Part shown: positions 1-41,528 of the stretch, piece by piece
Position numbering within the stretch: the first letter of the stretch is position 1
How the letters are laid out: each line of letters begins with the position of its first letter
DNA from: a virus
DNA length: 41,528 nucleotides
Reading direction: 5' to 3' (one strand)
IMG/VR virus record: IMGVR_UViG_3300042945_000290
The notes under the pieces: generated by a model
Database searches by the model: none
What the model saw: the letters and a program-made list of their open reading frames with translations, nothing else
Told to the model about the DNA's origin: nothing
Translations under genes and position numbers: made by a program

Positions 1-127
1 TCATTGGCTATCTTAACTTCGTTAGGTAGCTCGAGCACCATGTATACCTGCGCTCCACCTTTAACCTCACCAGCAAATGCATACCTTGCATCTCCTGAAT
101 CAACCAGTGCATCTAGACCTGAGAACA
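1..127. repeat. Terminal direct repeat, copy 1 (identical to 41402..41528); circular-assembly overlap
   Basis: Direct comparison shows 1..127 reads identically to 41402..41528. A minus-strand reading frame continues through the junction without a stop. Confidence 0.95.
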
Positions 128-398
128 TCTCATCATTCTGAAACACCTTGTATCTACCACCGACAGTGCCAAGCACTGACTGTGTTGCGTCCTTATTAGT
201 ACGGACAGTTGCGAATGTTGATGGTACTTCGAGGGTATTAACACCATCATTCGATACGGCTAACGCTTGTACGTCAGCCAGTTGTACATGCCAGTCAAGA
301 CCAGCCTGTTGTGCTGCATCTCGTGCAGATGTAGCGGTGACTGCCTCACCTATGATGCTGTAAGCATTACGGCGAGAGCGGATTGTTTGTTGTGTCAT
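1..398 (-). CDS. DUF932-like phage/plasmid protein, N-terminal part (gene wraps the circular junction into 40819..41528)
   Basis: ATG at 398..396 with GGAG-type RBS (revcomp aggagaaacacaATG). I translated it by hand: MTQQTIRSRRNAYSIIGEAVTATSARDAAQQAGLDWHVQLADV...VRTNKDATQSVLGTVGGRYKVFQNDEMF, with no stop down to base 1. It is in frame with the MVLELPNEV ORF via the repeat, giving about 326 aa in total. The ORF track omits it because it is open at the window edge. Confidence 0.7.
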   Translation of the reverse strand, partial: MTQQTIRSRRNAYSIIGEAVTATSARDAAQQAGLDWHVQLADVQALAVSNDGVNTLEVPSTFATVRTNKDATQSVLGTVGGRYKVFQNDEMFSGLDALVDSGDARYAFAGEVKGGAQVYMVLELPNEVKIAN

Positions 399-436
399 TG
401 TGTTTCTCCTATTCGTTTGGTTGTGGGATTAGTATC

Positions 437-691
437 TCATATACGGCTGTTGAAATCAACAACTGCATCTGAGAGTTGGTCATGATAATGACCATTGCTG
501 CAACGGATTGACCCCTCTTCCGAGCGGGCAAACCATGTTACATACGGATCGGATATCCGTGTGTGGGGTTGTGATTGGGTGTCATTAATCCACAGGCATA
601 GGACAATTGAACCTGAGTTATCCCATGCCTGCTTGCAGTCTATGACAACGGCTCCGTTGTCACAGACATCTCCTCTGTTTATTGCTGTCAC
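437..691 (-). CDS. hypothetical protein (84 aa, several Cys/His)
   Basis: GTG start overlaps the upstream stop (GTGA). It is on the same strand as the operon. Confidence 0.5.
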   Translation of the reverse strand: MTAINRGDVCDNGAVVIDCKQAWDNSGSIVLCLWINDTQSQPHTRISDPYVTWFARSEEGSIRCSNGHYHDQLSDAVVDFNSRI

Positions 692-909
692 TTAACTACA
701 CCTGCTTTCTTTAGTCGTTCATCTACAATGAAGGCTGTATTGTCATAACTCTGAGCACCTTCACCATCTGCACCTTCTAGCCACAAGATTACATTCTTGT
801 GTCTAATGGTTGAGCCACTACCATACAAGCTCATGAGTAATGCACCTGCTTCATACTCATATATATCAGCGATTACCTGACCACTTGGGTCATGTACTTT
901 TAACTTCAT
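688..909 (-). CDS. hypothetical protein (73 aa)
   Basis: I chose the internal ATG at 909: AAGGAG RBS upstream and an ATGA overlap with the stop of the 906..1100 gene. Confidence 0.7.
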   Translation of the reverse strand: MKLKVHDPSGQVIADIYEYEAGALLMSLYGSGSTIRHKNVILWLEGADGEGAQSYDNTAFIVDERLKKAGVVK

Positions 910-1100
910 TCGCTTGCTCCTTTCTCTGACATAGGACGCACTGTTGCACCCCATGTTTTCGTTCCTTGCTGGATCATGATTTCTTGCTTGCGTCTTGCTT
1001 CAGCCCGAAGGCTTGTTGCTTTTTCAAACAATCCATGAGCCATGTCCTCGGCTTGATTAGCCAAGTTCAACAACTCAATTGGATTCATATCTTCATTCAT
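906..1100 (-). CDS. hypothetical protein (64 aa)
   Basis: AAGGAG RBS upstream of the ATG at 1100. Confidence 0.75.
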   Translation of the reverse strand: MNEDMNPIELLNLANQAEDMAHGLFEKATSLRAEARRKQEIMIQQGTKTWGATVRPMSEKGASE

Positions 1101-1132
1101 TTGGTTCTCCTTTCGGTTGGTGTTGCTGCCAT

Positions 1133-1163
1133 ATATCTAAACAGATCTTTGATCTGTTATCAA
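1133..1163 (-). promoter_or_regulatory. Early-operon palindromic motif, site 1 (candidate promoter/operator)
   Basis: Perfect palindrome ACAGATC-TTT-GATCTGT at 1141..1157. On the minus strand it is flanked by TTGATA upstream and TAGATAT downstream, and lies about 33 nt upstream of the ATG at 1100. It is similar over about 45 nt to site 3. Confidence 0.45.
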
Positions 1164-1454
1164 TGAAAGACTGGTGCGCCCCACATAACGAGGGTGACCC
1201 CATGATTCGAGCATGCTATCGCTTGTCTTATGGTCATCAAGCAGGGCATCAGTTATATTACATACCTCTTCTGGAAACTTGTGCCAGTTATCAGCGTTGT
1301 AATTGAACTCTCCACCTGTGGGTGGGAGGATACGTGCATCTATGTCTACGACTTGGGCTGTGCCGTCCTCGTATTCTTCCAACTCACCCCATAGGTGGAT
1401 GCCCCACTCCTTACCATCAACTGTTATCCAGTTGTATTGTGTTATGTCAGTCAT
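1137..1454 (-). CDS. hypothetical protein (105 aa)
   Basis: AAGGAG RBS and an 8-nt overlap with the upstream gene. The last 7 codons overlap palindromic motif site 1. Confidence 0.75.
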   Translation of the reverse strand: MTDITQYNWITVDGKEWGIHLWGELEEYEDGTAQVVDIDARILPPTGGEFNYNADNWHKFPEEVCNITDALLDDHKTSDSMLESWGHPRYVGRTSLSLITDQRSV

Positions 1455-1752
1455 TATCTATCTCCTTTACTAGTTGGTTATCCTTGAGATACTCAAGGGT
1501 AAGTTCGTCGATAGTTTCGTAGTCCAATCCGTAGAAGTGTTGACCCATATCTACGAACCAATTGTCTTTGACAATTTTATCGAAGGCTTCTTCACGAGTG
1601 GACAATAGGGTTAGGTCATGTAGTTCAGGTCGCTTGTATATATCCTCAAGCGTTTGCCATATGGCAAGGTCTTGCATCCCTAACCTTTTATAGTAACTGG
1701 TGTAATTAGATAGCGTTGTTTCTACTTGCGTGATCATAAATGATGCTTCCAT
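1447..1752 (-). CDS. hypothetical protein (101 aa)
   Basis: GAGG RBS upstream of the ATG at 1752. Operon context. Confidence 0.75.
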   Translation of the reverse strand: MEASFMITQVETTLSNYTSYYKRLGMQDLAIWQTLEDIYKRPELHDLTLLSTREEAFDKIVKDNWFVDMGQHFYGLDYETIDELTLEYLKDNQLVKEIDND

Positions 1753-1760
1753 TTGTTACC

Positions 1761-2483
1761 TCATTTCTTGGTTGAACTGAATCGGATATCGGCTTTGCCG
1801 AATACACATAGCCCGCAGCTAACACAGGCTGACCCACTGGTAGAGATGAGTGGGATTTGCTTGGTCAATGCTGGACATTTAGCACCGACCTTGCCAGTGA
1901 TGCGAAGCATTTCATCCTCCGCATTTGCGAATGTATCTGACAGCCACGCTAGTTTAGTGTCTGTCTCACGCCGAACTTGTTCGGCAATGTGTTTGTTCTC
2001 TTTGTCTGCACTGTAATACAGTGACAGATTGTCGAGACCAGAGAGTGAGTAAGCAGCAGATCGCACTCGTGTGTAGCACCAGAACTGCACGTCCTCATGC
2101 ATCATGATTACTTTCTGCCATGCATACTCATATGTTTGGTTGAAGAAGTCGCCGTCCCAGTGGATGCGGAATAACTTCGGGGCATTCCGTTTCTCACAGT
2201 CCTTGACGAAGTCATTGATCATGTCGTCAAGTAGTTCAACCATTTGGTTGATGTCAGCGTCCTTCAATAGTTGCCAGTTGTGAAGCAACACTTGCTTCAC
2301 TCCCTTATATACACGCTCGAGCTTGCCTGCATAGCAGACCTTCTCGCATACTGAAGTGGCTTCAGGACAGGAGAACTGCTTGCCTGCTGGTAACCCGAAA
2401 GCATTAGCAATTGCTGGCGTCTTGCCACTTCTTGCTACTAGGTTGGTGACCTTGCGGTCTTTACTTCTAATCAGCGATAGCAT
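1761..2483 (-). CDS. Cys-rich hypothetical protein (240 aa), possibly GP88-like family
   Basis: N-terminal LPAGKQFSCPEATSVCEKVCYAG and C-terminal CPAL...SACVSCGLC cysteine clusters. Size and pattern resemble the actinophage GP88 family as I recall it; this is not verified. Confidence 0.55.
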   Translation of the reverse strand: MLSLIRSKDRKVTNLVARSGKTPAIANAFGLPAGKQFSCPEATSVCEKVCYAGKLERVYKGVKQVLLHNWQLLKDADINQMVELLDDMINDFVKDCEKRNAPKLFRIHWDGDFFNQTYEYAWQKVIMMHEDVQFWCYTRVRSAAYSLSGLDNLSLYYSADKENKHIAEQVRRETDTKLAWLSDTFANAEDEMLRITGKVGAKCPALTKQIPLISTSGSACVSCGLCVFGKADIRFSSTKK

Positions 2484-2515
2484 TCCGTTCCTTTCTGTTG
2501 GTTAGTTGTTGCCCT

Positions 2516-2550
2516 ATATTTAAAGCACATCTTTGATGTGCTATTTATTG
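2516..2550 (-). promoter_or_regulatory. Early-operon palindromic motif, site 2 (candidate promoter/operator)
   Basis: Perfect palindrome GCACATC-TTT-GATGTGC at 2525..2541. On the minus strand TAAATAT follows it, 33 nt upstream of the ATG at 2483. Confidence 0.45.
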
Positions 2551-2765
2551 CGGATAGCCCACATCATGTCGTCCGCATAGCGTCGGCTATCAGCCCATGC
2601 ATTCTCTCCATAAAAGTATTTGGTTCTAATGTTAGAACCACCTACCTTGAAGAAGAAGTCGTCGATATCAGCAGTGAATACTTGGACATACTCATTGCCG
2701 TTCTCGTGTGGGATCCATTGCTTAACCTCACCTACCTTTGGCTTTGTTAATCGTGATTTATACAT
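2541..2765 (-). CDS. hypothetical protein (74 aa)
   Basis: GGAGG RBS. Operon context. Confidence 0.75.
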   Translation of the reverse strand: MYKSRLTKPKVGEVKQWIPHENGNEYVQVFTADIDDFFFKVGGSNIRTKYFYGENAWADSRRYADDMMWAIRNK

Positions 2766-2925
2766 TGCCTTCCTCCTCTCCTTCTACATAGCCTTCGGCT
2801 AGTAGTCCTTCGAAAAAGTCCCATACTTTTAGCAGACTTATCCTGTCTTGTTCGTTGGCTACACTTAAAGCACGATTGAGTGCGCCACCAAACTCTTGTA
2901 TGTCCTTATACTTGTAGCCCATCAT
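2758..2925 (-). CDS. small hypothetical protein (55 aa, not in ORF track)
   Basis: Hand translation gives MMGYKYKDIQEFGGALNRALSVANEQDRISLLKVWDFFEGLLAEGYVEGEEEGNV. It has an AAGGAGG RBS, an ATGA overlap with the upstream stop, and fills an otherwise empty 157-nt gap. Confidence 0.55.
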   Translation of the reverse strand: MMGYKYKDIQEFGGALNRALSVANEQDRISLLKVWDFFEGLLAEGYVEGEEEGNV

Positions 2926-3119
2926 GATTGCTCCTCCTTAAAGTCGCCTTCTCTTAGGCGAGTGATTACTTCATCAACAATTTCATTGTAGAAATTGTCT
3001 GTTCGTCCTTGTATTTCATCTATTGCTGAGGATAATTCATCCTCACTAGGCATAGTTGCCTCATCTTCGAACTCGCTCTCGAATAGATAGAGCAGTTGTG
3101 CGTTGGTCATATCACACAT
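2922..3119 (-). CDS. small highly acidic hypothetical protein (65 aa)
   Basis: AAGGAG RBS 7 nt upstream and an 8-nt overlap with the upstream gene. The sequence is Asp/Glu-rich. Confidence 0.7.
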   Translation of the reverse strand: MCDMTNAQLLYLFESEFEDEATMPSEDELSSAIDEIQGRTDNFYNEIVDEVITRLREGDFKEEQS

Positions 3120-3747
3120 TGGCTTTCTCCTTATCTTCTATGGCGTAGCCATTGGCTTCGCACTTGTGTTGGTGTTCATCTTCGTCATACTCATTCCAGT
3201 ATTCCTCGCCGTGTTCCCATTGCTTGCCACATGCGTAGCATTTCTGGGCGAACTCGTTGATTGTTTGACATACACCATTGGTGAACTCAAGTTCACCACC
3301 CCAGCCTGTCTCTTCCTCAAAGTCAAGGTTGAAACTGACATCAGGGTATTGCTCTGAAAGAGCAGTCAATGCTCCTTCAGCAACACCCCAAGGGGTATGG
3401 AATTGGTATTGAAGTGAGGTCTCGTCCGCTTCCGTGAGCTCGCACTCACTGGCGTCCCACTTGACACCCCAATTGTTTATGTTCCAGTTATACCAATTGA
3501 ACTCAGTATCTCCGACCTTTCCGTCTGCGGTATAGCCGTGAGTGCCGTGATACTCACCGAGTTTCTCGGCAGGTGGGCGAATGATGTTCCAAAAAGATAA
3601 ATCTTTTTGAACAGTTTCAGTTATCCACTCATCAGAAGGAAACTTCTGATAGGTAGATTCATAAGGCGCAGATAACTGCGCCTTAATCTTGGCGATTACT
3701 TGAGGCTCAGCCTCAATTAGTAGTGTGTTGTAGCACCAGTTAGGCAT
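3112..3747 (-). CDS. DUF1281/Api92-like ferredoxin-fold protein (211 aa)
   Basis: The N-terminal MPNWCYNTL and internal NNWGVKWDA motifs are characteristic of that family as I recall it. The C-terminal part contains a CYACGK motif and an acidic, His-rich tail. Confidence 0.55.
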   Translation of the reverse strand: MPNWCYNTLLIEAEPQVIAKIKAQLSAPYESTYQKFPSDEWITETVQKDLSFWNIIRPPAEKLGEYHGTHGYTADGKVGDTEFNWYNWNINNWGVKWDASECELTEADETSLQYQFHTPWGVAEGALTALSEQYPDVSFNLDFEEETGWGGELEFTNGVCQTINEFAQKCYACGKQWEHGEEYWNEYDEDEHQHKCEANGYAIEDKEKANV

Positions 3748-4105
3748 TTTGGTATTCCCCTTTCGCTAGTCCATACTTTACGAATGTATCAAAGGCAACT
3801 CCGTCAACAGTTTTCTTGACGAAGTCAATCTCTACGGACAGATCCCATGTAGGTGGGGTGTCTGTGATTGCGTAGATACCGAAGCCAAGTAATGACTTCC
3901 ATTGTTCTCCAATTAAATTGGAGATGACGATACGAGTGGCATAAGAAGGGTCATCCCAGCGTGGCTCTGCTACAGACAGAGCGCAAGCCAAGTCAACCTC
4001 CCATGTATCTGCCCCCCAGTGTGAGTAAAGCACCACCTTTGGTGATGCTGGTTCTCCGATTGCTGACTCATCTTCATTGAAGATGAAGTTAACTCTTGCT
4101 CCCAT
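3740..4105 (-). CDS. hypothetical protein (121 aa)
   Basis: AAGGAG RBS. Operon context. Confidence 0.8.
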   Translation of the reverse strand: MGARVNFIFNEDESAIGEPASPKVVLYSHWGADTWEVDLACALSVAEPRWDDPSYATRIVISNLIGEQWKSLLGFGIYAITDTPPTWDLSVEIDFVKKTVDGVAFDTFVKYGLAKGEYQNA

Positions 4106-4107
4106 GT

Positions 4108-4335
4108 TTATTTCTCCTTTGCTAGTCGTGATTTGGCTTCGTATATTGCTTGCTCTATTGCATAACGCATGTCTGATAGTTCGTATCTATCGAAGATAGC
4201 GTTGGCTAACTCCCATTCTTCGGTAGTTAGAGTGTCGCCTTCGTAGGTCATGTCCTCTTGGTCATACCATTGGCAGGCGATTTCAGCATTAGGGTCTAAC
4301 TCCTGTAGGAGTTTGATTGCGTTTGCTACTATCAT
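4108..4335 (-). CDS. hypothetical protein (75 aa)
   Basis: GGAGG RBS. The start directly abuts the upstream stop. Confidence 0.8.
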   Translation of the reverse strand: MIVANAIKLLQELDPNAEIACQWYDQEDMTYEGDTLTTEEWELANAIFDRYELSDMRYAIEQAIYEAKSRLAKEK

Positions 4336-4569
4336 TTATTCCTCCTCATCTTCGCAACTGCCGAACAACTCTTGCCAGCAGGTATCACATGTGCCAGAGA
4401 TAAGCAATTCCCTATCTCCGATAGAGAGATTAGGGAAGATGTCTTGCATGAACATGCGCTCGCTGCGAGGCTTGTTCATTTCTATGACTTGCCATTCCTC
4501 GCACTGAATGTGTGAGGTGTTTCCGCAGAGACGGCAGTCAACTGCGAGGTCAATGATTAGTGCGGTCAT
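4336..4569 (-). CDS. small zinc-ribbon-like protein (77 aa)
   Basis: I chose the internal ATG at 4569 with an AAGGAG RBS. CRLC...C and CDTC cysteine pairs are present. The longer track ORF would read through the terminator hairpins. Confidence 0.65.
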   Translation of the reverse strand: MTALIIDLAVDCRLCGNTSHIQCEEWQVIEMNKPRSERMFMQDIFPNLSIGDRELLISGTCDTCWQELFGSCEDEEE

Positions 4570-4590
4570 TTGTTGCTCCTTTCTAAGCGA

Positions 4591-4622
4591 CAAAAGAGGG
4601 GTCAGCGATTTGCCGACCCCCC
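4591..4622 (-). terminator. Rho-independent terminator inside the leftward operon
   Basis: The minus strand reads GGGGTCGGC-aaatc-GCTGACCCC (9-bp stem with one G-U) followed by TCTTTTGT. Confidence 0.65.
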
Positions 4623-4628
4623 TTAATA

Positions 4629-4647
4629 AGCAGACTTTCAGTCTGCT
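4629..4647 (-). terminator. Upstream tandem hairpin
   Basis: Perfect 8-bp stem AGCAGACT-gaa-AGTCTGCT starting at the stop codon of the 42-aa ORF, followed by TATT. Confidence 0.4.
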
Positions 4648-4774
4648 ATCTTTGACGAGCGAGCCACTCACGGACTGCCCGACGAGCGACGAGCATGCCT
4701 AGAGTAAAGCCACTCATAAACAAAGCGATTGCAATAGCAATCAAGTCTGTGTAAAGCAGTGGTAATGTAGTCAT
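4646..4774 (-). CDS. small membrane peptide (42 aa, not in ORF track)
   Basis: Hand translation gives MTTLPLLYTDLIAIAIALFMSGFTLGMLVARRAVREWLARQR, with one hydrophobic helix and a basic tail. TAATG overlap with the upstream gene. Confidence 0.45.
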   Translation of the reverse strand: MTTLPLLYTDLIAIAIALFMSGFTLGMLVARRAVREWLARQR

Positions 4775-5019
4775 TAGGCGACACTTCCTTTCAGGGTTAG
4801 GTAAGCCTTTGGCTCAACCTTGGCTATCTCGCTTGATACAAGCGTGAAGTTTGGATAAGCCTTGAATGATGCTAGAATTGCCTCAATCTTCTTAGAAGAT
4901 TTGGCGGTGTTGGTAGTGATGCGAACCTTGGCGAAGACACGCTTGTCATCTGCCTTGGCTATGTGAATTACGCCGTTCTTTACGACACCGACTAGTGTCT
5001 TAGTTTCAACTGTTCTCAT
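4774..5019 (-). CDS. hypothetical basic protein (81 aa), first gene of the leftward operon
   Basis: First ORF downstream of motif site 3, with a weak RBS. Confidence 0.7.
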   Translation of the reverse strand: MRTVETKTLVGVVKNGVIHIAKADDKRVFAKVRITTNTAKSSKKIEAILASFKAYPNFTLVSSEIAKVEPKAYLTLKGSVA

Positions 5020-5058
5020 TGTCGTTCCAATCTGCCTTTCGGGATTTCCTATTCGGCG

Positions 5059-5096
5059 ACATCTATCAAAGCAAATCTTTGATTTGCTATCAAAGA
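5059..5096 (-). promoter_or_regulatory. Early-operon palindromic motif, site 3 (candidate leftward promoter/operator)
   Basis: Perfect palindrome GCAAATC-TTT-GATTTGC at 5071..5087, flanked by direct CTATCAAAG copies (5063..5071 and 5088..5096). On the minus strand TTGATA lies upstream and TAGATGT downstream, 40 nt from the ATG at 5019. Confidence 0.5.
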
Positions 5097-5110
5097 AAGA
5101 CAGGCGTGAT

Positions 5111-5122
5111 CACGAGCTCGTG
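5111..5122. promoter_or_regulatory. Perfect 12-bp palindrome CACGAGCTCGTG in the divergent control region
   Basis: Read directly. It lies between the leftward and rightward promoter candidates. Confidence 0.4.
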
Positions 5123-5161
5123 CGTCATGCGCTCGTAATAGCCCATCCGCTATGAAGCCAT

Positions 5162-5203
5162 CGCCCGCCCCCAGAGCGGGCGCATAACGCCCGCACAGGG
5201 CGT
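5162..5203. other. GC-rich cluster of mutually exclusive hairpins
   Basis: CGCCCGC(5162-68)/GCGGGCG(5176-82), GCGGGCG(5176-82)/CGCCCGC(5188-94) and ACGCCC(5187-92)/GGGCGT(5198-5203) share arms, so they cannot all form at once. Confidence 0.5.
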
Positions 5204-5207
5204 ATGT

Positions 5208-5233
5208 GGTGTGTGTATGGGGTGTGTGTATGT
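5208..5233. repeat. Tandem 13-nt GT-rich direct repeat (GGTGTGTGTATGG x2)
   Basis: GGTGTGTGTATG at 5208..5219 and again at 5221..5232. Confidence 0.8.
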
Positions 5234-5274
5234 GTGCTTGGTGAGCCGACATGCCGTTCATTTACGCTCAGTGT

Positions 5275-5303
5275 TTGACATTGGGCTGAATGTATGAGAT
5301 AAT
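5275..5303 (+). promoter_or_regulatory. Near-consensus sigma70/SigA-type promoter (rightward)
   Basis: TTGACA (5275..5280), a 17-nt spacer, then GATAAT (5298..5303) preceded by TG-a (extended -10). It sits about 45 nt upstream of the ATG at 5351. Confidence 0.7.
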
Positions 5304-5350
5304 TCTCGGTGTTGGTTGAGGTGGTCTCAACAACAGTCTGAAAGGACAGC

Positions 5351-5617
5351 ATGATGAATACATACGCAAATGAAGACCTATTCGCAGACCTAACCGCAGA
5401 GATTGCGGAGGTTAGAGCGTTCTATAATGTGCCTACGCTGGAGCATGTGCCTGACTTCGAACTCAGTTCACTATCCCACGCACACGCAGGCGACCTAGTT
5501 CGCAAAGGTAAGCATGTTGGTATCGTGTTTGATGTAATCGCATGCGGAGGTAATGAGGCTCTTCGCATAGTGTTCAATAGTGGGCGCACTACTACACACA
5601 CACGCAAGCCTCTATAG
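5351..5617 (+). CDS. hypothetical protein (88 aa), stand-alone transcription unit
   Basis: AAAGGA RBS. The gene is bracketed by the consensus promoter and two terminators. Confidence 0.7.
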   Translation: MMNTYANEDLFADLTAEIAEVRAFYNVPTLEHVPDFELSSLSHAHAGDLVRKGKHVGIVFDVIACGGNEALRIVFNSGRTTTHTRKPL

Positions 5618-5631
5618 ATAGTTAGGCGAAG

Positions 5632-5664
5632 CCCTGCGCTCAGTAGCATGAGCGTGGGGTTTTG
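5632..5664 (+). terminator. Rho-independent terminator 1
   Basis: CCCTGCGCTCA-gtagca-TGAGCGTGGGG (11 bp with two G-U pairs) followed by TTTTG. Confidence 0.6.
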
Positions 5665-5689
5665 TCAAGTTTGAGCGTCAAATACGCTG

Positions 5690-5719
5690 GGGCAGGGGGC
5701 AACCTCTGCCCTTTTTTTT
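5690..5719 (+). terminator. Rho-independent terminator 2
   Basis: GGGCAGGGG-gcaa-CCTCTGCCC stem followed by T8. Confidence 0.85.
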
Positions 5720-5739
5720 GTGTCCGCAACCCTATGCGA

Positions 5740-5777
5740 CCCCCCTGTTGTTTAACACCGCCCCCCACCCCCACCCC
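5740..5777. other. C-run cluster (C6, C6, C5, C4), potentially G-quadruplex-forming on the minus strand
   Basis: gaCCCCCCtg...gCCCCCCaCCCCCaCCCCa read directly. It is conspicuous because the rest of the genome is not GC-rich. Confidence 0.6.
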
Positions 5778-5883
5778 ACTATCAGCTAAATAATTTTCAC
5801 CAGAAGTAGGCTCTGACCTGCACTTTTGTTACACCAAGAAAAAAACTTTTAATTTGCTCTTGAAACACGCCGACGCTCTAGAC

Positions 5884-5901
5884 CCCTATATAAGTATAGG
5901 G
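5884..5901. other. Hairpin CCCTATA-taag-TATAGGG in the pre-terminase region
   Basis: Perfect 7-bp inverted repeat that overlaps one GACCCCT copy. Confidence 0.6.
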
Positions 5902-5924
5902 CGAATGCTAATGAGCCCCCAGAA

Positions 5925-5943
5925 GGCGGGCAATAAGCCCGCC
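5925..5943. other. Hairpin GGCGGGC-aataa-GCCCGCC in the pre-terminase region
   Basis: Perfect 7-bp inverted repeat, followed by the 10-bp palindrome TAAGTACTTA (5946..5955). Confidence 0.6.
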
Positions 5944-6015
5944 AGTAAGTACTTATATGCAATAGTGGGGATACTTCTGTCCAGACCCCTGTGGACCCCT
6001 ACAGGCACTGGAGGA

Positions 6016-7908
6016 ATGTTGGAAAGACAATTAACACCAGAGGAAGCTCGTAAAGAACTTATCCTCTTGGTGCGCCAAGGGCGCACTATTGCTGATGGTT
6101 TAAAAGTTATTGGTAGATCCAGATCTTGGTATGATACCCAACGCCGAGAAGCCGAGGGCTTCTCAGCTTTAATTGATAATGCTCGGTTTAGAACTGCAGA
6201 CCTCGCTGGTGAAGCTCGGTCTAATTTGTCCGATTTCGCAGAGTTCTCTCAAAAGTATCTTGGTACTAAAGTACCGACCCACATGCTCAACGTTGTTGAC
6301 ATGTTGGAAGGCAGAGATCCTTCTTGGTTACATGATTCCATGGTTTATGAAAAGGGATCGGCGGGTCTATCCCGCCTCTTGGTAAACGTACCCCCTAACC
6401 ATGCCAAGACCATGACCATCACGATTAACTACGTAACTTATCGAGTAGTTAAGAATCCCAACATTAACGTCATGGTTATATCCAAGACACAAGAACAAGC
6501 AAAGAAGTTTTTGTATGCGATCAAGCAACGCTTGACGCATCCACGGTATGCCGACCTTCAGGTCGCCTTTGGTCCTACCGATGGTTATAAAGCAACCGCC
6601 GACCAGTGGTCGGCTACCAAGGTTTATCTTGGTGCTGATGTTCGTGAGTCAGATGCTAAAGACCCAACCATTGAAGCTATTGGTATGGGCGGACAGGTTT
6701 ACGGAAACCGTGCCGATCTCATCGTCCTCGATGACGTGGTCACTCTGAGTAATGCTTCAGAGTGGTCTAAGCAACAAGAATGGATTCGACAGGAAGTTGC
6801 CTCTCGTCTACCACCAGGCGGGGGTCAACTTCTTGTTGTCGGTACTAGAGTATCGGCAGTTGATCTATATAAAGAATTAAGAAATCCAAGCCACTACACC
6901 GATGGTGTACTCCCTTGGTCATATTTGTCCATGCCTGCAGTCTTAGAATATGCAGACGATCCAAAGGATTGGAAAACCCTTTGGGAAAAGACCGAAGAAC
7001 CTCTTACGGATACTGACGTACCCGACGAGAATGGTTTATTTGATCGATGGACAGGACAGCGTCTAACGGCTGTCCGTAACGAGGCAGGACCATCTAAGTG
7101 GTCACTGGTTTACCAGAACCTCGATATTGCGGAGAATGCAATCTTCGACCCGATGTGCGTCAGAGGCGCAGTAAATGGAATGAGAAAATCGGGTGCTTTG
7201 GTTGCAGGCGCAGCAGGACATCCTGAGAACTCTAATAACTTTTATAGAGTCATTGGTATAGACCCAGCAATGTCTGGGGATACCGCTGCTGTTGCCTATG
7301 CGGTTGATCGCAGAACACAAAAACGCTACGTCATGGATGTTCACATCATGACAGCCCCTACACCTGCAGCAATCCGTTCTCTAATCAAGGAGTGGACCGA
7401 TGTGCATAAACCACATGTGGTCATTGTGGAATCAAATGCCTTTCAGCTTTTCCTTACACAAGACGAAGAGATTCGTAACTTCCTGTCGACACGAGGAATC
7501 AATTACAGACCTCATTACACAGGAAACAACAAACAGGATCCCGAGTTCGGCGTAGCCTCACTCGCTCCTTTATTCGGCACCATTACCAAGCGGGATGGTG
7601 TCATGAATAACTTTAAGCATGCTGGCGATAACTTAATCGAATTACCAGATAGCTCAAAGAATGAACACGTAAAGAAGTTAATCGAACAACTTGTAACCTG
7701 GCAACCAGGAGTACAAGGCAAGAAACTCAAGATGGATGCCGTAATGGCATTATGGTTTTGTGAGATTGTAGCAAGAGAAACTTTACTTACTTCAGCAAAT
7801 GTACCTAACTTTATGAGTAATCAATTTACCACTAGAGGAGACATCGAGTCTCGGTACATCATCAACTTAGATGATCTAGCTGCATCGCAGCGGACTGCGA
7901 GATTGTGA
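6016..7908 (+). CDS. terL: Terminase large subunit with N-terminal HTH extension (631 aa from the ATG at 6016)
   Basis: Walker A-like VPPNHAKT, Walker B ADLIVLDD, and nuclease-domain motifs IGIDPAMSGD and VVIVESNAFQ. The N-terminal segment LILLVRQGRTIADGLKVIGRSRSWYDTQRR looks like an HTH. The start is uncertain: the SD GGAGG lies only 1 nt from this ATG, and the track start (TTG 5854) would translate the hairpin-rich region. Confidence 0.8.
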   Translation: MLERQLTPEEARKELILLVRQGRTIADGLKVIGRSRSWYDTQRREAEGFSALIDNARFRTADLAGEARSNLSDFAEFSQKYLGTKVPTHMLNVVDMLEGRDPSWLHDSMVYEKGSAGLSRLLVNVPPNHAKTMTITINYVTYRVVKNPNINVMVISKTQEQAKKFLYAIKQRLTHPRYADLQVAFGPTDGYKATADQWSATKVYLGADVRESDAKDPTIEAIGMGGQVYGNRADLIVLDDVVTLSNASEWSKQQEWIRQEVASRLPPGGGQLLVVGTRVSAVDLYKELRNPSHYTDGVLPWSYLSMPAVLEYADDPKDWKTLWEKTEEPLTDTDVPDENGLFDRWTGQRLTAVRNEAGPSKWSLVYQNLDIAENAIFDPMCVRGAVNGMRKSGALVAGAAGHPENSNNFYRVIGIDPAMSGDTAAVAYAVDRRTQKRYVMDVHIMTAPTPAAIRSLIKEWTDVHKPHVVIVESNAFQLFLTQDEEIRNFLSTRGINYRPHYTGNNKQDPEFGVASLAPLFGTITKRDGVMNNFKHAGDNLIELPDSSKNEHVKKLIEQLVTWQPGVQGKKLKMDAVMALWFCEIVARETLLTSANVPNFMSNQFTTRGDIESRYIINLDDLAASQRTARL

Positions 7909-9680
7909 CATTAATGATAGAACTACAACAAGCCTTTGAGCAACTAAAAGCTCGTAACTCCGAACGTGATAAGCGCATGCGTGAGGTAGCCTTAGTAAGA
8001 GCTGGACAATCAGATCAAGTATTTCGAGGATTATTTCCCGAAGGTGTTTGGTCACGTCCTATTATTGCCAACCTTATTGACGTAGTTGCCAGAGATGTTT
8101 CTGAACAAGTCGGTGTTCTACCTACCATTACTGCTGCTGGGGATTCATCATTAGATGACAACCAGCGTACCAAGGCTGACAAGCGTACAAAGATTGCTAA
8201 CTACTATGTAGCAGCATCCAGACTAGGTACAGAGTTACTGCGTGGCGCAGACCAACTAGCAACATACGGTTTCGTTCCTTTAAGGGTCGAACCAAACTTT
8301 AAAGATAAAAGACCCCACATCCATGTAGAAAACTCTATGGGTGCTTACTATGATATGGATCGCTTCGGTGTTGTAAACATCTACGCTCGTTTATATCATC
8401 GTAAGGCGGGAGATCTAGCAGCTCACTTCCCTGAGCATGCTAACCAAATTTTACAAACCAACACCTTTACTCGTGGTGATGGCAACTCATTACTACAAGT
8501 TGTGCGTTGGACAGATAAGAACAGAACAGTTTTATTTCTTCCAGACCGTGGAGGTTTAGTTCTTGCTACCACCCCAAACAAAACAGGCGTTGTTCCAATT
8601 GCTATTGCTCAGAGACCTTCACTTGATGGTGAAACCAGAGGACAGTTTGACGACGTATTACCAGTCTATGCAGCGAAGGCAAGACTTGCGCTCCTTACAA
8701 TGGAAGCTGTTCAGAAGTCTGTTGAAGCTCCTCTTGCTCTTCCCAATGATGTTACTTCTCTATCCGTTGGTCCTGATTCAGTCATTCGTTCTAACTCCCC
8801 TGAGAAGATTCGTCGTGTCAATCTGGATGTACCTCAGTACGCATTTGCGGAGAATAATGTTCTAGCAGATGAAATGAAACTAGGAACTCGCTTTCCTCAA
8901 GCTCGTGCAGGACAAGCAGAAGGTTCAGTTGTCACAGGTCAAGGTGTTAAAGCACTTATGGCTGGATACGATTCACAAGTTAAGATTTACCAATCAATTC
9001 TTGGCGAAGCAATAGGTCAAGCAATCTCATTTGCATTTGCAACTGATGAAGCTTACTTCACTGATCTAACTCGTGAAGTATCTGCAACAGCCAATGGAGT
9101 TCCATATAAATTAAAATACAAGCCAAGTTCAGACATTAATGGTAACTATGGCGTAACCGTTGAATACGGTTTAATGGCAGGTTTAGATCCTAACCGAGCA
9201 TTGGTATGGGGTCTACAAGCTCGAGGAGATAAGTTAATCTCTCGTGGAATGTTGCGTCGCAACCTTCCTATCTCACTAAATGCTGGTGAAGAAGAGCGAG
9301 CAATTGACATTGAAGAGATGCGTGATTCTCTTAAAGCTTCCGTATCGCAAATGGCTGCAGCAATTCCACAAATGGTTGCACAAGGTCAAGATCCAATGAA
9401 GATTGTTGAAAAGATGGCAAGTGTTATTAATGACCGCAAGAAAGGCATTGCCTTAGAAGATGCGGTAGCAAATGCATTTAAACCAGAACCAGCACCAAAA
9501 GAACAACCAGCACAACCAGGAATGCCAGAAGTTCCAGCAGGTCCTGAACCAATGGCTGCTGGTGGTCCAGCACCACAACTTCCACAAGGTAGACCAGCAA
9601 TGCAAGAACTTCTTGCAGGTCTTACAGGTGGAGGAAATCCAAATCTATCAGCGAGAGTTACTCGTCAAATACCAGCATAA
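7905..9680 (+). CDS. Portal protein (putative, 591 aa)
   Basis: It lies immediately downstream of terL with a GTGA overlap, and its size is typical of portals. Assigned by position and size only. Confidence 0.65.
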   Translation: MTLMIELQQAFEQLKARNSERDKRMREVALVRAGQSDQVFRGLFPEGVWSRPIIANLIDVVARDVSEQVGVLPTITAAGDSSLDDNQRTKADKRTKIANYYVAASRLGTELLRGADQLATYGFVPLRVEPNFKDKRPHIHVENSMGAYYDMDRFGVVNIYARLYHRKAGDLAAHFPEHANQILQTNTFTRGDGNSLLQVVRWTDKNRTVLFLPDRGGLVLATTPNKTGVVPIAIAQRPSLDGETRGQFDDVLPVYAAKARLALLTMEAVQKSVEAPLALPNDVTSLSVGPDSVIRSNSPEKIRRVNLDVPQYAFAENNVLADEMKLGTRFPQARAGQAEGSVVTGQGVKALMAGYDSQVKIYQSILGEAIGQAISFAFATDEAYFTDLTREVSATANGVPYKLKYKPSSDINGNYGVTVEYGLMAGLDPNRALVWGLQARGDKLISRGMLRRNLPISLNAGEEERAIDIEEMRDSLKASVSQMAAAIPQMVAQGQDPMKIVEKMASVINDRKKGIALEDAVANAFKPEPAPKEQPAQPGMPEVPAGPEPMAAGGPAPQLPQGRPAMQELLAGLTGGGNPNLSARVTRQIPA

Positions 9681-9693
9681 TAAGGAGAAACAA

Positions 9694-9843
9694 ATGATCG
9701 GAAAGCAAGGAAAGCCAGGAAAGGCTCCAACTTCAACTGCAATGATAGGCAAGAAGAATGGTGGCTCAGTTAAGGGTGGCGGAAACGTAAAGCAAGGAAT
9801 CACCCCTAAAGGCATCAAAGGCAATACAAACAAGCTTAAGTAA
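9694..9843 (+). CDS. small Lys/Gly-rich basic protein (49 aa)
   Basis: Strong RBS (TAAGGAGAAACAA then ATG). Product: MIGKQGKPGKAPTSTAMIGKKNGGSVKGGGNVKQGITPKGIKGNTNKLK. Confidence 0.55.
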   Translation: MIGKQGKPGKAPTSTAMIGKKNGGSVKGGGNVKQGITPKGIKGNTNKLK

Positions 9844-9870
9844 ATATTAAAGTATTAGTAAAGGATAACT

Positions 9871-11511
9871 ATGGCAGCCAAGACTCCCAAGAAATTTAGG
9901 CAGGCACGTAAGGCTGCCAAAAAAGACGCTAAAAAAGTTTTTAGTGGAAAGAAGCAAGCAGGGTTAAAAGATAAAAGCCCTCTTATGAAATTTTCCGCTG
10001 ATGACCAAAAGGCTCTTGATGATGTAAAGAAAGAAGCAAAAGGTAAGTTTATTACTGACGATAAAGGTAATAAAATTAAAACTACCAACATAACTTCTAA
10101 AGAAGCAGCAGCCGAATACAAGCGTGTTACCGATGCTCGTAACGAAGCATTTCGTTCCTCAATGCGAGCAGAGTTTGGTGAGTATGCTGGCAAAAAAGCT
10201 ACTCAAGCAGATTATGACTCTAATCCAAAGTTTAAGGATAGAGCACCTAAAGCTGCTCCATCTAAGCCAGCACCTAAAGTAACTGAGGCGGGTAAAGTTC
10301 GCAGTGCAGTAACTGCAACAGAGCCAAAGCCACAATCTTTTAAGATTGACAAGGATGGCAAGAAGATTAGACCTAAAGGATTTAAAACTGTTAAAAATGC
10401 TGGAGATGTTAGAAAAGCTGCAACAGCAGAAAAGAAAGTATTTAAATCAACCAAGACAATGGGTGAAATTAGCAAGGCAGTAGCCGATAAAACTAAAACA
10501 CCAGTTGTTAAAAAAGGTTTTGCTGCAGGTAAAGAACTTAATGCAGAAGGTAAAGCCATCTATGACAAACTTATTAAAGATGGTGTCAAACCTAAGTCTG
10601 CACTTAACAAGGCTTTATTCCGTCAGGAAAAGGGAGCAAAGGTAGCAGCTAAAGCTGCAGCACCTGTTGCTAAAGCAGCCAAGTCTGCTGCTACAGCGGT
10701 TAAGAAGCAAGGTCCAGTTAAGGCTCCATCTACCATGGGATCAATGGGAACAACTCGTCCAGAAGGCTTAACGCCAAAAGTACAAAAAGAAATAAAAGCA
10801 AAGTACAAAGCTTCTAATGCAGCAACTAAGCCTGCTGCTACACCTGCTGTTAAAAAAGCAGCTACTGTAAAGAAGGCAACTACTGTTAACAAAGCATCTA
10901 CCGCTAGTAAGGTAGGAAAAGCAGTTCTTGAAGCAGGCAAAGCAACAGCAATGATTGCTGGTCCAGGTAAGTTTCTTAAAATTGGTGGGCTTGTTAAAGG
11001 CGCAGTTACTGGAACTAAAGCAGTAAAGGTTGCTAAGGCAGCATCTGCTGCCAAGCCAGGAACTAAAGTTCTTGCTGCAAATACTGCACGTAAAGCAGCC
11101 AATGTTGAGAAGAAAGCAAAGAAGGCTTCTATGTCTAAGGGCAAGAAAGCACTTCGTGCTACAGGAATTACAGCAGGTCTTTATGGAATAGGATCACTTC
11201 CAGTCGGAGGCGGTAAAGGAAAAGAATCCGCTACCACAACTCCACGTCCTGTTCGTCCTGCAGGAGCACTTCCAAAAGGTGGAGGCAAGGGTCTTAAGTT
11301 TGGTCCTAATGTTCAAGTTAATGCAGGTGGATCAACTACATCTTATACAATTAAAAAGGGTGACACGCTTTCAGGTGTTGCTAAAACATCTGGCGTAAAA
11401 CTTTCAGAACTACTAGCTGCTAATCCAAAGATTGCCGACAAGAAATCTAAGTACAAAGGTGGCAGCATGGTTTGGTCAGGCACAAAGGTAAAAATTCCAA
11501 CTAAGAAATAG
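9871..11511 (+). CDS. Lys/Ala-rich histone-H1-like low-complexity protein with C-terminal LysM domain (546 aa)
   Basis: AKKAA/KAAK-type composition throughout. The C-terminus YTIKKGDTLSGVAKTSGVKLSELLAANPKIADKKSKYKGGSMVWSGTKVKIP matches a LysM domain. Confidence 0.85.
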   Translation: MAAKTPKKFRQARKAAKKDAKKVFSGKKQAGLKDKSPLMKFSADDQKALDDVKKEAKGKFITDDKGNKIKTTNITSKEAAAEYKRVTDARNEAFRSSMRAEFGEYAGKKATQADYDSNPKFKDRAPKAAPSKPAPKVTEAGKVRSAVTATEPKPQSFKIDKDGKKIRPKGFKTVKNAGDVRKAATAEKKVFKSTKTMGEISKAVADKTKTPVVKKGFAAGKELNAEGKAIYDKLIKDGVKPKSALNKALFRQEKGAKVAAKAAAPVAKAAKSAATAVKKQGPVKAPSTMGSMGTTRPEGLTPKVQKEIKAKYKASNAATKPAATPAVKKAATVKKATTVNKASTASKVGKAVLEAGKATAMIAGPGKFLKIGGLVKGAVTGTKAVKVAKAASAAKPGTKVLAANTARKAANVEKKAKKASMSKGKKALRATGITAGLYGIGSLPVGGGKGKESATTTPRPVRPAGALPKGGGKGLKFGPNVQVNAGGSTTSYTIKKGDTLSGVAKTSGVKLSELLAANPKIADKKSKYKGGSMVWSGTKVKIPTKK

Positions 11512-11518
11512 GTGACGC

Positions 11519-11938
11519 ATGTCGATGATTAATCCCGCTGCCGTTCCTATGCCAGGTCCAATGTCAAACAGAAGTGACTTGCCCCCATCACAAGGAGCAA
11601 AGCAACTTCCTAATGCAGCCTATGGCGAGCAAAAGCAATTCCAGGCAGAACAAGCAGCAGCACCAATGTCTAAAGCAGCAGATCCTTTGGCTAACATAGT
11701 TCCGCTAACTGCGGAAACACGTAGACCAAATGAGTTTGTTACTACAGGTGTTGATGCAGGTCCTGGTCCAGGTAAAGAAATACTTGGGCTTAACTCATAC
11801 GTAGATAATCAAGTAAAAGATTTAACAATGATGGCTAAATATATGCCACTAATGCAAGCATATGCAGATTCAGATCAATCATCAGGCACTATGAAAGCCT
11901 TTATTAAATTTATTCGGAGTCAAACAGGGAGTGTATAA
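11519..11938 (+). CDS. hypothetical virion-module protein (139 aa)
   Basis: AGGTGA RBS. Located in the structural block. Confidence 0.8.
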   Translation: MSMINPAAVPMPGPMSNRSDLPPSQGAKQLPNAAYGEQKQFQAEQAAAPMSKAADPLANIVPLTAETRRPNEFVTTGVDAGPGPGKEILGLNSYVDNQVKDLTMMAKYMPLMQAYADSDQSSGTMKAFIKFIRSQTGSV

Positions 11939-12097
11939 ATGAGAATCTTAAAGAAATTTGAGGAGAACCTTGAATATTTAGGATTTGATATGGCTCCTGT
12001 TGCTTGGGATCTAGCCCGAATTGATTTTGAAAATGATGATGAAAGATTTACTCTCCTTGAAGAGTTAACAACAAAGGGGAAGGCAATGAATGAGTAA
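11939..12097 (+). CDS. small acidic hypothetical protein (52 aa, not in ORF track)
   Basis: GGGAG RBS. The start directly abuts the upstream stop. Product: MRILKKFEENLEYLGFDMAPVAWDLARIDFENDDERFTLLEELTTKGKAMNE. It overlaps the next gene by 8 nt. Confidence 0.55.
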   Translation: MRILKKFEENLEYLGFDMAPVAWDLARIDFENDDERFTLLEELTTKGKAMNE

Positions 12098-15000
12098 GTG
12101 GTCAGGCTGGGGAGACACCTTTGCAAATGAACCAGAGATTGACACGCCATCTCCTGTAAAGAAATTTGTTAAAGAACAAGCAACTGAGGTTGTTGATAAG
12201 ACCAAGGCTGGAAAGATTGAAGCCAAGGCTGGTGAAGTCCTAACTAATGTTATTCAAAAAGGACAAGAAGGTAATATTTTTACAAGAAATCTTACCAACG
12301 TTGCACTAAGTGCAATGAATCTTGCATCTAAAGTTATTGTTCCAATAACTCAAGGTGCTTCTACTTTAGCTTTAACACCACAAGCGGTTGCTCGTGGTAA
12401 AGGTCTTAATAGTTTTGCTTACGCAAAAGAGAAATCTAAAGAGATCTCTATGGGTCAAGCTGTTGCTGCACCTATTGGTCAAGGAATTGGTAAGTTCATA
12501 CCAGGAGATATTGGTCCATCATTTACTGATGAGGGCTTTGATGTCTTTAACGACCAACAAAGAAACAAAGCATTCAAAGATGAATGGATTGGTATCTTTG
12601 CATCTGGGTCTACAGATCTAGCTCTTGCCACATTAGGAACTAAAGGTGCTAGGAATATAACTAGCGGTGCTAAGAATGCAGTAGTTGGACCAACTACAGT
12701 TCGCAATGGTGATCTAACCGCTTTTAGAGATAACCTTAAAGTTACAACTGATTGGGCTGCTCGTGCCGATGGCACTCCGCCACCAAATGGTTTAGCGGTA
12801 TTAGTGGACGATGCAGTAAAAGAAACAAACTTAACCAAGTTAGCTGCAAACCCACTCGTTACTGAAACAAATAATCCAGTAAGAACAGCAACAATCTTAT
12901 CTCGTCTTAATAACCACGATGATGTTGCGGATTATTTACTAGCAGAACGTGGTGATGCTGCAGCATTTACTAGATTCATGCAACGTCAGCCCCTAGAGGC
13001 AGACCATATTGATAACTTTGGTATCAAAGATTATGCACCATTAAGCGACTGGGATCAGATCAAGGATGAACACTTAACTCCAGATCTAACCAATCGCTAT
13101 AAAAGAATTATTGAGGCTAAAAAAGCTAAAGATAAAACTTTTGCAAGCGCATTAGATGATTTTGCATCTATGGTTGGCGAAGGTGAGCGTGTAGATTTCG
13201 TTCCAGGCAAGTTTGCTAAATACGAACAACTACAGTTAGCCAAGAATAAGGTTAAACTTCAAGCCAAGTATGGTGATTTAAAACTATTTGGTGAAGATGG
13301 TGGTCAGGGATGGCGTTCAAAGCTATACCAGAGCAATCAATACGAACGTGGCGTTCGTGTTATTGCATATGTTGGATCAGGTCGTCCTCAAGGACACATA
13401 AATATTTCAAACCCACGCAGGTTTGAGGCTGCATCAGACCTATTATCTGACTTAAACCGTCTACAGTTCCTTCGTGGTACCGAAGGTACCCAGTTTAAGC
13501 GTAAGCAAGTTGAAAGATTCCTTGCTGCACAGACAGATACTCAACGTGCTATCGCTTTAGCCAAGATCGAAGAGAGTGTATTCATTGAACTCGGTAGAAA
13601 GTACGGAGTTAATGAGTTACTAGATGTTGCTAACCCCAATCTTGCTAAAGAGAACGCAGCAATCATTGAACAAATTAGTAAATGGGTATCTGGCAAGACA
13701 GGAAGACGTCAGACTCTAAAGAAGTATGCGGTAGATAATGGAATGATCCCTGATGAACAGGGAACAATCAACATTACTAACAACTTTACCTCTATCTCTA
13801 ATGAAGCACAGACACTTCCAATGCTTGACTTCCGTAAACTAGAGACTGAAATCATTCTTCACGTAAATAGAGAATTAAAAGAAGGACCAATTACACCTGG
13901 TCAAGTCAAGAGTGCTAGATTAACTCAAACAGGTATGGCTTTAAGCCAACTGTTCGATGTAGCCAACATGGTATTTAGCAACTTAAACCTTCTGCGTATT
14001 GCATACATCCCAAAGAACTCTATCGTAGATCCTTTGGCTCGTGCATCCATGGCAACTGAAAGCCTAGAGCTATTTCGTAATGCCATCCCAGCAGTTAAGA
14101 ACGCTTTATACAATAACAGCGTCAGACTTACAAACTTATCCAAGTTTGTTCCTAACATGCCTGGCAATAAAGCCTATAAGGCTGAACAGCATGCACTAGA
14201 ACAGATTCGTCAAATATCTAGAGATAAAGAGTTCCCTAAATATATCAAAGCATGGGATGAATCTAAAGTAAAATTTGAGCAAGCGCAGAAAGAATTTGAA
14301 AAAGCCTTAGCGGTTCAAAAGAAAGCAGAGGCTGCTCTTGCAAAAGCTTCTAAAGCTAACAAGGCTAAAGCAACCGATGCAAAACATGCAGCAGATGATT
14401 TGGCAATTGAGGCAGAAGAGAATTTTCTTTCTATACAGACTGAGTTAAATCGTAATGCTCATATTGTTCAAGGTATTTCTTCATTAATTGAAAAGCAAAG
14501 AGCTAAGGTTGCTCCAGGTATTATCGCTCGTGGCGATAAGAAACAGCAAAAGCGTTTAGGTCAAGTTGCAGAACAATGGGAAATTGATGGTAAGACCTAC
14601 ACTATTAAAGGTTTACTAGATCCTAACCAACGTGGATCTCAGGCTTACATGACTGAAATCGATACCTTGGAAAACTTCTATGCAACTGGAATGCGCTCTG
14701 AAATCAACAATCGTTTACGTGCCGAAGGTCGTAGATTCGTAAGTATTGATCGTGCAGATAGCGAAGCTTACTTTAATGCCTTAGCCCATATTGCAAATCG
14801 CCAGATTCGTAACGAACTTGAGTTACCACTTGGCATGATTATGCGTGGTGATAAAGACGGAGATGTCCTTAATTGGATTTACCAATCTGGAAACGCAGGA
14901 CGTGAATGGCGTCGCCGTATGGCAGACAGAGGATATACAACCAAGGATGAATACATTACTTGGATCAGTGAAACTAAAGACAAGCTTCTTACAATGTATC

Positions 15001-17048
15001 CAAGTAAAGAAGTTAGAGATATTATTTTAGAGCGTCCAATTTCAACTGATGAAATAACCGCATTGATGAAGAACCGTCCTGATCTTGCTGAAACAATTGA
15101 AGGACCAAACATCAATCTATCTGACCTTAATAAGGTAGATCGTATTGGTGCTCGAGTAGGCGGTACTACCGATGCTGCTTGGAAGATTCTAGCGGATGCT
15201 GAAACCAAAATGGTTCGTGCTCCATTGTTTAAGAAATACTGGAGTGAAGAACTTAGAACATTAATTACTAATGCTCGTAGAACTGGTGCGGATCCATCAG
15301 ATTATTTTATCAATAATCAACTTAACGATATTGCTAGACGTAAAGCTTTGGCTAGAGTAGAGCAGACACTTTACTCATCTCGCCGTCTTACAAATGGTAT
15401 GTATGCTGCTCGTTATGCAATGAGCTTTCCAGTAGCATTCTTTAACTCACAGGCTGTGGCTCTTCGCTTATTAGCGAAGAACCCTATGAATGCTTATTGG
15501 TATAGCAGTATTACCCAAGCATTAGATGAGTTTGAATCATATGAGGATAAAGAAGGAAACACTTACAAATCTATTAAAGATGTTCCAACTGGAACACCAG
15601 TAACAGTTAAGTTCCCTATTTATAACAAGACACCAGATCAGATAAAATCCATATTGCGACCATTTGTTGATGAACGTGGCGGTGGGCTAAGAGTAAATCC
15701 TAAGCAATTAGAGTTTATGATTGGCGATCCAAGCGTATCTTGGATTGGAAGTGGAACACTTTCCAGTCTAATCAATAATGGTTTTGGTCTTGGAACACCG
15801 TTTAATATTTACGGTGAAGAGATCGACAAGGGTCTACGTAAATTATTTGGTGATGACTTCTACGAGAACAGCGTTCTTTATGGAGGATATCCATCAGAGG
15901 GCAATACACTATTCCATACTTATGCATCAACAATGATGCCAGGATACATGCAATCATTGTTAAAGGTAATTGGTGTTGATAGAGGCGAACGTTGGTTTGA
16001 TGGCGTTGCAGTAAGTTACAAGGCTGCAGTTGCTGAATGGGTTAGAAATGGTGAAGTTGGCGAACCGCCAACCTTTGACCAAGCAGCAAAGAATGAAGGA
16101 TGGATGAACTTCCTCCGTGCTTCAGTTCAATTCTTTTCTCCTATATCAATTACATTTGATCCTGTAACTAGATCAGCAATTGATTATTATGCTAAATTGG
16201 TTGAAGCCAACAAGGGTGATTACGATGCTGCAGATGCTCAGTTTAAAAAAGACTGGGGATATGATGGCTTTGTTTTACTAGGTTCAACAAGAAAGAATGT
16301 TGCTGGTCTTTCATCATCTTACGATGATGTAAAGATTCTTAGAGACAACCCAGATCTTCTAACAAAGATTGCACGTACAAACATGAAGTACGCTGGAATG
16401 CTTTCAACTGGATATGGAAAAGAATTAACCAGTGAGTACTCCTCTGTAGTTGCATCTATCTATAAATATCTAGATTATCCTGGTAAGTCTAAAACGCCTA
16501 TCAGTAGGCAAAAGACTGAAGATGAAGTTCAAAAAGAGGTTGAATCAAACCTTGGTTGGATTGAGTTTAGTAGATTAGAAGAGTTAAGAAACTCACGAAT
16601 GTATGAATTTGGAGTAGGTTCTACCTACGACCCACGATATGAATTAAGTGGAATCCAAGATGATTACAAAGCCAGAGTTGAAGAACTTTCTGTTAAATAC
16701 CCAGGCTGGGCAGATACCCGCAGAGATAACCAAAGAGAGTTTTGGACAGAACTTTTTCCTGTAGTTAAGGTCATTGCAAGTGACATGAACTGGAGAAAGC
16801 AAGCCGACACGGAATCAAATAAATGGGCTGACATTGCTTTGTGGATAGAACAAGCTGAAGCATTTCATAAAAAATATGAAGCTGCTGGAGCAACCGATGC
16901 TATGAGATATGACATGAGAGCATCTTTTTCACAATTCCATTTTGATTTCTTACAAAATGCATCTGATGAGTTTAGTGTATTTGCTACAAGATACTTAAAC
17001 AGTATGCCTGAATTAAATCCAGATCTAGTAATGAGGAGACCTAAATAG
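12090..17048 (+). CDS. Giant virion-module protein (1652 aa), function unknown (candidate internal/ejection protein)
   Basis: A single uninterrupted ORF with a central coiled-coil-like stretch (KFEQAQKEFEKALAVQKKAEAALAKASKANKAK). I recognised no catalytic motif. Confidence 0.85.
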   Translation: MSKWSGWGDTFANEPEIDTPSPVKKFVKEQATEVVDKTKAGKIEAKAGEVLTNVIQKGQEGNIFTRNLTNVALSAMNLASKVIVPITQGASTLALTPQAVARGKGLNSFAYAKEKSKEISMGQAVAAPIGQGIGKFIPGDIGPSFTDEGFDVFNDQQRNKAFKDEWIGIFASGSTDLALATLGTKGARNITSGAKNAVVGPTTVRNGDLTAFRDNLKVTTDWAARADGTPPPNGLAVLVDDAVKETNLTKLAANPLVTETNNPVRTATILSRLNNHDDVADYLLAERGDAAAFTRFMQRQPLEADHIDNFGIKDYAPLSDWDQIKDEHLTPDLTNRYKRIIEAKKAKDKTFASALDDFASMVGEGERVDFVPGKFAKYEQLQLAKNKVKLQAKYGDLKLFGEDGGQGWRSKLYQSNQYERGVRVIAYVGSGRPQGHINISNPRRFEAASDLLSDLNRLQFLRGTEGTQFKRKQVERFLAAQTDTQRAIALAKIEESVFIELGRKYGVNELLDVANPNLAKENAAIIEQISKWVSGKTGRRQTLKKYAVDNGMIPDEQGTINITNNFTSISNEAQTLPMLDFRKLETEIILHVNRELKEGPITPGQVKSARLTQTGMALSQLFDVANMVFSNLNLLRIAYIPKNSIVDPLARASMATESLELFRNAIPAVKNALYNNSVRLTNLSKFVPNMPGNKAYKAEQHALEQIRQISRDKEFPKYIKAWDESKVKFEQAQKEFEKALAVQKKAEAALAKASKANKAKATDAKHAADDLAIEAEENFLSIQTELNRNAHIVQGISSLIEKQRAKVAPGIIARGDKKQQKRLGQVAEQWEIDGKTYTIKGLLDPNQRGSQAYMTEIDTLENFYATGMRSEINNRLRAEGRRFVSIDRADSEAYFNALAHIANRQIRNELELPLGMIMRGDKDGDVLNWIYQSGNAGREWRRRMADRGYTTKDEYITWISETKDKLLTMYPSKEVRDIILERPISTDEITALMKNRPDLAETIEGPNINLSDLNKVDRIGARVGGTTDAAWKILADAETKMVRAPLFKKYWSEELRTLITNARRTGADPSDYFINNQLNDIARRKALARVEQTLYSSRRLTNGMYAARYAMSFPVAFFNSQAVALRLLAKNPMNAYWYSSITQALDEFESYEDKEGNTYKSIKDVPTGTPVTVKFPIYNKTPDQIKSILRPFVDERGGGLRVNPKQLEFMIGDPSVSWIGSGTLSSLINNGFGLGTPFNIYGEEIDKGLRKLFGDDFYENSVLYGGYPSEGNTLFHTYASTMMPGYMQSLLKVIGVDRGERWFDGVAVSYKAAVAEWVRNGEVGEPPTFDQAAKNEGWMNFLRASVQFFSPISITFDPVTRSAIDYYAKLVEANKGDYDAADAQFKKDWGYDGFVLLGSTRKNVAGLSSSYDDVKILRDNPDLLTKIARTNMKYAGMLSTGYGKELTSEYSSVVASIYKYLDYPGKSKTPISRQKTEDEVQKEVESNLGWIEFSRLEELRNSRMYEFGVGSTYDPRYELSGIQDDYKARVEELSVKYPGWADTRRDNQREFWTELFPVVKVIASDMNWRKQADTESNKWADIALWIEQAEAFHKKYEAAGATDAMRYDMRASFSQFHFDFLQNASDEFSVFATRYLNSMPELNPDLVMRRPK

Positions 17049-17794
17049 TGGCTGACGAAACAGGCGTTGAATATAATGTAAATAAAATTTACATTGAAGG
17101 TTTTACTAATAAACCTGGTGGTCGTGGTGCTTCAGTAGCCGAAGCCAAGAATTTTTTTAAAAACCTACGTGAAACAAACTCAGGTGCATACGATGCATTA
17201 AAAAGGGCAGCAGCTGCAAGAGGTTTACCAACCGACCATAAGTCTTTAACAAAGATTATGGACGCTGCCGTTGATTGGACACAAACAATCAACAACCCAT
17301 TAAGAAGTCAAGCAATGGGTATTGACCCAGGCGCATATTTAGATTACATAAAACCTGGATCTATAGACTTTGGCGCACCTAAAGGACCTAAGTATGGAAC
17401 GTCTAAACAGATTACTGAGCAGACAACCCAATACAGCCCATCTTCTGGTGCTCAAACAATCAGTGACACCATGGAGCAAGAACTTGGTCGCACCGCTTCC
17501 GCTGCTGAAATAGCAGCAGGAACAACAGGATTAAACGCTGCAGCACTAAAAGAACCTTCTAGATATGAAGGAACTACAACCACCTCTCCTGGTGGTAAGG
17601 GTATTGCTCTTGGTCAAACTGTTACTAAGGGAACTCAAACAACTGGATTTGATCCAACCATGTTTGCTCGTAACTTTGCTCGCAGCCAACCAGACTTTGC
17701 GGAATCATTTGCTGCTAAAAACTTTTTAAAACTAGTAAGCGGTTTATTAACAGACCCGAATGCTATTGGAGCGGTGGTGGGCGATGGCAGATAA
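17048..17794 (+). CDS. hypothetical virion-module protein (248 aa)
   Basis: GTG start overlapping the upstream TAG by 1 nt. Confidence 0.75.
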   Translation: MADETGVEYNVNKIYIEGFTNKPGGRGASVAEAKNFFKNLRETNSGAYDALKRAAAARGLPTDHKSLTKIMDAAVDWTQTINNPLRSQAMGIDPGAYLDYIKPGSIDFGAPKGPKYGTSKQITEQTTQYSPSSGAQTISDTMEQELGRTASAAEIAAGTTGLNAAALKEPSRYEGTTTTSPGGKGIALGQTVTKGTQTTGFDPTMFARNFARSQPDFAESFAAKNFLKLVSGLLTDPNAIGAVVGDGR

Positions 17795-19037
17795 ATATAC
17801 GGTTAAGTCTGGAGATACGCTTTCCAAGATTGCTGCTGCAAATAAAACAACTGTTGCTAAAATTATTGCTGCCAACCCAGCGTTGACAACAAATCCTAAA
17901 TACAATGGTGGTAACACCATATTTTCTGGAACTAAACTTACCCTTCCTACAACAGTAAAAGATACCAAACCAGTAGTTAATACACCAGGTATTCCACCAG
18001 TAACTAGTGGAACAACAACCAGTTATTCTCCTGGCACCAGCACGGTTGTAGATACTGGCATCTCTTCTACAGGTGCTACCCAAATGGATACTTTATCCAT
18101 GGCAACTTTGCAAGCAAAGTTTGGTATTGCTGCTGCGGTTATTGGATCGGATCAAAGTTTAAAAGATGCCTTGAATAAAATTCTTGGTCTTGATGGTAGC
18201 GGTACCATGATTACCGATCCATCTTTACAGCAACAAATAATTATGGGAACCACATGGTATAAAAACCAGACAGACACCCAACGCAAATACACATACTTTA
18301 AAGAAACAAACCCTGGTCAGTATGCTGCAGATCTACAATTAAATGCAAGCAATATTGTTAAACAGTTTTATGGCAACGGAATAACTATCAGCTCTGCTGA
18401 TGCTATTAAATATGCAGACCAAATGATGCAGCAAGCCATTATTAAAGACGGCAAGGTTATGAGATATGACCAAGACTTCTTGAACAAACTAATGGCTGAC
18501 GCCATTAAGTTTGAAAAAACTAACTCTATTGACGGAAAGGTCATATATGACCTTGATGGAAAATTAGAAACAATGGCTGATGCTTTATACCAAAGGGCTT
18601 ATGACTACGGATATCCAGCCACAACATCAAACGCTGGCTTTACAAAATGGTTTGAAGCTACTGTAAAAGGTTTGGTTGCTGGAACATTGAATCCAGAAGA
18701 TATTGATGACGAGCTAAAGTCTAGAGCAATGTCTTTATTTCCTGGTTTGAAAGATCCAATCATGCGTGGTCAAACATTAAGAGATGCAGCGGATCCATAC
18801 CTAAGTGCAATTGCACAAACATGGGAAGTAGATCCAGATACATTAGATCTTAATAACGACACAGTACAACAGGTTCTTAACTATACAGATGAAAAGGGAA
18901 ACATTGTGCCAATGAATCTTTATGGGGCAAAGAAGACCGCTCGTAGACATTCAAACTTTGATTTCACCGAAACAGCTAAAGAAGAAAAGACAAAGATTGC
19001 ATCGACAATCCTTAAAGATCATGGGTTTCTAGCATGA
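17784..19037 (+). CDS. LysM-domain virion-module protein (417 aa)
   Basis: I chose the ATG at 17784. N-terminal YTVKSGDTLSKIAAANKTTVAKIIAANPALTTNPKYNGGNTIFSGTKLTLP is a LysM domain, followed by a Thr/Ser/Pro-rich linker. Confidence 0.85.
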   Translation: MADKYTVKSGDTLSKIAAANKTTVAKIIAANPALTTNPKYNGGNTIFSGTKLTLPTTVKDTKPVVNTPGIPPVTSGTTTSYSPGTSTVVDTGISSTGATQMDTLSMATLQAKFGIAAAVIGSDQSLKDALNKILGLDGSGTMITDPSLQQQIIMGTTWYKNQTDTQRKYTYFKETNPGQYAADLQLNASNIVKQFYGNGITISSADAIKYADQMMQQAIIKDGKVMRYDQDFLNKLMADAIKFEKTNSIDGKVIYDLDGKLETMADALYQRAYDYGYPATTSNAGFTKWFEATVKGLVAGTLNPEDIDDELKSRAMSLFPGLKDPIMRGQTLRDAADPYLSAIAQTWEVDPDTLDLNNDTVQQVLNYTDEKGNIVPMNLYGAKKTARRHSNFDFTETAKEEKTKIASTILKDHGFLA

Positions 19038-20593
19038 GCGCACAAGACGCAGCAAACTGGGCAAGAACTGTTGGTGCATTTCAAGAAGTATATAAAGCAG
19101 CAACTACTCCTGCACCTGTAGTTCCAAAGCCAGAGGTAAGTTATCGTGTTCAACCTGGTGATACATTAAGCCAGATTGCTAAAAACAATAACACAACTGT
19201 AAAAGAATTGCTTAAAATAAATCCAGCATTAACTAATAATCCTAAGTATGATGGTGGAAGAACTATCTTTTCTAATACAAAGATTGTTTTAGAACCAGCG
19301 GTTAAAGCACCAAAAGTACAAACTACCCCAACTGCACCAACTACCCCAACGACTCCTACAGATCCAACAACCCCTACGGATCCAACAACTCCTACTACAC
19401 CAACGACCCCAACGACCCCAACGACCCCAACAACTCCTACTACACCTACAACACCAACTACACCTACAACTCCTAGTAGTACTGAGTTTGTTAATCCAAC
19501 ATCAGCAGCAACTAATTCAATCAATGATCAACTTGCTGCATTAACAGCACAGATTGCAGCCATGCAAGCTGCAGCAGCTAAACCTGCTGCACCTACTGTT
19601 GCTGGTCAAAAGACTGTTCGTAAAACTGGTGGAGTAGTCGAAGTTTATCAAGTAATGTCTGATGGAACTCTTGGTGCAAAACTAGAAGAGTATAAAGATT
19701 TTGGTGCTCGTGATTCAGTAATGAAAATGTTTGAAAATACTGGATTAGGTCAGGCATACATTGATTCTCTTATGCAATCAATTGATAAAGTTTACGAAGA
19801 AAACATTATGCCAACCGATGCCCAGGTTCTTAATAGTATTTATAATAGCCAGGCTTACAAGACTCGTTTTGCTGCCAATGAGGCAATTAAAAAGCGTATG
19901 GCAGATGGTAAAGGTCGTCCTGGAGACAGACTGCTAACACCATATGAGTACATTCAAACCGAAAAGGCATATGAGGAAATCCTTAGAGAAGCAGGTCTTC
20001 CTACTGGTTTCTATGACCAGCAAGAAGATTTTACTAATTTCATTGCTTTGGGTGTAAGCACGGCAGAGTTAACAGATCGTGTAAACATAGCAAGGAATGC
20101 TTTAAATAATGCTGATCAAGGAATCAAAACAGCACTTAAAGATTTCTATGGTTTAACAGATCAAGATTTAACAGCCTATCTTCTTGATAAAGATAGAGCA
20201 ATTAATGTTATTGATTCTAGATTTAAGTACACAACCGAAGAAGCCAAGAAGATGTATACATCTGCAGAGATTGGTGGAGCAGCACTACGTGCTGGTCAAA
20301 TGTCTGATAAAGCTTTTGCGGAAGAAATTTATGGTGCTGGTAAAGCAGGTCAAGCAGAGTCTGCATTCCAGACCGCTGCTGCTCAGCAAAAAGATTACCA
20401 ACGCTTAATGAGTTTGTATGGAGAAACTGCTGGATCACAAGATGTTGCTCGTGAAGAGTTAGCACTTGCTGGTGGAACAGAAGTAACCATGAAGAAGAAG
20501 AGACTTGCCTCTCAAGAAAGAGCCAAGTTCCAACAAAGATCTGCAATTGACACGTCGTCTCTTGGACGCCGTGATAAAACAACAAATATATAA
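19034..20593 (+). CDS. LysM-domain virion-module protein with Pro-Thr repeat linker (519 aa)
   Basis: YRVQPGDTLSQIAKNNNTTVKELLKINPALTNNPKYDGGRTIFSNTKIVLEP is a LysM domain. It is followed by a (TTP/TDP)n tract. Confidence 0.85.
   Translation: MSAQDAANWARTVGAFQEVYKAATTPAPVVPKPEVSYRVQPGDTLSQIAKNNNTTVKELLKINPALTNNPKYDGGRTIFSNTKIVLEPAVKAPKVQTTPTAPTTPTTPTDPTTPTDPTTPTTPTTPTTPTTPTTPTTPTTPTTPTTPSSTEFVNPTSAATNSINDQLAALTAQIAAMQAAAAKPAAPTVAGQKTVRKTGGVVEVYQVMSDGTLGAKLEEYKDFGARDSVMKMFENTGLGQAYIDSLMQSIDKVYEENIMPTDAQVLNSIYNSQAYKTRFAANEAIKKRMADGKGRPGDRLLTPYEYIQTEKAYEEILREAGLPTGFYDQQEDFTNFIALGVSTAELTDRVNIARNALNNADQGIKTALKDFYGLTDQDLTAYLLDKDRAINVIDSRFKYTTEEAKKMYTSAEIGGAALRAGQMSDKAFAEEIYGAGKAGQAESAFQTAAAQQKDYQRLMSLYGETAGSQDVAREELALAGGTEVTMKKKRLASQERAKFQQRSAIDTSSLGRRDKTTNI
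19321..19476 (+). repeat. In-frame tandem 9-nt (Pro-Thr-Thr) repeat tract
   Basis: Iterated ccaacgacc/cctactaca units encode TTPTAPTTPTTPTDPTTPTDPTTPTTPTTPTTPTTPTTPTTPTTPTTP. Confidence 0.9.
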
Positions 20594-20734
20594 ATAGGTT
20601 CCGTTCCTGATCGACCAGCCCAGGTAACGTGTATAAGTCTGGTAGTCATCACGTCTATGAATCACTTCCCCTGGTGAGGAGTACGTGTGGTGCAAACCCG
20701 ATGAGGGTTCAATCAACTAATAGGGAGAAACGCA

Positions 20735-21193
20735 ATGGCAGAATATACAGAGTACGACTTCGAAGACGATACCGAGGACTTTGGTACTGATCTAGTGAAG
20801 AAACTACGCAAGCAAGTTGATGTGCTTTCCAAGCAACTTAAGGAAAGAGATCAAGTTATTGAGGAGTTTCAGACTTACAGTCACGAAGCTTCAGTCGGAG
20901 AAATCCTAGAGCAATTCGGACTCAATCCAAAAATCGCTCAGTTCATTCCATCGGAAATTGAAGCCGATGAGGATGCAATATCTGAATGGTTAACAGAATA
21001 CGGCGAAGCTTTTGGCATCACTGCTGTTGACGAGTCAGAGGCTGGTTATGAACCAGACGCTGATGCTCAATCTTTTGAGCAAATATCAGACTTTGAAGAT
21101 GGCGATGTCGATCCAAATGTGGGTCGAGATATCTCTTCTTTGATTGCTAACGCAACAAGTGCAGAAGAGTTAACCAACTTCTTGAAACGCTGA
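20735..21193 (+). CDS. Scaffolding protein (putative, acidic, 152 aa)
   Basis: Very acidic, with a coiled-coil-like N-terminal half, and located directly upstream of the capsid gene. GGGAG RBS. Confidence 0.6.
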   Translation: MAEYTEYDFEDDTEDFGTDLVKKLRKQVDVLSKQLKERDQVIEEFQTYSHEASVGEILEQFGLNPKIAQFIPSEIEADEDAISEWLTEYGEAFGITAVDESEAGYEPDADAQSFEQISDFEDGDVDPNVGRDISSLIANATSAEELTNFLKR

Positions 21194-21225
21194 TAGTCCA
21201 CATTAAACCCTAATAGAAGGAAATT

Positions 21226-22200
21226 ATGCCTACTACACCAGCAACGTCAACTACGACATCAACGATGTCGAATTTGATCCAGACGGCGTATGATAAGTAT
21301 ATCGAGTTTAACCTTCGCTCAGAACCAATGTTCCGCAAGTTTGCGGACAAGCGTCCTGTCGATGTGACAAACCCTGGTAATACTGTTGTATTCCAAGTTT
21401 ACACAGATCTATCTCGTGCTACATCAGCACTAACCCAGACTGAAGATCCAGATGCAGTACAGTTGAACAACACTAACAGAGTAAATGTTACTGTTGATGA
21501 ATACGGTAACTCCGTAATTACAACTGAGCGTCTTGCTCTTGAGTCTCTATCTGCAATCGATCCAGCTGTTGCCGACATGTTGTCTTTCAACATGCGTGAT
21601 TCTCTTGACAACTTAGTTTGGAGAAAACTAACAGGTCTAGCAACTGGTCGTTTCACAGGAACATCTTCAGCCAACGAGTCAACACTTAATGGACAAGATG
21701 TATCTTCATCCACAACAGCAGCAAACATCACAGCAGCACTTGCTCGCCGTGGTGTAGCAAAGCTACGTGGTGCATCAGTATCACCTCGTGATGGTGGCTT
21801 TTACACAGCGTTAATTCACCCAGATGTATCTTTTGACCTTCGTTCAGAAGCACAATCAAGTGGATCTGCTGTATGGCAATTGCCTCATACCTATACAGAA
21901 GCAGGCGTAGGAAATCTATGGACTGGTGAGATCGGAATTTACGATCAGATCCGCTACATCGAAACTCCTCGTGCTGAGTCTCTATCTGGTTCAGGTGCTA
22001 ACAAGGTCTACAACACAGTTATCCTAGGAAAGCAGGCTCTTCTTGAGGCTGTATCTTACGAGCCAAAGACTGTTATCGGTCCTGTTACAGATAAGTTAAT
22101 GCGTTTCCGTCCAGCAGGATGGAAGGCTCTGATTGGTTGGAACATCTTCCGCCCAGAGGCACGTTACGTAATTACAACCAAGTCAAGCATCGCTGCTTAG
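21226..22200 (+). CDS. Major capsid protein (HK97-fold type, 324 aa) with Thr/Ser/Pro-rich N-terminus
   Basis: It follows the scaffold gene. Size and sequence character (AYDKYIEFNLRSEPMFRKFA..., TVDEYGNSVITTERL) are typical of major capsid proteins. AAGGA RBS, with a strong hairpin downstream. Confidence 0.75.
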   Translation: MPTTPATSTTTSTMSNLIQTAYDKYIEFNLRSEPMFRKFADKRPVDVTNPGNTVVFQVYTDLSRATSALTQTEDPDAVQLNNTNRVNVTVDEYGNSVITTERLALESLSAIDPAVADMLSFNMRDSLDNLVWRKLTGLATGRFTGTSSANESTLNGQDVSSSTTAANITAALARRGVAKLRGASVSPRDGGFYTALIHPDVSFDLRSEAQSSGSAVWQLPHTYTEAGVGNLWTGEIGIYDQIRYIETPRAESLSGSGANKVYNTVILGKQALLEAVSYEPKTVIGPVTDKLMRFRPAGWKALIGWNIFRPEARYVITTKSSIAA

Positions 22201-22208
22201 TTTGGTGG

Positions 22209-22238
22209 GGAGGGGCTGGCAACAGCCCCTCCTATTTA
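22209..22238 (+). terminator. Hairpin/terminator after the capsid gene
   Basis: GGAGGGGCTG-gcaa-CAGCCCCTCC (10 bp) followed by TATTTA. The U-tract is weak, so it is probably leaky. Confidence 0.6.
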
Positions 22239-22265
22239 AAATACTAATAGAAAAGAGAATAGATA

Positions 22266-22412
22266 ATGCCAAATGTAGGCGGAATGAAATTTAGTTATGG
22301 ACCAGCAGGAATGGCTGCAGCAAAAAAAGTAGCTAAGAAAACTGGTAAGAAGATGGTGGTAAAACCTGCTATGAAAAAAGCAATGGTTAAGAAAATGGGC
22401 AAGAAGAAGTAA
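22266..22412 (+). CDS. Lys-rich basic micro-protein (48 aa, not in ORF track)
   Basis: Product: MPNVGGMKFSYGPAGMAAAKKVAKKTGKKMVVKPAMKKAMVKKMGKKK. TAATG coupling to the next ORF. Confidence 0.5.
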   Translation: MPNVGGMKFSYGPAGMAAAKKVAKKTGKKMVVKPAMKKAMVKKMGKKK

Positions 22413-22567
22413 TGAAAAAGAAAGTTTGGAATACGCCTAACCCAAAGAAGATTTCAAAACCCTTAACGTCATCTCAGAAAACTGCAGCAAAGGCTGCAGC
22501 TAAAGCTGCGGGTCGCAAGTATCCAAACCTTGTTGACAATATGAGGGCAGCAAAGAAGAAAAAGTAA
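22412..22567 (+). CDS. Lys-rich basic micro-protein (51 aa, not in ORF track)
   Basis: Product: MKKKVWNTPNPKKISKPLTSSQKTAAKAAAKAAGRKYPNLVDNMRAAKKKK. TAATG overlaps at both ends. Confidence 0.5.
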   Translation: MKKKVWNTPNPKKISKPLTSSQKTAAKAAAKAAGRKYPNLVDNMRAAKKKK

Positions 22568-22719
22568 TGTCTAAGGGAACATCAAAGACTAAACATCCGT
22601 TTAATCCAATACAAATTAAAAGTGGAATGGTAGTTCGTCTCCGTAAAGATGGACGAGTCCAAACCATACTCGGCAAAGTTGGAGAGTATAAAAAGAATGG
22701 CGACAGACCCAAGGCTTAA
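22567..22719 (+). CDS. basic micro-protein (50 aa, not in ORF track)
   Basis: Product: MSKGTSKTKHPFNPIQIKSGMVVRLRKDGRVQTILGKVGEYKKNGDRPKA. TAATG coupling to the upstream ORF. Confidence 0.45.
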   Translation: MSKGTSKTKHPFNPIQIKSGMVVRLRKDGRVQTILGKVGEYKKNGDRPKA

Positions 22720-22978
22720 AAGAGCAGGTGTATCTGGCTTTAACAAGCCAAAGCGTACACCTACCCATCCAAAGAAATCACATGTTGTTGTAGCCAAGTC
22801 TGGCTCACAAGTTAAAACCATTAGGTTCGGACAACAAGGTGTATCTGGATCCCCGAAGAAGTCTGGTGAGACCAAGTCTTATCGTCAGCGCAGGCAATCA
22901 TTTAAAGCACGTCATGCCAAGAACATAAACAAAGGTGTTATGTCGGCAGCATATTGGGCAGATAAGGTGAAATGGTAA
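22697..22978 (+). CDS. basic hypothetical protein (93 aa)
   Basis: I chose the internal ATG at 22697 with a GGAGAG RBS. Product: MATDPRLKRAGVSGFNKPKRTPTHPKKSHVVV...RRQSFKARHAKNINKGVMSAAYWADKVKW. Confidence 0.65.
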   Translation: MATDPRLKRAGVSGFNKPKRTPTHPKKSHVVVAKSGSQVKTIRFGQQGVSGSPKKSGETKSYRQRRQSFKARHAKNINKGVMSAAYWADKVKW

Positions 22979-23232
22979 TGTCAAAGATATTCCGTGGACC
23001 TACATATCGATACAAGATTGGTCGCCCTTATGAACTTTGGTTTGTTTCTTACCCAGTAGGTAAGACTGTAATAAAAAACAATGGAACATGGCAAACAGTA
23101 ATGGTTCCAAAAGATAGTGATTTAGCTACATACCAACGTGTATTACGTGGCGGGTATGACAATGTTATTACGGACGCTGAGGCTGCTGAGTTAACAGCAG
23201 CAGGTTATGGAGATTATATCTACGATGAGTAA
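22978..23232 (+). CDS. hypothetical protein (84 aa)
   Basis: TAATG overlap, with an AAGGTGA RBS 7 nt upstream of the ATG at 22978. Confidence 0.7.
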   Translation: MSKIFRGPTYRYKIGRPYELWFVSYPVGKTVIKNNGTWQTVMVPKDSDLATYQRVLRGGYDNVITDAEAAELTAAGYGDYIYDE

Positions 23233-23467
23233 CTGTAGATCTGGTTGTAAGACACAAGACCATGCTAACTGGGGTGAATGTGCAAGAGCAGCAAATTTTA
23301 GTATTACAGATCCATTAGCTAATGCCGTATCTAAGCAAGCCAACTCGGAATTAGACGCATATAGAAATGCAAGAAAACAAGGTATTCAACCAAGGTCTAC
23401 CAAAATGCATGACATCAAGGCTGCTGTCATGGCATCCGATACACTAGGAAAGGCGGTTCAAGCATAA
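23225..23467 (+). CDS. hypothetical protein (80 aa)
   Basis: I chose the internal ATG at 23225, which overlaps the upstream gene end by 8 nt. Confidence 0.65.
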   Translation: MSNCRSGCKTQDHANWGECARAANFSITDPLANAVSKQANSELDAYRNARKQGIQPRSTKMHDIKAAVMASDTLGKAVQA

Positions 23468-24360
23468 TGGCTACACTCAGTCAGTTAACCGAACAAACAA
23501 TTGGTGAAGTCAGTTCTTATGTTAGGAACCAAGAATCTGTAACGATTACCACAGCATTAACAACAGCATCTGATTTAACTATAACAGTTGATGATGCCAC
23601 CGCTTTAAGTAAAGGTATCGTAGAGATTAATGATGAACTTCTTTATGTAAAGAAGTCAGTTCAATCAAGCGGTACAATTCAGATACTAGGTACTGCTGGT
23701 AATCCAACAGGTAGAGGATGGCGTGGTACTACCGCCACTAGTCACATCTCTGGCTCTGTTGTTAGAAACAATCCATTGTTTCCACGGACTCAAGTTAAAC
23801 GAGCAATCCTTGAAACAATTAAAGGCATGAACTTTCCTGTCATAGCCAATGAAACATTTACATTTAATGGTAGCGATTATTCATACATAATGCCAGATTC
23901 ACTAATAGATATTACTGGTGTGTCTACAGAACTACCAGACTCTACAGGAGTCTGGGCTTTAATCAAACGTTGGAGATTAGATACTAACTATCTAAACGGC
24001 AATACAACTGGGCAAGCGTTGATTCTCAATGAATCACCACAACCTGGTATGCCAGTTCGTGTTCAGTATACAAAGTATCCAACAACAATTACTGATAACC
24101 AAGATCTAACAGTTAGCGGTCTACCTTCATCATGTGAAGATGTAGTTCGTCTGGGTGCTATGTATCGTTTGTTATCAACAGTTGATCCAGGAAAGGTTAC
24201 TGCAACATCGGTATCTGCTGATGCGCTTGATCAACCTGTATCTGCTGGTGCCTCTACAAATGTAGCAAAATATATTTTCCAGCTTTATACCGTCCGCCTA
24301 GCGGAAGAGATATCAAAGCAACAAGCCAACTTCCTTAACACTATCCAGTACTCGAGGTAA
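23467..24360 (+). CDS. virion structural protein (297 aa), tail/adaptor candidate
   Basis: TAATG overlap. The segment IVEINDELLYV...GRGWRGTTATSHISGSVV resembles the module seen near the N-terminus of the next (fibre) gene. Confidence 0.75.
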   Translation: MATLSQLTEQTIGEVSSYVRNQESVTITTALTTASDLTITVDDATALSKGIVEINDELLYVKKSVQSSGTIQILGTAGNPTGRGWRGTTATSHISGSVVRNNPLFPRTQVKRAILETIKGMNFPVIANETFTFNGSDYSYIMPDSLIDITGVSTELPDSTGVWALIKRWRLDTNYLNGNTTGQALILNESPQPGMPVRVQYTKYPTTITDNQDLTVSGLPSSCEDVVRLGAMYRLLSTVDPGKVTATSVSADALDQPVSAGASTNVAKYIFQLYTVRLAEEISKQQANFLNTIQYSR

Positions 24361-24362
24361 TA

Positions 24363-25940
24363 ATGCCATCACCATCACGTTACTACAGTTCTACCGCTGC
24401 CAAGACAACCTTGGCTAATTCTATTTCCAATGTGTCTACAAGTCTTGAACTTGCAGCAGCAACAAACTTACCCGCTCAATATCCTTATACGCTTATCCTT
24501 GAAAAGGATACAGCCAATGAAGAGATCGTCGAAGTTACCAGTCTTGTAGGAACCGCCTACCAGATCACACGTAACATAGATAACTCAGGTGCTAAGTCAC
24601 ACTCAGTTGGTGCTCTTGTAGAGCATGGTGTATCAGCAAGAGACTTTACAGAATCTCGTGCTCATGAAGTTGCAACTACTGCACATGGTGTAACTGGAGA
24701 TGTGGTTGGTACTGGTGGCGCACAAACCCTTACAAGTAAAACTTTAACTACACCGATTATTGCTGGTGCTACCATATCTGGAGCATTCACATCTACCGCA
24801 ACAATTACTGGTGGAACTATTACTGGTGCGGTGGTAACTGGTCTTGCTACACCAACTGCTACATCAGACGCTGCTACTAAAGGATACATTGATACATCTG
24901 TAAATAGTGCTGCAGCCTCTGCTTCATCCGCTGCTATATCTGCATCTTCTGCTTTAACATCAGCCTCATCTGCATCAACCTCAGCAGCCAGCGCATTAAC
25001 TAGCCAAACTGCTGCAGCTTCTAGTGCAACCGCTGCTGCTACCTCAGCAGCGAGCGCAGCAACATCTGCAAGCACTATGGCTGCAAGTGTTAGCTCGGCA
25101 CAAACAAGTGCATCAAGTGCAGCGACAAGTGCTGCCTCTGCTTTAACATCACAAACTTCGGCAGCAACATCTGCAACAAGTGCTGCCACTTCGGCTACAT
25201 CTGCTGCCAATAGTGCTACTGCTGCTGCATCATCTGCAACTACTGCTGCTGCATCTGTTGCAACGATTGCTGGTTATGCATCCGCTGCTGCGGCATCTGA
25301 AGCCAATGCTTTAACAAGTGCTAACTCGGCAGCCACATCAGCATCTAGTGCTGCTACTTCAGCATCTACTATGGCAGCCAGTGTTACATCTGCTGGTATA
25401 TCAGCAAGTTCGGCTGCAACGAGTGCGTCATCTGCACAAACATCGGCAACTGCTGCAGCTACTTCGGCTGCTAGTGCGTCAACATCCGCATCCTCTGCTT
25501 TAACTAGCCAAGGATCAGCAGCTACTTCTGCTTCTTCTGCTTTAACTTCTCAAACCGCTGCAGCAACTAGTGCAACTAGTGCTGCAACATCAGCATCATC
25601 AGCATTGACATCTCAAACATCGGCTGCCACATCTGCCACATCTTCAGCAGCAAGCGCAACGCTTGCCTCTGAATGGGCAACCAAAACTACTGGCACGGTA
25701 GATGGAACTGAATACTCTGCTAAGTATTATGCATCTATCGCTAACCCTGCTGGTGCAATTAACGCAGCAAGTTTTACCGCTAAGGGTGTAACCCTTGTCG
25801 GAACAGGTGTTGGAACATTCACCCAGCTTTCCGCTGGAACGAATAACCAATACCTAGTCGTAGATACTTCTACGGCAACTGGTCTGAAGTACATAACACT
25901 TCCAGATCCGATTTCACCGCTACTACTGATGGGAGCCTAA
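24363..25940 (+). CDS. Tail fibre protein with long Ala/Ser/Thr repeat shaft (525 aa)
   Basis: N-terminal EEIVEVTSLVGTAYQITRNIDNSGAKSHSVGALVEHGV and HGVTGDVVGTGGAQTLTSKTLTTP are fibre-like. They are followed by about 250 aa of SAATSASSALTSQT-type repeats. Confidence 0.75.
   Translation: MPSPSRYYSSTAAKTTLANSISNVSTSLELAAATNLPAQYPYTLILEKDTANEEIVEVTSLVGTAYQITRNIDNSGAKSHSVGALVEHGVSARDFTESRAHEVATTAHGVTGDVVGTGGAQTLTSKTLTTPIIAGATISGAFTSTATITGGTITGAVVTGLATPTATSDAATKGYIDTSVNSAAASASSAAISASSALTSASSASTSAASALTSQTAAASSATAAATSAASAATSASTMAASVSSAQTSASSAATSAASALTSQTSAATSATSAATSATSAANSATAAASSATTAAASVATIAGYASAAAASEANALTSANSAATSASSAATSASTMAASVTSAGISASSAATSASSAQTSATAAATSAASASTSASSALTSQGSAATSASSALTSQTAAATSATSAATSASSALTSQTSAATSATSSAASATLASEWATKTTGTVDGTEYSAKYYASIANPAGAINAASFTAKGVTLVGTGVGTFTQLSAGTNNQYLVVDTSTATGLKYITLPDPISPLLLMGA
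24900..25670 (+). repeat. In-frame degenerate tandem repeats (Ala/Ser/Thr heptad-like) in the fibre gene
   Basis: Iterated gct/gca/tct/act-rich units. The long antisense ORF 24662..25210 is a composition artefact of these repeats. Confidence 0.85.
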
Positions 25941-25943
25941 CCA

Positions 25944-26273
25944 ATGGCAACAACATATAAAGTGCTGGGGCAAGTAAATCCTACAGCAGCAACGGCAACA
26001 ACGTTATATACAGTACCAGCTGGTACACAGACAGTTGTATCAACAATCTCTGTGTGTAATTTAACTCAAGGAGAATTGTTGTTTCGTATAGCAATACGAC
26101 CAGCTGGTGAAACATTAGCTACAAAACATTACATTGCATATGATGCAAAGGTAGCTGGCAATGACACAACTTTTATTACGGTTGGAGCAACACTTGGTGC
26201 TGGAGACATAATCACTGTTTATGAATCTGCAGCAGATATCACATTCAACGCATTTGGAAGCGAGATAGCATAA
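25944..26273 (+). CDS. hypothetical tail-module protein (109 aa)
   Basis: Located between two fibre-like genes, with a TAATG overlap downstream. Confidence 0.75.
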   Translation: MATTYKVLGQVNPTAATATTLYTVPAGTQTVVSTISVCNLTQGELLFRIAIRPAGETLATKHYIAYDAKVAGNDTTFITVGATLGAGDIITVYESAADITFNAFGSEIA

Positions 26274-28234
26274 TGTCAGTATCTAAACTTTTACAAGGTG
26301 GTGGAGCTAATGATTTTAATATAGCTCTTACTGGTCCACAAAGTTCTGTTACACTCGATAAAGAATATTCTGTTGGTGCATACACAATTGCATCAGCTGG
26401 TGCAGATACATCTTTTGATATGTATGCATACAACTCGGCTGGAACATTAGTTGGTTATACAAACACTCCGTCACTTGCAGTTAGTGGAGGATTTGTTAAA
26501 CTAGTAATTTTAGGTGGAACAACTGGAGATCTTTTAAGCTTTACGTATAAAACAACTTACAATACCTCACCAGATAATGATGAGGTTACAGCTGGTCCTT
26601 TCATCACATCGATGACTACTACAAGTTTTCCAACAACTACCAGCACTGCTGGCATTACAGGTGGAAACTTTGCATCTGGAATAACTGGAACCTTTACATC
26701 AGCATCAACTTCAACTGTATATTCAGCAACGGTTACAAGAAATAGTGTTACATCTTTAACAGTACAAAGACCAGAAACATTGCCAACTGCTTACAACCCA
26801 TACTTTCTTAAATTATCCAATCCTGGGGTTACCGATCCTACTGGTTCAAATGTAAATAGGTTTACTGTAAATGCTGGATCTGGTGTGCCAACATGGGTAA
26901 CAACATCCCCATTAGCAACTTTTAATAAAGGTGTAGCTTATTCTGTAACGCTGTCAGCAACTGATGCTGATGGAGCGGTAACCTATTCTATTATTTCTGG
27001 TTCTCTTCCTAATGGTCTCACACTTAATGGAACAACTGGAGTTATTTCTGGAACACCAACAACGGAAACTCCAGCAACTATTGGAGTTCGAGCAACTGAT
27101 ACTGGCGGAAATATAGCTGACATTACATTAAGTCTTCCTAATACAATACCGTCAATCAGTAATACAACTCTTCAATTCCTTGGCGCAACGATGCCAACTC
27201 TTAATATTACTAACGATTCAGGCGGAAGTGTTACCGTAACAATTGCTGCTGGAGCATTACCATCAGGCGTATCAATGTCATCATCAGGAGTATTTTCTGG
27301 CACAGTTTCTGCAAGTGGAACTGGAACAATAACATTAACTATTACTGACTCTGGTGGACAATCATCAACTACAGGTGCTATTGCAACACTGTTTAGAACA
27401 CAAGCAGCTGGAGGAACATTTACTTACAATGCTCTTCCTCCTTTCTACTTTCCAACTGACATTATTTCCAACTTCCCAGTAGGAACTGCAACAAGCTTTG
27501 CATTACCAGCAGGTATAAATTCATATAGAATTATTGTTGGCGGTGCAGGCGGATCAAGCCCAGGGCGAAGTGTTGGTGGAACTGGTGGATATGTCGCTGC
27601 TGATTACACAAATCTTGCACATCTAAATTCTCCAATTACTGTAACTGTTGGTGCTGGTGGTATGTCAGGTGGTGGAAACCAAGGCGGTGGCGGAGGTGGC
27701 TGGACTGGCGTAAAGCGCAGCGATAATACTCATTTATTGATAGCTGGTGCAGGTGGATCTGCTGGTGGCGAAGAAGGCAGTACTCCAGGTACTGGTGGTA
27801 ATGGTGCTGGCGGAAACCTAAGCGGTACTGCTGGTGGTAATGCTGCATCTGGTGCACAAGGTGGTGCTGGTGGAACAACTAGCAGTGGTGGCAGTGGCGG
27901 ATACGGAAACTATAACGGAACAGGCGGTTCTGGCTCTGCATTCCAAGGCGGTAGCGCACCTGGTGGAGATGGAAATGTAGAAGGCGGAGCACCTGGTGGT
28001 GGTAACGGTGGATACGGTTACGGCGGTGGCGGTGGCGGAGGAGCAGGTTACTACGGCGGTGGCGGTGGCGGAGCACAAAGCAATTCTTCATCAGGCGGAG
28101 GCGGGGGTAGTGGTTTCTATAACACCTCTTACGGAACGCTTGTTACTGCAACACAAGGTGGCGGTAGCGCAGGTGGATCTACATATGGTGGCACTGGCGG
28201 TAACGGATACGTAAGACTAGTTGTTCTTTCTTAA
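26273..28234 (+). CDS. Tail fibre/receptor-binding candidate with Ig-like (He_PIG-type) repeats and a Gly-rich C-terminal domain (653 aa)
   Basis: YSIISGSLPNGLTLNGTTGVISGTPT and AAGALPSGVSMSSSGVFSGTVS match the putative-Ig-domain signature. The C-terminal ~230 aa are GGxGG-rich and end in GGNGYVRLVVLS. Confidence 0.75.
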   Translation: MSVSKLLQGGGANDFNIALTGPQSSVTLDKEYSVGAYTIASAGADTSFDMYAYNSAGTLVGYTNTPSLAVSGGFVKLVILGGTTGDLLSFTYKTTYNTSPDNDEVTAGPFITSMTTTSFPTTTSTAGITGGNFASGITGTFTSASTSTVYSATVTRNSVTSLTVQRPETLPTAYNPYFLKLSNPGVTDPTGSNVNRFTVNAGSGVPTWVTTSPLATFNKGVAYSVTLSATDADGAVTYSIISGSLPNGLTLNGTTGVISGTPTTETPATIGVRATDTGGNIADITLSLPNTIPSISNTTLQFLGATMPTLNITNDSGGSVTVTIAAGALPSGVSMSSSGVFSGTVSASGTGTITLTITDSGGQSSTTGAIATLFRTQAAGGTFTYNALPPFYFPTDIISNFPVGTATSFALPAGINSYRIIVGGAGGSSPGRSVGGTGGYVAADYTNLAHLNSPITVTVGAGGMSGGGNQGGGGGGWTGVKRSDNTHLLIAGAGGSAGGEEGSTPGTGGNGAGGNLSGTAGGNAASGAQGGAGGTTSSGGSGGYGNYNGTGGSGSAFQGGSAPGGDGNVEGGAPGGGNGGYGYGGGGGGGAGYYGGGGGGAQSNSSSGGGGGSGFYNTSYGTLVTATQGGGSAGGSTYGGTGGNGYVRLVVLS

Positions 28235-28260
28235 ATAATTAAAATCAAAAGGAGAAATAA

Positions 28261-28449
28261 ATGAACGCACAATTTAAAGCAGCATCTTTATCATGGTTTC
28301 GTGCAGCAGCATCTGCTGCAGTAGCACTATACCTAACAGGAGTAACGGATCTAAAGACACTAGGAGCTGCAGCATTGGCTGGATTCCTTGGACCAGTTCT
28401 TAAGTATTTGGATTCATCAGCAACTGAGTTTGGACGAGGCGCAGAGTAA
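28261..28449 (+). CDS. Holin-like small membrane protein (62 aa)
   Basis: AAGGAG RBS. Two hydrophobic segments (AAASAAVALYLTGV and LGAAALAGFLGPVL). It is the first gene of the lysis cluster. Confidence 0.5.
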   Translation: MNAQFKAASLSWFRAAASAAVALYLTGVTDLKTLGAAALAGFLGPVLKYLDSSATEFGRGAE

Positions 28450-28452
28450 CAA

Positions 28453-28656
28453 ATGACACCTAACGAATGGGCTGGCATTGCCGTAGCCGTTTTCACTTTG
28501 ACTGCTGGCTTTGCCAGCTTAGTTCGTTGGCTAGTAAAGCACTACCTTGTAGAGCTTAAACCAAATTCTGGATCGAGTCTTCGTGACTCCGTCGATAGAT
28601 TGGAGCGACAAGTTGAAGAGATTTATCGCATCCTTCTTTCTCGCAATAACTCTTAG
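28453..28656 (+). CDS. Type-II membrane protein with helical ectodomain (67 aa), i-spanin-like
   Basis: N-terminal TM segment WAGIAVAVFTLTAGFASLVRWLV followed by a charged helical tail SLRDSVDRLERQVEEIYRIL. Its 3' end overlaps the lipoprotein ORF, which is in the +1 frame. Confidence 0.6.
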   Translation: MTPNEWAGIAVAVFTLTAGFASLVRWLVKHYLVELKPNSGSSLRDSVDRLERQVEEIYRILLSRNNS

Positions 28657-28804
28657 CGGTTGCGGTTACCAAGGCTGGGTTAGATATCCCTGCCAAGAGT
28701 TTGAGAATTGGGAAAAGCCTGAGTGTAATCCCCCACAATGTTTACCAACTGGTACTTGCACCAAAGACATTTTGCCTGGAGTATTTGATGAACCAAAGAA
28801 ATAA
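28613..28804 (+). CDS. Small Cys/Pro-rich lipoprotein (63 aa), o-spanin-like
   Basis: TTG start at 28613 with GGAG 7 nt upstream gives MKRFIASFFLAITLSG-C, a canonical lipobox. The track's GTG at 28583 is an alternative start. The mature part is CGYQGWVRYPCQEFENWEKPECNPPQCLPTGTC... Confidence 0.55.
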   Translation: MKRFIASFFLAITLSGCGYQGWVRYPCQEFENWEKPECNPPQCLPTGTCTKDILPGVFDEPKK

Positions 28805-29063
28805 ATTAACCCCAGAAGAGCTACACGCAAGACTGATTGTAACAATTGGAATCATCCTTGCAATTGTATTTGCTGGTTCTGTCTTTGCATTGCTCTATGC
28901 ACTGCTATTTATCACACAACCATTAGGCGAACAGGCACCTAACGATGCTGCATTTATTGATCTTGTTAGTACCTTGTGTGTATTTCTTACTGGTTCTCTT
29001 GCTGGAGTACTTGCAGGAAACGGATTAAAGTCTAAACCAAAAGAGAAAAAAGATGGAGAATAA
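28788..29063 (+). CDS. Multi-pass membrane protein (91 aa), second holin candidate
   Basis: I chose the internal ATG at 28788 with a GGAG RBS. Hydrophobic stretches are LIVTIGIILAIVFAGSVFALLYALLFI and FIDLVSTLCVFLTGSLAGVLAG. Confidence 0.6.
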   Translation: MNQRNKLTPEELHARLIVTIGIILAIVFAGSVFALLYALLFITQPLGEQAPNDAAFIDLVSTLCVFLTGSLAGVLAGNGLKSKPKEKKDGE

Positions 29064-29569
29064 TGAAACCTGTAGCCAAGAGAGCCACGCCTGCTGCTCT
29101 TGCTGTGCTTCGCCAAGCGACGGCACTGCAACCAAAGCGGAAGAAAGCAAGCGATGGTCTTCTACCATCTGCTGCTCACCAGAAAGCGAGCCCCAATTCG
29201 GATCACAATACTGGGCTAGCAGTAGACCTTACCCATGATCCAGACAATGGTATTGACTGTGCAGAAATTTTTGAGAAACTTAAAGAAGACAAACGTGTTT
29301 CATATCTTATCTTTCAGGGTCGGATCTGGTCTAAAGAAAAATCCAAGCTGGGAGACAGACGGTACACTGGGAGTAATCCTCACAATAAGCATCTGCATAT
29401 TTCTATTGTTGCTAGTGGTGCTGCCGATACTTCTCCTTGGTTTTGGTGGATGAATCAACCAAAGATTATTAATCAAGTTAAGGCAGCCGTTGCTGCCATC
29501 CCAATAAAGAAAGCTTACCCAGCAGAAGATACATCTAAATGCTGTCAGCACTGTCCATCTAAGAAGTAG
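29063..29569 (+). CDS. Endolysin candidate, LAS/M15-type zinc peptidase (168 aa)
   Basis: SDHNTGLAVDL (SxHxxGxAxD) plus NPHNKHLHISI (HxH) fit the LAS metallopeptidase zinc-ligand pattern. TAATG overlap with the membrane-protein gene. Confidence 0.6.
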   Translation: MKPVAKRATPAALAVLRQATALQPKRKKASDGLLPSAAHQKASPNSDHNTGLAVDLTHDPDNGIDCAEIFEKLKEDKRVSYLIFQGRIWSKEKSKLGDRRYTGSNPHNKHLHISIVASGAADTSPWFWWMNQPKIINQVKAAVAAIPIKKAYPAEDTSKCCQHCPSKK

Positions 29570-29578
29570 GGGTAAATC

Positions 29579-31486
29579 GTGGCAACGACCAACAAATATC
29601 TTAAAGGCGATCTGCCTATTGTTATTAGTACCAATATCCCTACTGCATTGGTTAGATACCAACGTGATGACTTTGCTGCTAGTTATGCAATAGGTAATAC
29701 CCCTTGGCTTTCAGCTGCATCTGACGACAATCGCATTAGTCGTATTACTACGACATATCAAAAAGAACGTATCGATCAAAGCTCTACTACTGGTGAGCAA
29801 TCTCTTACTAACTGGTGGTTAAGATCTGCTACATCATGGCACCATGGTGCTGGTGAAAGATTCTATGACGCTGACTCAAGCGACTTGTTTAGATTCTACG
29901 AATCAAACAATATAGATCCATGGACTCTTGGCGAGATTCAATTACTACCAGCTACCACTAACTTAAGCACCGCTGCTGCAAGCAGTCCTGCTACCGTGGC
30001 GGGTGGAACATTTTTTATATCAGGTGGTAACGTACATTTTTATAATGGAACTACATCCACATCTACATCTTTGGGAACATCAGCAACCGCACAGACATTA
30101 ACATCAGATGGTACCTTTGCAATTGTTGGTGCTAGTAATGGTATCTATCAGGTGAGCACAGCCTTGGCTGTGACTAAATTATGGAACAAACCAACCGCAG
30201 TAACAACACAAACCGTTCAATCAATTGGTTATGTTAAAGATCGTATTGTTGCTGGCATTAAACATGATAATACTGATATGCATTTATATGAATTATCTCG
30301 CAACCCGAGCTCCCCTCCTGCCACTATGTCGAATTCAGAAGTTAGATTTACTTACCCAAATACATCATTAACATTTAATTCTATATCAGAATTACCTGGT
30401 GCTATTATAGTTGGATACACACAGGGAACAGTATCTAAAGTACAGTCTTATACAATTAATCCGTCATCACCATTAGCTGCAATTAGTGATCCTAGTATTA
30501 TCGCAGAATTACCTAGAGGTGAAACATTAAATCAAATTCGTTTATACTTAAACGAGTTTGTTATTCTTGCTACAACTAAAGGTGTTCGTGTAGGAATAGT
30601 ATCAACAGATAATGCATCATTTACATATGGACCGCTTAATGTAGAAGGCGATGTCAAGGACATAGCCTTCAATGAATCTTATGTATATGCATGTAGATCT
30701 GAATTGTATTCTGGCTCCGCTGGGTTATGGCGTTTAAATCTAGGTCAAGCCGTCGGCAGTGGTTATGCTTATGCATCCGATCTTGTAACAGATAGTAATG
30801 TTCCCAATGGTGTTGCTTTCATTGGAACATCTGGAAGAAAATTTATTACATCAGCTTCTGGTGTATGGATAGAATCGGCAACAGTTAAAGCCACATCTGG
30901 TTATTTAAAATCTGGATGGATTCGATGGGGAACCTCAGAAAAAAAGCAACCAGTTAATCTTACATTGTCATCTATGCCTGAAACTGGTGGAGTTTTAGGT
31001 ATGGAAGTTGTTGATCAGACAGATCAATCTATATCTATTGGTTCCTTACCTTTGGGGCAATCAGTTGAAATTGGATTGTCTGGATCTATTCAACCAGCAG
31101 ATCATTTTGAAATTACATTTAACTTTACACGCAGTACATCAGATACTACTAAGTCACCAATACTTGAGACTTGGCAGATACGTGCATTACCTGCACCGTT
31201 AAGATCAAGAACACTTACGATACCATTACTATGTTATGAAGAAGAAAGAGACCCTAATGGAAATGTTAAACACTCAAACCCATGGGAGAGAATCTCTTAC
31301 CTTGAACGTATTGAACAAAATGGTGGAGCAGTCTTATACCAAGACTTTTCAAGTGGAGAAGAAAGAGTCTGTGTTATCCGTGCTATTCAGTTTGAGCAAG
31401 CAGCACCTCCCACTTTTGCGAGCGGGTTTGGAGGAATAGTAACTATTCAGTTGCAAACTATTGATACTGAAATTGCTATTCAATGA
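29579..31486 (+). CDS. large hypothetical protein (635 aa), virion/tail or cell-wall associated
   Basis: GTG start with an AGGGG RBS. I recognised no motif. It lies between the endolysin and the PG-binding protein. Confidence 0.8.
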   Translation: MATTNKYLKGDLPIVISTNIPTALVRYQRDDFAASYAIGNTPWLSAASDDNRISRITTTYQKERIDQSSTTGEQSLTNWWLRSATSWHHGAGERFYDADSSDLFRFYESNNIDPWTLGEIQLLPATTNLSTAAASSPATVAGGTFFISGGNVHFYNGTTSTSTSLGTSATAQTLTSDGTFAIVGASNGIYQVSTALAVTKLWNKPTAVTTQTVQSIGYVKDRIVAGIKHDNTDMHLYELSRNPSSPPATMSNSEVRFTYPNTSLTFNSISELPGAIIVGYTQGTVSKVQSYTINPSSPLAAISDPSIIAELPRGETLNQIRLYLNEFVILATTKGVRVGIVSTDNASFTYGPLNVEGDVKDIAFNESYVYACRSELYSGSAGLWRLNLGQAVGSGYAYASDLVTDSNVPNGVAFIGTSGRKFITSASGVWIESATVKATSGYLKSGWIRWGTSEKKQPVNLTLSSMPETGGVLGMEVVDQTDQSISIGSLPLGQSVEIGLSGSIQPADHFEITFNFTRSTSDTTKSPILETWQIRALPAPLRSRTLTIPLLCYEEERDPNGNVKHSNPWERISYLERIEQNGGAVLYQDFSSGEERVCVIRAIQFEQAAPPTFASGFGGIVTIQLQTIDTEIAIQ

Positions 31487-31704
31487 TAGACACAAATAAA
31501 TTACTAACACTTGTTGGACCAGATCAAAGAAGTGAGCTAGTTACGAAAGTTCGTATAGCTCTTAATGTTGCTGGAGATGATCTGCTTGATGCTCCCCTAC
31601 AGGAAATGTTAAAAGGGTTGCAGCGTCGCTATGACATCCCAGCAGTCGGGTGCATCAATATAGCCACGCTGGATGCGCTCGCAGTTGCTCCACCAGAATG
31701 GTAG
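31483..31704 (+). CDS. Stand-alone peptidoglycan-binding (PG_binding_1-like) domain protein (73 aa)
   Basis: LQEMLKGLQRRYDIPAVGCINIATLDAL resembles the xLQxxLxxxGxxxxxDGxxGxxTxxAL motif. ATGA overlap with the upstream gene. Confidence 0.55.
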   Translation: MIDTNKLLTLVGPDQRSELVTKVRIALNVAGDDLLDAPLQEMLKGLQRRYDIPAVGCINIATLDALAVAPPEW

Positions 31705-31715
31705 GGCTAGAAGGA

Positions 31716-31748
31716 GAGGGGGATCTTAATTGATCCCCCTCTTTTTTT
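31716..31748. terminator. Strong terminator, potentially bidirectional, at the end of the late block
   Basis: GAGGGGGATC-ttaatt-GATCCCCCTC (10 bp) followed by T7. The convergent minus-strand ORF ends at 31751. Confidence 0.85.
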
Positions 31749-31750
31749 AT

Positions 31751-31891
31751 TTAATAAGCGGATTTATCTTTGTTTAAAATTCTTAAAGCCCAATCCAATC
31801 CGTGATTGAACCCATCCATCCACTCGTAATCCTTATGTTCCTTGGGAAGATGCGTCTTCGCATCTTCTATTCTTTTAATGAATTCTTCCAT
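31751..31891 (-). CDS. small hypothetical protein (46 aa from the internal ATG; 63 aa in the ORF track)
   Basis: A lone minus-strand ORF ending at the terminator, with a protein-like sequence EEFIKRIEDAKTHLPKEHKDYEWMDGFNHGLDWALRIL. The RBS is weak, and a 9-bp hairpin lies inside it. Confidence 0.35.
   Translation of the reverse strand: MEEFIKRIEDAKTHLPKEHKDYEWMDGFNHGLDWALRILNKDKSAY
31846..31876 (+). terminator. Second plus-strand hairpin with a T-rich tail
   Basis: GAAGATGCG-tctt-CGCATCTTC (perfect 9 bp) followed by TATTCTTTT. A third hairpin, GGCTCGC-ctga-GCGAGCC, lies at 31903..31920 followed by TTTCCC. Confidence 0.35.
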
Positions 31892-32018
31892 ATATCTTTC
31901 ACGGCTCGCCTGAGCGAGCCTTTCCCTCCCACCTCCCCTCAACCCTATCAGATTGTTGGTAAGAATTACATGCGTGTCGTTGCACGAGATTGTCAGTGCC
32001 TTGGTTTATTCTACTGGT

Positions 32019-32210
32019 ATGAACGAACTTCCTCCGCATAGATCCTATAGTCAATTGTCTACTTGGCAATCCTGCCCACAAAAATACTATCTTAGCAAAG
32101 TGGCTATGGTTCCAGAGAAACCTGCGGTATATCTTGCTGCTGGTTCTGCTGTCCACTCCATGCTGGAGTGGCTTAACCATGAGCTCTACAAGAAGCAACT
32201 TGACAATTGA
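32019..32210 (+). CDS. Cas4/RecB-like PD-(D/E)XK exonuclease, N-terminal fragment (63 aa)
   Basis: MNELPPHRSYSQLSTWQSCPQKYYLSKV...LAAGSAVHSMLE matches the N-terminal Cys and GSAVH motifs of the family. The frame stops at 32210. No clear SD, so the start is uncertain. Confidence 0.55.
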   Translation: MNELPPHRSYSQLSTWQSCPQKYYLSKVAMVPEKPAVYLAAGSAVHSMLEWLNHELYKKQLDN

Positions 32211-32403
32211 CCAGCGTGGTATACCAAGCAATGAGTGTATCAACTGTGGGTCAAACATACAGGTTATTCGTGCCGTATTCAATAACTATGAATTGGTTAT
32301 GTGGTTTCTTGATTCCTTCTGCGCTGAATGTGGTTCTCCAATGACAGCACCTACCCCTGTGGACAATCCAGATTACAAGGAAGAAGACGATGACCTCTAT
32401 TGA
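32179..32403 (+). CDS. small zinc-ribbon protein (74 aa) between the two nuclease fragments
   Basis: CINCGS...CAECGS cysteine pairs and an acidic tail. GGAG lies 10 nt upstream. It overlaps both nuclease fragments. Confidence 0.45.
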   Translation: MSSTRSNLTIDQRGIPSNECINCGSNIQVIRAVFNNYELVMWFLDSFCAECGSPMTAPTPVDNPDYKEEDDDLY

Positions 32404-33061
32404 TTTGACACAGAAGTGGCTTGAGGTATTTAATGATGCCGTCAAGGAAGTCGAAGAGAAATCTGGTATTCCCTCGACAGAGTGGAAGACGGCTGGGCGT
32501 AAGACCACCTTGCGTCCAGACGGAGAAGATCTATCATTCTGGCAAAGTGATGGACTCAAGCAGGTTGAGGCGTATCATAAATGGTACGAATCATCTGGTT
32601 GGAAAATTGCTAAGATGCCTGATGGTCGTCCTGGAATTGAATGGGCTGCTGATGTTCACTTCGGGGGAACACCAGTTCGCTTTATTGTTGATGCGATCTA
32701 CCAAGTAGGGGAAGACTTGGTAATCGTTGATTACAAGACAGGTTCCAGGACACCATTCGGCATGATACAAGCAGGATTGTATGCATCTGGTATTGAAAAA
32801 GCTTTAGGTGTACGCCCCAAGTGGGGTGCATTCTTTATGACTAGACAAGGTACGCTTGACGATCTTATAGATCTGTCGCACCTAACAATAGAATATTTTG
32901 ATTATGTATTTGGTGCAATGAACCATTCGGTATTGAACGGATGGTTCCCACCATCCGTAGGTGATTCATGTCGTATGTGTTCCTTCCAAGATAAATGCCC
33001 AGCAATGGGTAGCGTAGATTTCCCACTGCAAATACCAACAACCAAGGGAAAGAAAGGATGA
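32390..33061 (+). CDS. Cas4/RecB-like PD-(D/E)XK exonuclease, C-terminal fragment (223 aa)
   Basis: It has its own AAGGAAG RBS. FIVDAIYQ...LVIVDYKTG (D...DxK), QAGLYA, and the C-terminal CRMCSFQDKC Fe-S cysteine triad are present. Confidence 0.75.
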   Translation: MTSIDLTQKWLEVFNDAVKEVEEKSGIPSTEWKTAGRKTTLRPDGEDLSFWQSDGLKQVEAYHKWYESSGWKIAKMPDGRPGIEWAADVHFGGTPVRFIVDAIYQVGEDLVIVDYKTGSRTPFGMIQAGLYASGIEKALGVRPKWGAFFMTRQGTLDDLIDLSHLTIEYFDYVFGAMNHSVLNGWFPPSVGDSCRMCSFQDKCPAMGSVDFPLQIPTTKGKKG

Positions 33062-33067
33062 ACATAG

Positions 33068-33517
33068 ATGACTGAATCTAAGTTCTCATATACAGGCAAG
33101 CTAAACAGCACAGACCTATTCACCGTCCGAGGTGATAGTGCTGAGGAGTTTGCTAACAACATGCAAGCAGCAGTAAATGCAATCAAGGCTGCAACAGAAC
33201 TACAGATCGCTTTAGGTGGTCGTGGTGGAATGACATCAATGGATAGGGCAGTACAAGCTTTAACCGATGGTGGATTAAATCCAACCGTAGTTAGTTCTGG
33301 TCCTACTTCTATTGAAGTAGTCAAAGATAAATATAATAATGAATGGACATATGGACATCCAGATGCACCAGATCTACCAGATGGTCGTGGCAAGTACGCC
33401 AAGAAGAAGGGCGTATCAAAGGCTGGTAAAGCATACGTAGGTTGGTTTGATCCTGCTAAAGGACCAAAGCCATTTACAGTAGGCGCAGTCGAAGCCGAAA
33501 CAATCTGGACTAAGTAA
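33068..33517 (+). CDS. hypothetical protein (149 aa)
   Basis: AAGGA RBS. Located in the replication module. Confidence 0.8.
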   Translation: MTESKFSYTGKLNSTDLFTVRGDSAEEFANNMQAAVNAIKAATELQIALGGRGGMTSMDRAVQALTDGGLNPTVVSSGPTSIEVVKDKYNNEWTYGHPDAPDLPDGRGKYAKKKGVSKAGKAYVGWFDPAKGPKPFTVGAVEAETIWTK

Positions 33518-33520
33518 TAA

Positions 33521-34354
33521 ATGCGTACCTTACTGCAGGTAGTAGGGGTCGAATCTCCAGCAGGGCATGCCCTACCTGAGATTCTCCCTCAACTCACTGG
33601 TAACCAAGTTGTATTCCGTCAGGCACAACTACACTTGGTAGCAGCACAACCAGGTGGTGGCAAAACCATGCTTGCTTTATGGTACGCAATTACATCCAAG
33701 ACCCCAGCATTATATTTTTCAGCAGACTCCGACTCACGGACGATTGCCCTTCGTGCAGGTGCGATCCTAATGGACAAGTCGGTAACTGATGTTGAAAGAA
33801 TGATGGACTCGGAAGCATCTGTCCTCCTAGAAGATGCACTGGCTGATGGTGCTGCACATGTTCGATTTAGTTTTGATCCCTCTCCTTCTTTGCAAGATAT
33901 TGAAGAAGAGATAGAAGCTTGGATTGAATTGCACGGTGCTCCACCCTCAGCAATTTATATTGATAACTTAATGAATGTCGCTGCAGTCAGTGACAATGAA
34001 TGGACAGCATTGCGTGATGCAATGTCTGCTTTTCATTACATGGCTAGAGAATATGAATCAGCATTCATAGTTCTACATCATGTGTCTGAGAACGAAAAGA
34101 TGTCTAAGCCTAACTATCCAGCACCACGAAAGGCTTTGATGGGTAAGGTGTCAGCCTTACCTGAATTAGTATTAAGTGTGGCATTAGATGCCATTGGTAA
34201 TGTATATCGAGTTGCAGTTGTAAAGAATCGCCATGGTAAGGCAGATCCAACTGCAGAAAATTATGTAACTTTATCTGTTGAACCAAGTCATATGAGTTTG
34301 TATAACTCACCTGCTGAATTACAAAGAGCAAGGACGCTTCGACAATGGCAGTAA
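33521..34354 (+). CDS. DnaB-like/RecA-fold replicative helicase-type ATPase (277 aa)
   Basis: Walker A AAQPGGGKT, Walker B AIYIDNL and FIVLHHVSEN. It lacks the DnaB N-terminal domain. Confidence 0.7.
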   Translation: MRTLLQVVGVESPAGHALPEILPQLTGNQVVFRQAQLHLVAAQPGGGKTMLALWYAITSKTPALYFSADSDSRTIALRAGAILMDKSVTDVERMMDSEASVLLEDALADGAAHVRFSFDPSPSLQDIEEEIEAWIELHGAPPSAIYIDNLMNVAAVSDNEWTALRDAMSAFHYMAREYESAFIVLHHVSENEKMSKPNYPAPRKALMGKVSALPELVLSVALDAIGNVYRVAVVKNRHGKADPTAENYVTLSVEPSHMSLYNSPAELQRARTLRQWQ

Positions 34355-34866
34355 TAGAATTAACTGAAGATGAGATCATGGGTGCTCTTAGGTTTATCCA
34401 CAGGGTGAGGGCAAATAAAAAGGAGTTCGATGTTACGGATCGTAAGTTTGATAAAAATAATTCCTCGTATTCCGTTAATCTTATGGGTAGGTTGGGTGAG
34501 GTGGCAGCTGCTCGGCTCCTTGGGGTACCGACGGATGAAACGATTACGCCTGGCGGTGATAACGGACACGACTTGCAGACAGTATTGGGTAAATCTATAC
34601 AGGTTAAGACGTCAACATTATCGCAATTAATATTTAATGCACCAGAATTATTTATATCTGATGTGGCTGTACTTGTAAAATTTTCTGGGGATAAACAACT
34701 TCCACATGTGGATAGTTTGTTTGATGTAATTGGTTGGACAACACGAGAAAACTTCCTTGCTAATCATTACTTACATGACTACGGTTATGGCACTCGGTTA
34801 GTAATGGATGCTAACCAACTACAACCGATAGAGGTACTCATCAATGAAATATCCAGACTTCACTAG
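34345..34866 (+). CDS. hypothetical protein (173 aa), possible PD-(D/E)XK-like fold
   Basis: The GEVAAARLLG...GGDNGHDL...IQVKTS pattern is weakly nuclease-like. Confidence 0.7.
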   Translation: MAVIELTEDEIMGALRFIHRVRANKKEFDVTDRKFDKNNSSYSVNLMGRLGEVAAARLLGVPTDETITPGGDNGHDLQTVLGKSIQVKTSTLSQLIFNAPELFISDVAVLVKFSGDKQLPHVDSLFDVIGWTTRENFLANHYLHDYGYGTRLVMDANQLQPIEVLINEISRLH

Positions 34867-35119
34867 TGCAACTTGCAGAGGAATTGGTTTAGAGTTTTTC
34901 TTTCAAGAGCACAACAATGCTACAAGTAGTGAAGAACGGAAAGCTAAATCAATATGTAAGGAGTGTCCAGTAATGCAAGCTTGTTTAGAATGGGGTCTTG
35001 CCCATGAGTCACATGGTATATGGGGTGGCACTTCTCCGAGAGAGAGAATGCAAATCAGAAAAAAACTTGGTATAGAAGTTAAACAAATATTGGTAAGTCA
35101 TTATGTCAACACCAAGTAA
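34844..35119 (+). CDS. whiB: WhiB-family transcription regulator (91 aa)
   Basis: Four Cys in C-x26-C-x2-C-x5-C spacing (CRG...CKECPVMQAC) and a GIWGG turn. Confidence 0.85.
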   Translation: MKYPDFTSATCRGIGLEFFFQEHNNATSSEERKAKSICKECPVMQACLEWGLAHESHGIWGGTSPRERMQIRKKLGIEVKQILVSHYVNTK

Positions 35120-35456
35120 ACGCAAAGGCTCGCAGTATGAGCGTGATGTATCCAAGTGGTTAGTTGCTAATGGTTTCCCTTGTGCTGAGCGGGCGTATGG
35201 TGCAGGTAGGCACGACGACGTCGGCGATATTGATGGCATAGATGGTGTTGTAGTAGAATGTAAGAATGAAAAGAAGATAGATTTGTCTGGGTATATGAAA
35301 GAGTTAGACAATGAAATGACTCATGCAGATGCCGAGACTGGAGTGGTACTAGTAAAGAAACGTGGCACAACAAATGTCTCAGAGTCGTATGCAGTAATGC
35401 CAGCGCAACTCTGGGTCGATCTGCTTAAACAGGCAGGTTACAATGGACATAGATAA
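35103..35456 (+). CDS. Holliday junction resolvase, Hjc/PD-(D/E)XK-type (117 aa)
   Basis: KGSQYERDVSKWLVANGFPCAERAYGAGRHDDVGDIDGIDGVVVECK fits the G-x-ExE...D...ExK resolvase pattern seen in actinophages. Confidence 0.65.
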   Translation: MSTPSKRKGSQYERDVSKWLVANGFPCAERAYGAGRHDDVGDIDGIDGVVVECKNEKKIDLSGYMKELDNEMTHADAETGVVLVKKRGTTNVSESYAVMPAQLWVDLLKQAGYNGHR

Positions 35457-35494
35457 CAAGGTGACAGTTAGTTATCAAATGAAAAGAGGTAACT

Positions 35495-35872
35495 ATGCGG
35501 TTGATTGCAATGACCGTAACAACGGTGATGCTTCTATTGATATCACCAGCAAGAGCGGACTCTCCGTTAATGACCTTGGAACATCGTATAGCTACACTGG
35601 ACAAGGAAGAGGCGTTGGAGTTGGCTCTAACTACAGTAACAACAGACAAGAAAGAAGCTGCTTGTGCGAAGAAGATTGCGTACAAGGAGAGCCGTTACAA
35701 CATCGACTCGTACAACAAATCGAGTGGAGCACGTGGAGTTTGGCAGTTACTCTGGGCAAAACCAGGTTGGTCAATACTCAAACAAACATCAGAAGCACAC
35801 AAGTATGTGCTTCATCGGTACGGAACTTGGTGCAAGGCGTTCGAGTTCCATCAAGAAAGGAATTGGTATTAA
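35495..35872 (+). CDS. Secreted lytic-transglycosylase (SLT)-like protein (125 aa)
   Basis: Signal peptide MRLIAMTVTTVMLLLISPARA, then AYKESRYNIDSYNKSSGARGVWQLL, matching the SLT pattern of a catalytic E-S followed by S-G-A-x-G-x-x-Q. AGAGG RBS. Confidence 0.65.
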   Translation: MRLIAMTVTTVMLLLISPARADSPLMTLEHRIATLDKEEALELALTTVTTDKKEAACAKKIAYKESRYNIDSYNKSSGARGVWQLLWAKPGWSILKQTSEAHKYVLHRYGTWCKAFEFHQERNWY

Positions 35873-36202
35873 ATGAATCAACCTGAATTTCTTGAAGCAG
35901 TGTTTAATCATTATGGTTTAACCTTGCCACAAGGGGAGAAGTCTATTCTCTGTCCAGTGCATGATGACTCTCGTAAATCTGCTTCAGTTAATTCAGAGAA
36001 GGGCGTCTGGGTATGTTATGCATGTCATGGCAGTGGCTCTGGTATACAGATAGTCATGGCTCGTGAGAACCTAACATACTCAGAAGCTCGCAAGTGGGCT
36101 GATACTCACATAGGAGCAGAGAAGAGTAAAGAGTTTGCCACGCCAGTGCGTGGCAGACGACGAACAAACGGACGGTGGACACCACCAAGATTGCGTAAGT
36201 GA
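35873..36202 (+). CDS. DnaG-type primase CHC2 zinc-finger domain protein (109 aa)
   Basis: CPVHDDSRKSASVNSEKGVWVCYACHGSGSGIQIV matches the CHC2 finger. Confidence 0.7.
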   Translation: MNQPEFLEAVFNHYGLTLPQGEKSILCPVHDDSRKSASVNSEKGVWVCYACHGSGSGIQIVMARENLTYSEARKWADTHIGAEKSKEFATPVRGRRRTNGRWTPPRLRK

Positions 36203-36735
36203 TGACAACTATAATTGGTATACAAAGAGCAGATCATTGTGTCATTGCTGCAGACTCACGCACTACCACTGAAAAGGGTAGACCTTATTCTCATCCGATC
36301 ATTACAAAGATTACCAAGCGTGGTAAGTATTTAATTGCTGGAGCTGGTACAACTATGCCATGCGATACGATTCAACATATTTGGAAACCGCCAGCACTAC
36401 CACCTTCTACTAAAGATCAATATCATTTTATGATTACAGATATAGTACCAAGCATGCGTGAGTCTTTAAAAGATAATGGTTGGGTGCCAGACGATAAGTC
36501 TGAAGATTATGAATTTTTATTTTTAATTGCGGTTAATGGAATTATCTATGAGATAGATGATACCTTCTCGGTATTTCTTCGTGACGATGGGGTATATGGG
36601 ATAGGATCTGGATCTTCATATGCAGTTGGAGCAATTCAACAAGGCGCAACATGGCGCAAGGCGTTGCAAATAGCAGCAAAGAATGATGTGTATACTGCAC
36701 CTCCATTCATAATGCACAGGCAGGAGAAGAAGTAA
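36202..36735 (+). CDS. HslV/proteasome-beta-like Ntn-hydrolase (peptidase T1 family, 177 aa)
   Basis: The ATG at 36202 gives M-TTIIGIQRADHCVIAADSRTT. Together with KYLIAGAGTT, GIGSGSSYAVGA and IAAKNDVYT, this is colinear with E. coli HslV ([51 protein letters not shown]). Confidence 0.75.
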   Translation: MTTIIGIQRADHCVIAADSRTTTEKGRPYSHPIITKITKRGKYLIAGAGTTMPCDTIQHIWKPPALPPSTKDQYHFMITDIVPSMRESLKDNGWVPDDKSEDYEFLFLIAVNGIIYEIDDTFSVFLRDDGVYGIGSGSSYAVGAIQQGATWRKALQIAAKNDVYTAPPFIMHRQEKK

Positions 36736-36941
36736 TGGGAAGACTGAGTGTATATACAGGGTTTAATCGCACCTATTGCTGGGGCTTGGGGTTTGAATAC
36801 CATACTATGGTGTCAGCCTATGAAGATCTGGATTCTCTTGACATCATTGAGTATGTAGATGCTCGTGTATTAAGAATAGATCTAGTAATATTTTATATTA
36901 ACTTTACTTTATGGGCGAAGCAGGAGTGGGATGAGAACTAA
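36735..36941 (+). CDS. hypothetical protein (68 aa)
   Basis: TAATG overlap with the HslV-like gene. Confidence 0.6.
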   Translation: MGRLSVYTGFNRTYCWGLGFEYHTMVSAYEDLDSLDIIEYVDARVLRIDLVIFYINFTLWAKQEWDEN

Positions 36942-37575
36942 TCCAAAGCTAATTGAACTCTGGACTAGAGCAGCAAAGCAATACCACGAGAGCCTTGCTG
37001 GTTCACCAGCAGAGGCTTATCTAAAAGAGCGTGGGATTCTTGATGGTGCTAGTAAGTTCATGCTTGGATATGTATCAGAGGTAGCACCTGGTCATGAGGA
37101 TAGACTTAAGAATCACCTGTCTATTCCATACATAACCGAGGCTGGCGTAGTTGGATTTAAGTTCCGCCGTATAGATGGTGGCGACCCTAAGTACATGATA
37201 CCTACTGGTCAGAAGCACCACCTATATAATGTTGATGCAATACTTAATGCCATTAACAAAGTACTAATAGTAGAAGGAGAAATAGATGCAATCAGTGCAA
37301 CACTTATTGGTCATCCTGCTGTCGCTGTTGCAGGAGTTAACGCTTGGAAGCCTCACTTTGCTCGTTGCTTTGATGGGATAGGTACAGTAGTAATCTGTAC
37401 CGATAATGATGCCAAAGAAGATGGCTCAAATCCTGGGCAAGAATTGGCTAGGAGATTACAAGATGCAATACCACAGGCTGTCCGTGTGTCGCTACCGCCT
37501 GACAGTGATGTTAATAGTATAATTTGTACCCAAGGAGCACAAGCATTGACTGACCTAGTCAATGCAATTAACTAA
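36931..37575 (+). CDS. DnaG-type primase catalytic/TOPRIM domain protein (214 aa)
   Basis: AYLKERGI...FMLGYV linker motif, VLIVEGEIDAIS (ExxD) and VVICTDNDAKEDGSNPG (DxD). AGGAG RBS. Confidence 0.75.
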   Translation: MRTNPKLIELWTRAAKQYHESLAGSPAEAYLKERGILDGASKFMLGYVSEVAPGHEDRLKNHLSIPYITEAGVVGFKFRRIDGGDPKYMIPTGQKHHLYNVDAILNAINKVLIVEGEIDAISATLIGHPAVAVAGVNAWKPHFARCFDGIGTVVICTDNDAKEDGSNPGQELARRLQDAIPQAVRVSLPPDSDVNSIICTQGAQALTDLVNAIN

Positions 37576-37912
37576 GAAAGGTGCTCCGTTGGCGACTGAA
37601 AAATCTGACCAGCTAATCCTCGAGTTCGAAGAGGATGCTCAAAAAATATATGATGAGTTGCTGGCAATCCTTGTAAAGAAACAAATAGATTATGGTCCAT
37701 TCAATATCTGGAATGCGCCTGGCGGTGCAACCAATGGGTTAATGGTTCGTATGTCAGACAAGTTGGAGCGATTAAAGAATCTGATATATAAGAATGTTAA
37801 ACCTAATAATGAATCTTTAGAAGATTCATTTGTTGATATTGCAAACTACGCAATCATTTCATTAATGGTACAGCGTGGAGTATGGGCTAAGTATGCCAAG
37901 AAATCGGAATAA
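37562..37912 (+). CDS. DUF1599-like all-alpha (MazG-related) protein (116 aa)
   Basis: KQIDYG...GLMVRMSDKLERLKNL...ESLEDSFVDIANYAII resembles the DUF1599 signature as I recall it. Confidence 0.45.
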   Translation: MQLTKKGAPLATEKSDQLILEFEEDAQKIYDELLAILVKKQIDYGPFNIWNAPGGATNGLMVRMSDKLERLKNLIYKNVKPNNESLEDSFVDIANYAIISLMVQRGVWAKYAKKSE

Positions 37913-38180
37913 GACTTACGAAGAACAGCGTATCTCTCGCATTAGAATGTATGGGATAAGCGTCGATGATTATAATCGTATGCTTGAAGAACAAAACCAT
38001 GGATGCTATATCTGTGGAAAGTCAACTACGAATCGTGCTCTTGATATTGATCATGACCACAAGACTGGCAAAGTGCGGGGTCTCCTGTGTTCGGTTCACA
38101 ATAGAGTGTTAGGTTTATTTGATGACGATCCTGAATTGCTACTAGCAGCCCATGCATACCTTACTAAAAACCATGACTGA
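37893..38180 (+). CDS. Endonuclease VII family (T4 gp49-like) nuclease (95 aa)
   Basis: QNHGCYICGK...LDIDHDHKTGKVRGLLCSVHNRVLGLF is the family signature. I chose the ATG at 37893. Confidence 0.8.
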   Translation: MPRNRNKTYEEQRISRIRMYGISVDDYNRMLEEQNHGCYICGKSTTNRALDIDHDHKTGKVRGLLCSVHNRVLGLFDDDPELLLAAHAYLTKNHD

Positions 38181-38811
38181 ACTAGACAGAAGTCACCCTA
38201 TATGGGATGAGGTTAATGAGATAACAACAAGCTTGGCTTGGAGTTTATCTAAGCGTTACCATAGATTTGTAGAACTTGATGACATAAGACAAGCCATGAA
38301 TGAGTATGCCTGGAAGCGTAAAGATAAAGTCGCTGAGTATTTAATTCGTGAAGATCCAATTGAAATCAAACAAGGATACAAAGCATTCTCTACCTTCATG
38401 CGTAGGGCAGGTGAGCGATACGCTCGCAAAGAGAAAGCTCGCACACTTGGTTATGAACTTGGTGATGAATACTTCTATCGCTTGGAACTAATTGAGAATC
38501 TAATTAAAGTTGCTGGCTCTGGTGAATCTTACTTGACCAATCAAGTATTTGACCCAGATGTTCATGGGGTTAAGGCTAAGAAGCCAGCCAATGAGGGTAA
38601 CAATTTAGCAGCAATGATTGCTGATGTTAGTAGAGCCATGACTAAACTAGATCCAAGAATGCAGGGCATTCTTACATCTAGATTTGTTAATGACATGCCA
38701 CTGGCAGACATAGCAGAGGCTTGGGATATCTCACCTCAGCGTGTTGAACAGTTGGTTGCTAAAGGAATAAAAGAAATTGCAGACAAACTCGGAGGGATGA
38801 CACCGTACTAA
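38173..38811 (+). CDS. Sigma-70 family (ECF-like) sigma factor (212 aa)
   Basis: C-terminal region-4 HTH LTSRFVNDMPLADIAEAWDISPQRVEQLVAKGIKEI. The start ATGACTGA overlaps the upstream stop. Confidence 0.6.
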   Translation: MTELDRSHPIWDEVNEITTSLAWSLSKRYHRFVELDDIRQAMNEYAWKRKDKVAEYLIREDPIEIKQGYKAFSTFMRRAGERYARKEKARTLGYELGDEYFYRLELIENLIKVAGSGESYLTNQVFDPDVHGVKAKKPANEGNNLAAMIADVSRAMTKLDPRMQGILTSRFVNDMPLADIAEAWDISPQRVEQLVAKGIKEIADKLGGMTPY

Positions 38812-38984
38812 TGCCAACATTTGATTTTAAATGCAACAACTGCGAATCAGTTGTTGAACTGATCGTCACTGACGATCCGTTTCCTAAGTGTGAGAGATGT
38901 GATATGACTCTTACTAAAGTATTTACGCCACCTGCTATTCATTTCAAAGGTGGGGGATGGGGTGGTGAACATGTCAAAAGCTAA
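38811..38984 (+). CDS. FmdB-family zinc-ribbon protein (57 aa, not in ORF track)
   Basis: MPTFDFKCNNCESVVELIV...FPKCERCDMTLTKVFTPPAIHFKGGGW matches the MPxYxYxCxxC...CPxC...FKGSG pattern. TAATG overlap. Confidence 0.7.
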   Translation: MPTFDFKCNNCESVVELIVTDDPFPKCERCDMTLTKVFTPPAIHFKGGGWGGEHVKS

Positions 38985-39720
38985 TAGTAGCCAATATCCT
39001 GATGGCAGAATCATGCTTGGTTGGTGTGACAACGGTAATGTTGATGGCAAGTTTACCGAAGGACTTGTGTACACAATTCTAACTAGCGGTATACCCATTG
39101 CTGGCGCAGCCAGAGTTCAAGGTAACCAGATCGGACGCCAGCGTGAGCAGTTGTTTGACATGTGGCACAAGAAGACAGACTTTGATTGGATGCTTTGGGT
39201 TGACTCAGACATTGTGCTTACCAATGAAAGCCTAAGAAAAGTTTGGGATTCAGTTCATGCTGAGGATAGACCCATAGTAAGTGGTACTTATTTTATTTCC
39301 AAGCAGATGGAAAGTTCGATCATGATGCCACATGCTTGTCTGTTCATGGCAGATGATGGAGATGACAAATACACAATGAGATGGATTCATCCTTTACCAA
39401 AGGATGAATTACTTAAGGTTGATTATGCTGGCTTCGGTTTCCTACTTATGCATCGATCAGTTGCCGATAAGATGAGAGCATTCCATGGAGATACTGCTTT
39501 GTTTATGGAATCTTCTGGTGCTGTTGGAGATAAAGATACATTCATTGGTGAGGACATCCAGTTCTTCATGAAGATGAAGGAGGCTGGGATTCCATTACAT
39601 GCACACACTGGCGCAACAGTTAAACATATGAAACGATTCTCATTTGATGAGGACTATTACAAGTTGTATTGGGTCACGCACATAGCTGCAGAGGCGCATG
39701 AAAAAAAGGCGGAGGCATAA
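38971..39720 (+). CDS. GT-A-type glycosyltransferase (249 aa)
   Basis: MLWVDSDIVL (DxD) and IVSGTYF. I chose the internal ATG at 38971. Confidence 0.6.
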   Translation: MSKANSSQYPDGRIMLGWCDNGNVDGKFTEGLVYTILTSGIPIAGAARVQGNQIGRQREQLFDMWHKKTDFDWMLWVDSDIVLTNESLRKVWDSVHAEDRPIVSGTYFISKQMESSIMMPHACLFMADDGDDKYTMRWIHPLPKDELLKVDYAGFGFLLMHRSVADKMRAFHGDTALFMESSGAVGDKDTFIGEDIQFFMKMKEAGIPLHAHTGATVKHMKRFSFDEDYYKLYWVTHIAAEAHEKKAEA

Positions 39721-39737
39721 GCCCCCGCCCCTTTTTT
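39708..39737. terminator. Bidirectional terminator between the convergent blocks
   Basis: A7, then GGCGGAGGC-ataa-GCCCCCGCC (9 bp, one mismatch), then CCTTTTTTATTTT. The stop codons of both convergent genes fall inside or adjacent to it. Confidence 0.75.
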
Positions 39738-39915
39738 ATTTTACGCTGTATTTCTTGCTGACTTCTGCAAAGAAGTCTCTTGTTTCTGTATTGCTTTTCA
39801 TGCATCTCTTGTACATATCAATGCCACCTCGTTGGTATCCATAGTGGCGACCAATCCAGTATGCAGTTACACCTGCAAGTAGTTGCATTAGCAAAGTGAA
39901 TCCATTGTAAAACAT
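39736..39915 (-). CDS. small membrane protein (59 aa, not in ORF track)
   Basis: Product: MFYNGFTLLMQLLAGVTAYWIGRHYGYQRGGIDMYKRCMKSNTETRDFFAEVSKKYSVK. TAATG overlap with the upstream gene. Confidence 0.5.
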   Translation of the reverse strand: MFYNGFTLLMQLLAGVTAYWIGRHYGYQRGGIDMYKRCMKSNTETRDFFAEVSKKYSVK

Positions 39916-40235
39916 TATTTGATTGCTCCTATTCGTTTGAGTAAATCATCTGGATTTTCCAGACGAACGATTGTTCCTCTGCCACCTGTGTCTGGTGACG
40001 AAAGATTGGGGAAGAACTTCTCCGCTTGTAAGCGGGTGTTGAACTCACCCCATGCCTGAACTGGAACCCAATCTGCCAATCTTGCTACGACAATAAACGA
40101 TTCTCGCTTCAGCCTAGATTTATCTAGTGCCTCAATGATTTCAGTCGCTAGTTCCGCAGCATCTTCGGAGTTCTCAGCATCTGGATCCAGTAGCTTTGCT
40201 ACTAGTTTTACTTCTGTTGGACGTGGCTTGCCCAT
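39915..40235 (-). CDS. hypothetical protein (106 aa)
   Basis: I chose the internal ATG at 40235 because of its TGATG coupling to the 43-aa ORF. Confidence 0.7.
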   Translation of the reverse strand: MGKPRPTEVKLVAKLLDPDAENSEDAAELATEIIEALDKSRLKRESFIVVARLADWVPVQAWGEFNTRLQAEKFFPNLSSPDTGGRGTIVRLENPDDLLKRIGAIK

Positions 40236-40366
40236 CAGTAGTTCTTCATGCACTGAATGTACTGTTGATGGTACGCCAATGCCTCTTCTGCTTCACGTTC
40301 AGTCCTACGTTCTATCTCTGCATTGCAGTATGGACAAATAAGGATTACGCTACTTAGGTATATCAT
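40235..40366 (-). CDS. small hypothetical protein (43 aa, not in ORF track)
   Basis: Product: MIYLSSVILICPYCNAEIERRTEREAEEALAYHQQYIQCMKNY. ATGA overlap upstream and TGATG overlap downstream. Confidence 0.45.
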   Translation of the reverse strand: MIYLSSVILICPYCNAEIERRTEREAEEALAYHQQYIQCMKNY

Positions 40367-40593
40367 ATTTTCTCCTTTACCACTGTATGTTTCTTGGTAA
40401 TGATGTCGCAGTTATCACCATTAGGTTCATGGTAATACATGTGAGCACCAGCCATGAACAAGACTTCTTGTTCAGTATCACCGCTGCCCATGGTGTCGTG
40501 ATACGGACAGTACCACGACCACCCAGCCAATTGTTTAACCTGCAAACTAGGTGGTCTAGTCTGCAGGATTTCTTTACTTAGTAACTTACCCAT
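40363..40593 (-). CDS. hypothetical protein (76 aa)
   Basis: I chose the internal ATG at 40593 with GGAG 7 nt upstream. Confidence 0.7.
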   Translation of the reverse strand: MGKLLSKEILQTRPPSLQVKQLAGWSWYCPYHDTMGSGDTEQEVLFMAGAHMYYHEPNGDNCDIITKKHTVVKEKI

Positions 40594-40819
40594 TTGCTGT
40601 CTCCTCTGGAGATAGAACCACAATGTCTACCATTGCTTCCTCTGCCTCCTGATGTATGTCCGACTCTATAAGTTCGGGCTGGTCTTTCTCACCTGCATAA
40701 ATATGCAGGTGATCTAGAGCCTTGATTATATAGTTAGCAACACGAACGGATATGCTTGGTTGTGCATATGGCGTTGGATTATCCAGCGCATCTGCATATT
40801 TTTGTAATGGATTCTCCAT
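40586..40819 (-). CDS. hypothetical acidic protein (77 aa)
   Basis: TAATG overlap with the DUF932-like gene. Confidence 0.75.
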   Translation of the reverse strand: MENPLQKYADALDNPTPYAQPSISVRVANYIIKALDHLHIYAGEKDQPELIESDIHQEAEEAMVDIVVLSPEETANG

Positions 40820-41528
40820 TAGATTCCTTTCGTTAGTAGGTCAAGAGCTTTGCTCTTAATACGGTCAGCCGAACCAGTGATGATGCGCTCGGCTCTAACT
40901 GAATCAGCCTTGTGACTGTAGTGATCTGCATACTCCACGATAGATTGGAACACACCGAACCTAGTTCCATTTAGTTCTTCCTGAGTACCAGTCTCACCAC
41001 GATAGATTGCTTTAGCAGTAGCACGAGCCACTGTTGCTGAGTTGTACTGACGCTTCTGTCCTGCACTTAGCAGTGCATAAGGTGAGTTCTCAATGATGTT
41101 TGGTATAGACCACATCTTATTAAAGATGGCATCCACTTCTGCATCTGAGATCTTCTCGTTGATAAGTTTGTTACCGATAAGTTCGTAGAACTTGATACCT
41201 TCATAGGTAACTGGGATGATGCGCTTGATATCTTCGATCTTGAACTCAGCATTGGTTGTGTGCTTGAGTGTGTATGTACCAGTCTTAGCGAAGATGCCAG
41301 CAATCTGATTAGTGCAGCGTAATCTAGTTACACTAGGTGATATCTGCAGTGCAGTTGAACCATCATGGGAAGTTCTTGCTACAAGGTAGCAAGCATGTGG
41401 ATCATTGGCTATCTTAACTTCGTTAGGTAGCTCGAGCACCATGTATACCTGCGCTCCACCTTTAACCTCACCAGCAAATGCATACCTTGCATCTCCTGAA
41501 TCAACCAGTGCATCTAGACCTGAGAACA
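40819..41528 (-). CDS. DUF932-like phage/plasmid protein, C-terminal part (frame open to the window end; N-terminus at 398..1)
   Basis: The track's MVLELPNEV start is an internal Met, and the frame continues through the 127-bp repeat. SPSVTRLRCTNQI and YTLKHTTNA are typical of the family as I recall it. Confidence 0.7.
   Translation of the reverse strand, partial: FSGLDALVDSGDARYAFAGEVKGGAQVYMVLELPNEVKIANDPHACYLVARTSHDGSTALQISPSVTRLRCTNQIAGIFAKTGTYTLKHTTNAEFKIEDIKRIIPVTYEGIKFYELIGNKLINEKISDAEVDAIFNKMWSIPNIIENSPYALLSAGQKRQYNSATVARATAKAIYRGETGTQEELNGTRFGVFQSIVEYADHYSHKADSVRAERIITGSADRIKSKALDLLTKGI
41402..41528. repeat. Terminal direct repeat, copy 2
   Basis: Identical to 1..127. Confidence 0.95.

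Follow-up and report, generated by a model that had tools for sequence, protein, structure and literature searches.

A lipoprotein gene written over the end of a lysis-cassette membrane-protein gene has a downstream two-transmembrane protein gene as its constant genomic partner

In the virus record IMGVR_UViG_3300042945_000290 of IMG/VR, the small membrane-protein gene p67 is overlapped at its 3' end by lipo63, a +1-frame gene for a putative lipoprotein. This arrangement raises the question of whether the two products form a spanin, as in the overlapped gene pairs of other phages, or whether lipo63 belongs with a different partner. The window, that is, the whole stretch of 41,528 nucleotides that was analyzed, has a GC content of about 40-48%. 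A preliminary description of this DNA had placed p67 at 28453..28656 and a +1-frame reading frame from TTG 28613 behind a GGAG 7 nt upstream, and both were read as described. The genes of the lysis cluster and a WhiB-like gene further downstream are listed below (TM, transmembrane; RBS, ribosome-binding site).

28261..28449, + strand: p62, open reading frame for a small Ala/Gly-rich holin-like membrane protein, a core cassette gene
28453..28656, + strand: p67, ATG start, 67 aa, core lysis-cassette protein with one TM segment
28602..28605, + strand: RBS of lipo63, GGAG, 7 nt 5' of the TTG
28613..28804, + strand: lipo63, TTG start, 63 aa, +1 frame relative to p67, prolipoprotein
28613..28656, + strand: p67/lipo63 dual-coding overlap, 44 nt, in which the p67 C-terminus coincides with the lipo63 signal peptide
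28788..29063, + strand: p91, protein with two TM segments, phrog_25359
29063..29569, + strand: p168, candidate endolysin, VldE-like (LAS/M15-type) zinc peptidoglycan peptidase with a Cys-rich C-terminal tail
34844..35119, + strand: WhiB-like gene, four-Cys pattern and GIWGG

The cluster is tightly packed. The end of p62 and the start of p67 are separated by a gap of 3 nt, lipo63 and p91 overlap by 17 nt, and p91 and p168 overlap by 1 nt. No promoter-like or terminator-like sites were found on the + strand within 28261-29569, and the idea that lipo63 and p91 form an autonomous moron with its own promoter and terminator was rejected for this reason. Pfam and PHROG scans of p62, p67, lipo63, p91, p168, and a 635-aa protein returned no functional names. 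The product of p62 matched phrog_37724 (E 3e-4) and would act as a holin; its gene changes position among relatives, lying either before p67 or after the endolysin gene.

The assignment of the region to lysis, which had already been made in the preliminary description, held up, since p168 models as a zinc peptidoglycan peptidase. The best Foldseek matches of its AF2 model (pTM 0.73) were to the zinc-binding C-terminal domain of VldE, a pneumococcal protein (9flj/9flm, E 5e-4 to 8e-4, TM 0.55-0.59 on the target), followed by weaker matches to MepA, DD-peptidase, LdcB, and VanY. The residues H48, D55, H110, and H112, which fit the zinc ligands H-x(n)-D and H-x-H, were invariant. Matches at the sequence level were weak (VanY, E 0.11; 9flh, E 0.23, in an equally weak PDB sequence search). 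In addition, p168 matched phrog_32486, and its database relatives carry PF26571. The C-terminal tail was modeled with low confidence and ends in the Cys cluster C-C-Q-H-C-P. The model suggests that p168 is a LAS/M15-type wall peptidase and likely the endolysin.

The sole phage records with DNA similarity to the window were OX376640 and OX376641, which are the phages LanE43-AprE7 (E7) and LanE43-AprF5 (F5). Both have been cultured and lyse strain LanE-43 of 'Ca. Planktophila', a member of the order 'Ca. Nanopelagicales' (PMC10202952). One database relative of p168 belongs to Freshwater phage uvFW-CGR-AMD-COM-C403. From the kinship with E7 and F5 together with this relative of p168, a low-GC freshwater actinobacterium is the most likely host. 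The WhiB gene, which had been cited earlier as a marker of actinobacterial-type phages, was also confirmed, at the position listed above. Members of the Nanopelagicales are monoderm Actinobacteriota without mycolic acids.

The product of lipo63 starts with a 16-aa signal, MKRFIASFFLAITLSG, which is followed by Cys17 (codon 28661-28663). The n-region contains K2 and R3, the h-region is FIASFFLAITL, and the lipobox LSG-C matches the pattern [LVI][ASTVI][GAS]C. The mature part of 47 aa contains 5 Cys and 7 Pro, in agreement with the lipobox and the Cys/Pro-rich mature part described before. The codons of this signal peptide overprint the final 14 codons of p67 in the +1 frame. The sole Pfam match was to LPAM_1, a generic lipid-attachment signal (E 0.005, below the cut-off), and no match was obtained in PHROGs.

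To evaluate the coding status of this frame, pN/pS was computed on a 32-codon core of lipo63 with 72 distinct homologous DNA copies. The lipo63 frame was open in 72/72 copies, with a pN/pS of 0.16 and a pS of 0.83, compared to stops in 31/72 and 72/72 copies and pN/pS values above 1 in the other two frames. The TTG start and the GGAG (GGAA in a few) were kept in all 43 distinct copies of the overlapped class, in which a GTG upstream of the TTG was rarely present. Nucleotide diversity was 0.10 in the 44-nt overlap compared to 0.23-0.39 in the flanks, and the third-position diversity of p67 dropped from 0.44-0.57 to 0.14 within the overlap. Such low diversity is the pattern expected from two coding constraints on one stretch. 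lipo63 is a genuine gene under purifying selection.

That lipo63 is a chance reading frame or wrong-frame artefact, and that the true gene is a longer p91 starting at TTG 28701, can be practically discarded: many database homologues of p91 have annotated lengths of 120-139 aa that include a 5' extension over the lipo63 region, and the window itself contains the longer frame (28701-29063), but the p91-frame reading of the lipo63 core had stops in 31/72 copies and a pN/pS of 1.67, which rules the longer p91 out. Since the upstream extension made by gene callers swallows the lipo63 region, lipo63 is under-annotated in public data. Some sources name the upstream-extended p91 'polyferredoxin' (P0110-P0228).

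Homologues of lipo63 formed 108 clusters at 90% identity, and a profile search gave 230 clusters at 50% identity. The signal peptide varied freely across the family, and the lipobox was kept in most members, on at least three unrelated signal peptides; the other features of a lipoprotein signal were likewise kept across unrelated signal-peptide variants. Four further cysteines were invariant, and the ectodomain with the core R-Y-x-C-Q...N-W...C-x-x-P-x-C...C was nearly so. A minority of the homologues carried a plain hydrophobic anchor instead of the lipobox Cys, among them those of MW202675 and of the loci L167, L169, L172, L173, L175, and L176. As lipobox and plain TM anchor are interchangeable, the domain probably works at the cytoplasmic membrane. 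The AF2 model of lipo63 (pLDDT 79) showed little regular structure, with about 35 structured residues and no enzyme-like fold. Foldseek and a wide VIA-align search of this model against the PDB gave no fold match, so the fold yields no functional lead. A natural fusion of lipo63 and p91 was not present among the 149 listed representatives that were inspected. One protein of 121 aa (P0353) joins in frame a p62-like, holin-like N-terminus and a lipo63-like lipoprotein; it may be a real fusion, a frameshift, or a gene-calling artefact.

The partner of lipo63 was then sought in collection scans, each of which covered the best 80 of about 600 loci. Among 82 loci found via the endolysin (best 80 of about 600 per scan), p67 was present in 78, compared to 12 with lipo63 and 14 with p91, two of the latter being cut at the locus edge. 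Thus p67 occurred without lipo63 in about 64 of 78 loci, including those of the cultured Planktophila phages E7 and F5. Where lipo63 and p91 were missing, p67 ended two bases before the start of p168. A different picture emerged from the loci found via lipo63 (best 80 of about 600). Here p91 followed lipo63 in 79/79 loci that extended far enough, while p67 overlapped lipo63 in 65, lay upstream without overlap in 4 more, and was absent in 11, with a p62-like gene directly upstream in 9 of these 11. When genome-collection loci were found by the p91 profile, with lipo63 not used, a lipo63-like gene stood directly upstream in 17/17, one of them degenerate. The two genes were also adjacent in DSL-LC01, a metagenome-assembled Actinomycetia phage of 129 kb, and in MW202675 (61 kb). 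The constant genomic partner of lipo63 is p91, not p67, and in the phage group of the window lipo63 and p91 are an optional insert between p67 and the endolysin gene.

Loci that have lipo63 and loci that lack it do not share the same C-terminal tail of p67, and the exchanged unit therefore seems to consist of the p67 tail, lipo63, and p91. Some relatives carry a 305-aa gene at the exact junction of p67 and the endolysin gene (L040:2083-3000; also L042 and L043). As the same junction holds lipo63 and p91 in the window, it looks like a recurrent insertion site for accessory genes.

Outside the phage group of the window, unrelated aquatic phages with different endolysins also carry the lipo63/p91 pair in their lysis regions. 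Across lineages, the pair is accompanied by holin-like genes and by endolysins of the VldE-like, GH19-like, or CHAP-like kind, on contigs with GC contents of 37-60%. The loci L165, L166, and L170 have a layout in which the pair comes after a CHAP-like endolysin gene. In the high-GC lineage of the MW202675 type (L164:3279-4691; L167, L169, L172), the module is followed by a small Lys-rich protein, then by a signal-peptide-bearing nuclease-like protein (so annotated in MW202675) and a GH19-type endolysin annotated as chitinase A. In DSL-LC01, no endolysin was seen near the pair in the stretch examined, and the pair adjoins a 100-aa holin-like gene; a WhiB-like reading frame lies a few hundred bases downstream of it (L163:5706-6188). 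The host labels that metagenome-assembled genomes give to p91 contigs (Fluviibacter, Pseudomonadales, Bacteroides, Bathyarchaeia, and others) were scattered and the contigs mostly short, and these labels were set aside; such contigs are probably mis-binned phage DNA.

Next, the p67 protein was compared with the inner-membrane component of a spanin. A spanin consists of an inner-membrane protein of type II, whose periplasmic domain is a long coiled coil, and of an outer-membrane lipoprotein to which the C-terminus of that protein is bound; Rz contains two coiled-coil domains and a linker (PMC6139136). The p67 protein matched phrog_9869 (E 1.6e-15) and is a highly conserved core protein that is present in the cultured Planktophila phages and carries the motif R-W-L-V-K-H-Y-L-x-E-L-K-P-N-G-G-S-S. 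The topologies of p67, lipo63, and p91 given here are predictions from hydropathy and charge according to the positive-inside rule. In the 112 members of the p67 family, the N-terminal flank had a mean of 0.06 K+R and a net charge of -0.7, compared to a net charge of +2 in the 15 residues after the TM segment. By the positive-inside rule, this distribution predicts N-out/C-in, and p67 is probably of this orientation rather than the type II membrane protein that it had been taken for.

These observations bear on the reading of p67 and lipo63 as overlapped components of a two-part, spanin-like complex for disrupting an outer barrier of the host. The +1-frame overlap lies inside a lysis cassette beside a VldE-like endolysin gene, p67 is a TM protein with a helical, charged tail, and lipo63 is a small lipoprotein whose mature part is Pro/Cys-rich and similar in size to Rz1. 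However, the two genes are not an obligate pair, as the co-occurrence counts show in both directions. The tail of p67 after the TM helix has only about 40 residues, compared to about 130 periplasmic residues in Rz (PMC6139136), and it is predicted to face the cytoplasm. An outer membrane is out of reach for the lipo63 homologues that have a plain TM anchor, and hosts of the type described above are monoderm, lacking both an outer membrane and mycolic acids. Failed co-occurrence, topology, the short tail, the host type, and the plain anchors together argue that p67 and lipo63 are not a spanin, and we regard this reading as very improbable. Of the earlier interpretation as a spanin-like overlapped pair, the lipoprotein gene, the overlap, and the lysis cassette stand, but p67 and lipo63 do not co-occur as a pair. 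Moreover, E7 and F5, the nearest relatives in culture, lyse a monoderm host of the Nanopelagicales and do not have lipo63.

The distant locus L176 also speaks against the spanin reading, as it contains a separate candidate pair in addition to its lipo63-like and p91-like genes. A 148-aa protein with a TM segment and a coiled coil (L176:447-893) overlaps by ATGA the gene of an 87-aa lipoprotein with LVTG-C (L176:890-1153), just upstream of the lipo63-like/p91-like pair. The contig has a GC content of 42% and was binned as Lishizhenia. Neither Pfam nor PHROGs gave support for these two proteins, which are a candidate for a true spanin that coexists with the module.

Attention therefore turns to the constant partner of lipo63, p91. 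This protein matched phrog_25359 (E 1.4e-36), a family of unknown function and without annotation into which the distant relatives of p91 also fall, and its own family comprises more than 2,300 clusters at 90% identity. The TM segments span residues 16-34 and 59-77, and the predicted topology is N-in/C-in, with a net charge of +2.5 at the N-terminus and -1.1 in the loop, and a Lys-rich C-terminal tail. The most conserved stretch is the predicted outer loop, F-x-T-Q-P...N-D..F, a motif that is invariant in the p91 set A2. This loop is predicted to face the same side of the membrane as the invariant ectodomain of lipo63. Size and predicted topology fit a class II holin, which is small and has two TM domains, the N-in/C-in orientation, and a charged tail. 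No curated holin family was matched above threshold; PF07332 (Holin-X) gave E 0.034 and 14.6 bits, compared to a cut-off of 28.4.

We propose, with moderate confidence, that lipo63 and p91 constitute an accessory lysis module, in which a holin-like protein is combined with a partner on the outer face of the membrane. In this model, p91 would sit in the cytoplasmic membrane with both termini inside as a class-II-holin-like protein, and mature lipo63 would be fixed to the outer leaflet of that membrane through a lipid or, in some relatives, through a hydrophobic anchor of the plain type. There, lipo63 might bind the conserved acidic outer loop of p91. The pair would most likely consist of a second holin and a regulator on the outer face that adjusts the timing or the occurrence of the membrane lesion. 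The genes p62, p67, lipo63, p91, and p168 abut or overlap, and lipo63 and p91 would be co-translated. The pair would not act as a spanin and would form no bridge to an outer membrane. More tentatively, lipo63 and p91 may represent an undescribed two-component membrane system of lysis cassettes that controls lysis from the outer face, for example by sensing superinfection or the state of the envelope; such a system would be widespread among aquatic phages whose hosts belong to several phyla, with a lipoprotein export signal that repeatedly arose, or is maintained, by overprinting on the adjacent gene. This two-component reading pictures lipo63, equally tentatively, as a tiny disulfide-knotted ectodomain on the outer face of the membrane that holds p91.

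Another function at the end of infection is conceivable for the same two proteins. LysZ of corynephages and mycobacteriophages has been proposed to act on membrane-anchored glycopolymers (PMC13123898), and by analogy the pair might be a third-step envelope disruptor for barriers other than an outer membrane. This would agree with the position in the lysis cassette, with a small ectodomain at the membrane's outer face, the site at which lipoglycans are anchored, and with the precedent that actinophages need extra lysis factors (PMC13123898). But the extracellular domain of LysZ is large, in comparison with the roughly 35 structured residues of lipo63 and their lack of an enzyme-like fold. Most close relatives, which probably infect similar hosts, do without the module, and the module is also found on contigs of very different GC content. 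We consider an LysZ-like role decidedly unlikely.

The pair could also be a superinfection-exclusion or receptor-masking device that protects the infected cell or prevents progeny from adhering to debris. Known exclusion proteins offer parallels in T4 Imm, a small protein with two TM segments, and Sp, a membrane-tethered ectodomain, as well as in the lipoproteins Llp, Cor, and Ltp. As is usual for exclusion genes, the module is optional and moves between closely related phages, and its absence from most of them fits an exclusion or host-range function equally well. The ectodomain of lipo63 is nearly invariant, as it would be if it bound a conserved target of the host or the phage, and in the window the module adjoins tail-fibre genes. 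Against this, the neighbors of the pair are consistently holin-like and endolysin genes in unrelated phages whose virion modules differ. The pair is also translationally chained to these genes and has no promoter of its own, which implies late expression and argues against exclusion. Moreover, the pair has no similarity to known exclusion families in Pfam or PHROGs. We judge exclusion or masking to be unlikely. The preliminary description had named a new envelope-disruption or superinfection-exclusion device in a monoderm as its fallback; this idea survives in part, but such a device would be made of lipo63 and p91, not of lipo63 and p67.

These results have several consequences. An overlap like that of Rz/Rz1 together with a lipobox does not by itself make a spanin, and co-occurrence statistics separate the two cases. 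lipo63 and p67 illustrate natural dual coding cleanly: the same nucleotides encode a signal peptide and the tail of a different membrane protein. The pair of lipo63 and p91 is a defined and abundant two-gene module that carries no annotation; at least three kinds of endolysin accompany it in its lysis cassettes. The 'Ca. Nanopelagicales' are among the most abundant freshwater bacteria, and the lysis of monoderm bacteria, especially of uncultured freshwater Actinobacteriota, is poorly understood. If p91 is a holin with lipo63 as its outer-face partner, the module would be a new regulatory layout for phage lysis; if the pair is an exclusion device, it would be the first one proposed for phages of this host group.

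Compared with known systems, the locus most resembles at first sight the overlapped spanins of lambda (Rz/Rz1), P2 (LysB/LysC), and T5 (Kongari et al., 2018, PMC6139136). In both, the lipoprotein signal overlaps the 3' end of an upstream TM gene in the +1 frame, the genes lie in the lysis cassette, and the mature lipoprotein is Pro/Cys-rich and has about 40-47 aa. Here, however, the two genes are not an obligate pair, and the constant partner is the downstream p91. The upstream protein is predicted to be N-out/C-in with a 40-residue tail, the host type is monoderm, and some homologues have TM anchors.

Small accessory phage lipoproteins and membrane proteins that are variably present are also known in T5 Llp, T1/phi80 Cor, TP-J34 Ltp, and T4 Imm and Sp. 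These differ in that they are expressed early or from a prophage and are not chained to holin or endolysin genes, and no homology of lipo63 to Llp, Cor, or Ltp was detected in the PHROG, Pfam, and PDB fold searches. The T4 holin T and the antiholin RI, which acts in lysis inhibition, are a model of a holin with an outer-face regulator. Here too, a small extracytoplasmic protein is tethered to the membrane, paired with a holin, and optional for lysis. T has a large periplasmic domain, in contrast to the exposed loop of about 14 residues in p91, and the likeness is one without sequence or fold similarity. The family phrog_25359 includes p91 and its distant relatives, and its entry makes no mention of the constant association with an upstream membrane-tethered protein rich in Cys.

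Closer parallels come from actinophages. Mycobacteriophage LysF1a has 88 aa and two TM domains with the N-in/C-in topology, and LysF1b has one TM domain with N-out/C-in (PMC13056207); p91 and p67 match them in size and predicted topology, a likeness that comes from these features and not from sequence. Phage D29 encodes LysA2a and LysA2b together with gp64, an accessory, dispensable lipoprotein that can modulate lysis (bioRxiv 10.64898/2026.08.27.747656). gp64 (137 aa) is similar to a sugar-binding protein, and its gene lies far from the cassette (bioRxiv 10.64898/2026.08.27.747656), unlike lipo63, which has a 47-aa domain of the disulfide type and a gene that overlaps its neighbors. The D29 and LysF1 regions nevertheless share with the window an actinophage lysis region that combines a small protein with two TM segments and an N-out/C-in protein with one, and in D29 also a lipoprotein. 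By analogy, LysF1a/LysF1b, the regulators LysA2a/LysA2b, and D29 gp64 may be regarded as the nearest precedents for lipo63 and p91.

Follow-up and report, generated by a model that had tools for sequence, protein, structure and literature searches.

How a phage nuclease encoded in two pieces can have a third gene lodged at its break, and whether the two pieces still make one enzyme, are questions raised by a locus in a 41,528-nt stretch of viral DNA (IMG/VR record IMGVR_UViG_3300042945_000290; the whole of this stretch is called the window here). A preliminary description, made from the letters alone, had read the locus as a Cas4/RecB-like exonuclease in two independently translated pieces, split by a small zinc-ribbon ORF, and had offered three options for it: a functional split enzyme with a new zinc-ribbon partner, a decayed gene, or recoding.

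Anatomy of the locus and family of the nuclease

The three ORFs that had been placed there, together with the AAGGAAG motif in front of the third, were confirmed, and we refer to them as the N piece, Z and the C piece:

32007..32012, + strand: TATTCT, a -10-like box, 6 nt upstream of the N-piece ATG
32019..32210, + strand: N piece of the nuclease (ATG 32019, TGA 32208-32210; 63 aa; frame 0), with an S-x-S motif, putative Fe-S cysteine C19 (32073-32075) and a GxAxH helix with H46 (32154-32156)
32165..32168, + strand: GGAG, a possible weak Shine-Dalgarno (SD) motif for Z, 10 nt before the Z ATG
32179..32403, + strand: putative zinc-ribbon ORF, Z (ATG 32179, TGA 32401-32403; 74 aa; frame +1), with CxxC at residues 20/23 (32236-32247), CxxC at 48/51 (32320-32331) and a T-x-P-T-P-x-D motif
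32179..32210, + strand: N/Z overlap, 32 nt
32377..32383, + strand: AAGGAAG, Shine-Dalgarno-like, for the C piece, 6 nt before the C-piece ATG and within the codons of the Z acidic tail
32390..32403, + strand: Z/C overlap, 14 nt
32390..33061, + strand: C piece of the nuclease (ATG 32390, TGA 33059-33061; 223 aa; frame +2), with E84, D101, D114-x-K116, Q127-xxx-Y131 and the cysteine triad C194/C197/C203 (32969-32998)

The neighbours of this cassette in the window are a DnaB-like gene, WhiB and a primase Zn-ribbon gene. WhiB and the closest relatives both point to low-GC freshwater Actinobacteriota, and the earlier guess of an actinophage was a good one. A megablast of the region against GenBank phages returned no match, and promoter and terminator scans gave the same counts as in shuffled sequences.

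We found that consecutive segments of one exonuclease profile are covered by the N piece and then by the C piece. Against Pfam PDDEXK_1, the N piece matched profile positions 3-53 (E 1.7e-7, 31.9 bits) and the C piece positions 86-247 (E 2.1e-7, 31.6 bits), both above the curated cut-off of 22 bits; against PHROG 1870 ('exonuclease'), the matches covered positions 11-67 (E 1.2e-5) and 75-292 (E 6e-58), respectively. In tblastn searches both pieces matched the same annotated actinophage 'Cas4 exonuclease' genes. The preliminary description had allowed that its N fragment might be unrelated to the family; profile and tblastn searches alike found the homology. The two lengths (63 + 223 aa) add up to 286 aa, which is the length of the syntenic intact ortholog P0073.

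Conservation falls on the residues that such an enzyme would need: S9, S11, C19 and H46 of the N piece are essentially invariant in 62 unique sequences, and the C-piece residues listed above are invariant in 104 unique sequences (D114 in 103/104), with the RecB motifs D101, D114-x-K116 and Q127-xxx-Y131 aligning with those of intact enzymes. All four cluster cysteines are kept, one N-terminal and three C-terminal (CxxCx5C), and their coordinates bear out the earlier claim that they are divided between two polypeptides. Cas4 has the same 1+3 pattern, and its four cysteines bind a single cluster that is called the 'iron staple' (PMC4176176). The model of P0073 (pLDDT 96.4) matches the folds of ACE1 (E 5e-10), AdnA, Dna2, AddAB, Exo5 and Cas4, and with the fold predicted from this intact ortholog, the two pieces probably belong to the RecB/Cas4-type 'iron-staple' PD-(D/E)XK nucleases. 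They share the elements S-x-S, C, GxAxH, D, D-x-K, QxxxY and CxxCx5C with intact actinophage Cas4-family exonucleases (e.g. Mycobacterium phage Fred313 gp69, Thermobifida phage P318 orf15 and the metagenomic P0073) and with AdnAB, AddAB, Dna2, Exo5, ACE1 and Cas4; with the intact exonucleases they also share the predicted fold and a replication-module position before a DnaB-like gene. The intact and iron-staple enzymes are single chains or domains of a helicase-nuclease, whereas here there are two chains.

A CRISPR-associated Cas4 proper was considered and rejected: the Cas_Cas4 profile (PF01930) scored 12.8 bits (E 0.13), below its cut-off of 22.7, and the neighbouring genes give no CRISPR context. 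The name 'Cas4' for such genes is customary phage annotation only.

A shared break site with variable occupants

The preliminary description had proposed mapping the breakpoint against intact relatives, and in the model of P0073 (pLDDT 96) it falls in a surface loop (residues 56-63) between two helices (H37-55 and H64-83). Among the best 149 representatives at 50% identity, 56 (38%) are C-only proteins; their N-termini lie a median of 1 residue (IQR -2 to +4) from the C-piece start of the window, and 49 of the 56 are Met-initiated. Dozens of clusters that are less than 50% identical, mostly without Z, share this break site to within a few residues. These conserved starts support the claim of an enzyme in two pieces, which would be translated independently.

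What lies at the junction varies among relatives. A bare N|C split characterises a large clade, among whose members are the cultivated 'Ca. Planktophila' phages E7 and F5; L248 and E7 have no cargo, L227 has one unrelated ORF, L184 has two such ORFs, and L253 and L254 have Z plus two ORFs, the very distant lineage L253 to L263 having Z directly after the N piece. With the same break occurring without any insert and with unrelated ORFs, the earlier statement that the zinc-ribbon ORF is what splits the gene is not supported. Three orthologs in the same syntenic slot are circularly permuted (C then N, in one chain), which suggests that docking of the N module on the C module does not depend on how the two are connected. 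Four kinds of connectivity are thus found among the orthologs: intact, split, split with variable cargo and circularly permuted. The NJ tree has intact, split and permuted forms intermingled, and because this tree is star-like neither the number of split origins nor whether Z arrived before the split can be read from it. IMG/VR searches for related loci came back empty for the intact P0073, the permuted P0165 and the C-only P0168, and with only one marginal locus for P0161; searches of the literature for Cas4-family nucleases in split or circularly permuted form returned nothing relevant.

We consider it probable that the locus is a working two-piece exonuclease of the Cas4/RecB-type 'iron-staple' kind, with Z as cargo at the junction, and of the three options offered earlier it is the functional split enzyme that the comparative data favour. 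The N and C pieces would be made as separate polypeptides from one transcript via the overlapping stops and starts (by coupling or re-initiation) and would reassemble non-covalently, the N piece supplying one cysteine ligand of the Fe-S cluster and the C piece the other three; Z would sit at the N|C boundary as it might at any other gene boundary, and would not be needed to define or rebuild the enzyme. The gene-in-pieces pattern, in which two cistrons correspond to one enzyme and each is under selection, is observed. Physical reassembly of the pieces is suggested by the permuted single-chain orthologs and by the cultivated phages with the split, and an inter-chain Fe-S cluster and nuclease activity may be expected. 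On balance, we lean slightly towards an N + C heterodimer with its iron staple formed in trans, the four states being natural variants in the connectivity of one gene. In a stronger version, Z would have been recruited as a third subunit within the clade that has the N-Z-C layout.

If the pieces do reassemble, an Fe-S cluster would bridge two chains, and such a bridge, if real, would give a simple structural reason for tolerating the split, the cargo genes and the circular permutation; the orthologs would then form a natural series on how a metal cluster lets a protein tolerate chain breakage and re-wiring. The cut at one precise loop is carried in a Cas4/RecB-type nuclease by a family of abundant freshwater actinophages, including the first cultivated phages of the acI/Nanopelagicales lineage. 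Annotation pipelines, in which the 63-aa piece is labelled 'hypothetical' or missed and the C piece is labelled a truncated nuclease, would benefit from recognising the pair, as would surveys of Cas4-family diversity, because 'fragments' get discarded.

To our knowledge, documented split phage genes are few and involve homing endonucleases. The split nuclease with its Zn-ribbon cargo extends this 'genes-in-pieces' theme, in which free-standing endonuclease genes have split phage genes or lodge in them; examples are Aeh1 nrdA/mobE and T4 topoisomerase 39/60 with mobA (Edgell et al. 2010, PMC2988022), together with gene 43, split in Aeromonas phages 25 (with an endonuclease gene) and 44RR (without one; PMC2988022). 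As in those cases, an enzyme gene is divided into two cistrons, apparently translated separately and needing reassembly, a small independent gene occupies the gap, and overlapping stops and starts suggest translational coupling; and as with gene 43, some relatives are split without an insert, so the insert may have invaded an already split gene. The differences are that the lodger here is a 74-aa putative Zn ribbon without a nuclease domain rather than a homing endonuclease, that the host gene encodes a Cas4/RecB-type Fe-S nuclease in which the cut separates the metal-cluster ligands, that the split is widespread (at the frequency given above among close representative clusters) rather than a rare variant, and that circularly permuted orthologs exist.

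Two further systems invite comparison. Fractured genes with split inteins (2009, PMC2677866) have the same layout of enzyme N-part, small gene and enzyme C-part, and likewise concern DNA-metabolism genes of environmental phages, but there are no intein halves here and the middle gene is not an endonuclease. Inteins have also been described in actinophage Cas4 exonuclease genes, where they lie in frame at motif III (EFKT) and splice out (bioRxiv 10.1101/2025.01.02.630785); there too a selfish element interrupts this host gene family, whereas the interruption here is at a loop ~60 residues from the N-terminus, out of frame and with stops. The preliminary description had argued against an intein, correctly: the lengths of the N and C pieces together are exactly that of the intact protein, with no extra junction residues, so protein splicing is impossible here, and split intein halves at the broken ends were rejected on the same comparison with the intact ortholog. 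Its argument against an intron was also upheld, since no Rfam match was found within 31864-33300, even at E <= 1, and the gap is protein-coding with a dN/dS of 0.07; a group I/II intron or a structured RNA in the gap was rejected accordingly.

The zinc-ribbon gene at the junction

The middle ORF has the features of a zinc-ribbon protein, with two Cys knuckles on a small predicted beta fold. The two CxxC pairs and the acidic tail noticed earlier are indeed present, the tail ending in an aromatic residue; C23, C48 and C51 are invariant and C20 is kept in at least 90% (58 family members), and the AF2 model of Z (pLDDT 86) has a beta zinc-ribbon fold. Z matched no Pfam family above threshold and no PHROG, and a Foldseek search of its model against the PDB gave a best E of 1.6, to generic zinc ribbons (Rpb9/TFIIS, MqsA-N). 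A homing endonuclease (HNH, GIY-YIG, LAGLIDADG or Vsr-like) as the intervening ORF was rejected, there being no Pfam or PHROG match, no significant PDB match and no conserved His or Asn between the cysteine pairs of Z.

The Z family, a widespread and uncharacterised small phage gene, comprises 85 clusters (34-129 aa, all free-standing), the distant members of which are highly divergent in alignment. It is free-standing, positionally promiscuous and independently selected. Z is commoner near the nuclease than a random gene would be and stands between the pieces in at least two lineages far apart, so a functional link between the two may exist.

Such a link bears on the possibility that Z is a genuine third component, serving the split nuclease, or the replication/recombination module next to it, for instance as an assembly factor, a DNA-binding subunit or a regulator; its placement between the pieces would then ensure that all are co-expressed. 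Several observations are in its favour: Z is retained without exception across the clade with the N-Z-C layout, from about 42% to 98% C-piece identity, and is under purifying selection; the distant lineage L253 to L263 has it after the N piece as well; in 58 loci the nuclease is intact and a Z homolog lies divergently upstream, ~100-200 nt away on the other strand; L082 has Z within 2 kb of the nuclease, the Z domain being fused to a protein that is encoded next to the DnaB-like gene, and L090 has Z between primase and helicase; and the acidic tail with its terminal aromatic residue, kept in the N-Z-C clade, presumably resembles protein-interaction tails. However, large split clades manage without Z at the junction (in phage E7 it lies 5 kb from the nuclease, in another operon), that junction holds other cargo ORFs elsewhere, fusions of Z to either piece were not found among 85 Z-family and about 220 nuclease-family proteins, some Z-family members have a hydrophobic N-terminal segment resembling a membrane anchor and sit in unrelated contexts, and Z evolves faster than either piece of the nuclease. 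We regard a third component as possible but unlikely, and the earlier suggestion of a dedicated new partner is not supported by a family that occurs in other contexts and by a break that occurs without it.

It is also rather doubtful that the insertion of Z itself broke an intact gene here, with the Z-less splits arising independently or by later loss of Z. Repeated events of this kind are compatible with the interleaving of forms in the star-like tree, every member of the N-Z-C clade has Z, and inserted genes that split phage genes have a precedent in, for example, mobE in Aeh1 nrdA (PMC2988022). The recurrence of one break site in divergent, mostly Z-less clusters argues against it, as does the E7-like group, in which an already split junction holds cargo (L227) or none (L248, E7); Z has neither a nuclease nor a mobility domain, the GC content of the gap equals that of its flanks (0.44 and 0.45, respectively), and identity profiles contain no mosaic boundary. 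For a recent horizontal transfer of Z there was no evidence: sliding nucleotide identity was 77-91% in Z versus 90-96%, so that Z is only modestly more diverged, and there was no sharp boundary.

Constraint on the pieces and signals at their junctions

Some 85 contigs, assembled independently and reaching down to ~42% identity, share the N-Z-C layout. In IMG/VR, each of the 80 loci with 79-98% identity is arranged as N(f)/Z(f+1)/C(f+2), and the same arrangement is found in L087 (57%), L085 (46%) and L181 (about 42%). Median dN/dS, computed on non-overlapping codons, was 0.018 for the N piece, 0.068 for Z and 0.099 for the C piece. In one locus, L050, the N piece has a 26-aa deletion.

These values weigh on the idea that the pieces no longer cooperate, the C piece alone being a nuclease without a cluster or the N piece having another role. 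All catalytic residues do lie in the C piece, and some Cas4 proteins are reported not to require the cluster for in vitro cleavage (PMC8610317). Nevertheless, neither of the other two ORFs is as constrained as the N piece, in which the cysteine and the GxAxH motif are invariant; this piece lies upstream of the C piece wherever sequence is available, the three C-terminal cysteines are themselves invariant, and the permuted forms re-attach N to C; we therefore hold loss of cooperation to be quite improbable.

The junctions are consistent with separate starts. Z begins with ATG or GTG 29-32 nt before the N stop in all N-Z-C loci, and the C-piece ATG lies 11-20 nt before the Z stop in all loci. 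A core SD 4-mer stands upstream of the C start in 48/63 unique loci, against a background of 8%. For Z, an SD-like motif is present upstream of the start in 40/63 loci (background 8%) and absent in 23/63; its GGAG sits in conserved N-piece codons (L-E-W), and the SD evidence for Z is weak for that reason. In the Z-less clade the pieces meet in ATGA or ATGnnnTAA stop/start overlaps, with 37 junction variants. The N/Z overlap may be a zone of translational coupling or re-initiation.

Programmed frameshifting, with two +1 shifts here and one in the Z-less clade, would instead yield a single chain with Z as an internal domain. The frames do step by +1 and +1 with pairwise overlaps, and the Z frame is open from 32023 (126 codons in the window) and the C frame from 32345. 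We give this reading little credence, and the earlier option of recoding with it: the starts of Z and C are conserved, and a Z-frame stop lies 3 nt upstream of the Z ATG in many loci; a slippery site conserved across loci was sought in the overlaps and not found, because the protein tails encoded in the N/Z overlap are the most variable parts of both proteins; the Z-less clade has its many junction variants; no database protein has Z inside the nuclease; and no frameshift could span a junction with 2-3 cargo ORFs. A pseudogene in decay, another of the earlier options, has next to no probability, as has an artefact of assembly or sequencing, although two frame changes within 200 nt have the classic look of indel errors and L050 has its deletion: the ~85 contigs are independent and come from many samples, the Z-less form is present in isolate genomes, dN/dS is 0.02-0.10, and the catalytic and cluster residues are invariant.

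At the head of the cassette, the N start has no SD in 53/63 loci, and a TATTnT-like box is kept 8-14 nt upstream, from which we infer that the cassette may begin as a leaderless transcript.

Architecture and conservation of the split nuclease

When coordinates were re-checked, the three ORFs of the nuclease locus and the AAGGAAG ribosome-binding site proved to lie exactly where the preliminary description had placed them:

32007-32012, TATTCT, a conserved TATTnT box ending 6 nt 5' of the N-piece ATG
32019-32210, N piece, ATG to TGA, 63 aa, frame 0
32179-32403, middle (Zn-ribbon) ORF, ATG to TGA, 74 aa, frame +1
32377-32383, AAGGAAG, 6 nt 5' of the C-piece ATG
32390-33061, C piece, ATG to TGA, 223 aa, frame +2
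33068-33517, 149-aa protein, no Pfam or PHROG match

The Zn-ribbon ORF overlaps the N piece by 32 nt and the C piece by 14 nt. The homology to Cas4-type exonucleases proposed for both pieces, including the N fragment, was upheld: both score above the curated threshold of Pfam PDDEXK_1 (N piece, profile positions 3-53; C piece, 86-247), both match PHROG 1870 ('exonuclease'; positions 11-67 and 75-292), and in tblastn both lead to the same actinophage genes annotated as 'Cas4 exonuclease', including genes of mycobacteriophages and Gordonia phages. We aligned the pieces with intact enzymes, as had been proposed for mapping the break point, and found that together they make up a complete enzyme (63 + 223 = 286 aa, the length of the intact metagenomic ortholog P0073), with the break directly 3' of the GxAxH helix. 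In a model of the intact ortholog (pLDDT 96.4), whose fold matches ACE1, AdnA, Dna2, AddAB, Exo5 and Cas4, this is the loop 56-63 between helices 37-55 and 64-83; the family profile also matches the nuclease domains of AdnA and AdnB in sequence.

Assembly indels or a decayed gene had been offered as explanations of the frame changes. We rejected both, since the layout recurs in 85 loci, dN/dS is low and the catalytic and Fe-S residues are kept. The C piece retrieved 80 IMG/VR loci, at 79-98% identity and from many different samples; every one of them has the three ORFs, stepping through frames f, f+1 and f+2. The layout is also that of L087 (57%), L085 (46%) and L181 (about 42%), and among the loci fetched for this comparison 85 had it. 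The C-piece clusters P0001-P0072, reaching down to 46% identity, are all ≤232 aa (218-232 aa when full-length), and the first longer relative is the intact P0073 (286 aa, 35% identity). Median dN/dS, calculated by the Nei-Gojobori method from codons outside the overlaps only, was 0.018 for the N piece, 0.068 for the Zn-ribbon ORF and 0.099 for the C piece. Invariant or nearly so are S9, S11, C19 and H46 of the N piece (62 unique sequences) and E84, D101, D114, K116, Q127, Y131 and C194/C197/C203 of the C piece (104 unique sequences). In one locus, L050 (975-1089), an in-frame deletion has cost the N piece 26 aa, namely the stretch leading to the GxAxH helix; the Zn-ribbon ORF and C piece of L050 look normal, and it may be an inactivated copy. 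The related record L068 (IMGVR_UViG_3300009164_000147) is also 41528 bp long, a coincidence by all appearances, since the two C pieces share only 83% identity and lie at different offsets.

Downstream lie genes for a DnaB-like helicase (33521-34354), WhiB (34844-35119) and a stand-alone DnaG-type Zn-ribbon protein (35873-36202). The WhiB gene and the 43% GC content suggest that the host is a low-GC freshwater actinobacterium. The 149-aa protein always lies 3' of the nuclease, whether this is split, intact or permuted; a motif resembling G(K/R)YA...SKAGK.Y.GWFDP.KGPKPF is conserved in it, and it may be a nuclease partner, for example an annealing or ssDNA-binding protein.

Bare, loaded and permuted forms

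The gene had been described as split by the Zn-ribbon ORF, a view that did not hold, as the same loop is also cut with no insert or with other ORFs. The closest GenBank records, OX376640 ('LanE43-AprE7', 39.1 kb) and OX376641 ('LanE43-AprF5', 38.9 kb), correspond in name and size to E7 and F5, which were the first phages of 'Ca. Planktophila' brought into culture (PMC10202952). In both, the nuclease is broken at the loop that is broken in the window, without an insert: the N piece terminates in '...YDYDN*', and its stop follows the C-piece ATG by 14 nt. This bare form is abundant (306 matching stretches in IMG/VR), and the 80 loci examined among these showed 37 sequence variants of the junction, with overlaps of ATGA or ATGnnnTAA style. 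An exhaustive C-piece search of 50%-identity representatives gave 773 matches, of which the best 149 were classified as 90 intact, 56 C-only and three circularly permuted. Measured from the Met that opens the window's C piece, the C-only proteins start at a median distance of 1 residue (IQR -2 to +4), and 49 of the 56 begin with Met; the intact proteins extend a median of 60 residues ahead of that position. Because the C-only N-termini cluster at one point, we regard these as real site-specific splits rather than contig-end truncations.

Other junctions are loaded differently, with one unrelated 77-aa ORF (L227), two unrelated ORFs (L184, a high-GC phage) or a Zn-ribbon homolog and two further ORFs (L253 to L263). 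Members of the E7-like group (57-68% C-domain identity) differ in this respect: L248 and E7 have a bare junction, L227 a loaded one. Cargo has therefore been gained or lost at a junction that was already split; the Zn-ribbon ORF is neither cause nor requirement of the split. Near the start of L102, a locus of the bare clade, a second N-piece copy lies on the opposite strand (179-322, minus strand), which could be an inverted duplication or a contig-end assembly artefact.

The permuted orthologs, from three different samples, join C-piece sequence, a linker of ~20 residues and N-piece sequence in one frame, with the N-piece HMM matching at residues about 225-283 (E 1e-14 to 1e-24):

L178, 408-1244, permuted ortholog P0165
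L179, 2501-3364, permuted ortholog P0164
L180, 1549-2409, permuted ortholog P0174

P0164 and P0174 occupy the syntenic slot of the window's cassette (nuclease, 150-170-aa protein, DnaB-like gene). Cas4-family nucleases hold a single Fe-S cluster through one N-terminal and three C-terminal cysteines, an 'iron staple' (PMC4176176). It follows that the N-terminal module lies close in space to the C-terminus, which explains why the protein tolerates a cut or a change of connectivity there, and suggests that in split forms the cluster would bridge both chains. Of the proposed split enzyme with a Zn-ribbon partner, the first half stands, the three ORFs being conserved and under selection: the window most likely encodes a functional split enzyme whose pieces would assemble around an inter-chain cluster. 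The second half is not supported.

The closest precedents are the 'genes in pieces' of the T4 group, namely Aeh1 nrdA/mobE, T4 genes 39/60 with mobA, and gene 43 in phages 25 and 44RR (PMC2988022). For gene 43, a relative split without an endonuclease gene led the authors to propose invasion of an already split gene (PMC2988022), and the bare relatives here support the same logic. 'Fractured genes', which use split inteins (PMC2677866), share the three-ORF layout, but the window's locus has no split inteins; the inteins known in actinophage Cas4 genes sit at motif III (bioRxiv 10.1101/2025.01.02.630785), away from the break after the GxAxH helix. What sets the locus apart from the precedents is that its middle gene does not encode an endonuclease, that the split parts the Fe-S ligands and is common across a large family, and that permuted orthologs exist. 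Among the papers we searched, none describes split or permuted Cas4/RecB-family nucleases, and a Cas4 phylogenomics study left out 'short fragments or disrupted sequences'. What we see here is no new kind of system, but it offers, in phages that dominate ecologically, a clean and testable natural series of variants in protein topology.

The Zn-ribbon family

The Zn-ribbon ORF encodes a well-conserved small protein (motif GIPSxxC-xxCG ... C-xxCGSP-T-PTP-D), modelled as beta-rich with a short C-terminal helix (pLDDT 86); Pfam, PHROG and structure searches gave no family match and no significant structural match. Its relatives form 85 clusters (34-129 aa), all free-standing, with no fusion to either nuclease piece among the proteins collected, and they occur in several other contexts:

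L082 (phage with intact nuclease), C-terminal domain of a 179-aa protein near a DnaB-like gene
L090, between a DnaG-like primase and an SNF2 helicase
L093 and L094, among unrelated small genes
L182 (phage E7), 37257-37609, minus strand, separate operon; a WhiB-like gene adjoins
L185, 439-1176, minus strand, leftward operon that includes a 118-aa HNH endonuclease

In 58 loci a homolog is the first gene of such a leftward operon, with an FmdB-like Zn-ribbon and an HNH endonuclease, divergent from and just upstream of an intact nuclease gene. This range of contexts, the free-standing clusters and the lack of fusions indicate an autonomous gene family whose position varies, and the proposal of a dedicated new partner is not supported. 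The Zn-ribbon gene does recur near the nuclease and the replication module, as a genuine third component functionally linked to either would; however, with a family so variable in position and a split that exists without it, we think such a role rather unlikely. In phages with an intact or a bare split nuclease, the homolog adjoins a 57-aa FmdB-like Zn-ribbon protein. Some of the longer members (P0133, P0143, P0150, P0151 and P0152; 108-129 aa) have at the N-terminus a hydrophobic segment (MKWLNRLSLTLIGLLGIG...) resembling a membrane anchor, which suggests that the domain serves in widely differing settings.

The Zn-ribbon ORF evolves somewhat faster than the N and C pieces, with no mosaic boundary: against L010, its dS (window 32211-32389) is 0.90 versus 0.28 for its neighbours, and close pairs share 77-91% nucleotide identity in it versus 90-96% in the neighbours, without a sharp boundary. 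Its acidic tail (window 32370-32400) ends in ...KEEDDDLY, or ...DDDEFN in relatives, with an aromatic residue near or at the end, like the C-terminal tips of SSB proteins; distant family members have no such tail.

Translation of the overlapping pieces

The start of the Zn-ribbon ORF (ATG or GTG) is kept 29-32 nt 5' of the N-piece stop, in many loci directly after an in-frame stop codon, and the C-piece ATG is kept 11-20 nt 5' of the Zn-ribbon ORF's stop. A core Shine-Dalgarno motif precedes the C-piece start in 48/63 loci against a background of 8%; for the Zn-ribbon start the count is 40/63 against the same 8%, a figure confounded by conserved codons. The overlaps encode the most variable protein tails and share no slippery motif, an Rfam search of the gap gave no match, and a scan for promoter and terminator consensus found nothing above chance. 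The most economical reading is a single transcript from which the pieces would be made by translational coupling or re-initiation. Since no Shine-Dalgarno sequence precedes the N-piece ATG in 53 of 63 relatives and the TATTnT box is kept upstream, the N piece is suggested to be a leaderless first gene, and the box may mark the transcript start of a replication operon; leaderless transcripts are common in Actinobacteria. At the other junction, the purine-rich codons of the Zn-ribbon protein's acidic tail double as the Shine-Dalgarno sequence of the C piece.

Follow-up and report, generated by a model that had tools for sequence, protein, structure and literature searches.

A Proteasome-Like Peptidase Gene between the Two Primase Subunit Genes of a Freshwater Actinophage

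Results

Main finding and the phage genome

We analyzed a window of 41,528 nucleotides (IMG/VR virus record IMGVR_UViG_3300042945_000290) in which the gene for a proteasome/HslV-fold peptidase homologue lies between two primase genes of a freshwater actinophage. The explanation that we favor, and hold to be probable, is that the primase is an ancestral two-subunit enzyme, that the junction between its genes was turned into a cargo slot, and that the slot here carries a proteasome-like peptidase gene together with a small ORF. What distinguishes the locus is a neat variation in gene order; it does not amount to a new system.

An exact 127-nt terminal repeat is present, indicating that the genome is complete (41.4 kb). 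A megablast search of the region against GenBank phages returned no match, and relatives were detectable at the protein level only. The closest GenBank relatives, E7 and F5, are phages isolated on "Ca. Planktophila" (PMC10202952). Three leads point indirectly to a probable host among acI/Nanopelagicales-like actinobacteria: these nearest relatives, a WhiB gene in the genome (5e-19), and a "Ca. Nanopelagicus" MAG contig that carries a 79% identical peptidase homologue.

Layout of the locus

The features of the locus are listed in Table 1. The ORF coordinates and gene order given in an earlier note, which was made from the sequence alone, agreed with the ORF calls and with our reading of the sequence, as did the ribosome-binding site that it placed before the TOPRIM subunit gene. 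The stop codon TGA of the zinc-finger (ZnF) subunit gene (36200-36202) overlaps the ATG of the peptidase gene. The peptidase stop codon TAA in turn overlaps the ATG of the 68-aa ORF (TAATG), which has an AGGAG 9 nt upstream and shares 11 nt with the TOPRIM ORF. The two overlaps were read directly in the sequence and bear out the coupling of the two intervening ORFs described in the note; the four genes are translationally coupled. A plus-strand terminator was sought within the four-gene block and none was found, and the block from ZnF to TOPRIM is apparently co-transcribed with the replication module. A DnaB-like helicase and a resolvase are encoded upstream of the primase pair and endonuclease VII and a sigma factor downstream, and the helicase gene is syntenic with those found upstream of the primase pair in relatives.

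Table 1. Features of the primase-peptidase locus (positions in the window)
Feature	Position	Strand	Basis or remark
DnaB-like replicative helicase	33521..34354	+	PHROG 243, 1e-74; Pfam AAA_25/DnaB_C; opens the conserved replication module
Primase zinc-finger subunit, CHC2 zinc ribbon only, 109 aa	35873..36202	+	Pfam, PHROG, alignment
TGATG stop/start overlap, ZnF gene to peptidase gene	36200..36204	+	Read from sequence
Homologue of proteasome-beta/HslV-fold N-terminal-threonine peptidases, 177 aa	36202..36735	+	Profiles, model, conservation
Lineage-restricted 68-aa ORF, no family assigned	36735..36941	+	Conserved in L023 and L024; dN/dS 0.19
AGGAG ribosome-binding site, 4 nt before the TOPRIM subunit ATG	36922..36926	+	Read from sequence
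Primase catalytic subunit, short DnaG-type RNA-polymerase core with TOPRIM, 214 aa	36931..37575	+	Profiles, alignment

The primase was encoded by two genes before the insert

Both primase ORFs scored above their Pfam thresholds, which confirmed the earlier description of a first ORF with only a CHC2 zinc finger and a separate TOPRIM ORF. The ZnF ORF matched Zn_ribbon_DnaG (3.2e-11; 43.3 bits against a cut-off of 24.9), with no other domain in the Pfam scan, and PHROG 360, "DNA primase" (2e-22). It aligned with the stand-alone ZnF subunits of relatives and ends in a clade-specific tail, GRWTPPRLRK. The TOPRIM ORF matched Toprim_3 (5.7e-10; 39.9 bits against a cut-off of 27.2) and Toprim_2 (5.3e-09) in Pfam as well as PHROG 47 (8e-33) and PHROG 849 (1.6e-30), and it covers positions 210-358 of TIGR01391 dnaG. 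The residues E115-G116-E117-x-D119 and D158-x-D160 were invariant in an alignment of eight sequences, and the start methionine of the subunit was conserved in alignment. In PADLOC, the primase parts matched only the DnaG-like domains of DRT models.

The earlier note had read the two ORFs as the halves of a once-fused ZnF-TOPRIM gene, separated at the domain boundary when the peptidase cassette inserted. DnaG-type primases are in general fused, as are PHROG 47 (947 aa) and PHROG 849 (435 aa), and a stretch of 728 nt with foreign genes lies between the two parts here, a feature that the note had described correctly and that sets this genome apart from nearly all relatives. Against this reading stands a survey seeded with the TOPRIM family of this genome, which covers phages related through TOPRIM and comprised 79 related IMG/VR loci with both halves visible. 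In 74 of them, ZnF and TOPRIM are separate ORFs that overlap by 101-191 nt, with TOPRIM always in the +1 frame, so that the gap between the two is -101 to -191 nt, compared to +728 nt here. No fused ZnF-TOPRIM ORF occurred among the 79 loci, and the unsplit relative lacking the insert that the note had proposed to look for was therefore not among them. The same overlapping pair is present in E7 and, with the overlapping genes both annotated as DNA primase, in Mycobacterium phage LoneWolf (g61/60), Streptomyces phage Kaine (g39/40), and Propionibacterium phage PHL114L00 (gp31/30). The TOPRIM subunit matched 1,501 phage records, and most of the best 40 of these 1,501 carry two "DNA primase" annotations. 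Moreover, stand-alone ZnF subunits of about 133 aa have PHROGs of their own (360 and 2304).

Since ZnF and TOPRIM are already two ORFs in the relatives, the second in the +1 frame with its own start methionine, and are never fused, the two-gene primase is ancestral in this phage group and the split predates the insert. Fission by insertion is thus already largely refuted, and we regard it as highly improbable. The ancestral split means, therefore, that the junction was there first and that the cassette either landed in it or was relocated to it. As a test of whether the overlap had been resolved by duplication, we compared the 3' end of ZnF with the 5' end of TOPRIM for residual nucleotide similarity in six clade members; the scores equaled those of shuffled controls.

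The inserted gene encodes a predicted proteasome-like peptidase

The peptidase ORF matched PHROG 1040, "peptidase HslV family", over residues 1-176 (5.7e-25). Its family profile matched 130 proteasome/HslV/BPH sequences in the PDB at E <= 0.01, including BPH (1.9e-11) and HslV (6e-10), with the threonine aligned to mature residue 1. The Pfam Proteasome family (PF00227) reached 18.7 bits against a gathering score of 22.4, over residues 2-50 only; many homologues carry a precomputed PF00227 match. The structure prediction that the earlier note had recommended gave a monomer model of high confidence (AF2 pLDDT 95) with the proteasome-beta/HslV fold. In Foldseek, BPH was the top match (TM 0.78/0.75, rmsd 3.7), and HslV was matched at a TM of about 0.68 with a probability of 1.00. 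A comparison with BFVD gave a TM of 0.90 and 44 structural matches.

Among 39 homologues (32-79% identity), T2, T3, D18, K36, G49, G135, and G137 were invariant, and S136 was conserved in at least 90%, with threonine as the alternative (G-S/T-G motif). The catalytic positions align to the corresponding positions of BPH and HslV (the Thr1, Asp17, Lys33, Gly47, and G-S/T-G equivalents), and all 39 homologues begin with M/V-TT. The catalytic N-terminal threonine behind the start methionine and the Asp17, Lys33, and GSG equivalents, all of which had been pointed out before, were hence recovered among the 39 homologues, the last of them as G-S/T-G. A GTG at 36199 would yield MMTT; because the homologues start with MTT, we nevertheless assigned the start to the ATG at 36202. 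The gene has a dN/dS of 0.05. From sequence and model, we take the product to be an Ntn protein of the proteasome/HslV fold that lacks a propeptide and whose catalytic set is intact; removal of the methionine would expose Thr1. The peptidase is likely active, since the catalytic set is invariant, dN/dS is 0.05, and the confident model is closest to BPH and HslV, and it is probably a self-compartmentalized threonine peptidase.

The likeness to HslV that had been noted held for the fold and for the profile match, but not at the level of orthology. The scores for the HslV equivalogs NF003964 and TIGR03692 were 25.7 and 25.6 bits, compared with cut-offs of 137 and 157.75. Because these scores fall below the cut-offs, we judge that the peptidase is no orthologue of HslV. 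In JGI and PHROG annotation, the peptidase family is named after HslV. The PADLOC defense models did not match the peptidase.

The Ntn fold could also be put to another use, as in a connectase-like ligase or transpeptidase or in a noncatalytic assembly factor. Connectase, a ligase, is among the proteasome homologues, and unprecedented assemblies and functions are possible for many of the newly found ones (Fuchs et al. 2021, PMC8665760); even for BPH, the substrate is not known (PMC5777263). However, the peptidase groups with group I (BPH/HslV), whose characterized members are peptidases, and the full proteasomal set, from the Thr1 equivalent to the G-S/T-G motif, is invariant. We consider such an alternative use quite improbable and retain the reading as a peptidase.

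All close homologues of the peptidase are found on phage genomes or phage-like contigs. In a scan of genome collections, close relatives occurred only on short phage-like MAG contigs, and the cellular matches, which are probably BPH-like, were 23-27% identical. The family comprises about 4,800 clusters at 50% identity (E <= 1e-10), some of which were seen hundreds of times in lake metagenomes. The earlier statement that such a peptidase "is not a standard phage module" was overstated, given PHROG 1040, the catalogue of Fuchs et al. 2021, the 44 BFVD matches, and these clusters. A distant subfamily of 209-216 aa is preceded by a metallophosphoesterase-like ORF of about 385 aa; this arrangement does not occur in the clade of the present genome.

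No unfoldase partner is encoded by the phage

The absence of an HslU-type unfoldase and of a proteasome alpha subunit, as first noted, was borne out in the complete genome: neither an AAA+ unfoldase nor an alpha subunit turned up when every ORF of 100 aa or more was scanned with PHROG and Pfam. The only genuine Walker A motif of the genome is at 33644, in the DnaB-like helicase. An ORF of 635 aa (29579-31486) was considered as a hidden ATPase and rejected, as it had no PDB sequence match, no Pfam match, and no Walker A motif. Furthermore, no unfoldase adjoined the peptidase homologue in 20+ homologous loci. A literature search for Nanopelagicales combined with proteasome found no report. The roughly 400 CDS covered in an annotation of "Ca. 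Planktophila" LanE-43 included no proteasome, ClpX, ClpP, HslU, Pup, or ClpC gene, a negative that carries no weight at this coverage.

The junction between the primase genes is a cargo slot

The peptidase gene lies between the primase subunit genes in this genome and in surveyed loci L007-L012, L015/16, L023/24, L027, and L040-43. The content of the junction varies. The peptidase is the only gene there in L009-11 and L040-43, and one extra ORF accompanies it in this genome, L023, L024, and L008. In L012 and L015/16, a PDDEXK_14-type ORF precedes the peptidase gene and two to four ORFs follow it, and in L044 the junction holds other cargo without the peptidase. The 68-aa ORF of this genome had no match in Pfam, PHROGs, NCBIfam, or PADLOC, in keeping with the orphan status assigned to it earlier. 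It is conserved in L023 (76%) and L024 (49%) and absent or replaced in L009 and L008. Between this genome and L023, the dS of the cassette (0.84-0.93) is roughly twofold that of the flanks (0.36-0.40).

In sister phages, the peptidase gene is located elsewhere. It directly follows TOPRIM in L048 (65% identical, ATGA-coupled), L045, L052, and L054, and it lies about 4 kb upstream in L055, L057, L061-65, L069, and L071. The homologue of E7 and F5 follows the portal gene, that of L018 lies between terminase and portal, and other homologues are found in lysis/HNH or WhiB contexts. In a rough NJ tree without support values, the copies located between the primase genes grouped in a single deep clade that also included L048 and L013 as nested branches. 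We conclude that the junction opened in one old sublineage and is a cargo slot in one clade of freshwater actinophages, which holds either the peptidase gene, alone or with up to five more genes, or cargo of another kind. The special position inside a replication gene that the earlier note had seen is not sustained, as the slot also takes other cargo and extra genes and the peptidase gene is found elsewhere in sister phages.

The linkage and coupling to the primase genes could still be functional if the peptidase worked on or with the replisome, where it might turn over ZnF, remodel the primase-helicase, or clear host replication and transcription proteins. The recurrence of the linkage, either between the subunit genes or directly after TOPRIM with ATGA coupling, is consistent with such a role. 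So is RAY gp116, an HslVU-family accessory protein of an Erwinia jumbo phage, which localizes to the phage nucleus together with replication and transcription proteins (bioRxiv 10.1101/2023.02.24.529968). However, RAY is a very distant system, homologues that are 31-55% identical lie after the portal gene, between terminase and portal, beside lysis/HNH genes or WhiB, or among small early genes, and the slot holds unrelated cargo as well. A role at the replisome therefore appears unlikely, and the placement between the primase genes more probably reflects gene order passed on by descent than a functional tie to priming.

The same distribution bears on a role in head maturation, as a prohead protease or scaffold-degrading enzyme of an unrecognized Ntn type. 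The homologue of E7 and F5 lies directly after terminase and portal, the classical position of the protease, L018 is similar in this respect, and no conventional prohead protease was detected in this genome. Many podovirus-like phages lack a prohead protease altogether, though. Most peptidase copies lie in replication modules, and the peptidase has no extension for procapsid targeting. In Pfam and PHROGs, its ORF did not match the prohead protease families (HK97-type S78, ClpP-type S14, and S49). In Microbacterium phage LeeroyJenkins, the homologue (gene 16) is found among small nonstructural genes and coexists with a conventional capsid maturation protease (gene 25). We rejected prohead processing as the general function, since LeeroyJenkins carries both genes, and we give little credence to a head-maturation role for the peptidase.

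Discussion

Proposed role of the peptidase

Under the reading that we favor, a cargo gene at the junction of a two-subunit primase, the peptidase would be produced alongside the replication proteins, since translation of the four genes is coupled and they appear to share a transcript with the replication module. Methionine aminopeptidase would expose Thr1, and the subunits could then form a double ring of the HslV/BPH type that encloses the active sites. In the replication phase, such a ring may break down peptides or unfolded proteins of either host or phage with no unfoldase of the phage's own, acting alone, like BPH, or with a host AAA+ partner; the borrowing of a host partner is speculation. 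Ring assembly, peptidase activity, substrates, and timing we infer only from homology.

A bolder version would make the peptidase a near-core replication-phase gene of freshwater actinophages, with a product that forms a 20S-like viral core and attaches to an unfoldase of the host (ARC/Mpa, ClpX, or ClpC). We think this improbable. If it were true, the attachment would divert proteolysis in the host, such as the Pup pathway, and could lead to host shut-off, destruction of defense proteins, or amino acid recycling in oligotrophic, genome-streamlined hosts, and the peptidase would be the first functionally defined viral proteasome.

Comparison with known systems

The primase belongs with the two-ORF primases of actinophages (Mycobacterium cluster A, Streptomyces, and Propionibacterium/Cutibacterium phages), whose ZnF subunits are homologous at 31-35% identity and whose TOPRIM subunit is homologous at up to 44% identity. 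They share the neighborhood of DnaB-like helicase, Holliday-junction resolvase, primase pair, endonuclease VII, and sigma factor. There, about 150-190 nt are common to both ORFs (about 310 nt by the annotation of PHL114L00). Here, a distance of 728 nt, with two genes in it, separates the ORFs and makes fusion by frameshifting impossible. The spacing of 0.5-2.2 kb in this clade is natural evidence that ZnF and TOPRIM function as separate polypeptides and that the two-ORF actinophage primase needs no joining by a programmed frameshift, and it bears on the reading of the many phage records that list two "DNA primase" genes. Primase zinc-binding domains act in trans, and separate subunits fit that. 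Neither this point nor the peptidase changes current concepts.

HslV (ClpQ), which forms a dodecameric double hexameric ring, has the same fold as the peptidase, and the MTT start and the Asp17, Lys33, and GSG equivalents are common to both. HslV has a cognate HslU, whereas this genome encodes none. HslV is absent from Actinobacteria in Table 1 of PMC8665760, and actinobacterial hosts are generally without HslUV.

BPH (PDB 5OVS/5OVT/5OVU), a tetradecameric double ring with an acidic cavity and an elongated pore loop, is the best match to the peptidase both by profile and by structure, at about 20-24% identity. Both are compact subunits with threonine at mature position 1. BPH is a cellular gene in stress-regulated operons, whereas the peptidase is phage encoded. 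No partner unfoldase is known for BPH (PMC5777263).

Stand-alone phage proteasome homologues have been catalogued by Fuchs, Alva and Lupas 2021 (PPH, AAH, and CPH; group I) (PMC8665760). The group I homologues are, like the peptidase, compact, stand-alone, and Caudoviricetes-borne, radiating from BPH/HslV, and both sequence and model place the peptidase in this group. PPH are proteins of about 140 aa in Caudoviricetes and proteobacterial prophages, compared to 177 aa and actinobacterial hosts here, and the peptidase is 25-32% identical to Vibrio and Pseudoalteromonas phage proteins of about 142 aa that fit the PPH description. Length, host, and identity to these description-matched proteins thus set it apart from PPH. 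The catalogue reported no Actinobacteria-specific phages encoding AAH (PMC8665760), whereas the present family is abundant in actinophages and fills that gap. Cultured phages with a homologue, namely E7 and F5 of "Ca. Planktophila" and Microbacterium and Arthrobacter phages, make deletion and biochemistry feasible. The peptidase described here is another member of the phage proteasome-like peptidases already catalogued, part of a very large phage-borne proteasome branch under strong purifying selection.

An apparent four-gene unit in the replication module

All four plus-strand ORFs claimed in an earlier note on this DNA were present (see the table), including the two coupled ORFs between the primase parts. 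The junctions read TGATG between the zinc-finger (ZnF) primase subunit and the peptidase, TAATG between the peptidase and the orphan, and an 11-nt overlap between the orphan and the catalytic TOPRIM subunit. As the note held, the first ORF encodes a CHC2 primase zinc ribbon, with no further domain detectable in Pfam and PHROG scans, and TOPRIM is a separate ORF with its own AGGAG 4 nt upstream of its start; its EGExD and DxD acidic motifs are invariant in the alignment with relatives. Because the junctions overlap, the block contains no terminator-like site on the plus strand, and it has fewer promoter-like sites than shuffled sequence, the four genes look like one translationally coupled unit.

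Features of the primase locus and of the surrounding genome
Feature	Coordinates	Strand	Length	Matches or remarks
ZnF primase ORF	35873-36202	+	109 aa	Pfam Zn_ribbon_DnaG, 3.2e-11 (above threshold); PHROG 360 'DNA primase', 2e-22
ZnF C-terminal tail	36170-36199			Clade consensus G(R/K)RW(T/I)PP(R/S)LR
Peptidase ORF	36202-36735	+	177 aa	PHROG 1040 'peptidase HslV family', 5.7e-25, full length
Orphan ORF	36735-36941	+	68 aa	
TOPRIM primase ORF	36931-37575	+	214 aa	Toprim_3, 5.7e-10; PHROG 47, 8e-33; TIGR01391 (dnaG), positions 210-358
Exact terminal direct repeat	1-127, 41402-41528		127 nt	
Genes flanking the repeat	1761-2483, 3112-3747, 40819-41442	-		Include Pfam GP88 (1e-52), DUF1281_C/Api92-like domain, DUF932 (4e-21)
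LysM or transglycosylase/endolysin-like segments	9871-11511, 17760-19037, 19034-20593, 35495-35872			Four separate ORFs
Large ORF	12090-17048		1652 aa	PHROG 10618 (function not known), end to end, 4e-286; no Pfam domain
9-nt tandem repeat	19310-19479			Pro/Thr-rich linker in a 519-aa ORF
21-nt periodic repeats	25013-25617			Ala/Ser/Thr-rich sequence in the tail-fibre ORF
ORF heading the replication module	29579-31486		635 aa	PHROG 11667 (function not known)
Family-2 glycosyltransferase (weak)	38950-39720	+		3' of the sigma factor

The primase comprises two ORFs with or without an insert

The earlier note had proposed that the inserted peptidase gene split the primase. A tblastn search with the TOPRIM subunit matched 1,501 phage records, mainly from phages of Mycobacterium, Streptomyces and Propionibacterium/Cutibacterium, and most of the best 40 of these carry two 'DNA primase' annotations under the match. 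The primase ORFs annotated in phages LoneWolf (Mycobacterium), Kaine (Streptomyces) and PHL114L00 (Propionibacterium) share about 165-310 nt, and their surroundings match those in the window, with helicase and resolvase ahead of the primase pair and endonuclease VII and sigma factor behind it. E7, a cultured phage of 'Ca. Planktophila', has this module with a 152-nt primase overlap and no insert.

We surveyed 80 IMG/VR loci encoding TOPRIM relatives at 35-89% identity, in which ZnF, TOPRIM and peptidase ORFs were located by HMMs. Both subunits were visible in 79 loci. Their ORFs overlap in 74 of the 79, by 101-191 nt, and TOPRIM is always (74/74) in the +1 frame with respect to ZnF; a single ORF carrying both was found in none of these 74. 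The order ZnF-peptidase-TOPRIM occurred in 4/79, and one further locus, L044, has a 786-nt gap with three unrelated ORFs. All aligned TOPRIM ORFs have their own start Met at one shared alignment column. Given the predominance of overlapping separate ORFs and this conserved start, the split is, on sequence comparison, ancestral for this primase family and not caused by the intervening cassette. Fission by peptidase insertion is thus not supported, as relatives without the insert already have two overlapping ORFs; the unsplit primase that the note had proposed to look for did not appear among the 79 loci.

In PHL114L00, gp31 (1958-2464 of the fetched locus), a RefSeq 'putative DNA primase', shows 12% identity to ZnF subunits and does not align with them. 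The ZnF was found by HMM in the stop-to-stop segment 1884-2315 instead, and the annotated frame or start of gp31 is probably wrong.

The ZnF/TOPRIM junction is a cargo slot in the clade with the peptidase between the two genes. Among the loci fetched for comparison, the slot holds the peptidase alone (L009-11, L040-43), the peptidase plus one small ORF (window; L023, 68 aa; L024, 71 aa, homologous; L008, 82 aa, unrelated), or a PDDEXK_14-type ORF, the peptidase and two to four further ORFs (L012, L015/16). At the same junction L044 (3681-4511) has no peptidase and encodes a 68-aa acidic ORF, a 143-aa transglycosylase-like ORF and a 59-aa Cys-rich ORF. The ZnF C-terminal tail is conserved where the junction is opened (window, L009, L012, L015, L044) and might serve to dock the TOPRIM subunit or the helicase; in overlapping-type relatives it is longer, basic and of low complexity, and is encoded within the overlap.

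The middle ORF is a group I proteasome homologue

The claim of a proteasome/HslV-type peptidase was borne out. Besides the PHROG 1040 match, a profile of 39 homologues matched the PDB entries of the Betaproteobacteria proteasome homologue (BPH, 1.9e-11), HslV (6e-10) and proteasome beta5 (about 1e-7), with the Thr following the start Met aligned to mature residue 1 in all three. The AlphaFold model was confident (pLDDT 95, pTM 0.90), and Foldseek ranked BPH (TM 0.78) over HslV (about 0.68) and 20S beta subunits. In an alignment of homologues sharing 32-79% identity, Thr2, Thr3, Asp18, Lys36, Gly49, Gly135 and Gly137 are among the invariant positions; they are the equivalents of Thr1, Asp17, Lys33, Gly47 and the G-S/T-G motif, in agreement with the positions read earlier. 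All homologues begin M/V-T-T without a propeptide, so that Met removal is predicted to expose the catalytic Thr, as the note supposed. The dN/dS was 0.05 against a 93%-identical relative. Of the other profile searches that the note had proposed, Pfam Proteasome alone scored just under its gathering score, and the HslV models ruled out an HslV orthologue (25.7 bits versus NCBIfam equivalog cut-offs of 137-158). From the profile, structure and conservation results and the failure of the HslV cut-offs, the protein belongs to the compact 'group I' proteasome homologues (HslV, BPH, AAH, CPH, PPH) that Fuchs, Alva and Lupas described in 2021 (PMC8665760).

In line with the earlier note, family scans of window ORFs of at least 100 aa detected no AAA+ unfoldase, HslU or proteasome alpha subunit. 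The sole real Walker A motif lies in the helicase. The analysis thus shows a strongly conserved and apparently co-expressed protein of proteasome fold, whose catalytic set is complete, in a phage that encodes no unfoldase. After Met removal it would assemble into an HslV/BPH-like double ring and, in the replication phase, cleave peptides or unfolded proteins of host or phage as a threonine peptidase. It might work with a host AAA+ enzyme or alone, like BPH, which apparently acts alone and has no known partner unfoldase (PMC5777263).

Position and history of the peptidase gene

In sister lineages, where the primase pair is intact and overlapping, the peptidase lies directly downstream of TOPRIM in L048, L045, L052 and L054, about 1.2 kb downstream in L051, and about 4 kb upstream in nine loci. 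The L048 peptidase is ATGA-coupled and 65% identical to the window protein, with TOPRIM only 47% identical. Elsewhere, homologues lie 3' of the portal gene (E7 and F5, another 'Ca. Planktophila' phage), between terminase and portal with a metallophosphoesterase-like partner (L018), beside WhiB (L017 and DSL-LC01, phages >129 kb) or beside lysis and HNH genes (L013). In Microbacterium phages the homologue lies among small early genes; these phages also carry a conventional capsid maturation protease, which makes a general role as prohead protease unlikely.

In a rough NJ tree, all 'between' copies fall in one deep-branched clade, within which L048 and L013 also branch, with the after-portal copy as the sister of that clade. 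Relative to L023, dS was 0.84 for the peptidase and 0.93 for the orphan, about twice that of the flanking ZnF and TOPRIM genes (0.40 and 0.36), which suggests that the cassette (36202-36941) was exchanged by recombination independently of its flanks. The tree and the doubled dS both suggest that the arrangement is old and that the peptidase gene was later relocated or exchanged by recombination. That it lies between the primase genes is best taken as gene order by descent; the recurrent linkage to primase genes keeps a functional link with the replisome alive as a minority alternative.

Two further arrangements were seen. A ~385-aa metallophosphoesterase-like ORF always precedes the peptidase of a distant 209-216-aa subfamily (L017 3747-4922, L018 3847-4998); these copies are 70% identical though the genomes around them are unrelated (a 131-kb phage, beside WhiB; a terminase/portal module), and the pair looks like a mobile two-gene cassette. 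In L048 (1002-1607), upstream of a normal TOPRIM ORF, a RusA-like resolvase is apparently fused in one ORF to a zinc-finger part keeping only the second CxxC half-site, which could be a degenerate ZnF subunit or an assembly/frameshift artefact.

Genome and host

The terminal direct repeat marks the window as a complete phage genome of about 41.4 kb unique sequence. Among the structural genes are those for terminase, portal, major head protein, tail fibres and the 1652-aa virion protein, which is probably a large internal or ejection protein. The replication/regulation module holds exonuclease, DnaB-like helicase, WhiB (5e-19), RusA-like resolvase, transglycosylase, the primase region, a DUF1599 protein, endonuclease VII and sigma factor. 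The transglycosylase (125 aa; PHROG 35836, 6e-42), directly upstream of ZnF, is one of the four ORFs with LysM or transglycosylase/endolysin-like segments. The 635-aa ORF gave no Pfam match, PDB sequence match or Walker A motif; as none of the genome's ORFs was recognised as a DNA polymerase, it could be a highly divergent polymerase.

In GenBank the closest relatives are OX376640 and OX376641, the phages E7 and F5, which were isolated on the freshwater actinobacterium 'Ca. Planktophila' LanE-43 of the acI/Nanopelagicales group (PMC10202952); glycosyltransferases were likewise noted in phages of that study. Together with a contig binned to 'Ca. Nanopelagicus' that carries a peptidase homologue of 79% identity, this kinship suggests that the host is probably a low-GC freshwater actinobacterium.

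Comparison with known systems

The earlier note had considered a stand-alone proteasome-like peptidase not a standard phage module. By tblastn, homologues annotated 'protease' or 'HslV' occur in Microbacterium, Arthrobacter, Actinomycetia, Vibrio, Pseudoalteromonas, Xanthomonas and Methanobacterium viruses. The protein collection yielded about 100 clusters at 90% identity, some with hundreds of members and many named 'HslVU peptidase subunit' by JGI. At 50% identity, an exhaustive profile search gave 125 clusters with E <= 1e-30 and 4,808 with E <= 1e-10; alignments start at residue 1 in nearly all 150 clusters among the matches listed. BFVD gave 44 viral structural matches. Orphan HslV genes without HslU were remarked on in a Salmonella jumbo phage (PMC7823757), and in Erwinia phage RAY an accessory protein of the HslVU family localises to the phage nucleus. 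With PHROG 1040 and the survey of Fuchs et al. 2021, these counts speak against the note: such a gene is of an already known kind, known from sequences. Fuchs et al. could not find Actinobacteria-specific phages encoding AAH (PMC8665760); the present family, whether or not AAH itself, shows that actinophages carry such homologues abundantly. This very large phage family now has cultured systems at hand.

The peptidase shares the HslV fold and a profile match, yet falls far under the HslV equivalog cut-offs; BPH is its closest structure and best PDB profile match. The primase pair is homologous to the two-ORF actinophage primase, but lies 728 nt and two genes apart instead of overlapping, so ZnF and TOPRIM must act here as separate polypeptides; this natural evidence for primase halves working in trans is the main value of the locus. 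Together, the locus joins two known kinds, the two-ORF actinophage primase and phage-borne proteasome homologues, in an unusual gene order.
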